Positions 1 to 64,000 of a DNA stretch of 64,000 nucleotides are shown in pieces. The stretch lies in the NCBI GenBank assembly GCA_036172245.1, contig JAYWIR010000005.1, forward strand, positions 3,224,001 to 3,288,000, in the 5' to 3' direction. The position numbers and the translations under genes are program-made. Within the stretch, counting starts at the first letter, position 1. Each line of letters begins with the position of its first letter. Under the pieces are notes generated by a model. The model ran no database searches. It was given only the letters and a program-made list of their open reading frames with translations, and was not told the origin of the DNA. This stretch comes from Raillietiella orientalis. Lineage: Eukaryota.

Positions 1-879
1 TTTGTACCTTGAGAATTTATCATTTGAATTCCCAGGCATATCAAGACACTTGCCTTGATATATAAATGCTAAACTTTTACTTTGTTCATACTTTGTCAAA
101 TTCCTTAATCCTTCTAACTCTTGATTTTGAATTGAAATAGTAATCAGAAGCCACTTACGTGCAGTAGCGTTTCAGTTTTAACGAGTTAGCTGATTCCTTC
201 AAGGTGTTTTCTATTTCCTATTCTTTTTGGTTCTTTCAATTTATATAATTTGTGTTGATATTGATTTTCTGCAAAAAAACTGTTGCTTTTTTTCTCATTT
301 TTTACTGGCTTAAAACATCAAATTTAAAGAACTATGCAAAAAATCATGTGGACATTTTTCAGTACTTTTAGCATTCTTCACTCAATTATGAAGTCGGAGT
401 TTATTAATCACTTAAGTATTAAACTTCAGATATTCATCTCTATTCTGTGTTGTTTTTGCCGCATCTTTAATGTAAATCAAGTAGCAGAATCGATACAATT
501 CTGTTTTGTAATGCAAATACATTTCACAATGCGGAAACTAATACGAAGAAAGCACTTGGAAGTAATATAACATTTGTAATATCTTAACCAGTAAATGAGA
601 TGACTTCAAGCGCATTTATATTTTTTTAAGGTTTTCGTTTGCACTTTAGATTATTGGAATTTGTTTTAAAGTCGTGCTTTGTTTTGAGAAATGAAAGAAA
701 CCGAATGCTAATGGCTCAGTTACATTTTTAATGTTCTCATAATAGTTTCACTTTATCAAATAATCCTGGTTTACATGAATTCAGAATACCACTGCTAGTT
801 GATGTTCTTTCAGAGACTTCCAATAAATAATTCATTGTGATCACAGTGAACATTAACAACCACTTTATGAAGCACCCGT

Positions 880-1038
880 TTATCAGCTGCAATGTGTAAG
901 ATAACGATAAGATAATTTTCCAGCAAAGTTTAGGGAATTATCACTTATTCCAGTGATAATTAAGATAACTGCGATAACTTATCTTCTTATCATAAAAGAC
1001 TGGCTATAATAATATAAAATATTGACATTAGGATCAGT
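880..1038 (+). promoter_or_regulatory. GATA-site cluster followed by TATA box and Inr-like motif
   Basis: Ten GATAA/TTATC cores at 880, 900, 906, 911, 938, 955, 964, 973, 979 and 987, then TATAAAA at 1013-1019 and TCAGT at 1034-1038. Confidence 0.5.
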
Positions 1039-1599
1039 GTCATCGTCTACAAATAAGATGTATACCTCTGTGGAAAGGATTATTCTTTCCATTTGCCAAG
1101 AAGAAAGGGAAAAAGTGAGCTTTTCTCATTGAGCACTGAAGAGGAAGATCATGAATCGAATTACTGAGGCTATTCCTTCTTTGCAAACTATTCCTTCTTT
1201 CAATTACACAAATTGATCGCATAATGCATAACCCATTATACATAACATATACTGTGTGAAAGGAAATAGACATGCAGGAGAAAACCACTTTTGATCCCAC
1301 TGTGTCACTGAGGCCACAAACGCCTTGATTGATTGGCACCTGACTTGGCAGTTTCCATGCCTGCATGCAGGCGACGGACAAGCCTGGACACGGCGAGTGA
1401 GCATCGAGTCCACCCGTTCAGCAGTCATCTTGGGACAATAGGGAAATCTTCATTTCTCGTCTTCTTGGCTCTAGTGACAACAGTCACCTGCACACGAAAA
1501 GAAAGATCCAAAGAGAGATCTCTTGTAGCGAAAGGAGCTGTTTTTGGCGGCATCCCAAAAGCTGATTACATTGCCCATGGGCTGATATTTCTATCGGAA

Positions 1600-2100
1600 C
1601 TTTAGAAAGGAAATGGAAATTAATAAGCAATCATCTTCCCTTCGCATTTACTCTATTTCAACTGGGTCAGTGAGGTCTTATCGCGAACAAGAAGAAACAG
1701 CTCATGGAATGTACAGCTACTGGAAACTTCAGATCCTGCAAGACCGTCTCTTGCACATGTCACTGTTCGTGGTTCCGGACGATGAGGCAACAAGGGAAGA
1801 CCTCCAAGGAGCTGGGACCAGGCGCATTTCCACTCAATGTGGATCAACTGATGTGCTGCCTGGAAGGGAGGTTTCCCGGACCGAGCTGTGTGCGCCCCCG
1901 GGAAGCGCAACACTTCGTTCCTCGTTTGTTCACGGTGATGAAGAATGAGGAGCGCAAATCACGGGAAGTGTTTCGACACACGTGAAGGCACACTGCTTGC
2001 ACACGCGCGCGGCACGCGTGCATACACGAGGACACTCGTGCAAAGGTTCAGCAATCTCTGGAAAGTGAGCAACCTATTCCGCGGACTTGGTTCCTTGGAC
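1600..2100 (+). mobile_element. Diverged LINE 3'-end fragment
   Basis: YREQEETAHGMYSYWKLQILQD resembles a decayed zinc knuckle. GCATACACGAGGACACTC resembles the CCTAC(A/G)TGAGGACG block of the 50.9 and 53.3 kb copies. Confidence 0.3.
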
Positions 2101-2949
2101 CGCGTCGATGCGCGGCTACTGGGAGATACTCAAATCAGGAATTGCAGAATCCCGATATCGTTAAAAGAAGGAAGGAATGGAAAATTTTTTGATTCTAAAA
2201 TCCATGAACTTGAATCACTGCGTGGAAAAGGGATAATGCATTTCTTCCATGCTTCTAGCCTTCTTGCACAGTGGACCTATGACCTCCAATCAACTATTTG
2301 GATGGTGGCCGTAGGCGGACTTACTGCTCCGTAGCAAAGGAAAGGATTGTGCCCGCACAGCGACTCTAGAAAAGAGACAGAAAGAGAAGGGAAGCAAACA
2401 CAAAGATCAGCTCGTCACGTGGCCTCCAAAGGAGTCCCTCAACCTTGGGGCAATCATCATGGGACCTTGGGGGAATCAGTCCCCGCATGACGGGGTTTTG
2501 AAGAAAATGAGAGTGGGAAATTCCCTCAATAATTGGTTGGTATATATAGGCGCTGCCTCAGAGTGTATTCACCATAAATTCACCACAAGCTCATTGCAAA
2601 GAGGATTTTATTCTATTAAGAGATGAAGCTAGGGGATCACCACCGCGAATGCGAGAGTACCATATTTTCCATGTTCATCTAACCTCGCCCCAAGTGATGT
2701 TTCCTGTCCTGTGAAATGGAAACGAATCTGTGAGATAGAAATTTCGGTTTGAATGACCCTCACATCCACAATAATGTGAAGGCAGAACTGGATCACTAGA
2801 AGCTGAGGACTTCCGGGCTTGGCAGTAGCGTTGGGGGCTCCAGTGCCATCAGAGAAAAGGTCACCTCAAAGGAGGCAGCTCAAAGACGTTAACTTTTTTT
2901 AAAATAAAGGGTCGTTTCTATCGACTCGTTTAGTTTACAGCCGGAAATT

Positions 2950-5900
2950 GGAAGAATACCTTTTATTGTGTTCTTGAGTCAATCGCACCTTGAGATATCG
3001 CTGTAGACTTGCTTCAGAAGCAACAGAGCAGTGGTAATTAGCCCAATGAGCACGGCAGCAGGGGTATGATGCCATCAAGAGTAGTGAAAACACTCTGGAA
3101 TGATGGAGGATTACCGACGAAAGTCATGCAAGTAGTCGCCAGCAGGATATGAAATGGCCTTTCATGGCAACGTGTAGCTTGCAGCACCTACCGAAATGGC
3201 ATTCATCGTGAAACATAGCGAACCAAGGCTGCAGAGAGTTCTTCGCCTTGTTACCTCCTCCTCTTTCACCTCCACCGCTTTTCCTCCTCCTTTCCCTTTT
3301 CCCCCAGTAAAATGCGGACTCCTCATTCGAAGCAATGAGACGGTCATCACCGATGCTGATGATTATCGCAGGAACTGCCTCGCTCATCGGCTGCAGGTGA
3401 CCGAAAACCGATTTGTTTCAACGAGGTGCCTAGGTGGAATGAGACAGAGGAAGAAGATGCTGAGAGCATCTTCTTCTGATGATGCAGTGAGGGAACCACC
3501 ATGCTGTTCTATTTCAAAAGTCTTAGAGACGGAGTAGATCAGTCCATGTGCCAGTATCTTTACTACTAACTTAGGTGACAGAACGCCCAATTATACCAAC
3601 ACTCACTCCTACGTCAATGCAGGCAGCAGCAGGTCTGATGACGTTACTGGTGTCATGGATGAATCCAATTGTCTTGATGCGATGCAGGAAACAGTGGCAA
3701 ATCGAAGTGGCACGAAAAATGACGAACCACTGGCGAAGAATTCAGATTTTGATGCTAAGGAGATACCTCTGGAGCGTCGAAGAAATTCGATCATGGACGC
3801 TGGTGTGAGCACTGATTAAGATGCAGCAGAGTGCATTCAGCATGAAGATAGCAGCGTAGAAGATGTCGACTTTATGAAGGAGTAGACGAACAGCGGAGAC
3901 AATGGCGATGTCTAAAGAAAGAAAAATCTACGAAAAAATGGACTGGCTGTATTCTTTAGTACTTCTTAGTTGCACTACTTGATCGAGTTGAGCTCGGAAA
4001 CTCGAATGTAGAGCGTCCATCCGTGCATGAAATCGATCCCCTTTTACCTTTTCTAAAGAGACCGAAGTGGGAAATGAAAGTCTAAACGTTCCAAGTGAAA
4101 TCTCAAAATGAAAAAAAATTACATTCTATCAATGTAAATGGGAACATCAGGGAACTTTTGGTGTAAATTCAATAATTTCGAGACCAAAAAAAGCTGCCGC
4201 TGGACAGTCAAACTGCATTCGCAGTATCTTATGACCGTTTGGTTGGCGACAGAGGCGAGGATAAGCTGAGAAATGTCAGAGCAAGGGCAATTCTAGTTAG
4301 ACTGGGGTCATGGGAAGGAATCTGTTGGAACAGAGGAACTCAAGAAAAGCACTAATTTGTCCTCTTCCAAAGTTTGCTCTCGTGCATTTATGGACTGATG
4401 TCACAGATCAATAACATGATCCGGTTTGAATGAATTTTCGAATTCTCATCCCTGTGTTCCGAGAAACTTTGAATTCAAGTTCTGAAACTCTTCAGTAGCC
4501 TTTCAGTTCACATTGAAACATGAAAAAAGCATTTGAAGATGGCCCTCAAAAAACGAAGATACCGATTCCTAGAAATCACCTGCCTGTGTTTGAAGACCCC
4601 TAAACAGTTCCTGGAACAAAAGCGGAAATAAGTGAAAGTTCCACTGTAATCTAATTTATTTCTCGGGATCTCAGGTTCCTATTTAAAAATTTTGCATTTA
4701 TTGTGAAAGATCAATGGAACAAAATCTCCTAGATTAACTTTATTCTAGAAAACTTGAATATATTGAAATACTCTATCGAATATGAAGGTCGGATGTTTTA
4801 TATGAAAGCATATCTTTATCGTCGTCGCGAAAAAAAAAAAAAGAAAAAAAAGATCATTTCACTTCCTTCTTCAAGAAACTGAATGTGATTTTCAAGATAG
4901 AAACAAAATCAGATGCAAATTTTTCAAGTCAAGTGTATATGACTGAAAATCCTCTGAACGCTTTATAATCCGTTCAGAGGAGTAGAAACATTATCAAGCA
5001 GTAGTCAAGACGAAGAATACAAAGAGAATGGCTCAAAACAGTGCATTTATTTCAATTTGTGAAATAAACCGAGTTGTGTAGATCTAAGAAAAATTGCAAG
5101 TATCTTTCGAACTCCAAGAAAAGCTAATGAACCCCAGTTTTTAGCTTCTTTTCCGCTTTGTGCACTCCCCGGCAAACAAGCAGTCGGAAGGAATAGGAAA
5201 CTGGGGACTTTCGTCATCCCCCCTCAATGTATTAGACACTGCCATTTTATTTAACAGTAGATGCAAATGCATATAAAATCATCCTGTTTTTGAATCCGTT
5301 CTAGAGATTAAGGTGCAACTGTCTCATTAGACCCTTTCATGAACCGATAGTTTTATCCTTTGAAGTTCAGTCTGCTTTAGGGTAGGCTACATTGCAAGAA
5401 TAGAATTCAGAATGCTGCACAATGAATGATTTCATGGAACGGATAGAATAGAGAGAGAGAAACTTAGGTTCTTTTTGCTATTGGGAAGAATTTTGCTGAT
5501 ATACCATTACTGAAGTATTGAAATAGAGATCTCTTTTGGTGACAAACCAAGAGCGGGAAGTTGTTTTCTCTTTCTTATCGTCGCTGTTGATGATGGCATG
5601 TATCAAAAGAAACGAAAAATGAAAGTTGATGATTCAACTGTCTTCTAACGATGAGTCGACAGCCTGTTTGTTCTGCCTCAAAGACAGTGAAATTAGGCTC
5701 ATCCTGTACTGAAGATCGGCTAAAGGATATGGAAACTGACCCAAGAGCTTGAGATCAGTCCTTTCAGTGCTGATTACATATGGATAGAGTAGAGCGGTCA
5801 ATATGCTGTTGTACTCACTGAACCGAAGTTCGAAATTGAAGAAACAGATGCGGATTCAGTGAACTGGAGAATCATTATGATGCATGGACAAAGAATGGAT

Positions 5901-6300
5901 CATTGCCTCCTCAGTAGTCCAGTTAATTCCTTCGCAGAATTGGTTCGATTTTTGCTCTAAATATTTTGATTACATCACAGGGAACGTATCCAAGATTGGA
6001 TTCGCGGAAAAGGAAAAGAACATGTTATGAAAACAAAAGCTCGTCAAGTATACTAATGACACGAGGGAAACAAGAAATTAGCTTTTCTTTCAGCAATCAA
6101 AAAATCCGAGATTTGAACTTGTAGCTAACCTTTATTGATGCAGAAGATTAAACTGTGATAATAATATTGATACTGCTTCAAGTCAGAACTTTGAGGTTCA
6201 TCTGAGATCTCCAGAGATAATGGAATGTGGAGGAACATGCTAGAAAACGCACCTGACGATCGCCTCCTTCCGTGGGTTTTGTGATCATCCGTGTATCATC
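2950..6300 (+). mobile_element. Highly decayed L1/Tx1-like LINE (ORF1-like acidic region, APE endonuclease and RT remnants)
   Basis: Ordered degenerate motifs: LHSINVNG (4119, APE start), SCIYG (4380), KIS*INFIL (4721, ~SRIDYI), GKQAVGRN (~KxPGxDG, ~5170), QSLSVL (~PLSxLL, ~5755) and VKYT (6043, ~VKYLG). Many stops and frameshifts. Confidence 0.4.
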
Positions 6301-6699
6301 CTCTTGAACTTCAGTTCGCTTTTCGTGAATGGTTCCTAAGAGAAAAACAGGAGTTCGTGCTGCCTGTTTAACGCATAATCCTGCTAATCATTAGCTGCTG
6401 CTTTAGATCCACTTCATTTTTGTTATGGTCAGCAAGAGTGGTGCGTTACTGAATTGGTTCTTTCGAATCCCCCTTATTGACTTCTTTTTGTGGAAAGCAG
6501 ACAGCTTTCTACTCCTTTCATTACCTAAAGATCATCACGTCTCTCTTTTCCAACTATTGCTGTTTATGATTTCCCTCACGTCCTCACATTAAAAAGTTAT
6601 CATCCACTGTCTTTAGCTACCAGATTTTTTCTTCCTCGAATTGTCTTGATCCAGGCTGTTTCTAATGTGTTCAAGGATGTGATGGTTGCATTGCCAAGA

Positions 6700-8450
6700 A
6701 TCCATGGTATCATACATACTACAATCTACTATGCCTAATTGCAGGGCACCAGTATGGAAAATCTTGAATTTCCATTTTCAGAAAATTTATCGGATCTCCA
6801 AAACGCTATTAGATGCTATCAGGAACTTCACAGAGTTCTGGTTCCGGCAAGGAGTTCGCTAGGGGACCCTTTTGGTCGTAGGGAGCTCAATGTCCGTTCT
6901 AGAAATGTGACGTGGGCTTTATGTTCGTCTAACAGATGTGTTGCTTTTGGCGCAATACCTTGGATTTAAAATTCACAAGTTGCATTTACTTACTTTTTGG
7001 ATGCTCGCTAATTCTGTGATGCAAGTATTAGGTTTCCTATCTTTTTCGAGTTAGTGCTAGAGGTGGCTTCAAAGGACAATATGTCTCCTTCATCTGGCAA
7101 CAGCTGCATCATAAAACACTGAATGAAAAAAGTATAGAGGGAAAAAAACAAAGATCGAAATAAAACCTGAAGCATCAGTTACTGTTCAGTTTGATTTATT
7201 GAGTTTTCATTATTCACAATCGACCTCTACCAGTTAGATTAGATATCTGGTTCATTCCTTTGTACTTCTCAAACAAAGCGGCTGAACTTAGTTGCCATCT
7301 CTCTCCCGTGAACTTCTGCGCGACAAACTAACGTGTTCGAGAGGAACCTTGTACAGAACTTGACATGTCCACAGCTTTTAACTGGTGCTCTTTTACAAAC
7401 TCTCCTTCCGAGTGTGGTTAATCCAGCAATTAGCTCACTGATTGCGTGCCTTGCATATACGATATTGTGATTTTCAGCCTCAGGCTTTGTTATTAATTGC
7501 TGCTGCAGTTCCAGAGTTTGTTTCGAGCTGCACGCTTTCCTATTTCTTCTTCTCTGTGCTTCCAGTCTTCATGTTCTGTGGTAAAACGTTACATGTTTGT
7601 CGTAGCTGCAGCATGCGACAAATTCAGCTCTCCCGTGGACCTTGGAAAAAATTTCCTAGCCCTAGAGAAACGAAACTGCCAGTGCTCAGTACACAGATCT
7701 CTTTTCCTCCCATGACGTTTTTTAATGGGGCACTCTTTACGCAGATTTGCAAATGATATTGGAAATTCAGGAAGTAACTATAAATTACAACAAATGCGTT
7801 TCTTGTACGCTCCCTTAGAATGCACCTCCTCCTAGCTCAGTCAGTCTACGAGAGAACTTCGCTGAAGGCTGTAATCTAGAGGTCGGAATCTTTGATGAGT
7901 TCCACCACTTTGCGACCGTATCTCGTTCTGATTCCCCTCAATAACTCCGAGCCAAAAGTTCGAAAGTAAGTTCTTTGTTCACAGATGCCACTTGCTCTAG
8001 AAGAAGCAAGTTTTACGTGCTTCTTCTTGCTGCTTCTGCAATTCCCATCGGAACTCCCTTCTGGGTGAGGAAATTGTCTGCATTTATTGCTTCGTCTCCA
8101 TGCTTTTCTATGATAATGACGATGCAAAAAGAAGCACCCGTAGGTCCATTGCCAACGAACACGGTTGAGGAACTGCACCTAACCTATCCTATCCAGCATT
8201 TACGTTCCTTTACGAAGAGATAAACAGGAGTTTTCTGAGTTTTCAGCGGTGACACATGGATCCTTGATCTTTCACTTGGTCTCGCCTGCATCCTAGATTT
8301 CACGAGAGACTCGCATTGAGAGCGATTCCCAGCGAGTAGAGTCAAGAGGGGATATAAAGAGGGTAATAGGTTGCTGAAAATGCTTTCAATAGCCTTAAGC
8401 ATCATCAGAGGACGAGAGGAAGAAGCCCTTTACGATGGGCATTATAGAAA
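6700..8450 (-). mobile_element. Possible decayed LINE ORF2 fragment (antisense)
   Basis: Weak remnants on the minus strand such as SRPLMMLKAIES (~SPLLFxLAIE) and LSLRK..VQFLN (~LSLxGRVxxxN). Coding-like composition with broken frames. Confidence 0.25.
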
Positions 8451-8779
8451 AAACGCGATCCACGCATAATGCAAAAACAATGGACCACTATCAGTAAGGT
8501 TGTGTGAGTGATATGTGGCAAAGAAAACACAGAAGCTTGGCCGCATCTTCCAGCCGATCTTACTCCTGTAAAACTACAGAAGATCAGGATAAATGTATTC
8601 TGTTCATTAATTATTCGTTTACAGAGGATGAAGTAAGTCTGTGCTAACGCAGTTTAATAATTCAATATGGCATTGCTCACTGTACTCAATAAATCCAGTA
8701 ATAGACACAGAGGAATCACAGTATCCCGCTTCCTAATAACAGACCCACATTGATTTAGATACAGGACGTTACGCCAGAT

Positions 8780-9150
8780 GTGATAGCTGGCCTTGGAGGC
8801 TCATAGCTGTGCGCATTAATAATACAGATATTCGAGTGCCGTTTGAATCTTCTGAATCGATAGGCAGTCTCCCAGTTACGCAACGGCGTGTTTTGCCGAG
8901 GCGTGTGATGTGACAGGGAAATCCAGGGCAACTCTCTGACGCTGCTCCTCTCTTTTCTCTCTGAGAATCGCAGAACCGCCACTTGGCTTTTTCCGATGTG
9001 GACGGCCCAGAGACCACTTTCCGGAGAGGCGAGCAACAGCAGTAACGCCGTCGGAATTCTTCGCTCCTACGCAGGGATCCCGTTGCCGGGATACCGGAAG
9101 ATACGGTTCGGTTATAGAAGGCATGGTGTCTTCCAGGCGAGACAAAAAAA
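8780..9150 (+). mobile_element. Diverged LINE 3'-end fragment
   Basis: GC-rich patch with GVLP...IAEPPLGFFRCG (decayed knuckle). AACGCCGTCGGAATTCTTCGCTCCTACGCAGG resembles AATGCCGTGACTCCGGCGCTCCTGCACCAGG at 53111. Confidence 0.3.
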
Positions 9151-12100
9151 AACACAAACAAAAATTCTGGGTGTTGGAGCCGGTGTTTCTGGAAGTGTCG
9201 AGAACCATACTTCATCTTGGGTTCGGATTTTCATATTCTTCCTGTTACTTTATTCGTGATGTTATGTGTATTCTAAACAGGAAGGGAGTCAGTATGACCC
9301 CTATTTGTATATCTCACCCAAAACACCATCATTTCGATATTCGCCAACTCTTGCATTCTTTTGTATCAGAATGAGGGAAAAAATGTTTCTTTCTATTTTT
9401 AAACTTTAATCAAGGACACCTCTGCAGGAGGGAAATCGTTGCATTGATGCAATCAACTTCCCATGGATGCATGCTTTCGTATTTCGAAAGCATTTTCTTT
9501 TAAAAAATAAAATAAAATGTGCATTGAAATGGATATACATAGTACATTGAAATGAATGAAGAAAATAAAGTCTATTCCAGCTTTGATTCTCTTTAAAATC
9601 AATCCTTAGAATTTAAAAGCTTTATCGAGTCTTAAGGAATTCATTTGTTTCCTTATTTTTCGTGAAAAGTCAAAAATATATGGAAAATGATGTACAGTTT
9701 GTAACGTTCGCTTTTATTAATTAAAAAATATGGATGTTTCTGAAGGGAAGTCAGTTTTAGCGTCTCGTTTACGTTGCTTTCGTTTGGGCCAGCATTCAAC
9801 AGAGGCTGCTTTTATTTTTTTTTATTTTTTATTTATTTGTTTCACTAAAGCTGAAATGGTCCATTCCTTTGCTCTGAATAGTAATAGCCAAGCAAGCTCA
9901 AAAAAAAGTAGTATTCCACTTCTATTCAAAACGGGATTGAGCTTCAATGCTATAGAAAAATAATTTCATATATAGTGAATAATTTTACTTTATGGGAAAA
10001 TGAAAATTAGAGAACCTCAGAACAGAATATCTGTTTCATACATGATATCTGCTTCAGAAAAAACTAAAACAAATACACAAAGTTTGGTTGATTGAATAGA
10101 CAACTGGTTTTAAGTGTGAAGTATTTGATACTGAGATTCTGTTGTTATTTAGGATACCGTTCCATTTTATCACTATTGTAATTTAATTTACCATCAACAT
10201 ATCAACTACCATTGGTTTGTGTCGGCTCGTGTATTTATTTCCTTTTCCCGTTAAAGAAACATTCAATTGGCCATTATGTGTTCCATTGAATGTTCGTAGT
10301 TCAATATGTTGAATGGATACTCCTGAATTTTACCCTTCTTTTCCAACCACGTTTACCGATTGTATGAAGCATGCTAGTTAAATGGACAATTTAGGTGTGC
10401 CTCGTTAATGATTTTCCATTGGAATTCATTAGAAATTACAATTTGCATTTAAGATTTCACATTAGAAAGTCCACTTTGGTTTTTGAGACCTTAGAGACTA
10501 ATTAGAGTGTATTTTATTCAAGTTTAACGTTCTTTTATTTCTTCAGGATAAGTTTTAAAAAATACCCTCAGGCTGACGATTCACACGTATAAAAGTTGAA
10601 GCCACACATTTATGAAACTTTATCTGCGAAATTATAAATTCAAACTTGTATTTAAATGTATCGAATTGACTATTGGAATGCATTGTTTAATATTTAATAT
10701 TCCTGAATTGACTGTTGAAAAATAAGTTCACATATGCTGAAAGATTACAAAAATTTCCGGAAGTGTTTTCTGCTTTTTTTTTAGAAAGACGACATATTTT
10801 CATTTCTTGAACAGTGGAAAGTTGAATGGAAAGCTTCATTCTCCTCCCAAACAATGAAAACTTATAGGCGCCTTATGGAATTATGTCAAACCTTATTACT
10901 CGCTGAAAGTATGTGAGTATGTTAACATATGATAACTAATATCTTAATTTTTCATAGCAGTTCGAGAAGTTCCCTGGATACATTTCTTTATTGGAAGCTT
11001 ATCACGGTTCCTTCAATTTGTGATTTTTTTTGGAGATTATATGTGGAAATATCAGTTGTGGGAATACTGGCCGCAATATCGATAATTCGTAGATTCTCGG
11101 CTTGTTAAACACGAAACTCGTGGATTTTGGCGCGTTCGATACCACTCACTGTACAATCTATTTAGCTGAATCAAGGTTTCTTTTTAAATCAGATTAAACT
11201 CTCTAAATTTGAACTGTGAAACAGAAATCAAATAATCCGGGGAACTTCATACCCTTTGCTAGAAGATGATTTCTACATCAAAAGATGCTTGAGTTTATAT
11301 TGAGATCAGGATTTACATTGCATTCATTGATTCGAGCAGTCATCATCAGCGGATTTTTTCTAAATCTGTTTCTCATTTGTGAAGTGCAGAAAGGGAGTTG
11401 GTTAGGCGACGTCTTTATACATTACATACCCAGTTCAAAGAAATGGAGTCGAGCAATTCGCACCTTGTCAATGAAGAAAAGCAATACGATTATTCATTCG
11501 CTTTGTATTTGTGAATACTGCCACGATTTTGATCGGTATTTGAAAGGAAAGAACGAAGTGAATGTGTACCGTGCGACCACTGCCTTCTCAATGGCCTGAA
11601 ATGACGTAAATAAAGGAATCTCTAATCGAATGGTCTGGATAAACAAGCAAGTGCAATGTGTCTTCTTCGTACTCAGTCACAAAGGTTTGGAAAGTGTTCT
11701 GATCATTGTGATTGCCACCAGTGGAATTTCTGAAAGTTGTGATGCATGACTGATGGGTGGGAAAAGCCTCAAGGAGACTAATAGTTGCAGAAGCATAACG
11801 AACAAGACGTACACTGCTTGACATCATTGCTACTAGGAAAGCAAAAAGAATTTAGAAAATACTAGATGGTGACCGATCTCCATTTCCGAGCTGGTCATTA
11901 GGCAAGTTCAAAGAAGCATAGCATCTTTTGCAAACAGTGCTTGAAACAGTTCTTTCAGTTCAGTTCTTTCTGTAAAAATTCTACAAAGTTTTTTTCGCAT
12001 GATGCTTAAATCCTGATGAATTGCAAAAGAGCTTGTCTTTCTTCTTCTTCTTTTTTTTTTTTTTTTTTAAAAAAAAGAAATGTGAAAAAGAATGAAACAG

Positions 12101-13827
12101 AGATTTTTAACCTTATGAACAATTATTCCACAATATTCTAAACTCATTTATTACCGATCTAAAGAGCTCTATAAAAGGCAGATTCAGTTTTAGATATATA
12201 TACACAAACCAAGATTCTCTTTTCCATGATATTCGTGGAATGTCTTTAAAATAAAAATCACTAGCGAATCTTAAATGGAAATATGAATTGTGAGCTGGAG
12301 AAGTTTTCCATGTTAACTCTGGATAATCTGTTGCAGTATGAATTCAGTGAAAAGAATTCCAACTTGGAACCTGAAATAAGCACGTTGTCTGCCTCTTTCA
12401 GAGTAGGAAGATCAGCAAATGTTCGGCTGGAGGTTCCAACCACTACCGAAAACAGCAAACACCTATCTGCTACAGTGTGGACGCGACGGAAAAAACAATT
12501 CCACAGATCCTGAAAGCAAATATTAGAACTTGAAAACCACAAAATCTATTTGTGGAATTCCCACAGGACACGAATAGCTCTGACACCCAAGCAGAAGCAA
12601 ACATTAAATTTGAAATATGCGTTTGCTCCCTTAATACTCCACCAAAAGCTGAAACGTAGGGCTGCCCTCAATTGATAAGTTTCCTGAAATTACTTTCTTA
12701 AAGGTTTAATTAGGTGGTTTAAGTAATGCCGTTCATCCACATGAACATAGGATTCTACCCGAGAATTGGGAGAAAAATAATCCATGTAATGCATTCATTT
12801 AGCATGGATCTCAGCCAGCAATTTCAAGAAACTCCACAAGAAGACAGTGTTTGTTTGTTTTTTTTCTTTATTGCCAAGAAGTGATTTTTCCAACGAATAT
12901 TCCCACACAGGAAGAACGATCTGGAAAACCATCTTCTGCTTAGATTTATTTTCAGTAGACGAAAAAGTTTATTGTGAATCGTTATTCCCTCGCACACATT
13001 CGAAACTCATCTAATTTGTACACGTTTTATGATTAATTCATTCATTGTAAAAAAAAGGAAAAAAAAAAAAGCATTTCGTCTGGAAGTGACTGTCATTTCC
13101 TTATCACAGAAAGGAAAGGTGACTAGTATGTCACCTTCCAGTACTCCCCCGTATTGAATTTCCGAGATTTTTGTATCGTAATCAAGAGTGGTCCAAATGC
13201 GTTCACTTAATATTCGCATCAAATTGCAGACGTGAAAAAGTGGATGGGATTGATCGAACATTGTGATTGACTAGCAAATCTGCATAATCTCCCGAGCCGA
13301 TTCCAGCAGTTCTCTTCAGTAGTGCGCTGGCAGATGTTGGAAAATATTTGGGTTTCTGCATGTGTTCTGAGCATGTTGATTGCGAATTGTTTGTCCGGGT
13401 GAATATGAATGTAATCTGATGCTTCTCATGAGTTACAGTAGTAGCCGCCTGCCTACAGGCAGCATGATTGTATGCTTTTTATTTCCATTATTTAGCGTTG
13501 AAGAATGTTACCCTCTTTTCCATGGACTAAGTTGATCAGTAGTCTTAAGTTTTAAGTATCAAATCAAAGGAAAATCAGAATCGAATGATTGAGAGGAAAG
13601 ATTGAATTAAAGCTGACTATTTGGAATCGCCATAGTTGCCACTTTGAAAATTCAAGTACAGTTACGAGCTCCTAGGAAACTCTTTTAAAGTGGTTTTCCA
13701 AAAGGGATCAATGACGTATCTTCTTTTAGGTGTATACGGTCAAGGATCTAGAAGCCTGATGCTTTATTGCATAATAGTTTGCTCAATATAATGCTTCTGT
13801 GAACTAGAGAGAATTGAATGTTCCAAA

Positions 13828-15367
13828 ATGGACATACTTGATGACATATTGAAAAAAGATCATCCTGTTTACATGGAAGTTTTTGAAAAGTTTCACATGT
13901 ATACTCTCTCAGATTTCTCATCACCTCCCTTATCAAGTAAATACTATATTAGTTTAATGGTAAAATTGATTCAGAATTGAAAGTACACTTAAAATGTTTT
14001 TTGGTTAGGCAATATCCAGACATAAATGTTTTGAGTTGCTTTCATATTTCATAAGTAAATTCCATGCTGCAAATGGGGAACCAGCCTGGTTGAGAGACAG
14101 AAGTAATGTGCCAAATAAGTTAAACATTTTAAGAAAAATCAATAAGATACTAGCACACCGTCCTTGGTGCCTGAATAAAAGTTGCATAGAGGTATTTTTC
14201 GGAAATCATCATTTTCAACAGGTTAAATTCTAGTTTAGGAACTGAATCGAGGACCAGATTGCTGGAGTCTTCCAGAACTCATGCTCATCATTGTCTTGAT
14301 TGTCCATTTTCACAGCCTTTGTACTTTCTTAAGTGGTTGCCTTGCATTTGATGAAAACAAAACAGCAAGGAAATTCAAAAATCGAGATTTGGGAGATTTT
14401 AAAGAGAAATCCAAAGGTCAGTTTTTGATTTATTTTAATTTTTTGCACAAATGTACCACACTGCATCCAATTTGCAGTATCTGCAGTGATACTTTTGTTC
14501 CAATATTACAGTTTACTGGGTTTTCACTCTTTAAATGATCAGTTCTCTATTATGTTTAGATGAACAAAGTCCTGTGAAATTGCTGCAAGCAATGAAGACA
14601 CTTTGCCAGACAGACATCTGCATTTGTCCAGATGAACAAGTAGCTTTCACAGATATGCAGGAAGGAAATGCACAGCTGATTCCTGAAACTCCATGTATTG
14701 TAGAAAGTTCCAGTGAGGATCTGCAGGTTCTGCTGGATGATCCTGAATATATGTATGAAGATTTTATCAAAAGGCAAGAACCATGCCAAACTTTTCGTGT
14801 GCAGGTCAGGATTTTGCAAACTGCAGATCAATACAATTAATAGGGTTGATAGGATTATTGCTGGCAGCAGCATGGATTTTCTTTAATGTCTCAGTTGCAG
14901 CCTGAACTGGCATCATTGGTTGATGAAAAATTTCTTGTTGCTTCCACATTAACATATCACACTCTTGGCTGCCTTGATGATGTGGATACATATACATTTC
15001 GTAATGCAATTTGGAAATATGTGCAATCATTATATGGCATAAGGTTTGTATTCATGCCAATAAAGCAGTTGTCTCCAGATACTCCCAAATAGGCATGATG
15101 ATTTCAATTATCGTCAGATCAATTTACTTCTGGATATTCCTTTAAAACGTTTTATAAAAACTGCCTGTTGCTTTCCAGAATATGTTCAGAATTTGGATAT
15201 GTCTGAAGTCATGCCTGCATTCCACTTATCTGAAAAAGTAAAAGGAATTGTACAATTCAGTTCAATTGATTTATGTTTAGGTGCATCTCATGATTATGCT
15301 GTTTGAGGCACGCTTTCAAGCTGAGCTTCTGTATTCTTTGCGAATCCTTATGCAGTACATGACTTGA
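13828..15367 (+). CDS. SESN: Sestrin (PA26 family), 7 coding exons; additional 5' exon(s) possible
   Basis: Exons 13828-13959 (AG acceptor also at 13806-13807, so the start may lie upstream), 14009-14191, 14239-14416, 14560-14804, 14853-15043, 15093-15237 and 15281-15367 are all GT-AG with consistent phases. Translation gives ...YISLM|AISRHKC...LRKINKILAHRPW...WSLPEL...FRVQ|DYCWQQHGFSL...LTYHT...VDT...AIWKY...GIRHDDFNY...SEK|VHL...EARFQAELLYSLRILMQYMT*, matching sestrin motifs (LAHRPW, QDYxWxxHG, GIRxDD, EARxQAxLLY). Confidence 0.95.
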
Positions 15368-18300
15368 ATCAGCTTTAGTGGTCATCTTGTTGTCCCAGTG
15401 CTCCAGCTTCCTGAAAGATTAGCTATATTGCAATCTATCCTGTGATCACATCTGTTCATACCAATCATCTGGAAATACTTATATAGACCCCAGGATGTCA
15501 AATATTTACAATTAACCTCTTATCCGGATTACTGCTTCAAATATACCTTTATTGCTTATCAAAATCATGGCTTATTAGTTTTTGATTTATTTCAAAATTG
15601 CATCGCATATGATGCAAATATGCATAAACTTAAGCAGTTACATGAACCAGAGTTCACATTAGGAAAAACGTATCAGTTATGAAAGCTAAGGGCTCAAGTT
15701 TCAACTGCCGCATTAACTGCATGCCCTCCAATTCTGAGATGCAGCACTTGCGGGGAGGAGGCTTTCACGTGCCGTCGCATTCTTAAAATCAGCAGTGAAC
15801 TGTTTATTTTTGCGTTTTTTCAAACCGTTTCCACGTAAACAACCCTTACAGCCCATATAACGATGCGTAATGCATTTTACAGTATTGTACAAGTCTTCGA
15901 CACAGCACATCCTGGCTTTCATCATTTTGTTGTTTTCATTACCTGCTTGATCTTGGCGTTAAACACCGAGTACCATTATGGCGGACGAAAGGCAACTCTC
16001 GAAAGCTAATTAGATTCGAATTTACTAAGCTAGGCTAACCAAAGTCATAAACCGTACAAATTCTAAATAAAACAAATGTACCGATGAGGTGCTTTTGCAT
16101 TTCAATGGTGAGCTGAAGATTAATCACGTATGGAAATAATCAATGAAAAATTAAAGTATGCAGTGCTTAGCTAAAAGTCTCAGATCAAACAAAATTATGG
16201 AGGCTGAGTTTCTTCATAAGTTTAGCAGGCTGCTTTGAAAAGCCCTTTTCAGACGATGATTCAGTTCCAACAGTTCATCCTTGTTTATGAACGTTCACGC
16301 AAAATACTTCCAATGAAGTTCAACTTACCATGAAAGGGAACGTACGATGCCTGCATCGGGTTCAGAATAATATGTATTAGAACTGTTAGCGAGTACCAAA
16401 CTGAACAATAGGTTAGCTTTGAAAGAAGGTTTAGAAAAAAAAAAAAAAAAGACTACAAAGAATCATCTAAGAATAACTTTTTGATGTACAATAAGTGTAA
16501 TGAATTGAACAGGTTATTATTATTACATTCTCATCAGATGTAAAAAAAAAACGGTTTCCGTTTTTTACTTGCAGAACGATACTTGACAATTTTTAAATAG
16601 TCTGCAGAATGCACGTTGCTATCAGCGAAAGAAAAACTGTTATTCGCTACATCCGGTAGAAAAAAAAAAAAAAAAAGCAAGCATATTTAACGTGTTGCAT
16701 AACAGAAACACCTCTAGCATCACTAACACCACAGGGCGAGGACATCAGTGTCGAATGCTTTAAAAGAAAATTCCATAATTCTTCGAACTACCCAAACAGC
16801 CAAGCAATTAAAATAATTAAACTAAGAAGTCTTCAAAGTTTTGCATTCTGATATATGAACAAAATCAGCATTGTTATTCTTTCTGTTACATGTCCTAGTG
16901 ATCCATCAGGATGGGCAAATAACATCTGCTTTATATCCCAGCAAAAAGCTCATCACTCCGAGGTCCATCCTTGTGTATTCTTCATGAATGGCAAGAACAA
17001 CATACTTTTCCAAACAGAATGAGAAGATGCACTCGAATTACTCTTCCTCTTCTCGTTGCAGACTAAGAGTAGGAGACCCACGACTGCACCAGAGTGTGCA
17101 GTGGTGGAAACGTGCTGTTGCCTGTGCTTTTGCAATCTATTTCCTTTCACCCGCATAGTGAACTAACAGCCGCAGCAGCAAACTGAGCATGCAGTTGTAC
17201 TTGCAGCATTGCTTCAAAGAACATGTGCTGTGATGCGAAAGATCAACACAGTGTCGATGGCCTGTCAGTTTCATTCTTTGTACGAACGTCTCTCAAGGTT
17301 AACGCTATCTATGTTTTGCTGCCTACAATTCAACGAAGTTCTCCTCGTACAAAACAAAACGAATACATAACGGAGGAACGTGGCTTCGAGCTGGCCTGCT
17401 AACGTCACGAGCGGGAAACCAAGGTTGGTTGGCTTCACAGATATCTTTGCTGTTTAGCTCGTATTTATAGTACACAGCACTCCAGTCTTGAACGTGTGAG
17501 AAGATTGATGCAGAGCTTAAACCTCGCAATGTGAGCCTCGCATGCCAGATAGAACAAGGACTCACTATTGCAATATGAAAACTCACAAATAGCAGGCGCA
17601 GCTACATGTTGGATCCATGAGACAGCTATCCATGAAAGAATCGCCAAAGAAAATTCCGGAACAGAAAGGCTCCGTGAGCCGCGCTACATTCAGTAGGCAC
17701 GCTTATCAGACATGTGTCTATCCAAGTACAAATCTTACCAACAGGAATTGCACATCAACACTGAATTGCAGACACGAATGAGCCTTCAGCGAACTGAACA
17801 GCTCATCACTTACATACATTGAATGGAAAATGTCCATTAGATTTCGAAATCGACATCCCAACGCATATCTCACTAATCTTGCCAAGAATTTTCATCCCAT
17901 TCATCAGATTAAGATAATTTAGCACAAATTGAATGAATGGTTGCTATTGAGACCTGGTAAGCTTGCTTCTTTATTTGAACTTCCACAAATTTCTCGGATA
18001 ATTCGTGCAGACAGTTCCATCCTCCGCTGCCAATACATCCCTATTGTACACCCTTGGTTCATACGATGATATCTGTTATTCATGGATTATAGTTGTGATT
18101 TTGTTCATTTGTTCTACAAAGTAATACGTGTGAGGGGGGGGGGGAACAAGGCTGTGCATTCAGATTCACAAACTTTATCATCAAATCTTTGGTGCCATGT
18201 TTGCTCCCCTATTCCTCACAAGTTTCCATATGACAACGAAATGTATTGTCTATAAAGCTTTCTGAAGATCTGAATCATCTTCATTCACATGTATTTTACG

Positions 18301-18523
18301 AGCTTAATGCAAACGACAAGTAAAAATCAGTGCACCATCTGTTTATTTTTATTGTTTGTCAGAGCACACGAACATGGATACACCGTCGTGATCCAAACAC
18401 ACACACACACACACAAAAAAAAAATGACATCCTGCCCTTTCCTCCAGCCAAGAGTTAACCTTTCATATTTCGTCAGTATGGAAGAACGGGAGGATCCGTT
18501 TCGACGGAGCATTCGAGGCGAAA

Positions 18524-18533
18524 GCGCATGCGC
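18524..18533. promoter_or_regulatory. NRF1/Erect-wing-type palindromic site
   Basis: GCGCATGCGC in a local CpG-rich patch about 660 bp upstream of the Rac-like ATG. Confidence 0.35.
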
Positions 18534-19193
18534 AGTGGACGGCGAGGCCCAGACGGATCCCATTTCTTGCAGGGAGAAGCCGTGAGGGACAATCAGATGA
18601 AACTGTTCCGGTTGAGATGCTGGTTTCTGCAGGAAGCTGCAAGCATGATTTCTTACGGCCGCAGCTGTAATAGGAAGTGCGGTTACTAGCTCAATAGCAG
18701 AACTTGAATGCAACTTATATAGCAATAATTGTGTCTTTTTTTTTTTTTTTTTTTATCAACTCGCATTCTGTATTTTTTTAACTTCTAGTCTCACAGTTTC
18801 TCGCGAAGCTGCACTGCTGAGACACTTCTTGCTTTCCCTATATGCCTGTGTTCCCTGGATGAACTTTGTCATTTTGGGACTTCCGTGTTTTTTCTTTTCT
18901 TTTCTTTCTTTCTCCCTCTTTTTCCACGCAAAATGCTCTGTAAAGTCGGTCCTACTCTTGACCGAGTGCTTATCTCATCTTCTTCCCTATCTTTTACCAA
19001 CTTCTGTTGCACAGTCTTCTTATCTTTATTCGAAATGTAGAAAACGTCGAGATTGCGATGTCCCTACGCAATCTCTTCGTTGAATCATTTTATTCAGGTT
19101 GCCGGCTATACGGCAAACAGCAGTGAATTCAGAATTTCCTCTTCATTAGGAATAGCCACCGTCCGAGTGCAGACTGAAGATTTCACTTCCAGC

Positions 19194-22100
19194 ATGCAAA
19201 CGATTAAATGTGTCGTTGTGGGCGACAGGTAAGCAAATTCCTGTTTGCGGATTAGCCGTTCGGCAGGTTTGGTGTCGTCGGGAGCACGGCTTTCCGGGAA
19301 AGCTCCTTCTCCCTCTGAGAGATGGTCGTTTGCCATACCTGGGTGCGCTCTCTCCATTTGAATTCTAGAAGAAACCTCTAATACTTTTAGTTGTATGCTT
19401 TTGAATTTGCCAAGGATGAGAGGGAGGGTACACATTCCAAAGAACGAGCAGTTGGCGTGGGTTTTTCAGTATCTCGCCGTCTCGTGATGGAAGGTCTCAT
19501 TTTTTAAACGGGAAAGTCGCTCATTCTTTTTGTGGGTGTATCAGACGTTTTTTCAAGTTTTTGCTTGGCATAGGAAAAGCACTGAAGCCAGTGACAAGGG
19601 AGAGATCGATAAGCTCAACGGGAGGAGGGTTGACATAGGGAAAGGGGAAATGAAAATGTAGAAATGGAGTGCTGACTGCTGAGCCTAGTTAACAAGTTTC
19701 GATAGTGGTTTCAATGGTTTTCGAGTCTTTTTTTCAAAAAATAAATAAATAATGAGCACCAAGTTTGGTTCGCGCCGAGCTTCCGGGTCTGTACAAGGAA
19801 AGAAAGCCAATAAGATGAATAAGATTCCTGGTAAATAAAACCTATTTATAGAGCTTTTGTAATTTCTGAGAAACAGTCCTCCAAGTAGATTCGACTAGGA
19901 AAAACATAGAAAAACAGTGGCATAACTTGGATTTTTTCTTCTTTTTTTTTTTTTTAAAAAAAAAAAGCAATAAAGTCCTGCAGGAAGTTTTGATTATAAT
20001 GAGACAAAAACACGATTTCCGAACGAGCTCAAATAGACCCAGAAAACTGGAGCAAAGATCTTGATAGTGAAGAATGGACAGGTCGTTAAAGAGACAGTTT
20101 TCGTAAAATGTGCCATGCTGGAATTAAAGAAGAGGTGGTGATTCGCATCAGTAAAAGAAAAGCGCTAAACTTCCTTTCTCAAACCTCAGGGAGGAGGGGT
20201 ATGAGAGTATGCGTCTCATCTAACCGGCTCATAGTCAACTGTAACGTGTGTGAAGCGACTTTATCAAGTGGTGGGGATAACTTTTTCTGTATACTTTGAA
20301 GGTATTGCAAAGCCCTTAATAAATGAATGAAATCTTGTTGGATCTTCCTGCCAGATTCCGGACGTATGATCAACTTGTCTTCTGTGATGCTAATGGCAAA
20401 CTTCTTCTGCATTGAGAAGCTTACTCGGTTTGATAACAGACACGTGTGAGAGGAGAGAGGGAAAACGAGGGAAAAGAGGATACCTGTTTGGAGTGACGTG
20501 TGGTTCTTCACTCTCCTGTTTTTCTAATCAACATTTTGATGATCCTGGTTGATCTGGAAATATTCTATGCACAAATTAGCTTTAAATGATCACCATCACC
20601 TTGAAAGTAGGAATAAGAGTGCAGTGTAATTATCTTAATCGGATTAGGTTCCAAGGAGAAAATGAGTTTTCACCCAGGTTTTCCTTGATATTTATTTTCC
20701 TTGATACAGGAGGCAAAACTTGTGTAAACAAAATATATATCATTGAACTTAAGGAACTTAAGAGAAGTCAGATGCCACAGGAACAAGCTTTTAAGTCCAT
20801 TTCCTGTTTCCATATGTCTTTACATTGAAACTCATCCTTGTGTCGCAGAATGCAGGTTTAAATCTGCCATCAACACTTCAGTAGATTTAGGTATAGAGGC
20901 GAAATTCTAATCTTTAAGAATGGGAGGTATCGTATTAAATTCCGCTCCTCCCCCCCCCCCCCATGAAAGCAAGACAGCTGAATCAAGATTATAAAAGTGA
21001 AAACGACGATTGCTTTCATCATCATTGCATCCCTCAGAATGCAATGTCCTTTGCGAAATGCAGCGGTCAACTTTTGCGGCAAGATGGCTTGATGGAACAC
21101 AGTTTGCAATCTCTCCGCTTTCTTCAGAAGTGGATACTGATACATCATTCTGAGTTGTGTGATCCAAGTCTGCGTGAGCATTCCTCCTAATCACAGTTTA
21201 AAAAACGATTCGATTCGATTCATTGAAGATTTTCATTTTTGATACGAATGGGAAATGGCACTGATCGAGCCAAAAAGACAAAAAATACATTTCATGCAGT
21301 CCTTTCTATCAGATTAGTTTACATCTTGCATACAAATCATGAGATGATTAGGGATTATTCCCATGACAGTTTGTAGAAACACTGACAGCGTTTTTTTCTA
21401 ATAATAGAAATTAGAAATAGTTAGCCAATCTATAGAAATAGATAGATAAACATTGGGGGAGGGGGGGGGAGGCACTGAAATATAGAAACGTTTCGAAATA
21501 AAGCTGGAATAAAGAATTTTGTACATGGGAGAGGAAATCAAATGATGCGAGTAGCGCTGCTCTCTCGGAGCTTAGCAACAAACTCTGAATTCTGATGCTC
21601 GTTTTGCATTTTTGATAATCAGCACACAATGCAAAAATATCACCGCCAACACAGCTCAAGTTCATCAAGACATTAACTGATGATGAAATAGATAACAGAC
21701 AACAAGGGCTTGAATAACAGATATGTGTCTTGTGTTTTCTGCTTGAAGAACTTCACCTTTTCTGTTTGACTAGAAAAAAACATTCACTCAGTTTATGAGG
21801 CTGATTCAATTATTCAACTGTCCAACGCTCCATTTTAGTTTCGCTGATGTTTCACATCCGTGAACGTTATGGTTTCAAACAGTGACCATCAGAACGCTCC
21901 TATGCATCTTGTATCCGGCAATCCTAACTAGTATTAAGGATAAAGGAATACAGCCGTCCTCTACCAACTTATTCCGATTTGATAGTTTTATCAATTTGAT
22001 GTTATATTTTGAGCACTGCTAATGAACATAAACGGGACTTCAAGACTGAGTCATGGATGCAGCAAAGTTTCCACTAATAGAAAAGTGCCTGATCATCCAA

Positions 22101-25100
22101 AAGAGAAAAAAAGAGCCGAATTTCCTTTGAAGAGTCAACAATTCGACAACATAGACAAATACAAGAAATCAGTGTTATTTATTATCTGAGACTCATTAGG
22201 CAGTGGGAAGGATTCGAAAATTGATCCTCCTGAGGAAAGATTAGCTATTATCTTAGGGAGCTTTAAAATTACTTACATAAGATGCTTTTAAGTGAAGTAT
22301 GTAGAGTGAAATAGCTGAACAGTCTTTCGATACTGCTCTTCTATTTCGAGGAGTGATAGATTCCAAATTCGATGTCATGTCAATTTGATTTCGAAGCAAA
22401 AGAAAGCAAAAGGCCCGCGTCGGAGGCCGTGTGGCTGCGGTGGTCTCCGCGCGTGGCGCCTCCAAGCGTCGTGGGTTCGAATACTCCGAAGGAATCGACG
22501 CAGTGCGTCGTGGGTTCCGAGTTCACCCCACAAGATGACGCTGGTTGACCTACATCCATCCGGGTGAGGCACTGGTAGTGGTTCAAACTGGGTGCACCCA
22601 ATGAAGACCGGGACAAATGAGAGTCGACCTCCGGGTCCTTCCAGGAATCAAGGAGTGGGGAGTTCTCCCCCCCCCCCCCCCCGATTGTGAAGGAGCGGAC
22701 CTTACATTCCGGGGGAGCTCTCCGCGTCGTACTGATGGAGTAGGTGTGTCGCCACCATCTCTCCAGGGAGTGCGGGGAAGCGAGCCGATCCCTTCGGGGA
22801 AGCTGCGTCCTTCTGAATTTCGGAAGCGTCCCTTCTGAGTTCTCTTCAGAGGCATAAAAACAGGAGCGGACCTCTTGCGGGGGATCCTTCCGAAGAAGAA
22901 ATTCCAGGATGGGATCCTTTCCGGGTTCCCTTCAGAGAAGAAAGAATGGCGCGGACACCCCGGGGGTCCTCCGGAGAGAATAAGGAAGGAGGATTCCCTT
23001 CTGGATTCCCCTTCGGAGACAACCAGGGTGGAGGTGATCTCCATTTCCTGGGATCCCTCCCCAGGCGTGAGAGGAACGGACTCCGAGTCCTTCCTGGATT
23101 CATGGGGCGGACCCCTCCCGGGGTACCCTCTATCTTGAAGAATTATCCACCCTCGGGTGGCGTGTTACCGTGTCGAAAGCAAAAGGATACGGATTCCGTA
23201 AAAGTGCTAAATAAAGCATGAAAGTTTGATTTATAGGACAGTAGTCAAGAATAATTTTGGCTATCAAGATTCATATTTCCATTTCCGCGAATGAGAATTA
23301 TGCCGTCAGAATTCATTAGTAAACAAAGGAGATTTTTTTCCCCCACGAAACAGCTGCAACCTCATGTTTCTTTTCAGATGTGCAGGAATAGGCGATTTTA
23401 TCCTGAGTTTCGTAAAGGGTTCCTATCCAACGGATCATTCGCCCATGAAGTAAGCCATTGCTTCTGTTTATTTAGTAATAATGATGGACTGAAATTGAAG
23501 ACAAGTTTGCTCAACTTGCGTAGGGCTGGAACCTTTATTAGGCGATGCATTTGTCGGTGCAGAACAAACTGGCAAATGCTAGTCTTGTAACCCGAGAACA
23601 ATTCTCCACCACAAACATGATTCAGGTAGATAAGAACTATTCTCATTAGGGAAACCTCGGCAGATCGGTGCCAACAGCATGAAACGAAAGATATTTGGTG
23701 AGAGAAGCAATAATCGATAAATGGATAGATAAATAAATGTAGATCTCAGTTGCCAATTTTCTGCTCTTCGTCTTGTCTTGAGCACGTATTGGGAAATTAT
23801 GCTGAAACTTTTTCAAGCAAGATAAAAAACATAATTTGAACGTACAGTTACCTCCAAAAGCAGCAGATTGGCACTTGGAATCTTAGCTATGGATTACTTT
23901 GGAGACTAAAGTACCCGTGCAATTCCTTAACCCGCCATTTTCGAACACGAGACTACTTTGGCTTGCATTCTGTTCCTCCATAAGGAATGCAGAAAAGTTG
24001 AATGCATCATGCCACAATGTTTGGAATAATAATTTCATTCAACATGAGGGGAGAGATCGAAAGAATTTCAAAAAGGAAAACCAAAGAGAAAATGAATGAA
24101 TATCCAAAGGAGCAAAAAAATCCTGAGAAATAAATTCACAGATATAATATCTGAAGAATGATGTCCAAGCTCGGAGAAGTCATTCAATATTTAATCACAG
24201 TATCTTCAATGGAGAGAGAGAATTTTGTTAGGGATCAGAGGATTTTTTTTTTTTTTTTACACCCGTCTAGGACAGGCCTTTCAAAGAAGAAAACTGATTG
24301 AAAACCAGACGAGAAAAGCACTTGGCAACTCGTCCAGCAATTGCGAGCACTGAAAGTCTTATGTGATGGTGAAGGCGACGAAATTCTGAAGACTCCAGCT
24401 GGCGATCGCAGTGGGAGTGGGGGGGAAGTGGGAACATAAAGGAAACACATTTCTCCGCAGTTTCAGTTGGATATAAATGTGTGGACGTGAATTCCCTAAA
24501 AGAAGCACCACATTCAGGAAACGAAAATGCACTTGAAATGAAAACGAAAGCTTCTCTCTGTGTCGATCCGGAAAGGCGACGGATGGAGTGAGACTTTTGG
24601 AACCGAGGGGTTGGGTTGTTTCTTGCCAAAAGAAACACAATTGGGAAAATTCCTCAAAGGAATCTACAAAAGAAATCCTTTACTGATATGACGGGCAAAA
24701 GAAAACTCCCACGAGGAAAGTCGATTAGCTTCTTTGAGATCACGATTGCAAAGAGGAATTTTCCAGCGCTTTTGGTATGCCTGAATTTTCGGATTAATGA
24801 GAACAGGTCTCAATCACGTCTTTCCTCTCCTATTTTTTAAAATGCAAAATACCATAGTGAGCAATCGCTTTCAACGAGCTGACCATTCGCATGTCTTACG
24901 CTCTTTTTTCATACTTCCATTTGATGCATTTCTTCCAGAGAATACTTTCTTAGACTAATTCCTAATGGACGAAACATATGTCTACACTCTTGAGGGCTTG
25001 TTTTCATTGCACTGTCTTCTTGAAGCTGCTTCCCTGCAGAAGACATTTTCATTCTGCTTATGGGAAGATCAAAGGCAAAAAGATTTGAAGATCGTTTCAG

Positions 25101-27664
25101 AACACACTCCATTTTCTCGACTATTGGTCTCCTTTCTTTCAAAAAACAACTTGCTCAGTTTCCGAGCTGCTCTATAATTCAGCTCTGTTCGCTGAACATT
25201 CAAGCACAGTTTTCAGTGACCACTCAGGTTTGTGTGTGCGTCACCTTTGTCTCACGCCCGAAGTCGCGCACTTCTCTTATTGAAACTAAAATTTAGTGGA
25301 TATGGGTAATTTTTCTTAGCAAGTCTGAAATCGCAATTCTTCCATTGAAAGCTCTCAACTATCTTACATCGGAAATCATTCCCTCATATAGGTGAGAACC
25401 GGTTTCTCAACTTGGACTTGTCACGTCATATCTGCATCGGACATGCTGTGTTGGGATGCTTATGGGAACGGTAAATGAATCTGAAAGTCAACTATTTCAG
25501 ATAGCATGTTGAACCTTCCCTCTCTGGTTATTCATTTTCTACTGATTTGTCCTTCTTCTCTGCTTCCCATTTTGTACATCATAGATTTGCTATACATTTC
25601 CCTGCCATCAGCTTTTTTCCCCAAACAGTTGTAAGCTTGCCATAAATCACACACGTTCAGCTGTACCTCTGCTTTTGTGATGGTTCTAAAGCACTGTAAA
25701 TAAGCAAGCATTCCTCAAACATAAGTTTTTACCAGCTTTATTTATTTATGTATTTATTTGGTGTAGGTATTCTAACCATTTTTTCCTAATAATTCCTTCA
25801 AGCCTCATATCTTTCTTGATAACAGCTTTATTTGGTTTTAATGGATCATTCATTTGTAAATAGGAGCCCATGTTCCTATTTATTTTATACCTGCTTTCTA
25901 ATGAAAGGTGTAATGATACTGATAGCTATCTGTGTTCGGGCATTTTCAGTACTCTAGAGATTGAGAGCGCTTTGATGACAAAAGAAGACAAAAGAAGGAA
26001 ACCTGAAGGATAAGCCAACACAATTGCCAGCTGAACAGGTGAAATCCTAGTAATTCATGAATAACGACGAGTATCCTATTGGATTTGTATTCTCACGAGT
26101 TGCCAACTGAGCTAAATTTTTAGGAATCTTTCCATAAAAACCAAAGAAATAGTCCAACTGCTTTCAAAAAAAAATGAAAAACTCTCTGCATTTCACAAAT
26201 GAGAAAACGGATAAAACAAATGGATTCAAGATCAATCTCTTTAAGGTAAGATTCCAGAATCCAACCCAATTGGACCCTCGTCTATTGATCATGTAGGTAC
26301 ACAGTACTTTTGACAAAACGCTTGTCCCTTTCTGAACCTGTTGCAAAAACGAATGATGTTTTTTGGAGCTTCTTAAAAAAATAAAAATAAAAAAAAAGAG
26401 AAGGCAAATTCAAGTTCTCACAAGAATCATTAGGCTGTTTTGTTTTGGGGAATGCCACGTACAATCTGAGTTTTTGAGTGAATGGAAGAAACTCATGAAA
26501 AGTGAAATGGAACTTTGGTAAAGAGAAGTGGTAAATAAAGCGGAAGGCCGAGAATAAACTTTTGATCAAAGATAAAAAAAAAAAAAAAGGAACGAAAAAT
26601 CAATTAGTTATTTCTCTGAGAAGAAACAGCAGATTGATAAAAACGCGAAATATGTAAAAATTGAAGTTTTCTATGAAAACAAATAGTTTGGACATAGAAC
26701 GTAGCTCGTAGACTTGCTATTCAGAAATAGAATTCGCTCTCTCCACAAAAATCCAAGAAAAAAAGGTTTTCACATCAGCTGTCCAAAAAAAACAAAAACA
26801 AAAATGAAGGTGCAAACAAAACCATGATTTCAGAGGAACAAAACAAATTGTGTTTTTATGGTCCAGTGGTGTTCTGATTTCGTGTTTGGGGAAGAACGCA
26901 TCTCGTTAGTCTGATGTTTCTAGGTGAACTGGGTCGTGCTGGGATCCGAACATATCTGACTGGATCATAGGGAAAACAGACCGGAAGTAGACGTTTAGAA
27001 TGAAAATCTTACATGTGTGTTTCTAGAATATCCAACAACACCGTGACGTACACTGTGGATGGGAAAGCCTATGTCATTGGAATATGGAATGTGCTTGACC
27101 AGTCTTCTACAAGACTTCGAACTCTTTCGTATCCGCAGACGGTAAAGCGAGCCACCTATCTTCACTGTAGTATTTTCCAGAGAAATAGGATATTTTCATC
27201 ATATGTTTCTCGGTTGTCCACCCAAAATCCTATGCAAACGTCTTGGACAAGGTGACTAAGCAGAATCCTCGTGTTTAGCAAAAATCTGTCGAAATTACAG
27301 TGGTATCCTGAAATAAGAAGACATACTGCCGATACCCCTATTATTTTATTAGGCACCAACACTGATAGGAGATATAGCTATCAAACCGTGCTGGAGTTGC
27401 GCAAGAATGTTTTGGCTCCTCTTTTGTACGCCCAAGTAAGATTCTCACGATGTGAATTTGGCTGAATTCGCTTAGGGAGAGTCACTGAAAGAAGAAATCG
27501 GTGCGACGAAGTACCTGGAATGTAGTGCTGTCAAGATGGAGGGGATTGACGATGTGTTCCAGGAAGCTGTAAGGATTGTCAATACAATCCGCAAACCTAA
27601 GCAGGGACGTTCTCATTCACACCCGTTCTCGAAGATTTGCCGATGTTTTAAACAGAAGAAATAG
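19194..27664 (+). CDS. Divergent Rac-like Rho-family protein with degenerate G-boxes (candidate pseudo-GTPase), 202 aa, 6 exons
   Basis: Exons 19194-19228 (35 nt), 23378-23449 (72), 27027-27141 (115), 27189-27251 (63), 27301-27435 (135) and 27476-27664 (189) are all GT-AG and join into an open 609-nt frame: MQTIKCVVVGDRCAGIGDFILSFVKGSYPTDHSPMKISNNTVTYTVDGKAYVIGIWNVLDQSSTRLRTLSYPQTDIFIICFSVVHPKSYANVLDKWYPEIRRHTADTPIILLGTNTDRRYSYQTVLELRKNVLAPLLYAQGESLKEEIGATKYLECSAVKMEGIDDVFQEAVRIVNTIRKPKQGRSHSHPFSKICRCFKQKK*. Rho hallmarks are IKCVVVGD, RLRxLSYPQT, KWYPE, the Rho insert and KYLECSA. The first four exon sizes follow the Rac pattern (35/72/118/63). Confidence 0.9.
22414..23174 (+). mobile_element. 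SINE-like retroelement with tRNA-like head, flanked by 12-bp target-site duplication
   Basis: GC-rich 761-bp block in an AT-rich intron. Identical GAAAGCAAAAGG lies at 22402-22413 and 23175-23186. It has an A-box-like TGGCTGCGGTGG near 22432, a B-box-like GGTTCGAAT at 22474 and a 3'-terminal hairpin CCACCC-TC-GGGTGG. Confidence 0.65.
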
Positions 27665-29737
27665 AATTTACCGGCTCCCGAATTACAGGTGAAATGGAAA
27701 CTGGAAAGTGGAAGCTGCTCTTATAATAGAGGGATGGATGTAATGATCATTTGATTTACATTTCGTTGAACAATTTCAGAACATTAATATTTGAATATTT
27801 GCTCATATGATTCACAGTTTGGAAATGTAGACAGAAAAAATCTCTTTTAGAATTTCACAGGAATTCATTGCAAGAGCTCATCTGTTTTTCCCCATAAATT
27901 ATTCAATCTAATTTTTGATAAGGTTCCATGTCTTCTTAATACTCTTCTCGTTGCTAAGCAGCTGATTCTATTCGAGTTTTTATTTTGCACAAAAATTACT
28001 TTCAAAGTTTTCATCCTTTATTCATAATGAAATCTGTGCGCTGAAATTTACTTCTGAATTGCCTGGAGAGAGCCCTGGCTCGTGGTTTAGAAACCGATGA
28101 CACTGAGACCACCCCTGGTGAGCCAAAGTCTGATCTCGATTCTGTTCTTTTACCAGCTATACTACGTATAATTCAACGGGCAATGAACATCCCAGATGCA
28201 AAATTGAATGCTATTAGTCAGTTCATTAGTAGTGCCCTGGGCAAAAAGGTTGCCTCCAGAGCGCTAAAAGGTATAATTAGCGTCACTTTTCAGGAATCAG
28301 TTGAAAGAAAGTTGCAGATCTTTTCAAGATGATGAGATGTACTTTTCAAAAAGTGCCCGCTCTCAATTCGTTGACAGTTCAATACATGCGAATATGAAAA
28401 ACACTTACCAGCGACCTAAAAGCTCTGATACGAGGACAGTAGAATTTATCCTTATCTTTGAGCTAATGGCTGGAAAACCATAATCATAGTAAAGAATAAG
28501 AAAAAACATTCTCTAAAACCGATAGAGAAAACGACTCTTAATGTTAAAACTTACTCCATTAATGAAGTTTATCGAACTTTAGATTCGGTGTAACTATCTG
28601 AATTCACTTCATCCTATCTAATCTATGCAGATTCAGTTTTTTTAAAGATGTAATAAGGATGGTCCTTTCGTTGTGGGTTTATAAACATGCAACCCCAAGT
28701 GCAAGCTGACTGTCTAGGGAGCACTGAAGTATGAACCCCAGAGAGAAGAGACCATAAAAGAAATAATCGAGATCTCAATGGAAAGTCACATAAGAGAAGA
28801 CTGTGTCTTGAAATTAAATTTCTCTTAATATCATTGCGAACTGTTTAGAATTCTAAGATGCAGAAAATTCTGAAGATCTAGATTTTGATTCCAGTCATCT
28901 GAAAATGTTTTCTTCTGACAGTGCAATGAAATGTTCTACCATAAGCTGTGCATTTATTTGGTTTCTTTCATGCTTTGTCTTTTTTTCCTTGAGGATTTCT
29001 GTTCATTAGCCCCTGAAAAGAATACGGACGCTCTCTTAAGTAGCCGGCTAGAATTATTCTTTAAAATTTGCTTAGAGCACCCCCATGGAAACCTCTAACA
29101 CAAAAGGGACACAAAATCAGAGTTTTCAGAATCCCATTCAAAGAATCATTATCATGGATTTGGTTTTCTTTGTTCCGGACATTTTGGGGAGCAGACTTTC
29201 CCATGGAAAGATTCCTGTTGCACGTGCAACAGCTCTGTCAAGTTTGCTCTTTTGATAATTCGTAGAGCTGTTACTCAGGAAAAAATAGGGACCCTAGTAA
29301 AATAGGATCCTTAGGTGCAGTTTCTGAAACATTATGAAAAACCAAAGAGAAGATGGAAAGCTTTCCATGAGGACTTTCCATGAGGTGTTTGAGATATCCG
29401 ATTGATATATGAGAGAACTCTGAAAAAAACTAAATTCATTAGTTGGGGTTCTATGCTCGACAATAAGAAAAAGAATAGCAATCAGTTTTGTTTAGTGGAA
29501 ATAAAAGAAAAGCGCATGAAAAATAATAACAAATTGTGGCGGTGCCACTCCAATACAATTGCATCTTTCAAATCGATGATGTCCATTCAAGATTTCAAGT
29601 ACATAAGTCACATACAGTTTAGGCTATTTATATGTGAACCTCAGCATGTTTAAAGTCATGTCATAGCAGTCTATAAGTCACAACAGTCAATAATTCACAA
29701 GTTACTAAGAATTAGAAACCCTTCAACAAGTAAGGTG

Positions 29738-29789
29738 TTTTTTTTTTTTTGGGGGGGGGGGGGGGGGGTAGGGAAGAAAGGGGGGGGGG
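29738..29789 (+). repeat. T13-G18 homopolymer junction plus G10 run (G-quadruplex-capable)
   Basis: T run 29738-29750, G run 29751-29768, GGG at 29771 and G run 29780-29789. Confidence 0.9.
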
Positions 29790-31929
29790 AGAGAAAGTCA
29801 AGTTATTTTCAAGTTTTAATTCTACCCACACGATTCAGCAAACCGTAGGTATCGTATTTTTCCTTCTACGTTGAGGAGTAGCTGTTCTCTAATTCAGACA
29901 TTTGGAAGTTTGCACCCGAAGTCCCCAAACTAAAATTTTCTAAAAATCTGAAACTTTTCTAGCGGAGATTTCTCGGTCTCCTCAAACAGATTTGTCGTCA
30001 TCTAATCCACAGTCCATCATCCCAGTTACGTATTTCATCATTAGAAATTTGTTCCTTCTAGCCTTACCCTGCATTTTCCACAATAATGTTGAACCTATGA
30101 AACGGCTGCTTTATTCCCATATGTTCATTCATGCTCTTCCTGGAAATCCTGTCCTTGCTATCGATGAAAGATGAAGAAATGAAAAGCCACTGATCATCAC
30201 TGGGCATGGAAACTTTCATCCTGATCGATGGGCTCTCACAAATTAGGTTTCTTCTTATAAAACCCATAAAATAGGTTTTGATATAAGATGCGATAGGTAC
30301 AGAAATTCATATAAGAACTCAATTCTTTTCCTTTTTTTTACACATCACACATCTATGACGCAAATAGCAGCTAGATTTTTTAGACGAATTTATTCTTTCA
30401 AAGCAAGACTCTTAATATGCTCAAAGAAAGCAAAATCATCTCATTCTTTATAGATCTTTTCTTTGTTAACATGAATGTAAAGCTGTTGTCTTCAATCGTG
30501 ATAATCATTGGAAATTTCCACTAAAAGTTAACGAATTCAGAAAGTAGTTTTCAGAAACTTCTCAGTGAAAATACGAAAAAGAAGAAAAAGAAAAAACGAT
30601 TCTAAATTCAAAGAGCAATATGGCAGACAATGTTAAGTACGAAAATGAACTCAAAGAAAATAAAATATTTCTTGGGATGTTTACTATGAAGAATGCTTCC
30701 AATATATACTCTTTCCATTAATGAAATACGATCCTCAATTGCACAGCAATGTAGAACATCGGCAAAAGTCCTTAAACGTTTCCCGACGATGATTATTGGA
30801 TTTTGTAATAAAACTGTTCCCTAAAACAATAAAATTCAAGAGATGATAAATGGTAATGGCTTCCGATGATAAGCATTTTCATATTTTTCCATTAAAATAA
30901 TGTGGTTGGCAATTCACCTGATATTGAAATTTCTGCTTAGTACATTAGTTTCTGTTTAGTAAACAAAGCATTACGTAAATTTTCCAGATTAAGAATGCAT
31001 TGATGTAATCCTTTAAACTTAAATTAATAAATACTGTTTCTCACTCGATACTCCTTTTCTTTGAAGTTGCTGGATGTTGCTGTATTATTTCAAAGTTGTG
31101 ATTTCAAAGTTGAAATCAAAATCTTCCCAGCTATGTTTGAGGTTTCACGTTTTGAAGAGAATTTAATGAATTTTGGGAACTTATCAGTTACTACATCAAT
31201 GATCATTGCTATAATCAGTTACTGTATCAATGATCTTTATAATCATTCTATTCAGTTATGCTTAGCATTTTTGAAAAAAGCACTTTGTGTTACTTCTAGT
31301 GACAAATCTTATATCAGAAATGGAGAAAAGCACTCTTCTCTAAATGTCTTCGTTTATAGCTTCACAAAAGAAATCTTCACCAATTTTGGTTTTTAATAAA
31401 TGTCATTAGTAACAAAATTATGAAAGAGCTAAAAGCAGTACACGTAGGTTGACATGTGATTATTAACTTTCGTCTCACATGCAAAAGTTTCGAACTATCG
31501 GAATTAGCCTGCAATTAAAAAATTTTATTACACCATTTGTTTTTTAAAAAAGACTCTTGTTTTTGTGCCTTCGATGATTAAATCAACGGAATCTAAGAAG
31601 ATACGAACTGTCACCTAATGCAGACCAATTCAGAATATGATTTCAAAAATTAAAAATTAGATGAAAATTAGCTGTTTGAACGCATTGTAAGAGACTAAGA
31701 AGCAAAATTTGACATTTTTGGCATAAGAAATATTTCCCAAAGTTCTGTTTTATCCTTTAAAAAAGTGTTTAGATAAGTTCTAGGGACGTTTATTCAGCTC
31801 TTCTTTAATATGTCAAAATCATCTAATTTTGATGTGGTAGTTTTGAAATTTAAAAGGTTTGGTATCGTTGGTTTTATTCGTTGAGGGTGTTTAATTTGCG
31901 TGTGGTACGGCATCAGTAGTAACAACGAT

Positions 31930-34900
31930 ATGGTAGATGATAGGTAGAATGTATTGTATCCCCATGTAGAATGGAGCATTTTGACCTTGTTTCTGGTATT
32001 TAACGAGTTTGTGTATATGCTTTGTTCGTTGGACAGCATGAATGTGTTGACATTGGACTCTAAGGAAAATAGAGTTCAGAATGGCAAAGTGAAGGATAGA
32101 TCTCGATGGGTCCGATTAAACGTTGGAGGAAGATATTTCCTAACAACCAAAACAACGTTGAGTAAGGACCCGAATTCATTTTTGTTTAGGTTATGCCAAG
32201 ACGACCCAGACCTTAATTCAGATAAGGTATGCTGCTTCTAAATTGTATTTAATGTGTGCAGAATATTATCAAAAAAACAATGTTATTTAGTCAATAGGTC
32301 GACTTCCCCATGTGTTGGTTGCCAGTGGTTGATAAGAAAATCAAAATTTTTAGAAAATGTTCACAAAACTTTGGATGTAGATCATTTCTCTTTGTTGTTT
32401 TCTGTAATGACAACTTTGTATTTTCTTATCCCCCAGAAGCTTAAAGGGTTTAATTCCTCGAATGGTTTGATTTGTAAAGTATCTCATAATCACATGTGAC
32501 TATTCCAAATGCCATTAATAGGTTGTTTTTATTAATTTGTAAAGCTATCTCTAATTAAATTTGGGACAAGTATGAAGGAAGAACTGATAAAATCTAGTTA
32601 TTGTAGAAACTTTGAAGATATTTTCCTTTTCCAGAACTAGTGGAACTTTTCTGCAACGATAGAATCGGCAAAGATATGATTTCTGACCATTTTTTCCGAT
32701 GTTTTTTTCATTTTAATTTAATTCCGAGTGCATTGGAAATACATTTCTTGTAGGTTATATGTAACTAGCACGAATTGCATTTTAAAGAATTTATGATACA
32801 TTTTATTGATTGATTATTTAGCAAAAGAATTTGTTTTACCCATGGCTGAAAACAGAACTTGATTTCCAAAATGAAGAGTGGATTGCTTTTACAGATGTAA
32901 TTATTATTGACTGCACCTAATCATTGCATGTATCCCTATGAAAACTTATGAATTAAGTTATTAAGTTCACTAATAATAATGGAAAGGAAGAGCTTCTAAT
33001 CCTAGTAATTAAGACACTTTTTAGACATTTGTATGCTTCACTATATGATTGCATGAATTCAGAAGAAGTTATATAACTTGAGTGATTCAAGAATTTGAAA
33101 AACTAAAATTGACAATCATTATTTAGTTGCAAATGATAGATCATACTATACAAGTTTTCATAGAATCCAGTCATGTATGCATTCAGGAACAATGTACATT
33201 GGATGAAATCATTTGTATGCATTTCAATATCAATCAGTATGAATTGTACATAAGCTACATATGTATGATTGTGATGTTTTTAACCAAATTCTCTTATGTA
33301 TGAAATTTTTTTGCTCCTTTGTGGTTCAGACCTTTAGGAGTTTCTAGAGAATTAATAAAATTTTGAATCTGTTCAATTTGGAAATGAGAAATTATCAAAA
33401 TGAGAAACTGACAAAAAAAATTGTAACAGAAGTATCGTTTTGAGTTTTAAATATTCTTTCATTTGTTTTCTTTTTTCAACTAAATGACCCAGAATTAGTG
33501 GATATAGAATGATTAGTGAAAGTTTTGGTAGTATGCAATATGGATTCAAGAGTGAGATTACTGCAGTTTAAGACTGTACGAGTTTCACAAAAACATGATC
33601 ATGCATGGTAAACATTTTGGTGCTTGAATGTTCTGATCAAAAAATTTTTTTGGAGAAATTCAAAGTGAAGGTTAATTTCAAATATACATTCAAAAAAAAT
33701 GTAGCAAGAAACTGCAAGCATTGTCATGATTATCACTGTGTGTTAACAATGCTGTGGCAGAGTTATTCTTATGCATGAAATGTGATGGTAAAAAGTTGTT
33801 TTTACCACACTCACCCACAAGTTGAGTGATCATAGCTGCAAAACAGAATGATTAAGGTTAAGAATACTGTACATTATAAAGAGAACAATTGACACTGAAA
33901 ATGCTTCAATTTTTTCAATAAAATACATCAATGAAACTATTTTATTTGATGAAGTCTATTGTTTGTTCCTATTACAGCAGCAAATAGTCAAGAATGTCTC
34001 ATAATAATATAATATTCGTTAGTGCACAATAATAATGATGTAATAAGAGTTGAATATTAGAAACCAACTTATGCTCTTCCATCATTAGAACAGCATTTGG
34101 AATGTACTTTTTTTAACAAAAAAAAAGTGTGAAGCCACATTTGAAATACTCATCATTCAAGTGTTGATATGGAACTGATATATAAGCTTGAAAAATAAAA
34201 GAATACATTTGTTATAAAACTAATTTAATGAATTGGAATTTTTGCTTTCATAGTTTTGTGAACAATTACTTAATAAAGTATGTAACAGTAAAAACTTTAC
34301 TATGTTATAGAACAGTATGTTAAATCCAGCATCATATTTGTCTCATGTAGTTTTTGAACCAAGTTATCATTTTGATAGTTCAATGTGCTTTATAAGTTGT
34401 TGATTTGATGATGGTGTTCATTTTAGAGTTATCTTATAAGTTATTAATGACTGTTTTGGATAGCATTCCTAAGTGAAGTCATGAGTAATTTGAAATAGAG
34501 TTTCAGAATATTGAAACTTATTAAATTCATTTGTTTCCTCACATCATGTTAACCAATTTTATGTCAACAAATTTTAATTTTTTCTGTTGTACTTAGGAAA
34601 GCATAATTTTAGTGTGTATTGGTTGAAAGTGATTCAGTATCTTTTGACTTGTGTTGTATTGCATAGATTTATGATTTATGTGCTTATTGAAGTGCACAAC
34701 ATGAGTGTTTATACAACAGCAAAGTATACTATATCAGTTTTAAAACCCTGTAAATTTTGATGCATTAGATGTGTTGATGCTGAAAGTCTTGGTGGTAATT
34801 TATAAATTCAAACATGCATATATTGCCTAGGATGAAACTGGTGCTTACCTCATTGATCGAGATCCAACATATTTTGGGACCGTGTTGAATTTTCTCAGGC

Positions 34901-35427
34901 ATGGAAAAGTTATCATGCAAAAAAACATAATTGAAGAAGGTTGGGTTATTTTGTCATTTCCGTTTCTCTGATCTGATTCCTTATAGGTTTATTGGAAGAA
35001 GCAGAATTTTATAATATAACAGAATTAATCCGGCTTGTCAAAGAACGGATTATAATAAGAGATCATAAGTACAATCGAGATGGCAAGAAGCATGTATATA
35101 GGGTACTGCAGTGTCATGAGGATGAATTAACTCAGATGGTGTCCACCATGTCTGATGAGTGGAAATTTGAACAAGTATGGTGCAAAACTCTTGTTAGAAA
35201 TAATATAATCTTGTTTTAGGTGATTAATATTGGATCTCAGTACAATTATGGTAATGGTGAGCATGCTGAATTCCTGTGTGTTGTTTCCAGAGAGTATCCT
35301 CAACCCGATAGTATAAGGGAAAAGGAACAGATTGCTTCAGACAAAGCTAAAGTGAGTATGAAAGTTTCTTTTCTTGGATAATTTATTTGTTGAATAGTTT
35401 CTGCAATTGAAGGGTTCCCGCATGTAG
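31930..35427 (+). CDS. KCTD5: BTB/POZ-domain protein KCTD5/KCTD2/KCTD17 (insomniac) orthologue, Cullin-3 adaptor
   Basis: Possible 14-nt first exon 31930-31943 (ATGGTAGATGATAG|gt, in frame; otherwise start at ATG 32038), then exons 32037-32226, 34831-34939, 34987-35174, 35220-35351 and 35398-35427. Translation: [66 protein letters not shown]...LEEAEFYNI...[54 protein letters not shown]...[12 protein letters not shown], diagnostic of the KCTD5 clade. Confidence 0.96.
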
Positions 35428-35811
35428 TGCCTTTGGCTGCATTACCAACTGGGTAAAGTTTTGATTTGTAAACACAACATAAAGTAGAGCATGCAGCAAA
35501 TACTAAATTTCAAAATTAGCCTGCTTCTGGCTTTGTTGACGGCAAGGACACATGCAGAACAGTTGGAATGTTTTTCTTCATCAGAAGCTACAGTTGTTAT
35601 ATATGTTATACTGATTGATTGATAAAGGATTGGTTAATTACAATCTGCCATTCTAATTGAATTCTAATTGATATCTTATATATTTGTTTTAACTTTTCGT
35701 ATTCAGTTTTATGGTATCAGTATTTTTTTGGTAAGATGAAACTGTGGAACATGTACATAACATAGATAATGTGATTACTTTGTCTTATCAAGGAAATAAT
35801 TTATCAATAAT

Positions 35812-35880
35812 AATAAATTTTTCAACAAACAATAAATTGTCCTTTCATCAATTAATATTAAAATAATAGTAATTAATAAA
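35812..35880 (+). terminator. Polyadenylation signals of the KCTD5 gene
   Basis: AATAAA at 35812, 35831 and 35875, about 390-450 nt after the stop codon. Confidence 0.5.
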
Positions 35881-38800
35881 TGATTTATACAAGATCTTGG
35901 AAAGTTATTTAAATTGCATGAAGTTTCTTTTTCGTATGCAATGGGTTTGACCCCTGCAGAGTTGAAATTTTATTTTTGCGAATGCATGTCAAATTGCATA
36001 TAATTAATCGTTTGATACAAGTTCGAAATGAGCTGATTTGCATCTTCGACTGTATAAATACGCAAATACTTTGATGTGTCAAAACTGCACACCATGTGGT
36101 AAAGTGCCTTAGGGTGGAAACTGCAAATGTAATTGAGGAAACGATCTACAATGTCGTAATCAGTGGAAAGGAATAATAAACATAAATTAGCATAGAAATA
36201 TATATTATGAATATAATACCAAAAGTCTGAACAATAATTTGGTGCGCAATTGTTTATTTAGGACTTTATAACTCAGTGAAACAGCTCAAAAAATATGAAC
36301 GAAGGCACATTATTTGAAAAACATGAAATGTCGGTTGCAAAAAACCTAATTGTACGAAAGTCAATTTTCAAACTACTCTGGGATGCAGGTTGCGTTGGAA
36401 CACTGACAAAAATGCAGAATTTGCAAAAAAAATTCAACACAACAGAAATTATGCATAAGAGACCAAAACTGCTTTTATTTCTATGGCAACTTTCACTGCT
36501 AATAAACGCTAGGCGTCATAGGTCTAAATCTGGTTTATTAACGAAAAATTTCTACAACTGAGAACCTATGTCAGTGTACGAATGTTTAACATCTCATAGA
36601 ACACCTGAAGCAAAAAGACTTCCCGAAAGAGTACCGTTAGTTTCAGTACACCTTATTGTCCACGCAAAAAAACTGCGTCCAATGAACTTTGGTCAGTACT
36701 TCGAGATGGAACCAAATTGATCCTTACATGTTGGTAACTTTTCTCGAACAGTTCACATGGTTTTAGTTTCTGCAAAATTCAACATACTTTTCACTTTTAA
36801 GCGTGGAAAAGAGCTATCCTTTAACGTATTCCGTACAAGCGTCAAGAAAATCAGGAAACGTCTCGGAAATCTTTCAAGATTCCCTCAGCTGTTCCCCACC
36901 AACCCACCACGAGCAATCTTGGTGATTCCAATCGAAGAATAAGAATAGTACCCGGTTCGTTTTACTACTACTGTGGTCGCACCATGCTGTTTCCGTACGT
37001 GCAAACTTTCAATACTGAAGCGACCGAGTCAAATAATGGAAACAACGAAATGAAACAGTTGAGATGGTTTTCGATTTAAAGACACGAGACTTTTTTTTTT
37101 TTTTTTTAACCCTTCAAGGAACACAGTTTGCTTTTCCACGTATGAAGGAGCTGCCTTGCATTGTCTTTGCCAATTCTCATGTTCATTACAACGAGTTTCA
37201 GAAATTTGGTTGTTTGCACACTTACCCGGGACATGAAAAAGAATCGAAAGGGTCACTGAGAATAACTTCGAGTCGGATAGTACCAGCTCTTCAAATACTG
37301 TTGTGCAAAATACATGTAACACTACATCTGAAGATTAAAGACCACTTTAGCTCATTAATTAACTTCGCAAAGATAATGACTTTATCTTTTAGTCAGCATT
37401 GCCAAACTGGCTACTTATATTAGCAGTTGATACAATCATACGAATTTTTTCATAAGTTTGCCATTAATTACATTGTACTATTCTTGGAAGATTTGAAAAA
37501 ACTAAAATTGTGATATTAATCCTTTCCTTTTCTGATGTGGATGAAAACAAATGCATAATTACGGAAGACGATACATGGTTCAACAACAAACATTAATTTT
37601 GTATTTCCTAATTCTTTTATCATTTCATATACTGCAAAACTTTGATTTTTTTTACACAACTCTGACTTATTTTGGTGAGGGTGTATGCAAACTTTTACTA
37701 CATAGTAGAGGTATATACACACACATTTACATACTATACATACATACTTCCCATACATGGATACACCAGCAGGACATCAATTAAATTGTTCCTTCTGAAA
37801 CATTGAGAAGTCTGTTGGATAACATCATCTCAAATTTCATCCTGCAGTAGACAATTACTTCAATAATATTGCAGAATAGAGCTTTTATGCAGTAATCACT
37901 TTTGTTAATGCAAAATTTGGGTATTTTTAAAAATTTATAAGTGTATTCTTCTGATGAGATGGCAGTCAGATGATGCTATGAAAAAACTAGAATGCTCCAA
38001 AGAAAACATGCAAAGTTTCAGAGAAATTTACTGATTCTACACAAAGTGAAAATCAAAAACTGCAAAAGACAAAAAGACATAGCATTTCATGTAGCATAGA
38101 AAAGCTTGATACTTAATACAACTGCTAAATTACACAAATATATACATAAATAGTGTTAACAAATGTTAAACTTCATAATGGTATAACTCCTTGAAAGCTT
38201 TGTTGGGATTGTTTCCCATAATACTGTGTCATAAATACACTTATGATGTACCTTCATATCTCTGTTTTAACTACGATTTTCTCCTGTTTTATCGAAATGA
38301 AAGCGAAATCATGATTTCTTAATCTACAGTTAATTCTTAACTTTTAATTGGCATCTTACTGAATCTATCCAACTGATTGCATCACCTTTGGAATCAGATT
38401 CTATTTACAGGCATAAGGTATAATAATAAACTGTTAATAAACTGCTCCTATGGAGCATCCATGCCATTGGGGCTGGAAGAAGAAAACAATTTTTTTCCAT
38501 TGAAAGTGGACAAAAATTATGATCGAAATTGTGCTTAACAACATTCGGTACCATTAACTCTTGGTTGAAAACATAAAGGTCTCAAAGGTTCTTCAAAGGA
38601 ATTCTTGATTGATTAAAAATCTAAGGCTATCTCAATTTTGCTGATAAAATCAAATACATTTTTCAATACAAGAAGGGGAAGAAAATGACAGAGGCAGAAA
38701 ACAAACTCTGCACACTGCATTGTTCCTTTATTCACAATTAATGTAAATATTGTAATAAGAATCACACATAACTAAGATGCGGAATAAGACATCCCTGACA

Positions 38801-41800
38801 AATGAGCACCAGAGAAAACAAAAAAAATTCATCCTAGTTTTATTTGAACGTTAATTTTCAGTCGATCATTGGAAACCAAAGGAATCGATCATTGTTCTAA
38901 ACTTTGAATAATAATCCAATAAAGGTACAGTTGATAGAAAGAGTTAATTTTTTTCCGTTTCCTCCGCAAAATCTGGTGCATGAAGCACTTCACTTTGTCG
39001 AAACATCACGCCCGATCACTGGAGCTAGCAAGGAAAACCTTCTTTGTTTTTACCAAAAACCGGTTCATTGCAAGGCGAAGACTTTCCACTGACTGCATGC
39101 AATAATTAAAGGCGTTGTCCACACGCTAAGTAATGTCGATCAAGCAAACAAGACTTCAGGCGTTTCGATGGATGAAAGTGGTCCAGCCGCGAAGCTGCTG
39201 AACCACTTCCATCCCGATGAAGAAGCTATCCCGATGACAAATCTCTAGGGTTACGAATCGGTTTCCACCACTTGACAGGACACTCAGGTTTCAAACGAAT
39301 TCCTTTCAGAGCACACCATCAAGACAGGTACACTGCAAGGCAGCTTCACCAAAGAAAACTTGTTCCGACATGATGCAAAGCGTTTGTTCCTAAAATCTTT
39401 GGAAGAAATATCGTTTTAGCATCAGTTTCTGAAACATCGACTAATTTTGCTTCTCTCGAATGAGCCTTGCGTAATGCCTGAAGTTCTTTCTTGCAATGAA
39501 TGCAATACCCTCCCCAAATGAACACCTTAGTGAATTACAGCTACTTCAGGAATTTGTCAGAATCTGTCGGTATTGGATCTCAAAAGAAACACACACATCA
39601 CAAGTTTTTGACTCTCCATGAATTTCGACTGCTTTCACTTCTTAAAAGAGCCCTTCAATAGCAATATAATAATTCGGCAACTTCAGTTTGGAACGTATTT
39701 ATAAGAAAACATCTAAAATGTCACAAAATTTCTTGTAGTTCTTTTTGTTGCTGTTGTTGTTTCCAGGATATTTCTTGACAAATATGTTTACAAAGTATCA
39801 AAGAATCTCTGGGCGGGGAAAAAGGAAGAAAAAAACCTGAAATATTTGCAATTGTAATTTCGAGTTTCATCGATTCAGGATATCCAGGAAAATATATGAC
39901 TGCATCGGCGAAGAACAAGAGCAGTAATACGTTTTGCGAGCTGGAAATGATCATCGGCGGAGATTCATAACAGCATGTTGTCAGGAAGAGATGTTTTCAG
40001 CGCCAAGATGTTATCAACCGCTTCAGACGTCGGCGAAGATCGTTCACGGCGGCATTCGCAACAGAAAACAACGCCGAAACATGCTGACTCCATGATCAAC
40101 AGCAACCAAGTTCCCGTTACTGAAGTATCTTCGGAACTTCATGCCAGCTGTGGATGAGCTAATTCGATTATTCACAATGACCCCGAGATACAAGAAATTG
40201 TGAACGGGACAGACCCGAAGACAACTAGCAGGAGGACATGGCTGAAGAGTAAACATCATTTATGCAACACTTGGAAGGCACCGAAAGGAAGGGACATTTC
40301 TCCAGAGAATAGTCCGCTGGCGATAACACCATTCACAATTCCGAGTCAGAAAGCAAATCACAATCGATGGAATGGAAATACTCTCAGTATCTGAAGTCCG
40401 GACCAGACCGAGTACCAGTAAATTTCATGTTGGGCTTCTCCTGAACTTCTAAAGAGTCTGGATGCCAACCCATTCCCATCCGGAAGGAGAAACTACAAGC
40501 AGTGCTTGACACAGAAAAATGTAACAAGACAAGTGGAAGGATCAAAAGGAGGTGATGAATCAGCCTTTATCTTCCACTTTTCCCCCCCCTTGGATTGATG
40601 AGCAACGAGCTATGAGGCAAACATTTCCGATTGGTGAAACAGGATCTTACGAATACACAACACACCTTTTTCCTTGCATGCATGCAGAAGTGGGAGGAAA
40701 GGTGGACCTCATGCAACTGAAAAGTTCAGTGATCACACAGAAAATGATACGGTGCACATTCGATACAGTCACCTTTGATAAAAGAAACTTTTCCACCATT
40801 TCCATTTTAATTTTTCTGCCATTCGATAAAGGAAGCCTTTTCTCAGCCGCGTTAAAGATGGGGGGAAATAAGAGAGATTCATTAACTATTCGAATGAAAG
40901 GCTAGATATTTTAACGTTGAATCGAAAAGGGAGGTAAAAGTGTTCGAAATGCAACGTGGATCCATCAACCATTTCGAAAATCGTGAAAAAAAAATGAAGA
41001 GAACCAAATGGGAGGCTGCGTCGCCCCACGCTGAGGTGTTCCAAAACACCTACAAACAGGATGGCTCGATCTGGAAGTTTCCTGAAATGGGGCCAGCTTT
41101 GCACTCGCCTCGGCTTCTGCAACAGTGACACTCGGAAAAGAAAAAAAAAAAAAAACACCATCGTAGAAGAAATCTTAAGATGGAAGGCCAAGGAAGTTCA
41201 TGTTCGGTTGGGATGCAATGGGGAATTTTTGGCAGATGATGGGTGGCAGCCGAGCCACTTCAAGGAAAGACATGGCATTCGTTTGTTAACCACATCCGGG
41301 GAAAACCTTTCCATTCCATAGCAAGAGAGAAAATGTAGCAGGTGGCTCTGGGGTTATGGAATGAGAGAAGTGGGGAAAGCGAATGAAATCACGTTCATGA
41401 TCTGGAAACACCATTAGGAACGCTCCTATGCAGCATGCAGGAGAGAAGATTTAGATGAGAGTTGGATGTTGACAAAGTTATTGACCATTCTTCCAATTTA
41501 GCAGCTACTGAGTGGCCAGAAAGTGTCCTCCTTCCTGTTCGTGATGTCCTTCTCCCGAGAAGAACACGGGAAAAAGCAATCGTGAAGAAGTTTGGATCAA
41601 ATTTTATAACGTATCATCATCATTTACCATGCACTGTTACTAAATTTGCTCATTTGATTATAAAAATGCATGCTACTGTTCCGCAATTTGGTTTCTTTTA
41701 TTTCACTATCCAAAATGAATGTTTTTTTTTTTTTTTCATTTCGACTACCCATCTCTATACAATCAACAACATTCTATAAAGGCAACGTTTTTACAATTCC

Positions 41801-42089
41801 AATTCCAATTCCAATTATTATTACAGTGACCATGTCGAATGCTCACTGTAATAATAATATAAAGTGATAATAATAGCAGAAAGTAAAGCATTTCATTTCA
41901 TCCTTTATGGAAGAACTTTCGTGGCAAGCAAGATAAAGGCTCAGAACTTTAATCACTACCGTTTCGATTTTATCCTCGTACTAGATCTTGCTTCATTGCT
42001 TCCAAGGAAGAAAAAAGGGAAGGTGGGGTCCGATGACACTCGTGTTGGTGATCTGGGATATGATGCATACAAAATTATGGATTATCAGT

Positions 42090-42770
42090 AAATATTGGCA
42101 CGAAGCTCCGAAAGCTTGCCGAATGTGCGTCAGAACCGAGGACCCAAGCAGCACGAATCTGCATCAAGGAGGTTCTCATGCACCTTGCCAGTGAGGACTC
42201 CGATTGAAGCAGGAGTTTGGGGACTTGTAATGATGCTTCACCAGAGGACTGTCCTGCTCGGTGCATATGGTGGTATCCTTGCTGCACAGCATCACGATGT
42301 AAACCACGAGTTTCCTGTTGTTGCCCGTATACAGCCGAGGGTTCTCCAGGTATCGCGGCAGCCCTTCGTTCGGCAGCCCTCAGGAATCCGCCACTAGGGC
42401 TCCGGACAGCGTATCGGACTCCAGAACAGTTGGGGCGAGCAGCTTCTCCATACGTCTCCTCCTACTGCGGTGCTCCCGTAAACGCTGCTGCCGCAGTCTC
42501 ATCCGGGTAACAGAGGTTCACAATTAGCGGTCTGCTTCTCATCGGAGTACAAAATCCAGTCCAAGCGGCAGTTCTAAGTCGGGGATGGTACTCCCTCTCT
42601 TCCGGCGGTCACCTTCCTAATCCACTGCACCAGGGCATCACGCCGGTTGGTATAGAGACGAGACTGCAGCACACAGTGATTAAGTGTATCCCAGTAGCGT
42701 CTCGTCCCAAACCTGGTAGGCCTTCAACAACGATCTTCTCGTTTCCTTCGTGATGCTCGGAGGATAGGGG
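42090..42770 (-). mobile_element. GC-rich inserted relic, possibly gag-like retroelement fragment
   Basis: Abrupt GC-rich coding-like patch with broken frames. The minus strand has SCFNRSPHWQGA, resembling a damaged CCHC knuckle. Confidence 0.2.
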
Positions 42771-45700
42771 GTTAGCGTGCTCAAGTATAAGAGACAGATT
42801 CGCAAGATCTTTTTTTTTTAAAAATTCAGCTGGTATTTTTAGCGGTGCAGATTTGGAACAGAGCTTTTGAATAAAGAGATGTCAATGCACCTTTTGAATG
42901 GAGGTGAATTAAAGTTTCTTCTTCACTCGGAAGACCGATCTTGAATAACGTGAATGATCCAGAGGCGAGCAGACTGGGATTTAGCTTTTCTGTTTGCAAG
43001 GACATTCAAAGTATTTTATGATTTCGTACACATAGTTGACGTGTATTAAAACTTCATGATTTGAAAAGATGCCTAAGAAAAATTGCCATCTCGGTTCCTT
43101 TCACCTGAGTGCCCTCAGTAGCCACTGTTTTCTTAATCCTAAGAATTTCTCAGTCTTGATGCATTTGGTTCATCCGGAACTCATGGCTTGCTAAGGTGTA
43201 CTACCTTGAGTGCGTTTTCAAAATGTTTCGATTAGAATGCTCAATATCCACAAAGGAATTGAAGACATCATGACGCGTAAGCATTTTGAGTAACGTAGCA
43301 AAAGTTTGCATGATCTCGTGGACGTTTAGTTGCTTTATCTTTTCGTTCTTGAGGTTGGGATGAAGCTCCACGTTCCTTTCAGCTGTTCTGTGGATCCTGT
43401 GAAATCCTGTGAAGATATGTGAAAAGATTCACACAAAAATCACACCCATGCATGAAACCGCATTATTTGAATATATGTGACTGTATGAAAAAGAATATCC
43501 AACCACTTATTTTGGATGCGTTATTGCAGTACGGCAGTTTTAGGTATACGAAGGCAATTAAGAAGACGTGACTCGAACCAGAATGTCACGATGCAGCTCC
43601 ACAACGGTTACGTCTCTGTGTCCAGAAGTTTCAAACCCATATTCCTTTCTCTTCTTTCGATAACAGCCTATAGTCCTTTGCTGAAAATCCACATTGGAGG
43701 TACATTGGCAGAAGAACGAAGGGGGGGAGAGGGAGGGTGCTGGAATTTCTTTTATCCAGAGATTCCAGGGAATTTTTTTTTTTTTTCCTTTTGCACATGT
43801 TTAATAAAAGTGTCAAGGACATTCGAGTCCATGAACATTCAGCAACTAACCAGTATCAACTTTTCGAAAGGTCTTTGATAATGTGGAAAAATAATGCCAC
43901 GGTCAGATGCACGTTCCGGCGTTTCTGTTTCGTTTTTGAACGGGATCGAGTCACATCGCTCAGCCTCGCAAATTAATGCAAAAGAATTAAGAGATAAAGT
44001 GTGAGAAATCCAATACATTATCGCATTCGGGAGGGGAAAAAAAAAAAAAAAAAAGGAACAGCGGGCGACCAAGTTAGGATGCAACGGTACCTGCAGGAAG
44101 CAAACCATTTCGAAGTGATAAATCTGAACGCTCAGGTGGCATAAGCTCTTAATTGATTCCTAATCTCAGTCCTGCATCTTCGCTGTCTTCTGCCGAATCC
44201 TTGATTGGGGTATAATGCAGCGACGGATGAACTGATGTGAGTACAAAGAAGGTTTTGTCATGGTTCATTTCCTGTACATACAAGGATCCTATATATTGCC
44301 TTGAGCAATTAGTGTACGGTGAAACCGGGAAGACTTGAAGCCAAAAGGCAAACTCAGATGCATTTGTTCTCCGCTTTCAGCAGATGAACAACAAAAAAGA
44401 TGGAGCAAAAATGCACCAATAAATTTGCGTTTTTGCTAGTAACGAAGAAAGCATCAAACCAAGAAAGCATGTTCTATATTTATCACATACGTATAATTTA
44501 AAAAAACACATACATACATCAGCTAGGTATGTAAAGTTCGTAAAAATATGCTCGTAAAAATTAAGAATTGCGGGGCAAACTGAAGTGAATTAGTAGCTAA
44601 ACTATAGCAAATTGTGCGAAGTGTTCAAGTGCATACCAGGCTTGGATATGTCTATTAAACATGTGTTCTACTTCCTGCTTCTTTTTTTTTCTTCTAATGA
44701 CCTTTCAGCCACGAAGGAGAAACAACGGGATGTCATCCTTTTCACATATGGCCCTTGCATTTTAAATGTGTTTTCAACTTAGTTAAAGTGGTCATCTGAT
44801 GGACTGCATTTTCTCAATTTCCAGAATTTTAGTCTCTTTTACTAAGTTGAACTAAGCGGATGAAATTTTTCTTTTCGTTTTTTTTTTAGCACCATTTCGC
44901 CAGTTTTCATTAAAGTATATCGATCTGTGTTTGTTAACTCGCATAATTACGTATTTTCGTTTAGAATACCTAACAGATAATGTACTGTCCGAGGTCACGT
45001 TGTAGGTGAAGAGCATCGAAGGTGTAGTCGCCGAAGCAGTTTTGGATGGATGTCTGTAGAAGCCAATTTACGGCTCAATTTTAAAATTAAATTCCTTCCG
45101 AAACATTCATGACATTTCGTAATACGAATCTTCGAGTATGTTTTCGTTTCCCATATTACTTCTTTAGACTCACGTTCGAAGATCCAAAGTACGCCGATCT
45201 CCGTTGGGACGGAGAGGGATGGATGGGGACATCGGACGTTTCTCCCACTGATCCGCCGAAAAAGGAAACCTGAGATTTCGTTCTTCCTGTTCTTTCCAGA
45301 AACTCAAAGGATGGAGTATTCGGCCCAAAGAATCCCTATCCAGCATCCGACCAGAGCTTTTTCGAGTGGCTCCTGTTCCAAAAGCATTCTACCTTCAAGT
45401 TTTACCGGAGCAAAATCGGTGGTTCCGTAGTTCAATCAGCAAGCGACCACGCCAGCATCCCCCACAGTGCTTTCTTCGGGCCCACCCTTTATCCACGTTC
45501 CTTGTATCCGAAAATGTCCATTCACTCCTCCACGCGGAGAAATGAGCTCACCACGTCTCAGAAGGTTTTCGGTTTAGGCCATTTGCCACTTCTTAAGTCA
45601 CGATTTAATTAAAATTTTCTTGCTGCTAAATCCCTTCAGCGTGAAATTCCAACAGCGAAATCTGATTATCTTATCCTTTAGAGCGTTCTCGATATCCCAT

Positions 45701-48700
45701 TTCCCTTGAAGTGTGTGGTCCTTGATACGTGCACGGAAGTTTTTCGTTCCTTATTCGTTTTGCTTCACTTTCAAGTTACCTTCCTGATGGATTCTCAGAG
45801 TACAATAAATAACTAAGCTCATGCATCGAAATGATGATATCGATTACTTGCAACGATGTACTTCCACCAGGTTATGTAGTCACACGTAATCACAGTAAGC
45901 AAGAAGAAGACGTTCCGAAGGAGACAAATGTTTATTAGGCTAGCGAGAAGCTCAGCATTGACACGAACTGAGGCTTGGAATTTTAACGAAGGCTCAGATA
46001 TGTACTCTGCCACTGAGAATGAGCAGCTCTAAAATTTCCGTGTTCTTGCAAGAAAGGAAAAAGAAGCAAAGCGAAGAAAGGAAACGTTTCGATTCTCATC
46101 TGATGCCTCCCGGATTTTTGCATCGGATGTCTGAGATCTCGAATCGAATCCAAGTGTTGGTTTCCTAAGAGACGGACCTCCGGAACGAACCTTTGCAGAT
46201 TTCACTGGATTTCCTGGGGACAAGCACCGAGCTCGAAAGCAGACCTCAGTCATAGGATGGCCATTTTTTGGTTTTCTTTTTGTTTCACTCGATGGTTTCC
46301 AATGATTCAGTTGAGATCTTTGCCTCGAAGCAACACAAATTCGCCCAACTTGCATCACGTTGTGGCAAAGTAAATTTGATACATTTTTTATTTCTTCTTC
46401 CGCCCATCTGTTTCTTAAAACGGTTAACACTTGACTGCGTTTTCAGAGCCATGGCTTCCATTCAAAATAAACAGGCATGTTCCGTACGTGCTTGTTTATT
46501 TTTTATAGGCAACCTCATCAGTTTTCAGGAGCGAACGTTTGTGCCTCCCGAAAATCAGATGGTTCATCCATGATCTCTGAAATAACGAGGTCACCTGGAG
46601 GTAATTCGCTTTTCCCTTGTGCTCCCAGTGAATTCGGGTGTTTCAATTTAGCAATGACGATAATAACGGTGATAACGATAAGAAGGAAAAACGACTATCC
46701 GTGTGCAATATTGGTAGCTGCTGTTCGGATGCTGTAACATTCCATTCTCCATTTTTCTAGAAAATCTTCCTGATATCACTTCCTGATAATCCAGGGTAAG
46801 TGTTGGACTACTTTTGGATTTGCAGGACCTTAAAAACAGTGATATGTTCGGATGTATTAGCAGTTTCATCTTCGACATGGGTAGAAATAGTGGAAACTCC
46901 AAATTAAGAAAGTATGGTGCAGTCAACATCTTTCAATTACTTGATATAATTCAACTGAGAGGAAAAAGTGACATGAAAAAAAAAAAAGGAAGAAAAATGC
47001 ACTCGCAATGTAATGGCCAGTAAAAAAGGCGTGATATTGTAGGTGCTATACTTTTTATAGGAATGTACTTTCGAATTTATAATCGGTCTACTTCCCTATT
47101 TTCTAAAAGAAAGAAAGAAATGTACGCACAGGAAGTTTGAGTATTTTGCATTCATTTTGCTTAATTTTTTTACATAAAACATCATTTAGCAGTAAGCCAC
47201 AGATCACTGAAGAAGTCGAAAAGTATTACCTAACTATTTTACACTTCGAAAAGGTGCTTCAGTGGTCCTTGAGCATCCTTGAGTAAATGAATGCTCTTCC
47301 AAATGAAGTTTAGCACTTTGGAGGATTACGCTTTATAAACACATCATTCATCCTAGAACAAAGTCGTCCTCCATCCTTGTCAGAAGTAGTCAAGGCACAA
47401 TAAATGCCATAAGCTCATGTACCCACACAAGCACGCACAAAGAGACCCAGAAGATACCATCTACGCTGTGCCTTCCGAAGATGGGCTGGTCGGAAGGGTT
47501 TCAATAATTCGTGATAATTAAGACAAGGGAAAGATGGAACGGTTCAAATATAATTTATTTTCTGTAATTTCGACAACGATTATGGTCTTGCATGCTTTTT
47601 TAAAGGATATTTCTGTCTGGTTGCCTCGGGGTTGCTTTAGTTTTCTCTTTTTCCTTTTCGTTTTGTATAAACTTCCTGATAGATTCGGTCGGTTTTTATG
47701 CGCTGTCGGACCACTATGAAGCTGATCGCTGGTTCGAACATAGATGGAAAAGATACCGCTTAGGTACACATGTCTTTGCTGATGCGAAATCCGAGATACG
47801 GTTTTCATGGGTCACTGGACCATAAAGATCACATGCCATAAAGAATCTAAACAAAAAAAGCCGAGAGTTTAAAAAAAAAGTCCAGGAGATGTTGATAATC
47901 TCCTTAGGGTTGCTCGAATCTGCAGCTTCCGAAATTAGGAAGCTGGTTGCTTCATCGCTTGAACAGCAGTTCCCAAGTTAGTAAAAATGGGAATGGAATG
48001 CTTTGATATCTGGAGAGGAAAAAAAAAATCAGAAACAGGGAAAACGAGCTTGTGTGAGATGCCGATACTTCCTCTTTGGTCCTCTTGCTGAATCCATACC
48101 TACACGCCTAAGCGAAAATGATTTTCGCAAAACCGCTTGAACTATAAAATAAGTAAATGCATTTGCAGCCTTGTTCTGAACTTGACTAAAAAAGCAGCAG
48201 CGTCCAGCTGGGCGTTTTGTCGAAAAAAAAACAACAACAAAAAAAAAAAACACGGATTCCGATGCATAACTTCTGTCACCAGTAAATACTTTTCGGAAGT
48301 TTTGAATTGAAGCATAAATCAATCTGCAGACTTGTATGTCAGAAGATTAATGGAAACTCCGTTAATCCCCAGGATGGATAATGAATTGGCAAGGAGAACG
48401 CTAAATACATTCTCTCGGCACCTGGAAATCTAAATTTATTTTCCGTCACTGCACTTTCCACTCTCATCCCTTTCCTTTTTCATTGCGCTAAATCCCAGAT
48501 CCTTCCCGAATTCCCGAGAGTTACTCTGGACTCCTCGTTCCTCTTGCTTCTGGATCATTCTTCCTGATCACTTAGAAAGTGCAATTGTTAATGGAGTGTC
48601 CTCAAAACACGCACACACCTACTAGTAAAATTCACATTCGTGTTTGGCTAATATAGTTTTCGTTTTATCACGCATGCGTGACTGCATTCGTATTTCATTT

Positions 48701-49299
48701 CTTCCTCGTCACGTTTTTTGTGGCGTACTATCTCCAGGATGAAGACAACATTTTCTCCTCAGGATCCAAATCCCTCTACATACACAAATGCTACAAATGA
48801 GCATGAAGATCGATAATAATAAGAATGTTCAATGGCTAGCTGAGGCATCACTGGAAAAATTAAAAGTAGAAGAATGAGTGTTTGCATATATGGTTCATTC
48901 CTTTCTCTTTCCCAGACAGCGTTGTGAACTGGAACATTAAGAGAATCGAAAGGATGGTTGCTGCAGAGGAATGCTCCAAAGCAAGGCAGACAGGTCCTAC
49001 AGCTGCAAGTGCTTCTTGGACTTCCGAAGGTTGTTGGAGTGGGAAACTCGATCAACTCGGGATCTGCGATGGATTATGTAAATCAAGATGGTTATTACCT
49101 AAGTAACTTTTTTTCGGAATTTGCCCATTACTGTAGAAAAAGTCCTTGGAGATTTCGTGGAGTTTGAATAATCCCGTCGTTCCTATGTCTTGGTATTAAA
49201 GCACGGAGGGGTTGCATTTTAGAACGGGATTCTCAAAAATAGGGGCTGTAATCCTACTCTCTTTGATTGCGCCACTTGAACGATCTGTGTGACTTGCTT

Positions 49300-50500
49300 C
49301 GTGAGGGCAAATAAATGAAAGACTGTAGACTGATTGCGATAAATCTGGATGAGCTGCAGTTTCGAATGAGATTGGGGTTAAACGCTCGAGGATATCTGAT
49401 AAACGAAGGAAACGGGGAGGATAACCGAGGTGCTTCGTTTGCAGAAATGAGTGCTGCGATTCTCAAAAAGTAATTCCTCAAAGCCTCCGAAGTTTCTTCC
49501 AAGATTAAACGCTGCTTCTGGTTTTGTCTTGTCTCCTCACCACGAAGAGAAACTTCTGCTGAAAGAGCTTTCTTTGTCGATATTTCAGCGGCAAGAAATG
49601 GAACTTCTTTTCAAAGGCTTGGCTAATTCATCCGGAAATTGATTCTATGATTCTCGGATCCATAGTACCGCTTCCAGTACGTGCTTCACCTTTCCCTTCC
49701 GGTTGCAATGTATCCCGATGACGTTGTACTAAACTCGCCAAAACACCTAGTCGCTCTGAAGTTATTCAGCATGCCACTGCATTGTATTTTCACATCATCT
49801 GCTTGCATCAGATTCTCAAGAAGGAAACAAAATGGCACCTGGGTTTTCTGCAGCTCTTAATATTCGAATGTATGGACCAGAATTGGTCTGCTTCGAGGCT
49901 ATAGGGTTTCGCTTTTGCTTCTTGGAACGATGGTCAAAACAATACTTTGCTCCACATTATCTATGATACCTGATACCAGCTTTATCGCAGAAGAAATAAG
50001 AGAGGCTGTCAATATTGGATATTAGAAATGTCATCTTCTAACTAGTCTTGAGGAACAAGAACTTCTTAATATCCGATTCGAGCTGATTTGTTTTCCTTTT
50101 CGAGAACTACTCAGAGGTATCTAGAACGGAAAGCATCGCTCATCTACTACTTATATCTCCTTAGTGCTGTATTTATTCTCTTCAATAATGCAACGAGAGG
50201 ATGCAGCGTAGTGCAAATACATTCGGATAAGAGGCATTCTTTTTTTTAATTCTTGCATTCATCAAGAGAAACCTTTCGTGAGCATCAGTTAAGAAGTAAC
50301 GAGGTAAAGAAATAAACGCAAAAAAATGCGATTCAGTCTAAAATCAATATTTCAGCAATTCTGACACTCTTGATGCCATTTTTTGCTCTCATCTTCCCAT
50401 GGATTAGCTAAACAACATCAGAGAATTTCTCCTTAACTTCTTCGAACTCCAAGCCATCCGGGAAGAATTCCTGGGACGACAATTTTCTGTTTCAAAAAAT
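49300..50500 (+). mobile_element. Highly eroded LINE ORF2 relic
   Basis: Weak collinear remnants: LFKGLANSSG (~FxxxSG), KWHLG (~KYLG), GTMVKTILCS (~GRxxLxKSxLxS). Confidence 0.25.
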
Positions 50501-50559
50501 TACACCCGCCCCCTCCATAAGTTTTTAGAGATAATCTCCTTAAAACTGCCCATCTCTCG

Positions 50560-51000
50560 ATCCTGGACATCGCGGGAAAGACTGCTTGGAGGCTGGAAGA
50601 CGCGCGAGTCGGTGGATGCTCCCACTCCGCGTGCTCCGGCTACGGGACTCCTTCGGTGGAGTGAACTTTTGAGCGTTGTCCTTGAGGAACTTGTGGTCCC
50701 TCCCCAATGTCTGGACACATCTGTATTCCTGCTGTCCTGGAGGCAGGCTCTCCAAGAACCCTGCTTCAGGACACGATGTCCTCCAAGAAATGCGTCGGAA
50801 ACAGCGCTCCTGCACCAGGAGGACACCGTCCGCGATTCTTCTTCCCCGAAGGACTCTCGTCGGGCGCACCGATCGCAACGAGATGTTGCATCTACTTTCA
50901 CCATCACGTCCCGCCATGTGCTCGAGACGACGACGCAGCGAAGGGAGGTCACCGATATGGCAGCCGCCTACATGAGGACGGCTACATGAGGTGGAAAGGA
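50560..51000 (+). mobile_element. Second, internally deleted copy of the 3' end of the same LINE family
   Basis: Shares blocks with 52800-53340: GAAC(T/C)TGTGGTCCCT, GCGCTCCTGCACCAGGAGG, GACGCAGCG(A/G)AGGGAG(G/A)TCACC and CCTAC(A/G)TGAGGACG. Confidence 0.6.
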
Positions 51001-51179
51001 GTGAAGAAAGCCGCATCCCTTGTATCCACCGTCCCTTTTATTTATTTTGCTTTTTTTTTTATTGCCCACTTCGCGGTAATTTTTTCCGGTTTTTTTTACT
51101 TATTTATAACGGTCTAGGTGGAGCGATGCGACGTCATCTCTCTCGTTCTTCCAAATTTTTTTTTGTGTTGTTGTTCCCT

Positions 51180-53400
51180 TCCACCCGCTCTGGACTTTCA
51201 GATATCCCGACATGCTGTTTCAGATATCCCTGAACTTATTTTGTCTTCGGTTGGGAGCCGGCGTGTTCTCAGCTGGTTTATTTCTGTTAAATAGGTGCTC
51301 CAGCTGACCGGGCGAGAAACTTCCCGATTCCATAGACGAAATCTCGCAGCCTCTAGCAAATTGGTCCATGCTTCTTCTTCTCATCAGTTAGAATTCTTTC
51401 CAAGAGAAACTGCTTAACAAATCTAAGAAACTGTAGAAAGTGCACATGGCCCCACGACAAAAGGAAAGAACAGAGCAGTGCATAGCAGAAGTGATGCTGC
51501 ACTTGAGGTATGCACGGTCACGTGCGTCTTCATCTTTCTCATCTTTGCGCACGACCTTTCGACCCTGCCCGAAGCAACTCTAGATGCTGCCAGTGTCCTC
51601 CAGGTGCTATTCCAACAAAGGAGAGCTTCTTCGTGCTTGAAGATTCCCGAAAGATCGAGAAACTGTGGATAAACAGGAGCCGCAGGAAGACCGCTCTTTC
51701 TGAACATAGTCGCTTTCAAATTGGCCTCACCTTTTCCTTATGTCAGACTCTGTCTCTTAGGTGTGGATTCCCATTCATTAGCTTCAGGGCATGTTCTGCT
51801 CTCACCACGTCGACTGTGACCGCGGATAGAATCTGGAGAGAGGCACCTTGTGAACAAGTTGCTACCTGGCTGAGGTTTCGACTCCATCAACCAGGTCTCT
51901 TCGTGCCTCCTGTTTGGGAATGCTCATAAACTGTGGAACAAGGAATGTGGCCAGCGTTGACCAGCGAAAGAGAAGGTAATCTTGTGTGAAACGCTAGGAC
52001 CAACTGCTCTTTCGCGCGAGTGTTCACAATCAACTGAGTTCTCCACACCTTCCGTTCTCTGGTGCCGGAATCCGGGCAGCAAGACTTGCAGCCGTCCCCT
52101 GCAAGAGGGCATCTTCCACTGCAGAGGACCGCCACCGCGGGACTTTCTTCTGCCACCGCTTGTTCACTCTTTTGGGCGCCCGCCGGTAGTTTTCCTCCTG
52201 AACGGCTGCATCTCTCTGCTTCTGCTCTGATTCCCCACGCGCTCCCCGCGTGCGTCACGTCCTGGCTCGACGTGAGCCCCGACTCCAGTACGCGCATCCA
52301 ACCCCCCGAAGAAGCTCTTGCCACGGCCCTGCTGGCTGCCACCTACCTTGCTCGCTCGTTGCTGTGTGCGCAGGAACCCTGTCTACTTTTTTTTCCCCTG
52401 TCACCTCTCTGGGCTTCCCCACCCCTATGCATCCTTCACGTCATCTCTCTCTCCTCCTTCCTCTAAGCAGTCCAGTGCTGTGCATCTTGTCTGACGTTTA
52501 TCCAAGCAGCATGCGAGTGCTTCGTCTTTCGACCCTCGGCGGCTTCAAAACTCCAGCTTTCATCAGCTCGAGACGTGGGCTTTCCCGGTTGCTTAGTTCC
52601 TCCTCCTCTTCCCGACCTTGCGAGGAAACGGAAATTTCTGCTGAGGCGTTCTCGCTTCTTCGCTCGACTCAAAGAACGGGTTCAACCACTGAGTTTCTTT
52701 TCTCTCCTCGGCTCTGAGGATTCGTTCCCTTCCGGCGTCGATCCTGCCGCATATCTGGGCGGGAATTCGCCTGCACTCTTTCAGGGCACCAAACTCCTAG
52801 GCGGCTGCACGGAGAGCGTGCCGCCACTCCGGTTCCCAGACGAAAGGACTTCCTCGGCGGGGCGAACTTTCGAGTGTTTCCTCGAAGAACCTGTGGTCCC
52901 TTGCTTGCGCCTGGAAACCTTCCGCGTACCCCTCGAGATGGGAAAATGAGGTGCTGCTGTTCCTACACTGGGGATTCCGGTGCAACCAAGCACCTTGTTT
53001 CCGGGAAAGCTGCATCCCCGAACTGTTCCAGGAGTGGGACGATGGAATCGATTCTGCACCTGCTTTTGGGTTGCGGTGTCCTCGATGAACTGTGGAGAAA
53101 CTGGTGCAGGAATGCCGTGACTCCGGCGCTCCTGCACCAGGAGGTGACGCCGCCGCGGGTCGTGGCCGGTGCCGCGACCCGCGGCGGTTCTCTGTGCACG
53201 ACGGACCGCCGGCCGGCGCACTGATCGCGGCGACGATGCGTTGCCGTGAGCGCAATCGTCACGGCCCGCCGTGTGCGCGAGAAAGGCGGACGCAGCGGAG
53301 GGAGATCACCCGAGTGGCCTCCACCTACGTGAGGACGCTTTCCAGGTGGCCTCACCTGGAAAGAAGTCAGATCGGAGACTGCAGGCATCTGGGGTCGGTT
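51180..53400 (+). mobile_element. Decayed L1/Tx1-clade LINE ORF2 (RT through C-terminal zinc knuckle)
   Basis: Collinear degenerate motifs across frameshifts: ALDFQ (51187, ~LDFxKAFD), LIFAHDL (~FADD), RASSCLKIPERS (~ASGLKINxxKS), VLWC..PLQEG (~FLW..PxxxGG), KNLWSL (zf-RVT-like) and SPNCSRSGTMESILHLLLGCGVLDELW (~CxxC..ExxxHxxxxC..W). Confidence 0.7.
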
Positions 53401-54412
53401 CTAGAAGGAAAGAACGACCGAAATCAGCGACTCTTTCGGATTGGCCGACCTACGTGTCGGAGGACGTCTTCTTGAGCTTCTTTTTGTTTTCCGCTGGGAA
53501 CCAATTCTTTGTTTGCGTTCCCAACTCGTTTGTTCTTGAAATGAGCTTCCCGGCGTGCTCGGGTGATCATTCCTGTCGCGTTGCACATCAGTTTCCATTC
53601 TGCCTCCGGGAGGTCAGGTCGACCGCCTTCCTGCACACCCGGCCTCCTCCTACTCCACCTCTCCCTGGGCCGTGCAGACGTACCGGGACTCTCGTATTCC
53701 ATCCCTCTCAGAAAAGCTTCCCGACTACCCGGATGGGTCGCGGATACTAAACTTGCCCAGGAGAATGCGTCTCTGCCAGCGTTCTCATCTGAGCCGTCCT
53801 CGCTTCCCTCTGTTCTGGCAGAAATCCCCCTTTCCTCCTCGCAGGAAAGGAAACTCTAAAGCTCCCGAGACCTGCTTCCCTTCACAGACCGCCTGGTTGC
53901 CTGCCGGCAGTCTTTCCGTTGCAACGTCTTTCCGCAATCTCCCATTGCCACATTCCCTCTTTCCTCCTCTTGCTGGGGGGTGGGTCGACGACCAGCCCCT
54001 CCCTAGTGCAGCTCCTCACTGCGTGCTGTGGAACCGAGCCTTGAGAGACTAGCACCTGCTCCAAGGAGCGGCACGAGTCCGAAGAAATCACTTATGTTGG
54101 AGGAGGAAAGGAGAAGGAGACTTGCGAAGCACCAACCAAGGTGTTGGTTCAGGCATGCGAGAGCGGAAAGGTTCGGAGTTCAGCCCAACATCAGGATGTT
54201 TTATCCTCTTTCTGTGTTTTGATTGTTCAGAAGGTTGCCGCTCTGGTAAGGAGTCTCTACCCAACCACACCTCCAGGCGCGTGATGTCATTCTTCCCTTG
54301 CAGTTCTCAGAAACAACGTTTTCTCCTGATAAGAAGAGGGGACGAGGCATGATGATGCCCATTATCAGCTGATCTCGATCGAAGGGAAAGAGGCACGAAA
54401 GACATCTTCTAC

Positions 54413-54429
54413 GTTTATTTCGAATAAAC
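54413..54429. terminator. Candidate netrin polyadenylation signal (bidirectional AATAAA inverted repeat)
   Basis: GTTTATT-TCG-AATAAAC. The minus-strand AATAAA lies about 190 nt downstream of the netrin stop. Confidence 0.4.
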
Positions 54430-54608
54430 CGACACAAAACCGTTTGCACCGCCATCATATGGAGGGTGCATTCTTCACCGAGTCCGTCCAGGTTCGAACC
54501 TGTGATGTTTTCAAGAACAGAAACCATTCGATTTGCTCCCGGAAGCTTGGGGAGGAAGGGAAGGGTCGATGCGGTCACGTGTCCATCGGCGTCCTCAAGC
54601 GAGCGCCG

Positions 54609-57600
54609 TCATTCCTGCACGTACTCTTCCTTACAGTTGGCAGACATGTTCTTCTGCATCCTGCGGATTCTCTGGGACCACTTGTCCTTCCACTTGATCA
54701 CTATGCTGCTTTTGTCGACGGTGACGCCAGGGTTCGCAGATCGCTTATCTTTTCCAAGAATCAGGTATGGCCTGGAGAAGGGAAATAAGGAGGAAAATTA
54801 GTAACAGAAGAGTGTTCCTGGAAGGGATCAGCGCACCCGTCCATTTGAATCTTGGGACACTTGCAATCCAAATCTTCCTTTTTGATCCACAGGTAATCGT
54901 TTTTCTTCATCTTGATTTCCTGAGATTTCTTGAAGACCGTTTGCACCAGCATGCGGAAGCGGATCCAGTCTCCGATGTGATCCTTGTCCACCATGTAGGC
55001 CACGATGGCTGTCGAGAACCCGGTTTCTCCCACTGTACCAAGCACCGTGCCAGACTCACCGTAGTCGCGGTGGCAGTATTTCTTCAGGTTCAGTTTCCTG
55101 GTGGGCACACGGCACTTGCCGCAGGGACCTGGAAGCAGAGAAAGGAGTTGAGGAGAAGTCTTCAGATGGGGAAGAACTCCAAGGAACGAGACACGCGACC
55201 GATCACGCGGTGTTTGACGAGCCCGAAGCACATCCAAAAGCGCCGAAGACCTCGGCACCTGGATGCGCTAGAGTCCACGGTTGTGGGAAGTGGAGAGCAG
55301 TTGCTTTCTGAACCTTTGGTTGGTGGGGCGTTCTTGGAATTCTCGCGAATCCGATATAAGATCTCTCAGCCCTGCGTCTCTCCGGCAGGCCGGAAGATCG
55401 CTTTCAGGGATTTCCGGCAGCCGGTAGCGACCTACAGAGCGCGCTCAGCCACCCACATCGTTAGCAACGAACGTTCGAGGGTTGCCGTCTACCGAATCAG
55501 CTGGCACGCGGCTGCGCAAATGCGGCGGCTTTGACGATGAAGTCCTAAGGTGGGGGAGGCAGCAGGCATGTAAAAGAGGTGCGAAGACTCAAGTAGTCCC
55601 ACAGAGGAAGCCTTGCCCGAACGGATGCCCGAACACCTCACGTCCCAAAGTGAGAACTCTCCTCCGATGTTTTCCGTGTGGGTCACGAAGATTAACGTGA
55701 CGTAATCGGAATCACGGGTTCGCGGCGCTCGAGCTTAAGAGTCCAAAAAAAGGGCAGCTGACATTTCGGAAAGATGTCAGCAGTGCAGTTGCCAGCGAGG
55801 ACATGCGGAAGATTCCGGAATACCACTCGTTTCGTTCGTTCTCTTTTCTGCGTTTCGACCTTAGGGTTACCTCATAATTCTGGTACCTCTCTCCAGAAAG
55901 AGACCGAGGAAAAAGACAAAAAACAACAAACTAGACAGGAGTCCGGTTTCACCTTATCGGGAAGGAATGAGAATAAATCAACAATTCGTTCCCGTTTCGC
56001 TCGAGATTATTCAACTCAGCAGCCGTGATGTCAAATAGTCATCTACGTCAAGTTGCCGCAAACTTCGTCGACTGATGGTAGTATTCAGAGCTATCTGTTT
56101 GGATGAATGTCTTTCCTGCTCCTTTTTTTTTGTTTGTTCTTTTTTTTTTTTCCTTAAAAAAAAGTTCGCCTCAAGGTTAACCTGTTACGATGTACTTTCC
56201 AGGTTATTTTCCGGGAAAAAAAAAAAAAAACAATTTGCACGCGCTGGCCCCATTATCTGCAGCGGAAACGTTTGCTTTACAGAATCCCAGCGGAATCTCT
56301 GAGCAGAAACGTCACAGCTGTCTCTAGAAGTCAAGGAATCCTCGCATGCGCTTGCAGCTTCCGCTAGTAGCAGTTCGGAGGAACTCCTTCCAGTGAAGGA
56401 AAGCTTCCTGTTCCACTCCACAATATATGGTCACCCTTCATCTTGGACACTGCATTAACCATCGACAGGCCAGGCCGTTTCGGCCCTCTATTTGATTCTC
56501 ATGTTACATATTTATTTATTTATTTTTCCTTGAGCTTTCTTCTGGCAGTACGAATTGGCCATTTTTTTTTTTTTTTGAGGGAGAGAGGGGGAAGCGGATA
56601 AATTTTTCTTGAGTGAAAAACGGCCTTTCGCGCTTCACGTTCCAGAATTTTAAGCCTGAATTGTGTTCCTCCCCATCTCCTCTATGTTTTATGGTTTTCC
56701 CAGGTAAAGGCGCTACAATTTTTATTCTTTGATGTTGTTTTCAACCCAGAGGAAAGCAGATTCAACCTGAAACAATGCTGGGCTTCGGTTTTCCTATTCA
56801 TCCTGTTTACTATGTCATAGTAGGGAAATTTCATACCGCAGTGGCTCGGAAACGACCTTGCTGACCTTGAATAGTTGTGTCCACGCTCCGCGGATTAAAT
56901 TTTCTGTACTTTCGTTCGGTCTGCCGTGGGCCCAATCACTCCGGCGTTCATCGAAACAAAAGAAATGCTCTTTCGTTTTTTCGCTTTTTTCCCCCCTGCA
57001 TCTTGAGGCTCATCTCTGGTTGGCCCAGGGTTCTTGGGAAACTTTCTCCAAGTTGCCGCTCAAGTGGGAAGCCACTTCGGAGGCACTCGTTTTATGTTCC
57101 ATCAGGAAAACGGCAGGCCGGACGCGAAACTTGGGAAAACGCATGGCTCCTCTTCAGGACATTGCCAACGATTCCCGGATGGGGGAGGGGGTCATCATGG
57201 CTCCGTTTCGATCTCCACACGTGTCTCACGGATGGAACGCCCTCCATAGGGTGCTTCTTCATCTGAAGCACGTACGCACCCGTATGCAAGAAAAAATAGC
57301 TCCAAGCTGAAGGGCTGACAACCGATTCCTAGACCATGAACAAGGTATGGACCAAGGTGGAACGAAGAGAGGAGTTGTCAGATTTTTTCCCTTCCTGCTA
57401 TCATAACCACAAATCATGATTTTTCCGGATAATCGGATTTCAAACTATTTCTAAATCCTCATCAGAATTCAGGGTTACCTTAGCAACAAAAAGAGACTGT
57501 CGAAATCTGGATCCTTCGAACATATTTCAGGGATTAACATTCCGTGCCACAGGCTGGATGATCGCAAGAGTTTTTTTGTCTTTGCAATTTTTCAAGTCAA

Positions 57601-58386
57601 CGGTCCTCTTCGGAGGAATGCTGAAAACACTGCTTGCCATCATCCGCATAAGACGCTGGCAATTCAGGGAGTTGCGACCGTCAGAGTACAAATAGATAGA
57701 TTTTCAAGATTCTAATATTCCACGGGTATAACTTGAAACTAAGCAGAAACCTTCTGTTTTATGAGCATCGTTCGGGATTTGCCAAGAGACCATGGGATTG
57801 GGGAGTGTTCGGGGAATGACGTCGTGGAACAACGATAAGAACCCTGCCGGAGCGTGCTGGGATAGTGGTGGGCAGAAGAATCCGAAGGGCAGAAAATCTG
57901 ATAGCCAAAGGCTGCAGTCCCAACTCTCATGGTTAGCAGCCTTCTTGAAACCACTCGGTTAAGGTCAAACTTTTCCGTTTTTGCTGCCATTCACAGGGCA
58001 GAGCAACTCCCCCATTCGCTTCGCTGCTTGTTTCTTTTTGTTCGCAAAATTTGCTTACCTGACTCGTCTTCGTCACTCATCTCCGCTTCGGAACCAGGCA
58101 ACTTCGGGATTTCTAGAATGAGAAAAATCAAGTGTTTCTTTTGTTTATGTCGTGCTGCCCCCCCTTTAAGTCATTTGTGAACAAGGGCTTGTATTCTACA
58201 AATAATTGTGACTCTGAAGTCACTTGTTTGACATACTTATACATGGTGCGACCGGGGAGCGGCTTTGTTGGTAGCCTTTGGCGCATCTGTTACATGATGT
58301 TCCGATGACTCCATCCTTGCATGGACACTGTCCTGTCGTCTGGTTGCATATTTTTCCAGACGCACCTACAGGGTGGCAGTCGCATG
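54609..58386 (-). CDS. NTN1: Netrin (UNC-6/netrin-1 type), partial: third laminin-EGF repeat, linker and C-terminal NTR/C345C domain
   Basis: Minus-strand exons 58386-58237 ([49 protein letters not shown]), 58112-58059 ([18 protein letters not shown]), 55128-55060 ([22 protein letters not shown]), 55008-54837 ([18 protein letters not shown]...[18 protein letters not shown]) and 54771-54609 (PYLILG...[17 protein letters not shown]...QE*) are all GT-AG and phase-compatible. No LN, LE1 or LE2 exons were recognised in 58.4-64 kb. Confidence 0.95.
57230..57262 (-). other. Candidate 33-nt alternative micro-exon of netrin linker
   Basis: gtgcttcag|ATGAAGAAGCACCCTATGGAGGGCGTTCCATCC|gtgaga. It is phase 1-1, stop-free, and would add [11 protein letters not shown](R) after the acidic linker exon. 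Confidence 0.4.
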
Positions 58387-59549
58387 CTGAAATCAAAGGG
58401 AAAATTTTGGTTTGCTATGGGAAACCGTCTAAAATTAAGAAGCGTCCAGAAAGTTCCGGTCTCTCGGGCATCCGCCAAGTCGGCTTTTCCCCGAGGGTGT
58501 ACGTGGAACGCTTCGAAAAGCTTACACGTGTGCGCGTGCCGCGGTGCATGAACCTGGCACAACCAAAGGAAGCTCAAAAGATGATGCCCCACAACGAGAC
58601 GTACGGACGGCCGCTGCTCTTCCCTGTTGGGGAGAAGAAAATAAAGATCCCACGACACTCTTGTCGCTCTTCGGAAACTCCGAAGAAGAATAGGGTCACG
58701 ATACGAAAAAGTGGGAGAGGTTATGGAACTCGAAGCTCGAATCCAGGAATCCAGTTCGCACCAACACCACCACCACACAAGACCCGGAGTCAAGAGGTGT
58801 TTCGCCGAAACCAGGAATGAACTTCAGGGATGGAAGTCCATCAACCGTGAACAAGGACCATAGATGTGATGTGGGCCGATCTCCCAGAGGCCTGAAGATT
58901 CCTGATTGCTTTCGAATCTCCTTGGACGTTTCCCTTGCGGTCACTTTTTTTGGACTTGGCGACCGCACCGACGCTGAACTACATGAAATCACCAGCGCAT
59001 CCCACATTCGTATCGGAAGCTCTTCTCTCGGAGGTGAAGCGATCTTCTTTTTTTTTTGTCTCAGAAGCCAAGTGGCTCTCACCCACTGCCTCTCCGCTTC
59101 CACATCTCAGCATCACCCGTGGGTCCATCTGCCCCAGCTTCTGCCAGCCGCCTCAGCAGCTTCGCTTTTGGTCACCGGAAGGCCGAACGATAGCTGACGA
59201 GGATACCAACGTATAAAAAAAAAAGAAAACACTACGCAGCTTCATCGATGCTTCGGAAGAATGGTCCTGGTCATGTGTTTCCCGCTTGACCTGTGACCGA
59301 CGTGGCATGTCGAAGAACATAAGCGAAATGAAACCAAGGAAGCCAGAAGGCGGAAGTGAGGGAGGATGCAGCGTACGATCAGAACGCCCAAAGAAGCATG
59401 TGTGCATGAATGTGAAGTGTGTGCGCACATATATATGCATATGTGTGCAACACACACATATATACATATATATATGAGTTTTCCATCCTAAAGTTTCAAA
59501 TCTACCTTTCTCTGTATATGTATGTACGTGTGCGTATATATCTAATATA

Positions 59550-59666
<117 letters not shown>

Positions 59667-60659
59667 TATATGCGACGTATGCGCACACGTAAGTACTTAT
59701 ACAGAGAGAGGGAGATTGGAAACTTTAGGATGGGAAACTCATCGAGAAGCGCGTTGAGGTTTCGACTCGGGGGTGCGAACGGTTTCGAGTCCTAGGGAGG
59801 GAGCGAAGACGAAACCTGGAGTCCCGGAATGACAAATGATGGAGCACGCTGCTTGGCTAGGGAGGTTCGGGTGCATCGCAGGCTTCCGTCAAAGAGTCAG
59901 TGGGGTGTGGTTCGATCCGACCAGCCCCTGACTTCATGGAGACTGAACGAGGTTCGTAACAGGCAGAGTCCATGCCCCAGATACGGACGGGATTCGCGGC
60001 AGGCTCCAAATAGGCCGTGCTGCTGCTTCTCGGCTAGCAGGAGAGTGCGCCGGACTTCCGGGCAGTTTAAGAGAAGGAGGAGGAGGGATCGGCCCACCAG
60101 TCCCGAGGTACTGGACCAGGTCTTCCGCAAAACGCGTCCGCCTAAAAGGCGCGTCCGACGCGCGCACTCCCAGTCGTTGCTCCAGTTCCGCGCGCACCTC
60201 CTTCCCGATTTCCGGATGCGCGCTCGTCACCGCGAGGCCTACCGGCGCAGGTGCGGACCCTAGGTATCATCGCATCTCCTCGCCCAGCAGCGTCCAGCGG
60301 AGGCGCACTCATCGAAGATTCCTTTTGTCCCCAAATTTCATCTCTTGCTAACCACCGGTTCCTTTCTTCATTATGAATTCCAGTGATATCAGTGGTTGTT
60401 ATGTTGCGAAAATTAAGAATCGCAAGAATTATTATGACGATTCTCTCCCTTTCTCCCTCTCTCTTTTTTTTTCTTTTCCAGCCTGAAATCTCTATAAAGG
60501 AACGGAGGCTATAAATCTTAAAAAGAATGCAAAGATGATAAATCATGGTACAGGATTTTTTACACCTGAAAGGTTTCCATAACACGCACCAATGCAGAGT
60601 TCTCTTTGAGACGCTGAGGATCTCCATCATCTGCTCATTAATTATGAATCACATTCCCC

Positions 60660-63600
60660 GCCGGCAAAGACGTGATCACCTACACCATCCTTCTTTAGTG
60701 TACGCGTGTATCTCCTCCTCCTCCTCTTCCCTCTCCCCCTCCCCCTCTCTCTCTCGTTTCCCGCCTCTGCAAACCGGATGCGAATTTTTCCTCACTTTCG
60801 AAAAGCGTCGCGTCGAGGAATCACCCGGATCATCGCTCAGCAGCTCCCCCGCGGGAGAGAAATCGCGCTTCCCCCTGGAGCCGCGGGCGCGGAGACCTAC
60901 TCCCTCCGAGCTTCCTTCCCGGGAGCGACGCCCTCCCCCTTCCCTTCCTGCTCCGAAGTCCCCTCGGATATGGTGCGGAGCCCGGTCGCCTCGGAACCGC
61001 ACGCGGTTGCGCGCCCGTCGGAGCGCCGGGAGCGAAGCTGCGGCACCACCGCGCCGCGCGCGCGCACACACCCCGTCGCCGCACAACACTTCGAAAAGCC
61101 GCCGCCCGTCCTTGGAAGTGGGCGAGGAGATCGCGCCGTCGGAATTCGCGGCGGCTCTTCACGACGCATCCTCCGGCGGTGCGCGCCTCTCTCTTGGACA
61201 GCCTGGGCCCACCGGGCGAGCGGCAGCAGCGGCGCCGCGCGTCTACTCCGCCTCTCTTCGGCAGCGCCGACTCGGGACGAACGAAGCTGAGAGGACTAAG
61301 AGGAGGAAGAGAAGGGGGAGGAGGATCGAATCCGACTCGGTGCGCGCGGGCCCCGCTCACGCCGAGGTGTCCACGGAGGGAACCGGAGCGAGCGACCACC
61401 CGCCAGCGACCAGCCGCCGCGCCCGCAGTCCCGCTCTCTCCCCTCCCCCCGGCTGGCGGATTTCCGGACGCACACGGGCGTCGTCTCAGGCGCGCCGCGT
61501 CACGCTTTCCGGGGGGCACCGCCGACGCCGTGTCAACAGACTCCTGATCCGGATCGGATGGCCGCTCAAGAGACACGAAGGAGCGCGCCAGAGAGGGTTC
61601 GCCGCCGCTGGTGCCGAGCAGCAGCAGAGGCAGCCAAGACCTAGCTTTGCTTGCGCGAAAGGAGGGGGGGGAGAGCGTGCCCGAATGGTCTTCGACGGTG
61701 AACGCGGTGGCAGTTCTCTTCCCGGGCTCCGCTCGAAGTCGCATCGCCATCCTTCGTGGTGGGGATGTGATTTATCGATCTGCGCGGATGTTGCCGTTCT
61801 GGAGCCCGGAGTGATGGACGGTGGTCGCCCGGGTGCAAACAAACGGTCAGCGGAAGAAAAGAAATTTCCTCTCCGGACAGATTTGTTTATCCTGCGCGCG
61901 CGGCAGGAAGTCGCCTCTGCTCGAGGCGGCACCCTGTGTGCCACGGGAAACGAGGAGTTTCGCACGGACGGGGTCTCCCGGTCGCCGCCGCCGGCTGGAC
62001 GAGCGCGGGTGAGCAGAGGAGGAGGAAGAGGAGGAGCCAACCTTCTCGGCCGTTTCGGCGAACTTCCGAGCATCCCCCCCACACACACCTGAACCAGCTC
62101 GCTGCCACCGGGGGGCTTGGCGCTGGAAGTCTGCTGGGCAGCCTCTCGGTCGTCTATAAAAGCCGGACGGGGGAAAAAGCAGCTTCTGCCCTCCCCCTTT
62201 TCCATCCCCTCTTCGCGGCGGCTGCGCGGTGCGTCCCGAAGACGTCTGCGCCCCCTATAGGCGCGGAGAGGGAGAGAGAAAATCCTGGCTGTGGTCTCCG
62301 CGCAGGGGGATGCGGACGGCAGCGAGGAGGGCGTCGCCTTCTCGCGGCAGGGTGCCCGGGACTATCCGGACGGAAGACGGGAGGAAAGGCCACCCTCCTC
62401 CTCCGGGAGATGCTCCGAAAGATCGCGCGGAGGGAGGGAGAGGAAGCGAAAGGATGCGGGCCGATCCGGGAGCGGAAAAGGCGGCTCGCTCGCTTCCTGC
62501 TGGCTGCGTGTGCGGAGAAGCGGCGACCTTCGCTTCACTTCGCTTCCCGGAGGAGGAAAATGGGAGCATCGTCTTCACCCTTCTGCGCCCCTCCCTTTCC
62601 TTCCTTCACGGAGGGGAGCGGCCGCTCATCGAGGTGGAAAGGCGCGCACAGAGGCTGCCCCGGCAGCGCAGAGGGCGTTCCCGAAAGGGAAGGCGGGAGT
62701 GGCGGCCAGGGTTCTGCAACCTCCTCTCCCCTTTCTCTCCCATAAGGAGGGAAGGAGGATGAAGAGTCTCCGGAAGACGCCCGGCGGCAAGGACGACGCC
62801 AGCGCCCGAAGGAAAAAACAAGTCGATCGAACGCGTCCGGTCGGGGGATGCTCTCGGCTGCCGGAGGGAGTGACGTCAACAGCTGCTGCCTCCAGACCCT
62901 CTCCGAGGTTCCTTCCGTCTGCCCCTTGCAGGAGTTCGGGCGCGCCCCTCGGTCCCTCGAGAGTTGGGGAAGCGGGGAGTGATTCACGTGGGGGCGGGGG
63001 CGGGCGGTCCACGGAATTTACCCCTCTCCTCCTCCTCTCCCTTCCCCCCTTCTCTTGGGACCGGCGCTCGCACCTGCGTGCGAATCGGGCAGAACAAGGG
63101 GAAAAGGGTAGCAAGGAGCGAGCTCCAGCACCCCTAGCGCGAACGCGCGCCGTCGCGTTGGGAACGGGGGAGAGAGGGGGGATGGGATGGGAGACGAGAA
63201 TCCCGGGAATCTCTCGGGTTCTCCCGATTGGGGTTTAAGCGGCACGTGCATCCATCCTCCTTCCCGATCCGGGGAAACGGAACGGATTAGTCACGTGATC
63301 GAGTCCCCCCGCCCGAGCAGGGTCCCCTTTCGCCGGAGGGGAAGGAAAGGGGGATGCACTCGAGGCGGAATGAAGGGATGGCGAGGGCTGCAGATTCATC
63401 TCCTGGAACCATTGGCCCCCGGGGTGATTGGCCGGGCGAATCCTCCCCTCTCGTACGGCTGGCGGGAGGCAGCGGCGACAGCAGCCCCGCGGGGCGGGCG
63501 GGTGGGGCTCTGTGAGCGCGGCGGCGGTCTGCACGAAGGGCGGTCGGCCGGTTCCCAGCAGCAGCAACCGGCGATCGGGTGGGCGAACTTCCGTGCTCTC

Positions 63601-64000
63601 GACGGCGCAGATGAGGAACAGCGGGGGACGCCAGGCGGCTGCCGGCGCATCCAGAGGAGCGCTCGGTGTCCGCGGACCGCCCGGGAGCGGCAGCGGCCGA
63701 GGGAAGGAAAGGGTGCGTCCGCACGTGACTGCCATCTGCACGAGAGGGCTCATCGCCGGGCCGGTTCCAGAGAAAAGAGTCGGTGGGAGGCAAGATCGGC
63801 CTCGGCGGGGCTCTCGGGAGAACTCGCGGTCAGCATCCCTAGGGTCTCCTGTCGCTTTCGGCCGCGATCCCGACGGCCACCTCCTCCAGCAGAGGGGAGA
63901 TCGCACGGAAGGAAAACAAAAACAAAAAAGCTGCGGACCGCCTTCATGCGGCCTTTTAAGCTCCACGCATCGATCCAACCGTTTCCTAGGTTGACAAGAA
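60660..64000. promoter_or_regulatory. GC/CpG-rich island upstream of the recognised netrin exons
   Basis: Abrupt shift to very GC- and CpG-rich sequence (line 61021 is 49/60 G+C, versus 12/60 for line 33901), with GA/CT tracts and a plus-strand TATAAAAG at 62155-62162. Confidence 0.6.

Follow-up and report, generated by a model that had tools for sequence, protein, structure and literature searches.

PseudoGTPases are a small, recently recognized group, and the class-i examples known to us are ancient domains that cannot now be traced to a particular parent GTPase. p190RhoGAP pG1/pG2, CENP-M and AAGAB psGD, all placed in this class, are G-domain-like without G motifs, are conserved, and resemble any one GTPase only remotely. 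The class itself is defined by the absence of both nucleotide binding and GTPase activity (PMC12490416). ArlEM, a lineage-specific Arf-family putative pseudoGTPase of Microsporidia with mutated canonical motifs, has been proposed as a new class-i group on the basis of sequence and modelling (PMC13393502). Within the Rho family, Rnd and RhoH are reported to be loaded with GTP and constitutively active (PMC13236570).

Here we analysed a Rac-like gene in a 64,000-nucleotide window of the Raillietiella orientalis genome (contig JAYWIR010000005.1, positions 3,224,001 to 3,288,000). Like the class-i examples, its product is G-domain-like without the G motifs, and like ArlEM it belongs to a classical small-GTPase family and has mutated canonical motifs (PMC13393502). 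Unlike the class-i examples, it looks young, is stand-alone, and is still identifiable to subfamily (Rac), with no orthologue found; ArlEM, by contrast, belongs to the Arf rather than the Rho family, and its conservation throughout a whole clade is an argument for function. The original prediction had proposed six GT-AG exons joining into one uninterrupted 202-amino-acid frame. Exon coordinates and translation confirm this structure (Table 1): the exons lie at 19194–27664 on the forward strand and splice into an open frame of 609 nt (202 codons and the TAG) with no internal stop, and all five introns are GT..AG, leaving 10/10 splice dinucleotides intact.

Table 1. Exons and long introns of the Rac-like gene (positions in the window).
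Feature	Positions	Strand	Length	Content
Exon 1	19194..19228	+	35 nt	ATG, residues 1-11 (strand beta1, MQTIKCVVVGD), first 2 bases of codon 12; donor GTAAGC
Intron 1	19229..23377	+	4149 nt	GT..AG
Exon 2	23378..23449	+	72 nt	Phase 2; degenerate P-loop (R12, C13, A14, G15, I16, G17), helix alpha1, rewritten switch I (HSPM)
Intron 2	23450..27026	+	3577 nt	GT..AG
Exon 3	27027..27141	+	115 nt	beta2-beta3, Trp56, degenerate G3 (NVLDQ), one-codon deletion in switch II, conserved RLRTLSYPQT
Exon 4	27189..27251	+	63 nt	Strand beta4 and start of helix alpha3 (DIFIICFSVVHPKSYANVLDK); 47-nt intron upstream
Exon 5	27301..27435	+	135 nt	Helix alpha3, strand beta5, degenerate G4 (TNTD), full-length Rho insert; 49-nt intron upstream
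Exon 6	27476..27664	+	189 nt incl. TAG	beta6, intact G5 (ECSA), alpha5, basic Cys-containing tail without terminal CAAX; 40-nt intron upstream

For exons 3, 5 and 6, best matches were sought among solved structures (PDB), and Rac1/2/3 are the top matches of all three, in agreement with the idea of a stand-alone, intron-bearing gene derived from Rac. Over Rac1 residues 97-141, exon 5 aligns with no gap (E 3e-8) and scores 36 bits for Rac1/2/3 against 25.7 for RhoD, 24.1 for RhoG and 23.2 for Cdc42; it contains the Rho insert helix (beta5-alpha4) at the same length as in Rac1. Exon 3 matches Rac1 39-75 with one gap (E 0.0011; Rac 21.7 bits versus about 19.5 for TC10/Cdc42/RhoG), and exon 6 aligns from Rac1 residue 144 on (Rac1 32.7 and RhoG 32.1 bits, E ~1e-6), its score against Pfam Ras (PF00071) being 17.2 bits, under the cut-off of 21.6 for this fragment. 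Identity to Rac1/2/3 is about 47–51% in the aligned exons by hand count, and the protein is about 40–47% identical to Rac. The border between exons 3 and 4 falls at Rac1 residue 75/76, the position of the insertion in Rac1b, which is an alternative exon; on the Rac1b chain 1ryf, the alignments of exons 3 and 5 are offset by 19 residues.

We also scored every stop-free peptide from either strand of the window with a profile built from 22 divergent Rho relatives. Exon 1 ranked first of 78,459 peptides, exon 4 first of 52,250, and the exon 2 peptide (a 23-mer covering residues 13-35) first of 48,379, with a score of 18.1 against 8.2 for the runner-up (z 6.0). Searches by tblastn with P0005 and P0054 find exon 1, and tblastn evidence exists for exon 4 too; canonical Rho proteins as tblastn queries missed exon 2 at E<=1. 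Judged by these scores, exon 2 is homologous though very divergent, the similarity of the exons to Rac/Rho is far beyond chance, and the gene is by descent a member of the Rho family, Rac subfamily.

Trp56, the RLRxLSYPQT stretch of switch II, G5, the N-terminus and a Rho insert of equal length are shared with Rac1/2/3, whereas G1, switch I, G3 and G4 are destroyed, one switch II residue is deleted, and no CAAX box is present. Alignment to Rac1 and relatives reproduced the original motif readings throughout, from G1 and switch I to G3, G4 and G5. The P-loop reads GDRCAGIG where the relatives have GxxxxGK(S/T): Lys16, kept in 22/22 divergent Rho relatives, is Ile, and Ser/Thr17, kept in 21/22, is Gly. 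Switch I reads HSPMKISNN, with Met for Thr35, and G3 reads NVLD(Q) for DTAG, replacing Asp57 and Gly60 (D57N, G60D), and is followed by the one-residue deletion relative to Rac1. G4 has TNTD where Rac1 has TKLD, so that Lys116 is lost (K116N) and the Asp is kept, and G5 is intact (ECSAV, containing CSA). Besides G5, the residues retained are Gly10, Asp11, Gly15, Gln61 and Asp118.

Thus the nucleotide and Mg2+ contact residues are gone, as had been claimed, to a degree that at the motif level is unmatched in the 22 divergent Rho relatives. With Rnd1-3 and RhoH, the protein would share the status of a non-cycling Rho-family paralogue, and it shares a replaced Gly12 (PMC13236570). However, those proteins keep their binding motifs, whereas here the P-loop Lys/Thr, Asp57, Gly60 and Lys116 are missing, Gly12 has become R12 and the catalytic Gln61 is kept, which is not the Rnd/RhoH-type pattern of intact binding motifs combined with changes at Gly12, Gln61 or both. 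The proposal that the divergence goes beyond RhoH/Rnd therefore holds at the motif level, since these are described as GTP-loaded (PMC13236570). A different exon 2 or 3 that would supply a canonical GxxxxGKT or DTAG was looked for by tblastn and by a profile scan of the window, and none was found there.

The C-terminus reads ...CRCFKQKK followed by TAG and has no CAAX box, while 9/11 aligned relatives end in Cxxx; this is an addition to the original account. RhoBTB proteins, too, have an atypical Rho domain without CAAX, and 4.4 kb downstream of the Rac-like gene the same strand carries an exon of BTB type. A RhoBTB fusion was nevertheless rejected: a TAG at 27662-27664 closes the Rac-like frame, and the BTB-type exon starts anew with a separate ATG at 32038 and is orthologous to KCTD5 (BTB_2 type).

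Taken together, we hypothesize, with a probability of roughly 55%, that this is a real intron-bearing Rac duplicate encoding a maintained protein in which the Rho core is kept and binding of guanine nucleotide and Mg2+, as well as prenylation, are lost. We read the gene as a class-i-type pseudoGTPase derived from Rac, and think it probable that its product is a "pseudo-switch" free of nucleotide. Because homology extends over the entire G domain, we infer that the GTPase fold is adopted; the core that would be retained comprises beta1, beta4-alpha3, the Rho insert, G5 and alpha5. The loss of nucleotide binding is deduced from the motifs: K16I, T17G, T35M, D57N, G60D and K116N are predicted to remove the phosphate, Mg2+ and base contacts, so that neither guanine nucleotide nor Mg2+ would be bound, and the missing CAAX box predicts that the protein is not prenylated. 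In consequence, it would not cycle and would not be controlled by GEFs, GAPs or RhoGDI. Its action, if any, would be that of a constitutive protein-binding module with activity set by abundance, as in class-i pseudoGTPases. That small GTPases without nucleotide are usually unstable speaks against this reading. The new charged or bulky pocket residues (R12, I16, V58, L59, D60) may occupy the vacant nucleotide site, stabilizing the fold.

The coding sequence carries none of the lesions of a pseudogene (stop, frameshift or splice loss) in 609 nt and 10 splice dinucleotides, and the sole indel is in-frame. In a neutral simulation of random substitutions starting from this CDS (5000 runs, with indels and splice sites left out), the frame was still stop-free in 24/5000 runs after drift to 50% amino-acid identity and in 4/5000 after drift to 40%. 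Divergence is also distributed unevenly. Exon 1 keeps 7/11 consensus residues, at least as many as each of the 22 relatives, and exon 4 keeps 12/21, at least as many as 21/22 of them, whereas exon 2 keeps 6/25, a level equally low in only 2/22. In a post hoc contrast between exons, exons 1 and 4 with the G-domain part of exon 6 keep 42/68 against 6/25 in exon 2 (Fisher p 0.002), where the conservation of exon 6 is inflated because the reference relatives were picked by similarity to exon 6 or P0028. Measured by these consensus residues, divergence is not uniform, exon 2 being the outlier and the core exons being as conserved as in bona fide relatives or better. Over the conserved columns alone (shared by at least 75% of the 22 relatives, n=36), those of the pocket or switches are kept in 7/14 cases and the others in 18/22, a contrast that is not significant (Fisher p 0.067); the seven altered pocket columns include K16, T17, T35, D57, G60 and K116.

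Few simulated frames stay open and the divergence is uneven, and together these sequence patterns speak for a Rho-fold protein that is maintained and independent of nucleotide, rather than for a pseudogene that died long ago. The original prediction of selection rather than random decay thus gains indirect support, from the intact frame and splice sites at about 40–47% Rac identity and from the concentration of divergence in exon 2, and maintenance by selection would follow from these. The simulation rejects long neutral drift only, and functional divergence followed by recent death still fits.

That second course defines the alternative that survives best, which we consider unlikely but take seriously: a recently dead unprocessed pseudogene, long functional as an atypical GTPase, in which the G-motif changes are partly or wholly decay and the disabling lesions are yet to come. 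A very recent loss of function could so far have left no lesions. The G-motif changes are also exactly those expected to destroy function, and no canonical poly(A) signal is nearby, the forward strand having no AATAAA before 29500, about 1.8 kb past the stop. Moreover, the protein sits alone at the end of a long branch (end branch 1.16), and no orthologue or close paralogue appeared in the collections searched. When exon 6 was searched by phmmer against 1.84 billion representatives, the 64 hits reached at most 62% identity over 34–43 residues; full-length relatives are about 40% identical at best, and 46 metagenome loci matched only over the conserved first 48 residues of exon 6. In favour of the maintained protein, the genome is not generally fast-evolving: an exon of the neighbouring KCTD5 gives 65 bits over 42 residues against human KCTD5, with about 32/42 identical by hand count. 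Against a recent death, however, stand the intact 10 splice dinucleotides and 202 codons with their single in-frame indel, and the conservation of the core exons next to the outlying exon 2. Six independent changes at six key pocket residues, with no disabling lesion elsewhere, would be an unlikely snapshot of early decay.

If the maintained pseudo-switch is real, a scaffold or decoy function is something that we can only infer. The best guess on its target would be competition for a Rac partner touching Trp56 and the conserved latter half of switch II, helix alpha3 or the insert, although the identity of any partner is speculative. One doubtful version is a "dominant-negative" Rac kept by selection, that is, a stable, nucleotide-empty and lipid-free mimic that would titrate a Rac regulator or partner, such as a GEF recognizing Trp56 and the conserved switch II half, or a partner that binds alpha3 or the insert. 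Of the switch-region surface that serves GEFs and effectors, half is rewritten, which weakens this specific idea. Were it true, the abundance of a decoy, and not nucleotide state, would tune Rac signalling; this would be a new layer of Rho control and a mode that, to our knowledge, has been described for no animal.

It is improbable that the protein is instead an atypical switch outside class-i, binding another nucleotide, or binding weakly through G5, Asp118 and the Gly10/Gly15 backbone. RhoBTB3 reportedly binds another nucleotide, and the retained G5 (CSA), Asp118, Gly10, Asp11, Gly15 and Gln61 are compatible with such a role. However, the P-loop Lys and Ser/Thr that nearly all relatives keep are both replaced, as are Thr35, Asp57 and Gly60, and in Rac1 a K16R mutant is described as deficient in GTP loading (PMC13236570).

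Least probable of all is a gene-model artefact in which the real transcript skips exon 2 or uses exons beyond the window: exon 2 is a multiple of three, so that the frame does not force it into the mRNA and stays open when it is skipped, and it stands 4.1 kb and 3.6 kb away from the flanking exons and escapes tblastn with canonical Rho queries, but it is the best Rho-like peptide for residues 13-35 window-wide, on the right strand and in the right order and phase with strong splice sites (acceptor TTTCAG, donor GTAAGC), other exon candidates are absent from the window, and exon 1 opens with ATG and a Rac-type N-terminus.

If the preferred reading of a maintained pseudo-switch is right, a recognizable Rac without phosphate, Mg2+ and base contacts and without a lipid anchor would represent an early stage in the passage from switch to nucleotide-independent binding module, and a natural experiment on substitutions that stabilize an empty Rho pocket; a freshly dead duplicate would be ordinary.

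A GC-rich stretch of about 0.9 kb lies inside intron 1 (22350-23250), with no second copy within the window. The short introns of the Rac-like gene (47, 49 and 40 nt) speak for the gene model, as they match those of the neighbouring conserved sestrin gene, which were read by eye as 43–48 nt.

The original prediction of six GT-AG exons carrying an uninterrupted 202-aa frame was confirmed by joining the exons by their coordinates: all introns of the Rac-like gene start with GT and end with AG, and the spliced frame comprises 609 nt, that is, 202 codons plus a TAG, and is free of internal stops. Intron lengths are 4149, 3577, 47, 49, and 40 nt, and the three tiny ones are normal for this genome; the conserved sestrin gene 4 kb upstream has introns of 43–48 nt (read by eye, four of this size and one of ~141 nt, all with comparable splice sites). 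This sestrin (PA26) gene (window 14009–15303, + strand) is represented by five ORF pieces matching Pfam PF04636 (E down to 2e-23), and one of its exons is ~48% identical to human sestrin-2. Skipping the 72-nt exon 2 of the Rac-like gene would leave the frame intact and give a 178-aa form without P-loop, alpha1, and switch I. Intron 1 contains a GC-rich stretch of ~0.9 kb (22350–23250) with poly-C tracts and frames open on both strands; it occurs only once in the window and gave neither a tRNA-like nor a Pfam match.

Exons of the Rac-like gene (window coordinates)
Exon	Position	Strand	Basis	Length
1	19194–19228	+	sequence reading, joined by coordinates	
2	23378–23449	+	sequence reading, joined by coordinates	72 nt
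3	27027–27141	+	sequence reading, joined by coordinates	
4	27189–27251	+	sequence reading, joined by coordinates	
5	27301–27435	+	sequence reading, joined by coordinates	
6	27476–27664	+	sequence reading, joined by coordinates	

Judged by its homology, the Rac-like gene is a Rac paralogue by descent. When single exons were searched against all PDB chains (phmmer), Rac1/2/3 ranked at the top, and exon 5 aligned with Rac1 97–141 without gaps (36 bits, E 3e-8, followed by RhoD with 25.7, RhoG with 24.1, and Cdc42 with 23.2 bits), indicating that the Rho insert is present at full length. Exon 3 aligned with Rac1 39–75 with one residue deleted in switch II, and exon 6 with Rac1 from residue 144 onward, RhoG being about equal. 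By our own count on the alignments, identity to human Rac1 is ~47% for exon 3 (17/36), ~47% for exon 5 (21/45), and ~51% for exon 6 (18/35). Exon 2 was matched by none of 64 Rho proteins (tblastn, E ≤ 1) and, being too divergent for tblastn, was scored by a profile scan, in which all 23-mers without a stop, from either strand of the window, were compared with a position profile (residues 13–35) of 22 divergent Rho relatives. Its peptide ranked first of 48,379 (score 18.1, runner-up 8.2, z 6.0), and the peptides of exons 1 and 4 likewise ranked first in the Rho profile scan of the window. The PDB matches bear out the proposed Rac origin. Exon 3 ends at the position of Rac1 residue 75/76, the site of 19 extra residues in the Rac1b chain 1ryf, whose numbering is offset by +2 on the exon 3 alignment and by +21 on the exon 5 alignment. 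In human RAC1, coding exons one to four presumably have the same lengths as in the Rac-like gene, allowing for a 3-nt deletion. On these grounds the Rac-like gene is an intron-bearing duplicate rather than a retrocopy.

Alignments with divergent Rho relatives also agree with the reading that G1–G4 are altered and G5 is intact, and the P-loop Lys is missing only from the Rac-like protein among 23 aligned rows. Retained are Gly10, Asp11, Gly15, Trp56, Gln61, Asp118, and the RLRxLSYPQT segment. The original prediction had not mentioned the CAAX box, which is absent as well: the C-terminus is CRCFKQKK, and 9 of 11 aligned relatives have a Cxxx end. The protein therefore departs from a functional GTPase at G1, G2, G3, G4, and the CAAX box. 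A different exon 2 or 3 supplying canonical motifs would overturn this reading, and none was found in the window, either by tblastn with Rho proteins or by the profile scan of both strands.

States of the GTPase motifs (residue numbers follow Rac1)
Motif	Rac-like protein	Reference
G1 (P-loop)	GDRCAGIG	22 relatives: Lys16 in 22/22, Ser/Thr17 in 21/22
Switch I	HSPMKISNN, Met replacing Thr35	relatives or Rac1: Thr35
G3	NVLDQ, then deletion	relatives or Rac1: DTAGQ
G4	TNTD	relatives or Rac1: TKLD
G5	CSA, retained	relatives or Rac1: CSA

In G domains of the Ras superfamily, Lys16 and Thr17 are ligands of the beta/gamma phosphates and Mg2+, Thr35 and Asp57 coordinate Mg2+ and water, Gly60 is the gamma-phosphate sensor, and guanine recognition falls to Lys116 and Asp118. 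Since five to six of these pocket contact residues are gone, the Rac-like protein is not expected to bind nucleotide with high affinity, while Arg12, Asp60, Ile16, Val58, and Leu59 might fill the pocket. An excerpt of one report describes Rac1 K16R as deficient in GTP loading (PMC13236570).

Such motif loss could reflect either decay or maintenance of the protein for another role. Neutral simulation from the Rac-like CDS by random substitution, with indels and the ten splice dinucleotides left uncounted, gave stop-free frames in 24 of 5000 runs at 50% amino acid identity and in 4 of 5000 at 40%, which makes it very unlikely that the gene drifted neutrally for long from a canonical Rac; the sole indel seen in the gene is in frame. 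Divergence is uneven among the exons. Exon 2 keeps 6 of 25 consensus residues, a level equally low in only 2 of the 22 relatives, exon 1 keeps 7 of 11 (at or above all 22 relatives), and exon 4 keeps 12 of 21 (at or above 21 of the 22). Exon 2 differs from exons 1 and 4 plus the G-domain part of exon 6 with a Fisher p of 0.002, the contrast being post hoc and the exon-6 conservation biased upward because the references were retrieved with exon 6. If only the 36 columns that at least 75% of relatives conserve are considered, 7 of 14 pocket/switch columns are kept vs. 18 of 22 others (p 0.067), a suggestive difference that falls short of significance. As a control, the neighbouring KCTD5 exon gave a 65-bit alignment with human KCTD5 across 42 residues (~32/42 identical by our own count), showing that the genome is not generally hyper-divergent.

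Taken together, the frame, the uneven divergence, and the conserved columns favour a Rac-like protein maintained on account of its fold, with a pocket that was given up or put to another use, and we assign a probability of about 0.55 to the reading that the gene encodes a Rac-derived, CAAX-less, nucleotide-dead Rho-fold protein. The interpretation originally proposed is supported in part. The main rival to this reading, that a duplicate of Rac died recently, is in our view less likely but keeps a substantial probability.

No orthologue was found by phmmer with exon 6 against 1.84 billion representatives, a library from which the Rac-like protein itself is absent; the 64 matches were all generic Rho relatives, and ten of them, belonging to a tunicate, fungi, a foraminifer, a flatworm, a nematode, and others, showed no taxonomic trend. 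A word-index protein search gave one candidate for exon 6 and seven for the sestrin exon, none of which scored or was an orthologue. Metagenome contigs held 46 loci matching exon 6, all solely via the conserved KYLECSA region, and the ESM Atlas returned generic Ras-family clusters. Ten relatives of P0028, a Clavelina 'Rac1-like' protein, were 35–40% identical to the Rac-like protein, no closer than others. A quick tree groups the Rho relative P0054, which has R12, NNTE at G4 (Asn at the Lys position), and no CAAX, with the Rac-like protein (SH-aLRT 87, long branches on both). We rejected P0054 as an orthologue, since it has only 10 rare states in common with the Rac-like protein vs. 9 and 8 for unrelated rows, and is equally close to P0022, another Rho relative. 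In P0001, a multi-domain Macrostomum protein, G3 reads DVSC and G4 reads TNSD, and in the relative P0015 G3 reads DTED; with P0054, these partly degenerate proteins, all from public assemblies, show that G-motif erosion is not rare in lineage-specific Rho paralogues.

Without nucleotide, the Rac-like protein would have no switch, and without a CAAX box it would carry no prenyl group and would not enter the RhoGDI cycle. Two tail cysteines and basic residues could instead provide palmitoyl or electrostatic membrane contact, and prenylation is described as replaced in such a way in microsporidian GTPases in an excerpt of one study (PMC13393502). CRIB-type effector binding is unlikely because switch-I residues 36–40 are rewritten; Trp56, alpha3, the insert, and the latter half of switch II are retained. 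We therefore favour a constitutive binding module independent of nucleotide, similar in predicted biochemistry to class-i pseudoGTPases, as defined in PMC12490416. Rnd and RhoH, unlike the Rac-like protein, are GTP-loaded according to an excerpt (PMC13236570); this distinction and the Rac paralogy drawn in the original prediction hold. A decoy for a Rac partner would be our best specific guess, a weakly founded one. ArlEM, an Arf-family member in Microsporidia, offers a comparable case of a putative pseudoGTPase proposed on sequence grounds (PMC13393502). Literature on pseudoGTPases with the Rho family or Rac, searched in a limited library by listings and abstract openings, showed no stand-alone Rac-derived pseudoGTPase.

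RhoBTB proteins differ, in that the Rac-like frame stops at 27664 and the downstream BTB_2 exon is separate; a RhoBTB-like fusion is ruled out by this stop and by the ATG of that exon. The exon (window 32038–32226, + strand), which follows 4.4 kb after the stop in the same orientation, is a KCTD5-type first coding exon with its own ATG, a BTB_2 domain, and ~76% identity to human KCTD5 over 42 residues; by this similarity it belongs to a KCTD5 orthologue. In human, RAC2 and KCTD17 lie close together on chromosome 22, so a Rac-KCTD linkage may be old.

Elsewhere, Rfam and ARAGORN gave no match on the whole window. In the 50000–64000 region, GC climbs from ~0.40 to 0.59 (52–54 kb) and 0.62–0.66 (60–64 kb), and long stop-free frames occur on both strands; it has no Rfam match and no Pfam match besides a UNC-6/NTR/C345C module (PF01759, E 8e-7) in an ORF at 54764–55267 (− strand) that probably represents an exon from a gene of the netrin, sFRP, or complement-like type. 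The region may be a GC-rich island or repeat. A weak Tc5/pogo transposase HTH match (40998–41318, + strand; PF03221, E 9e-4, below cut-off) is possibly a decayed DNA transposon.
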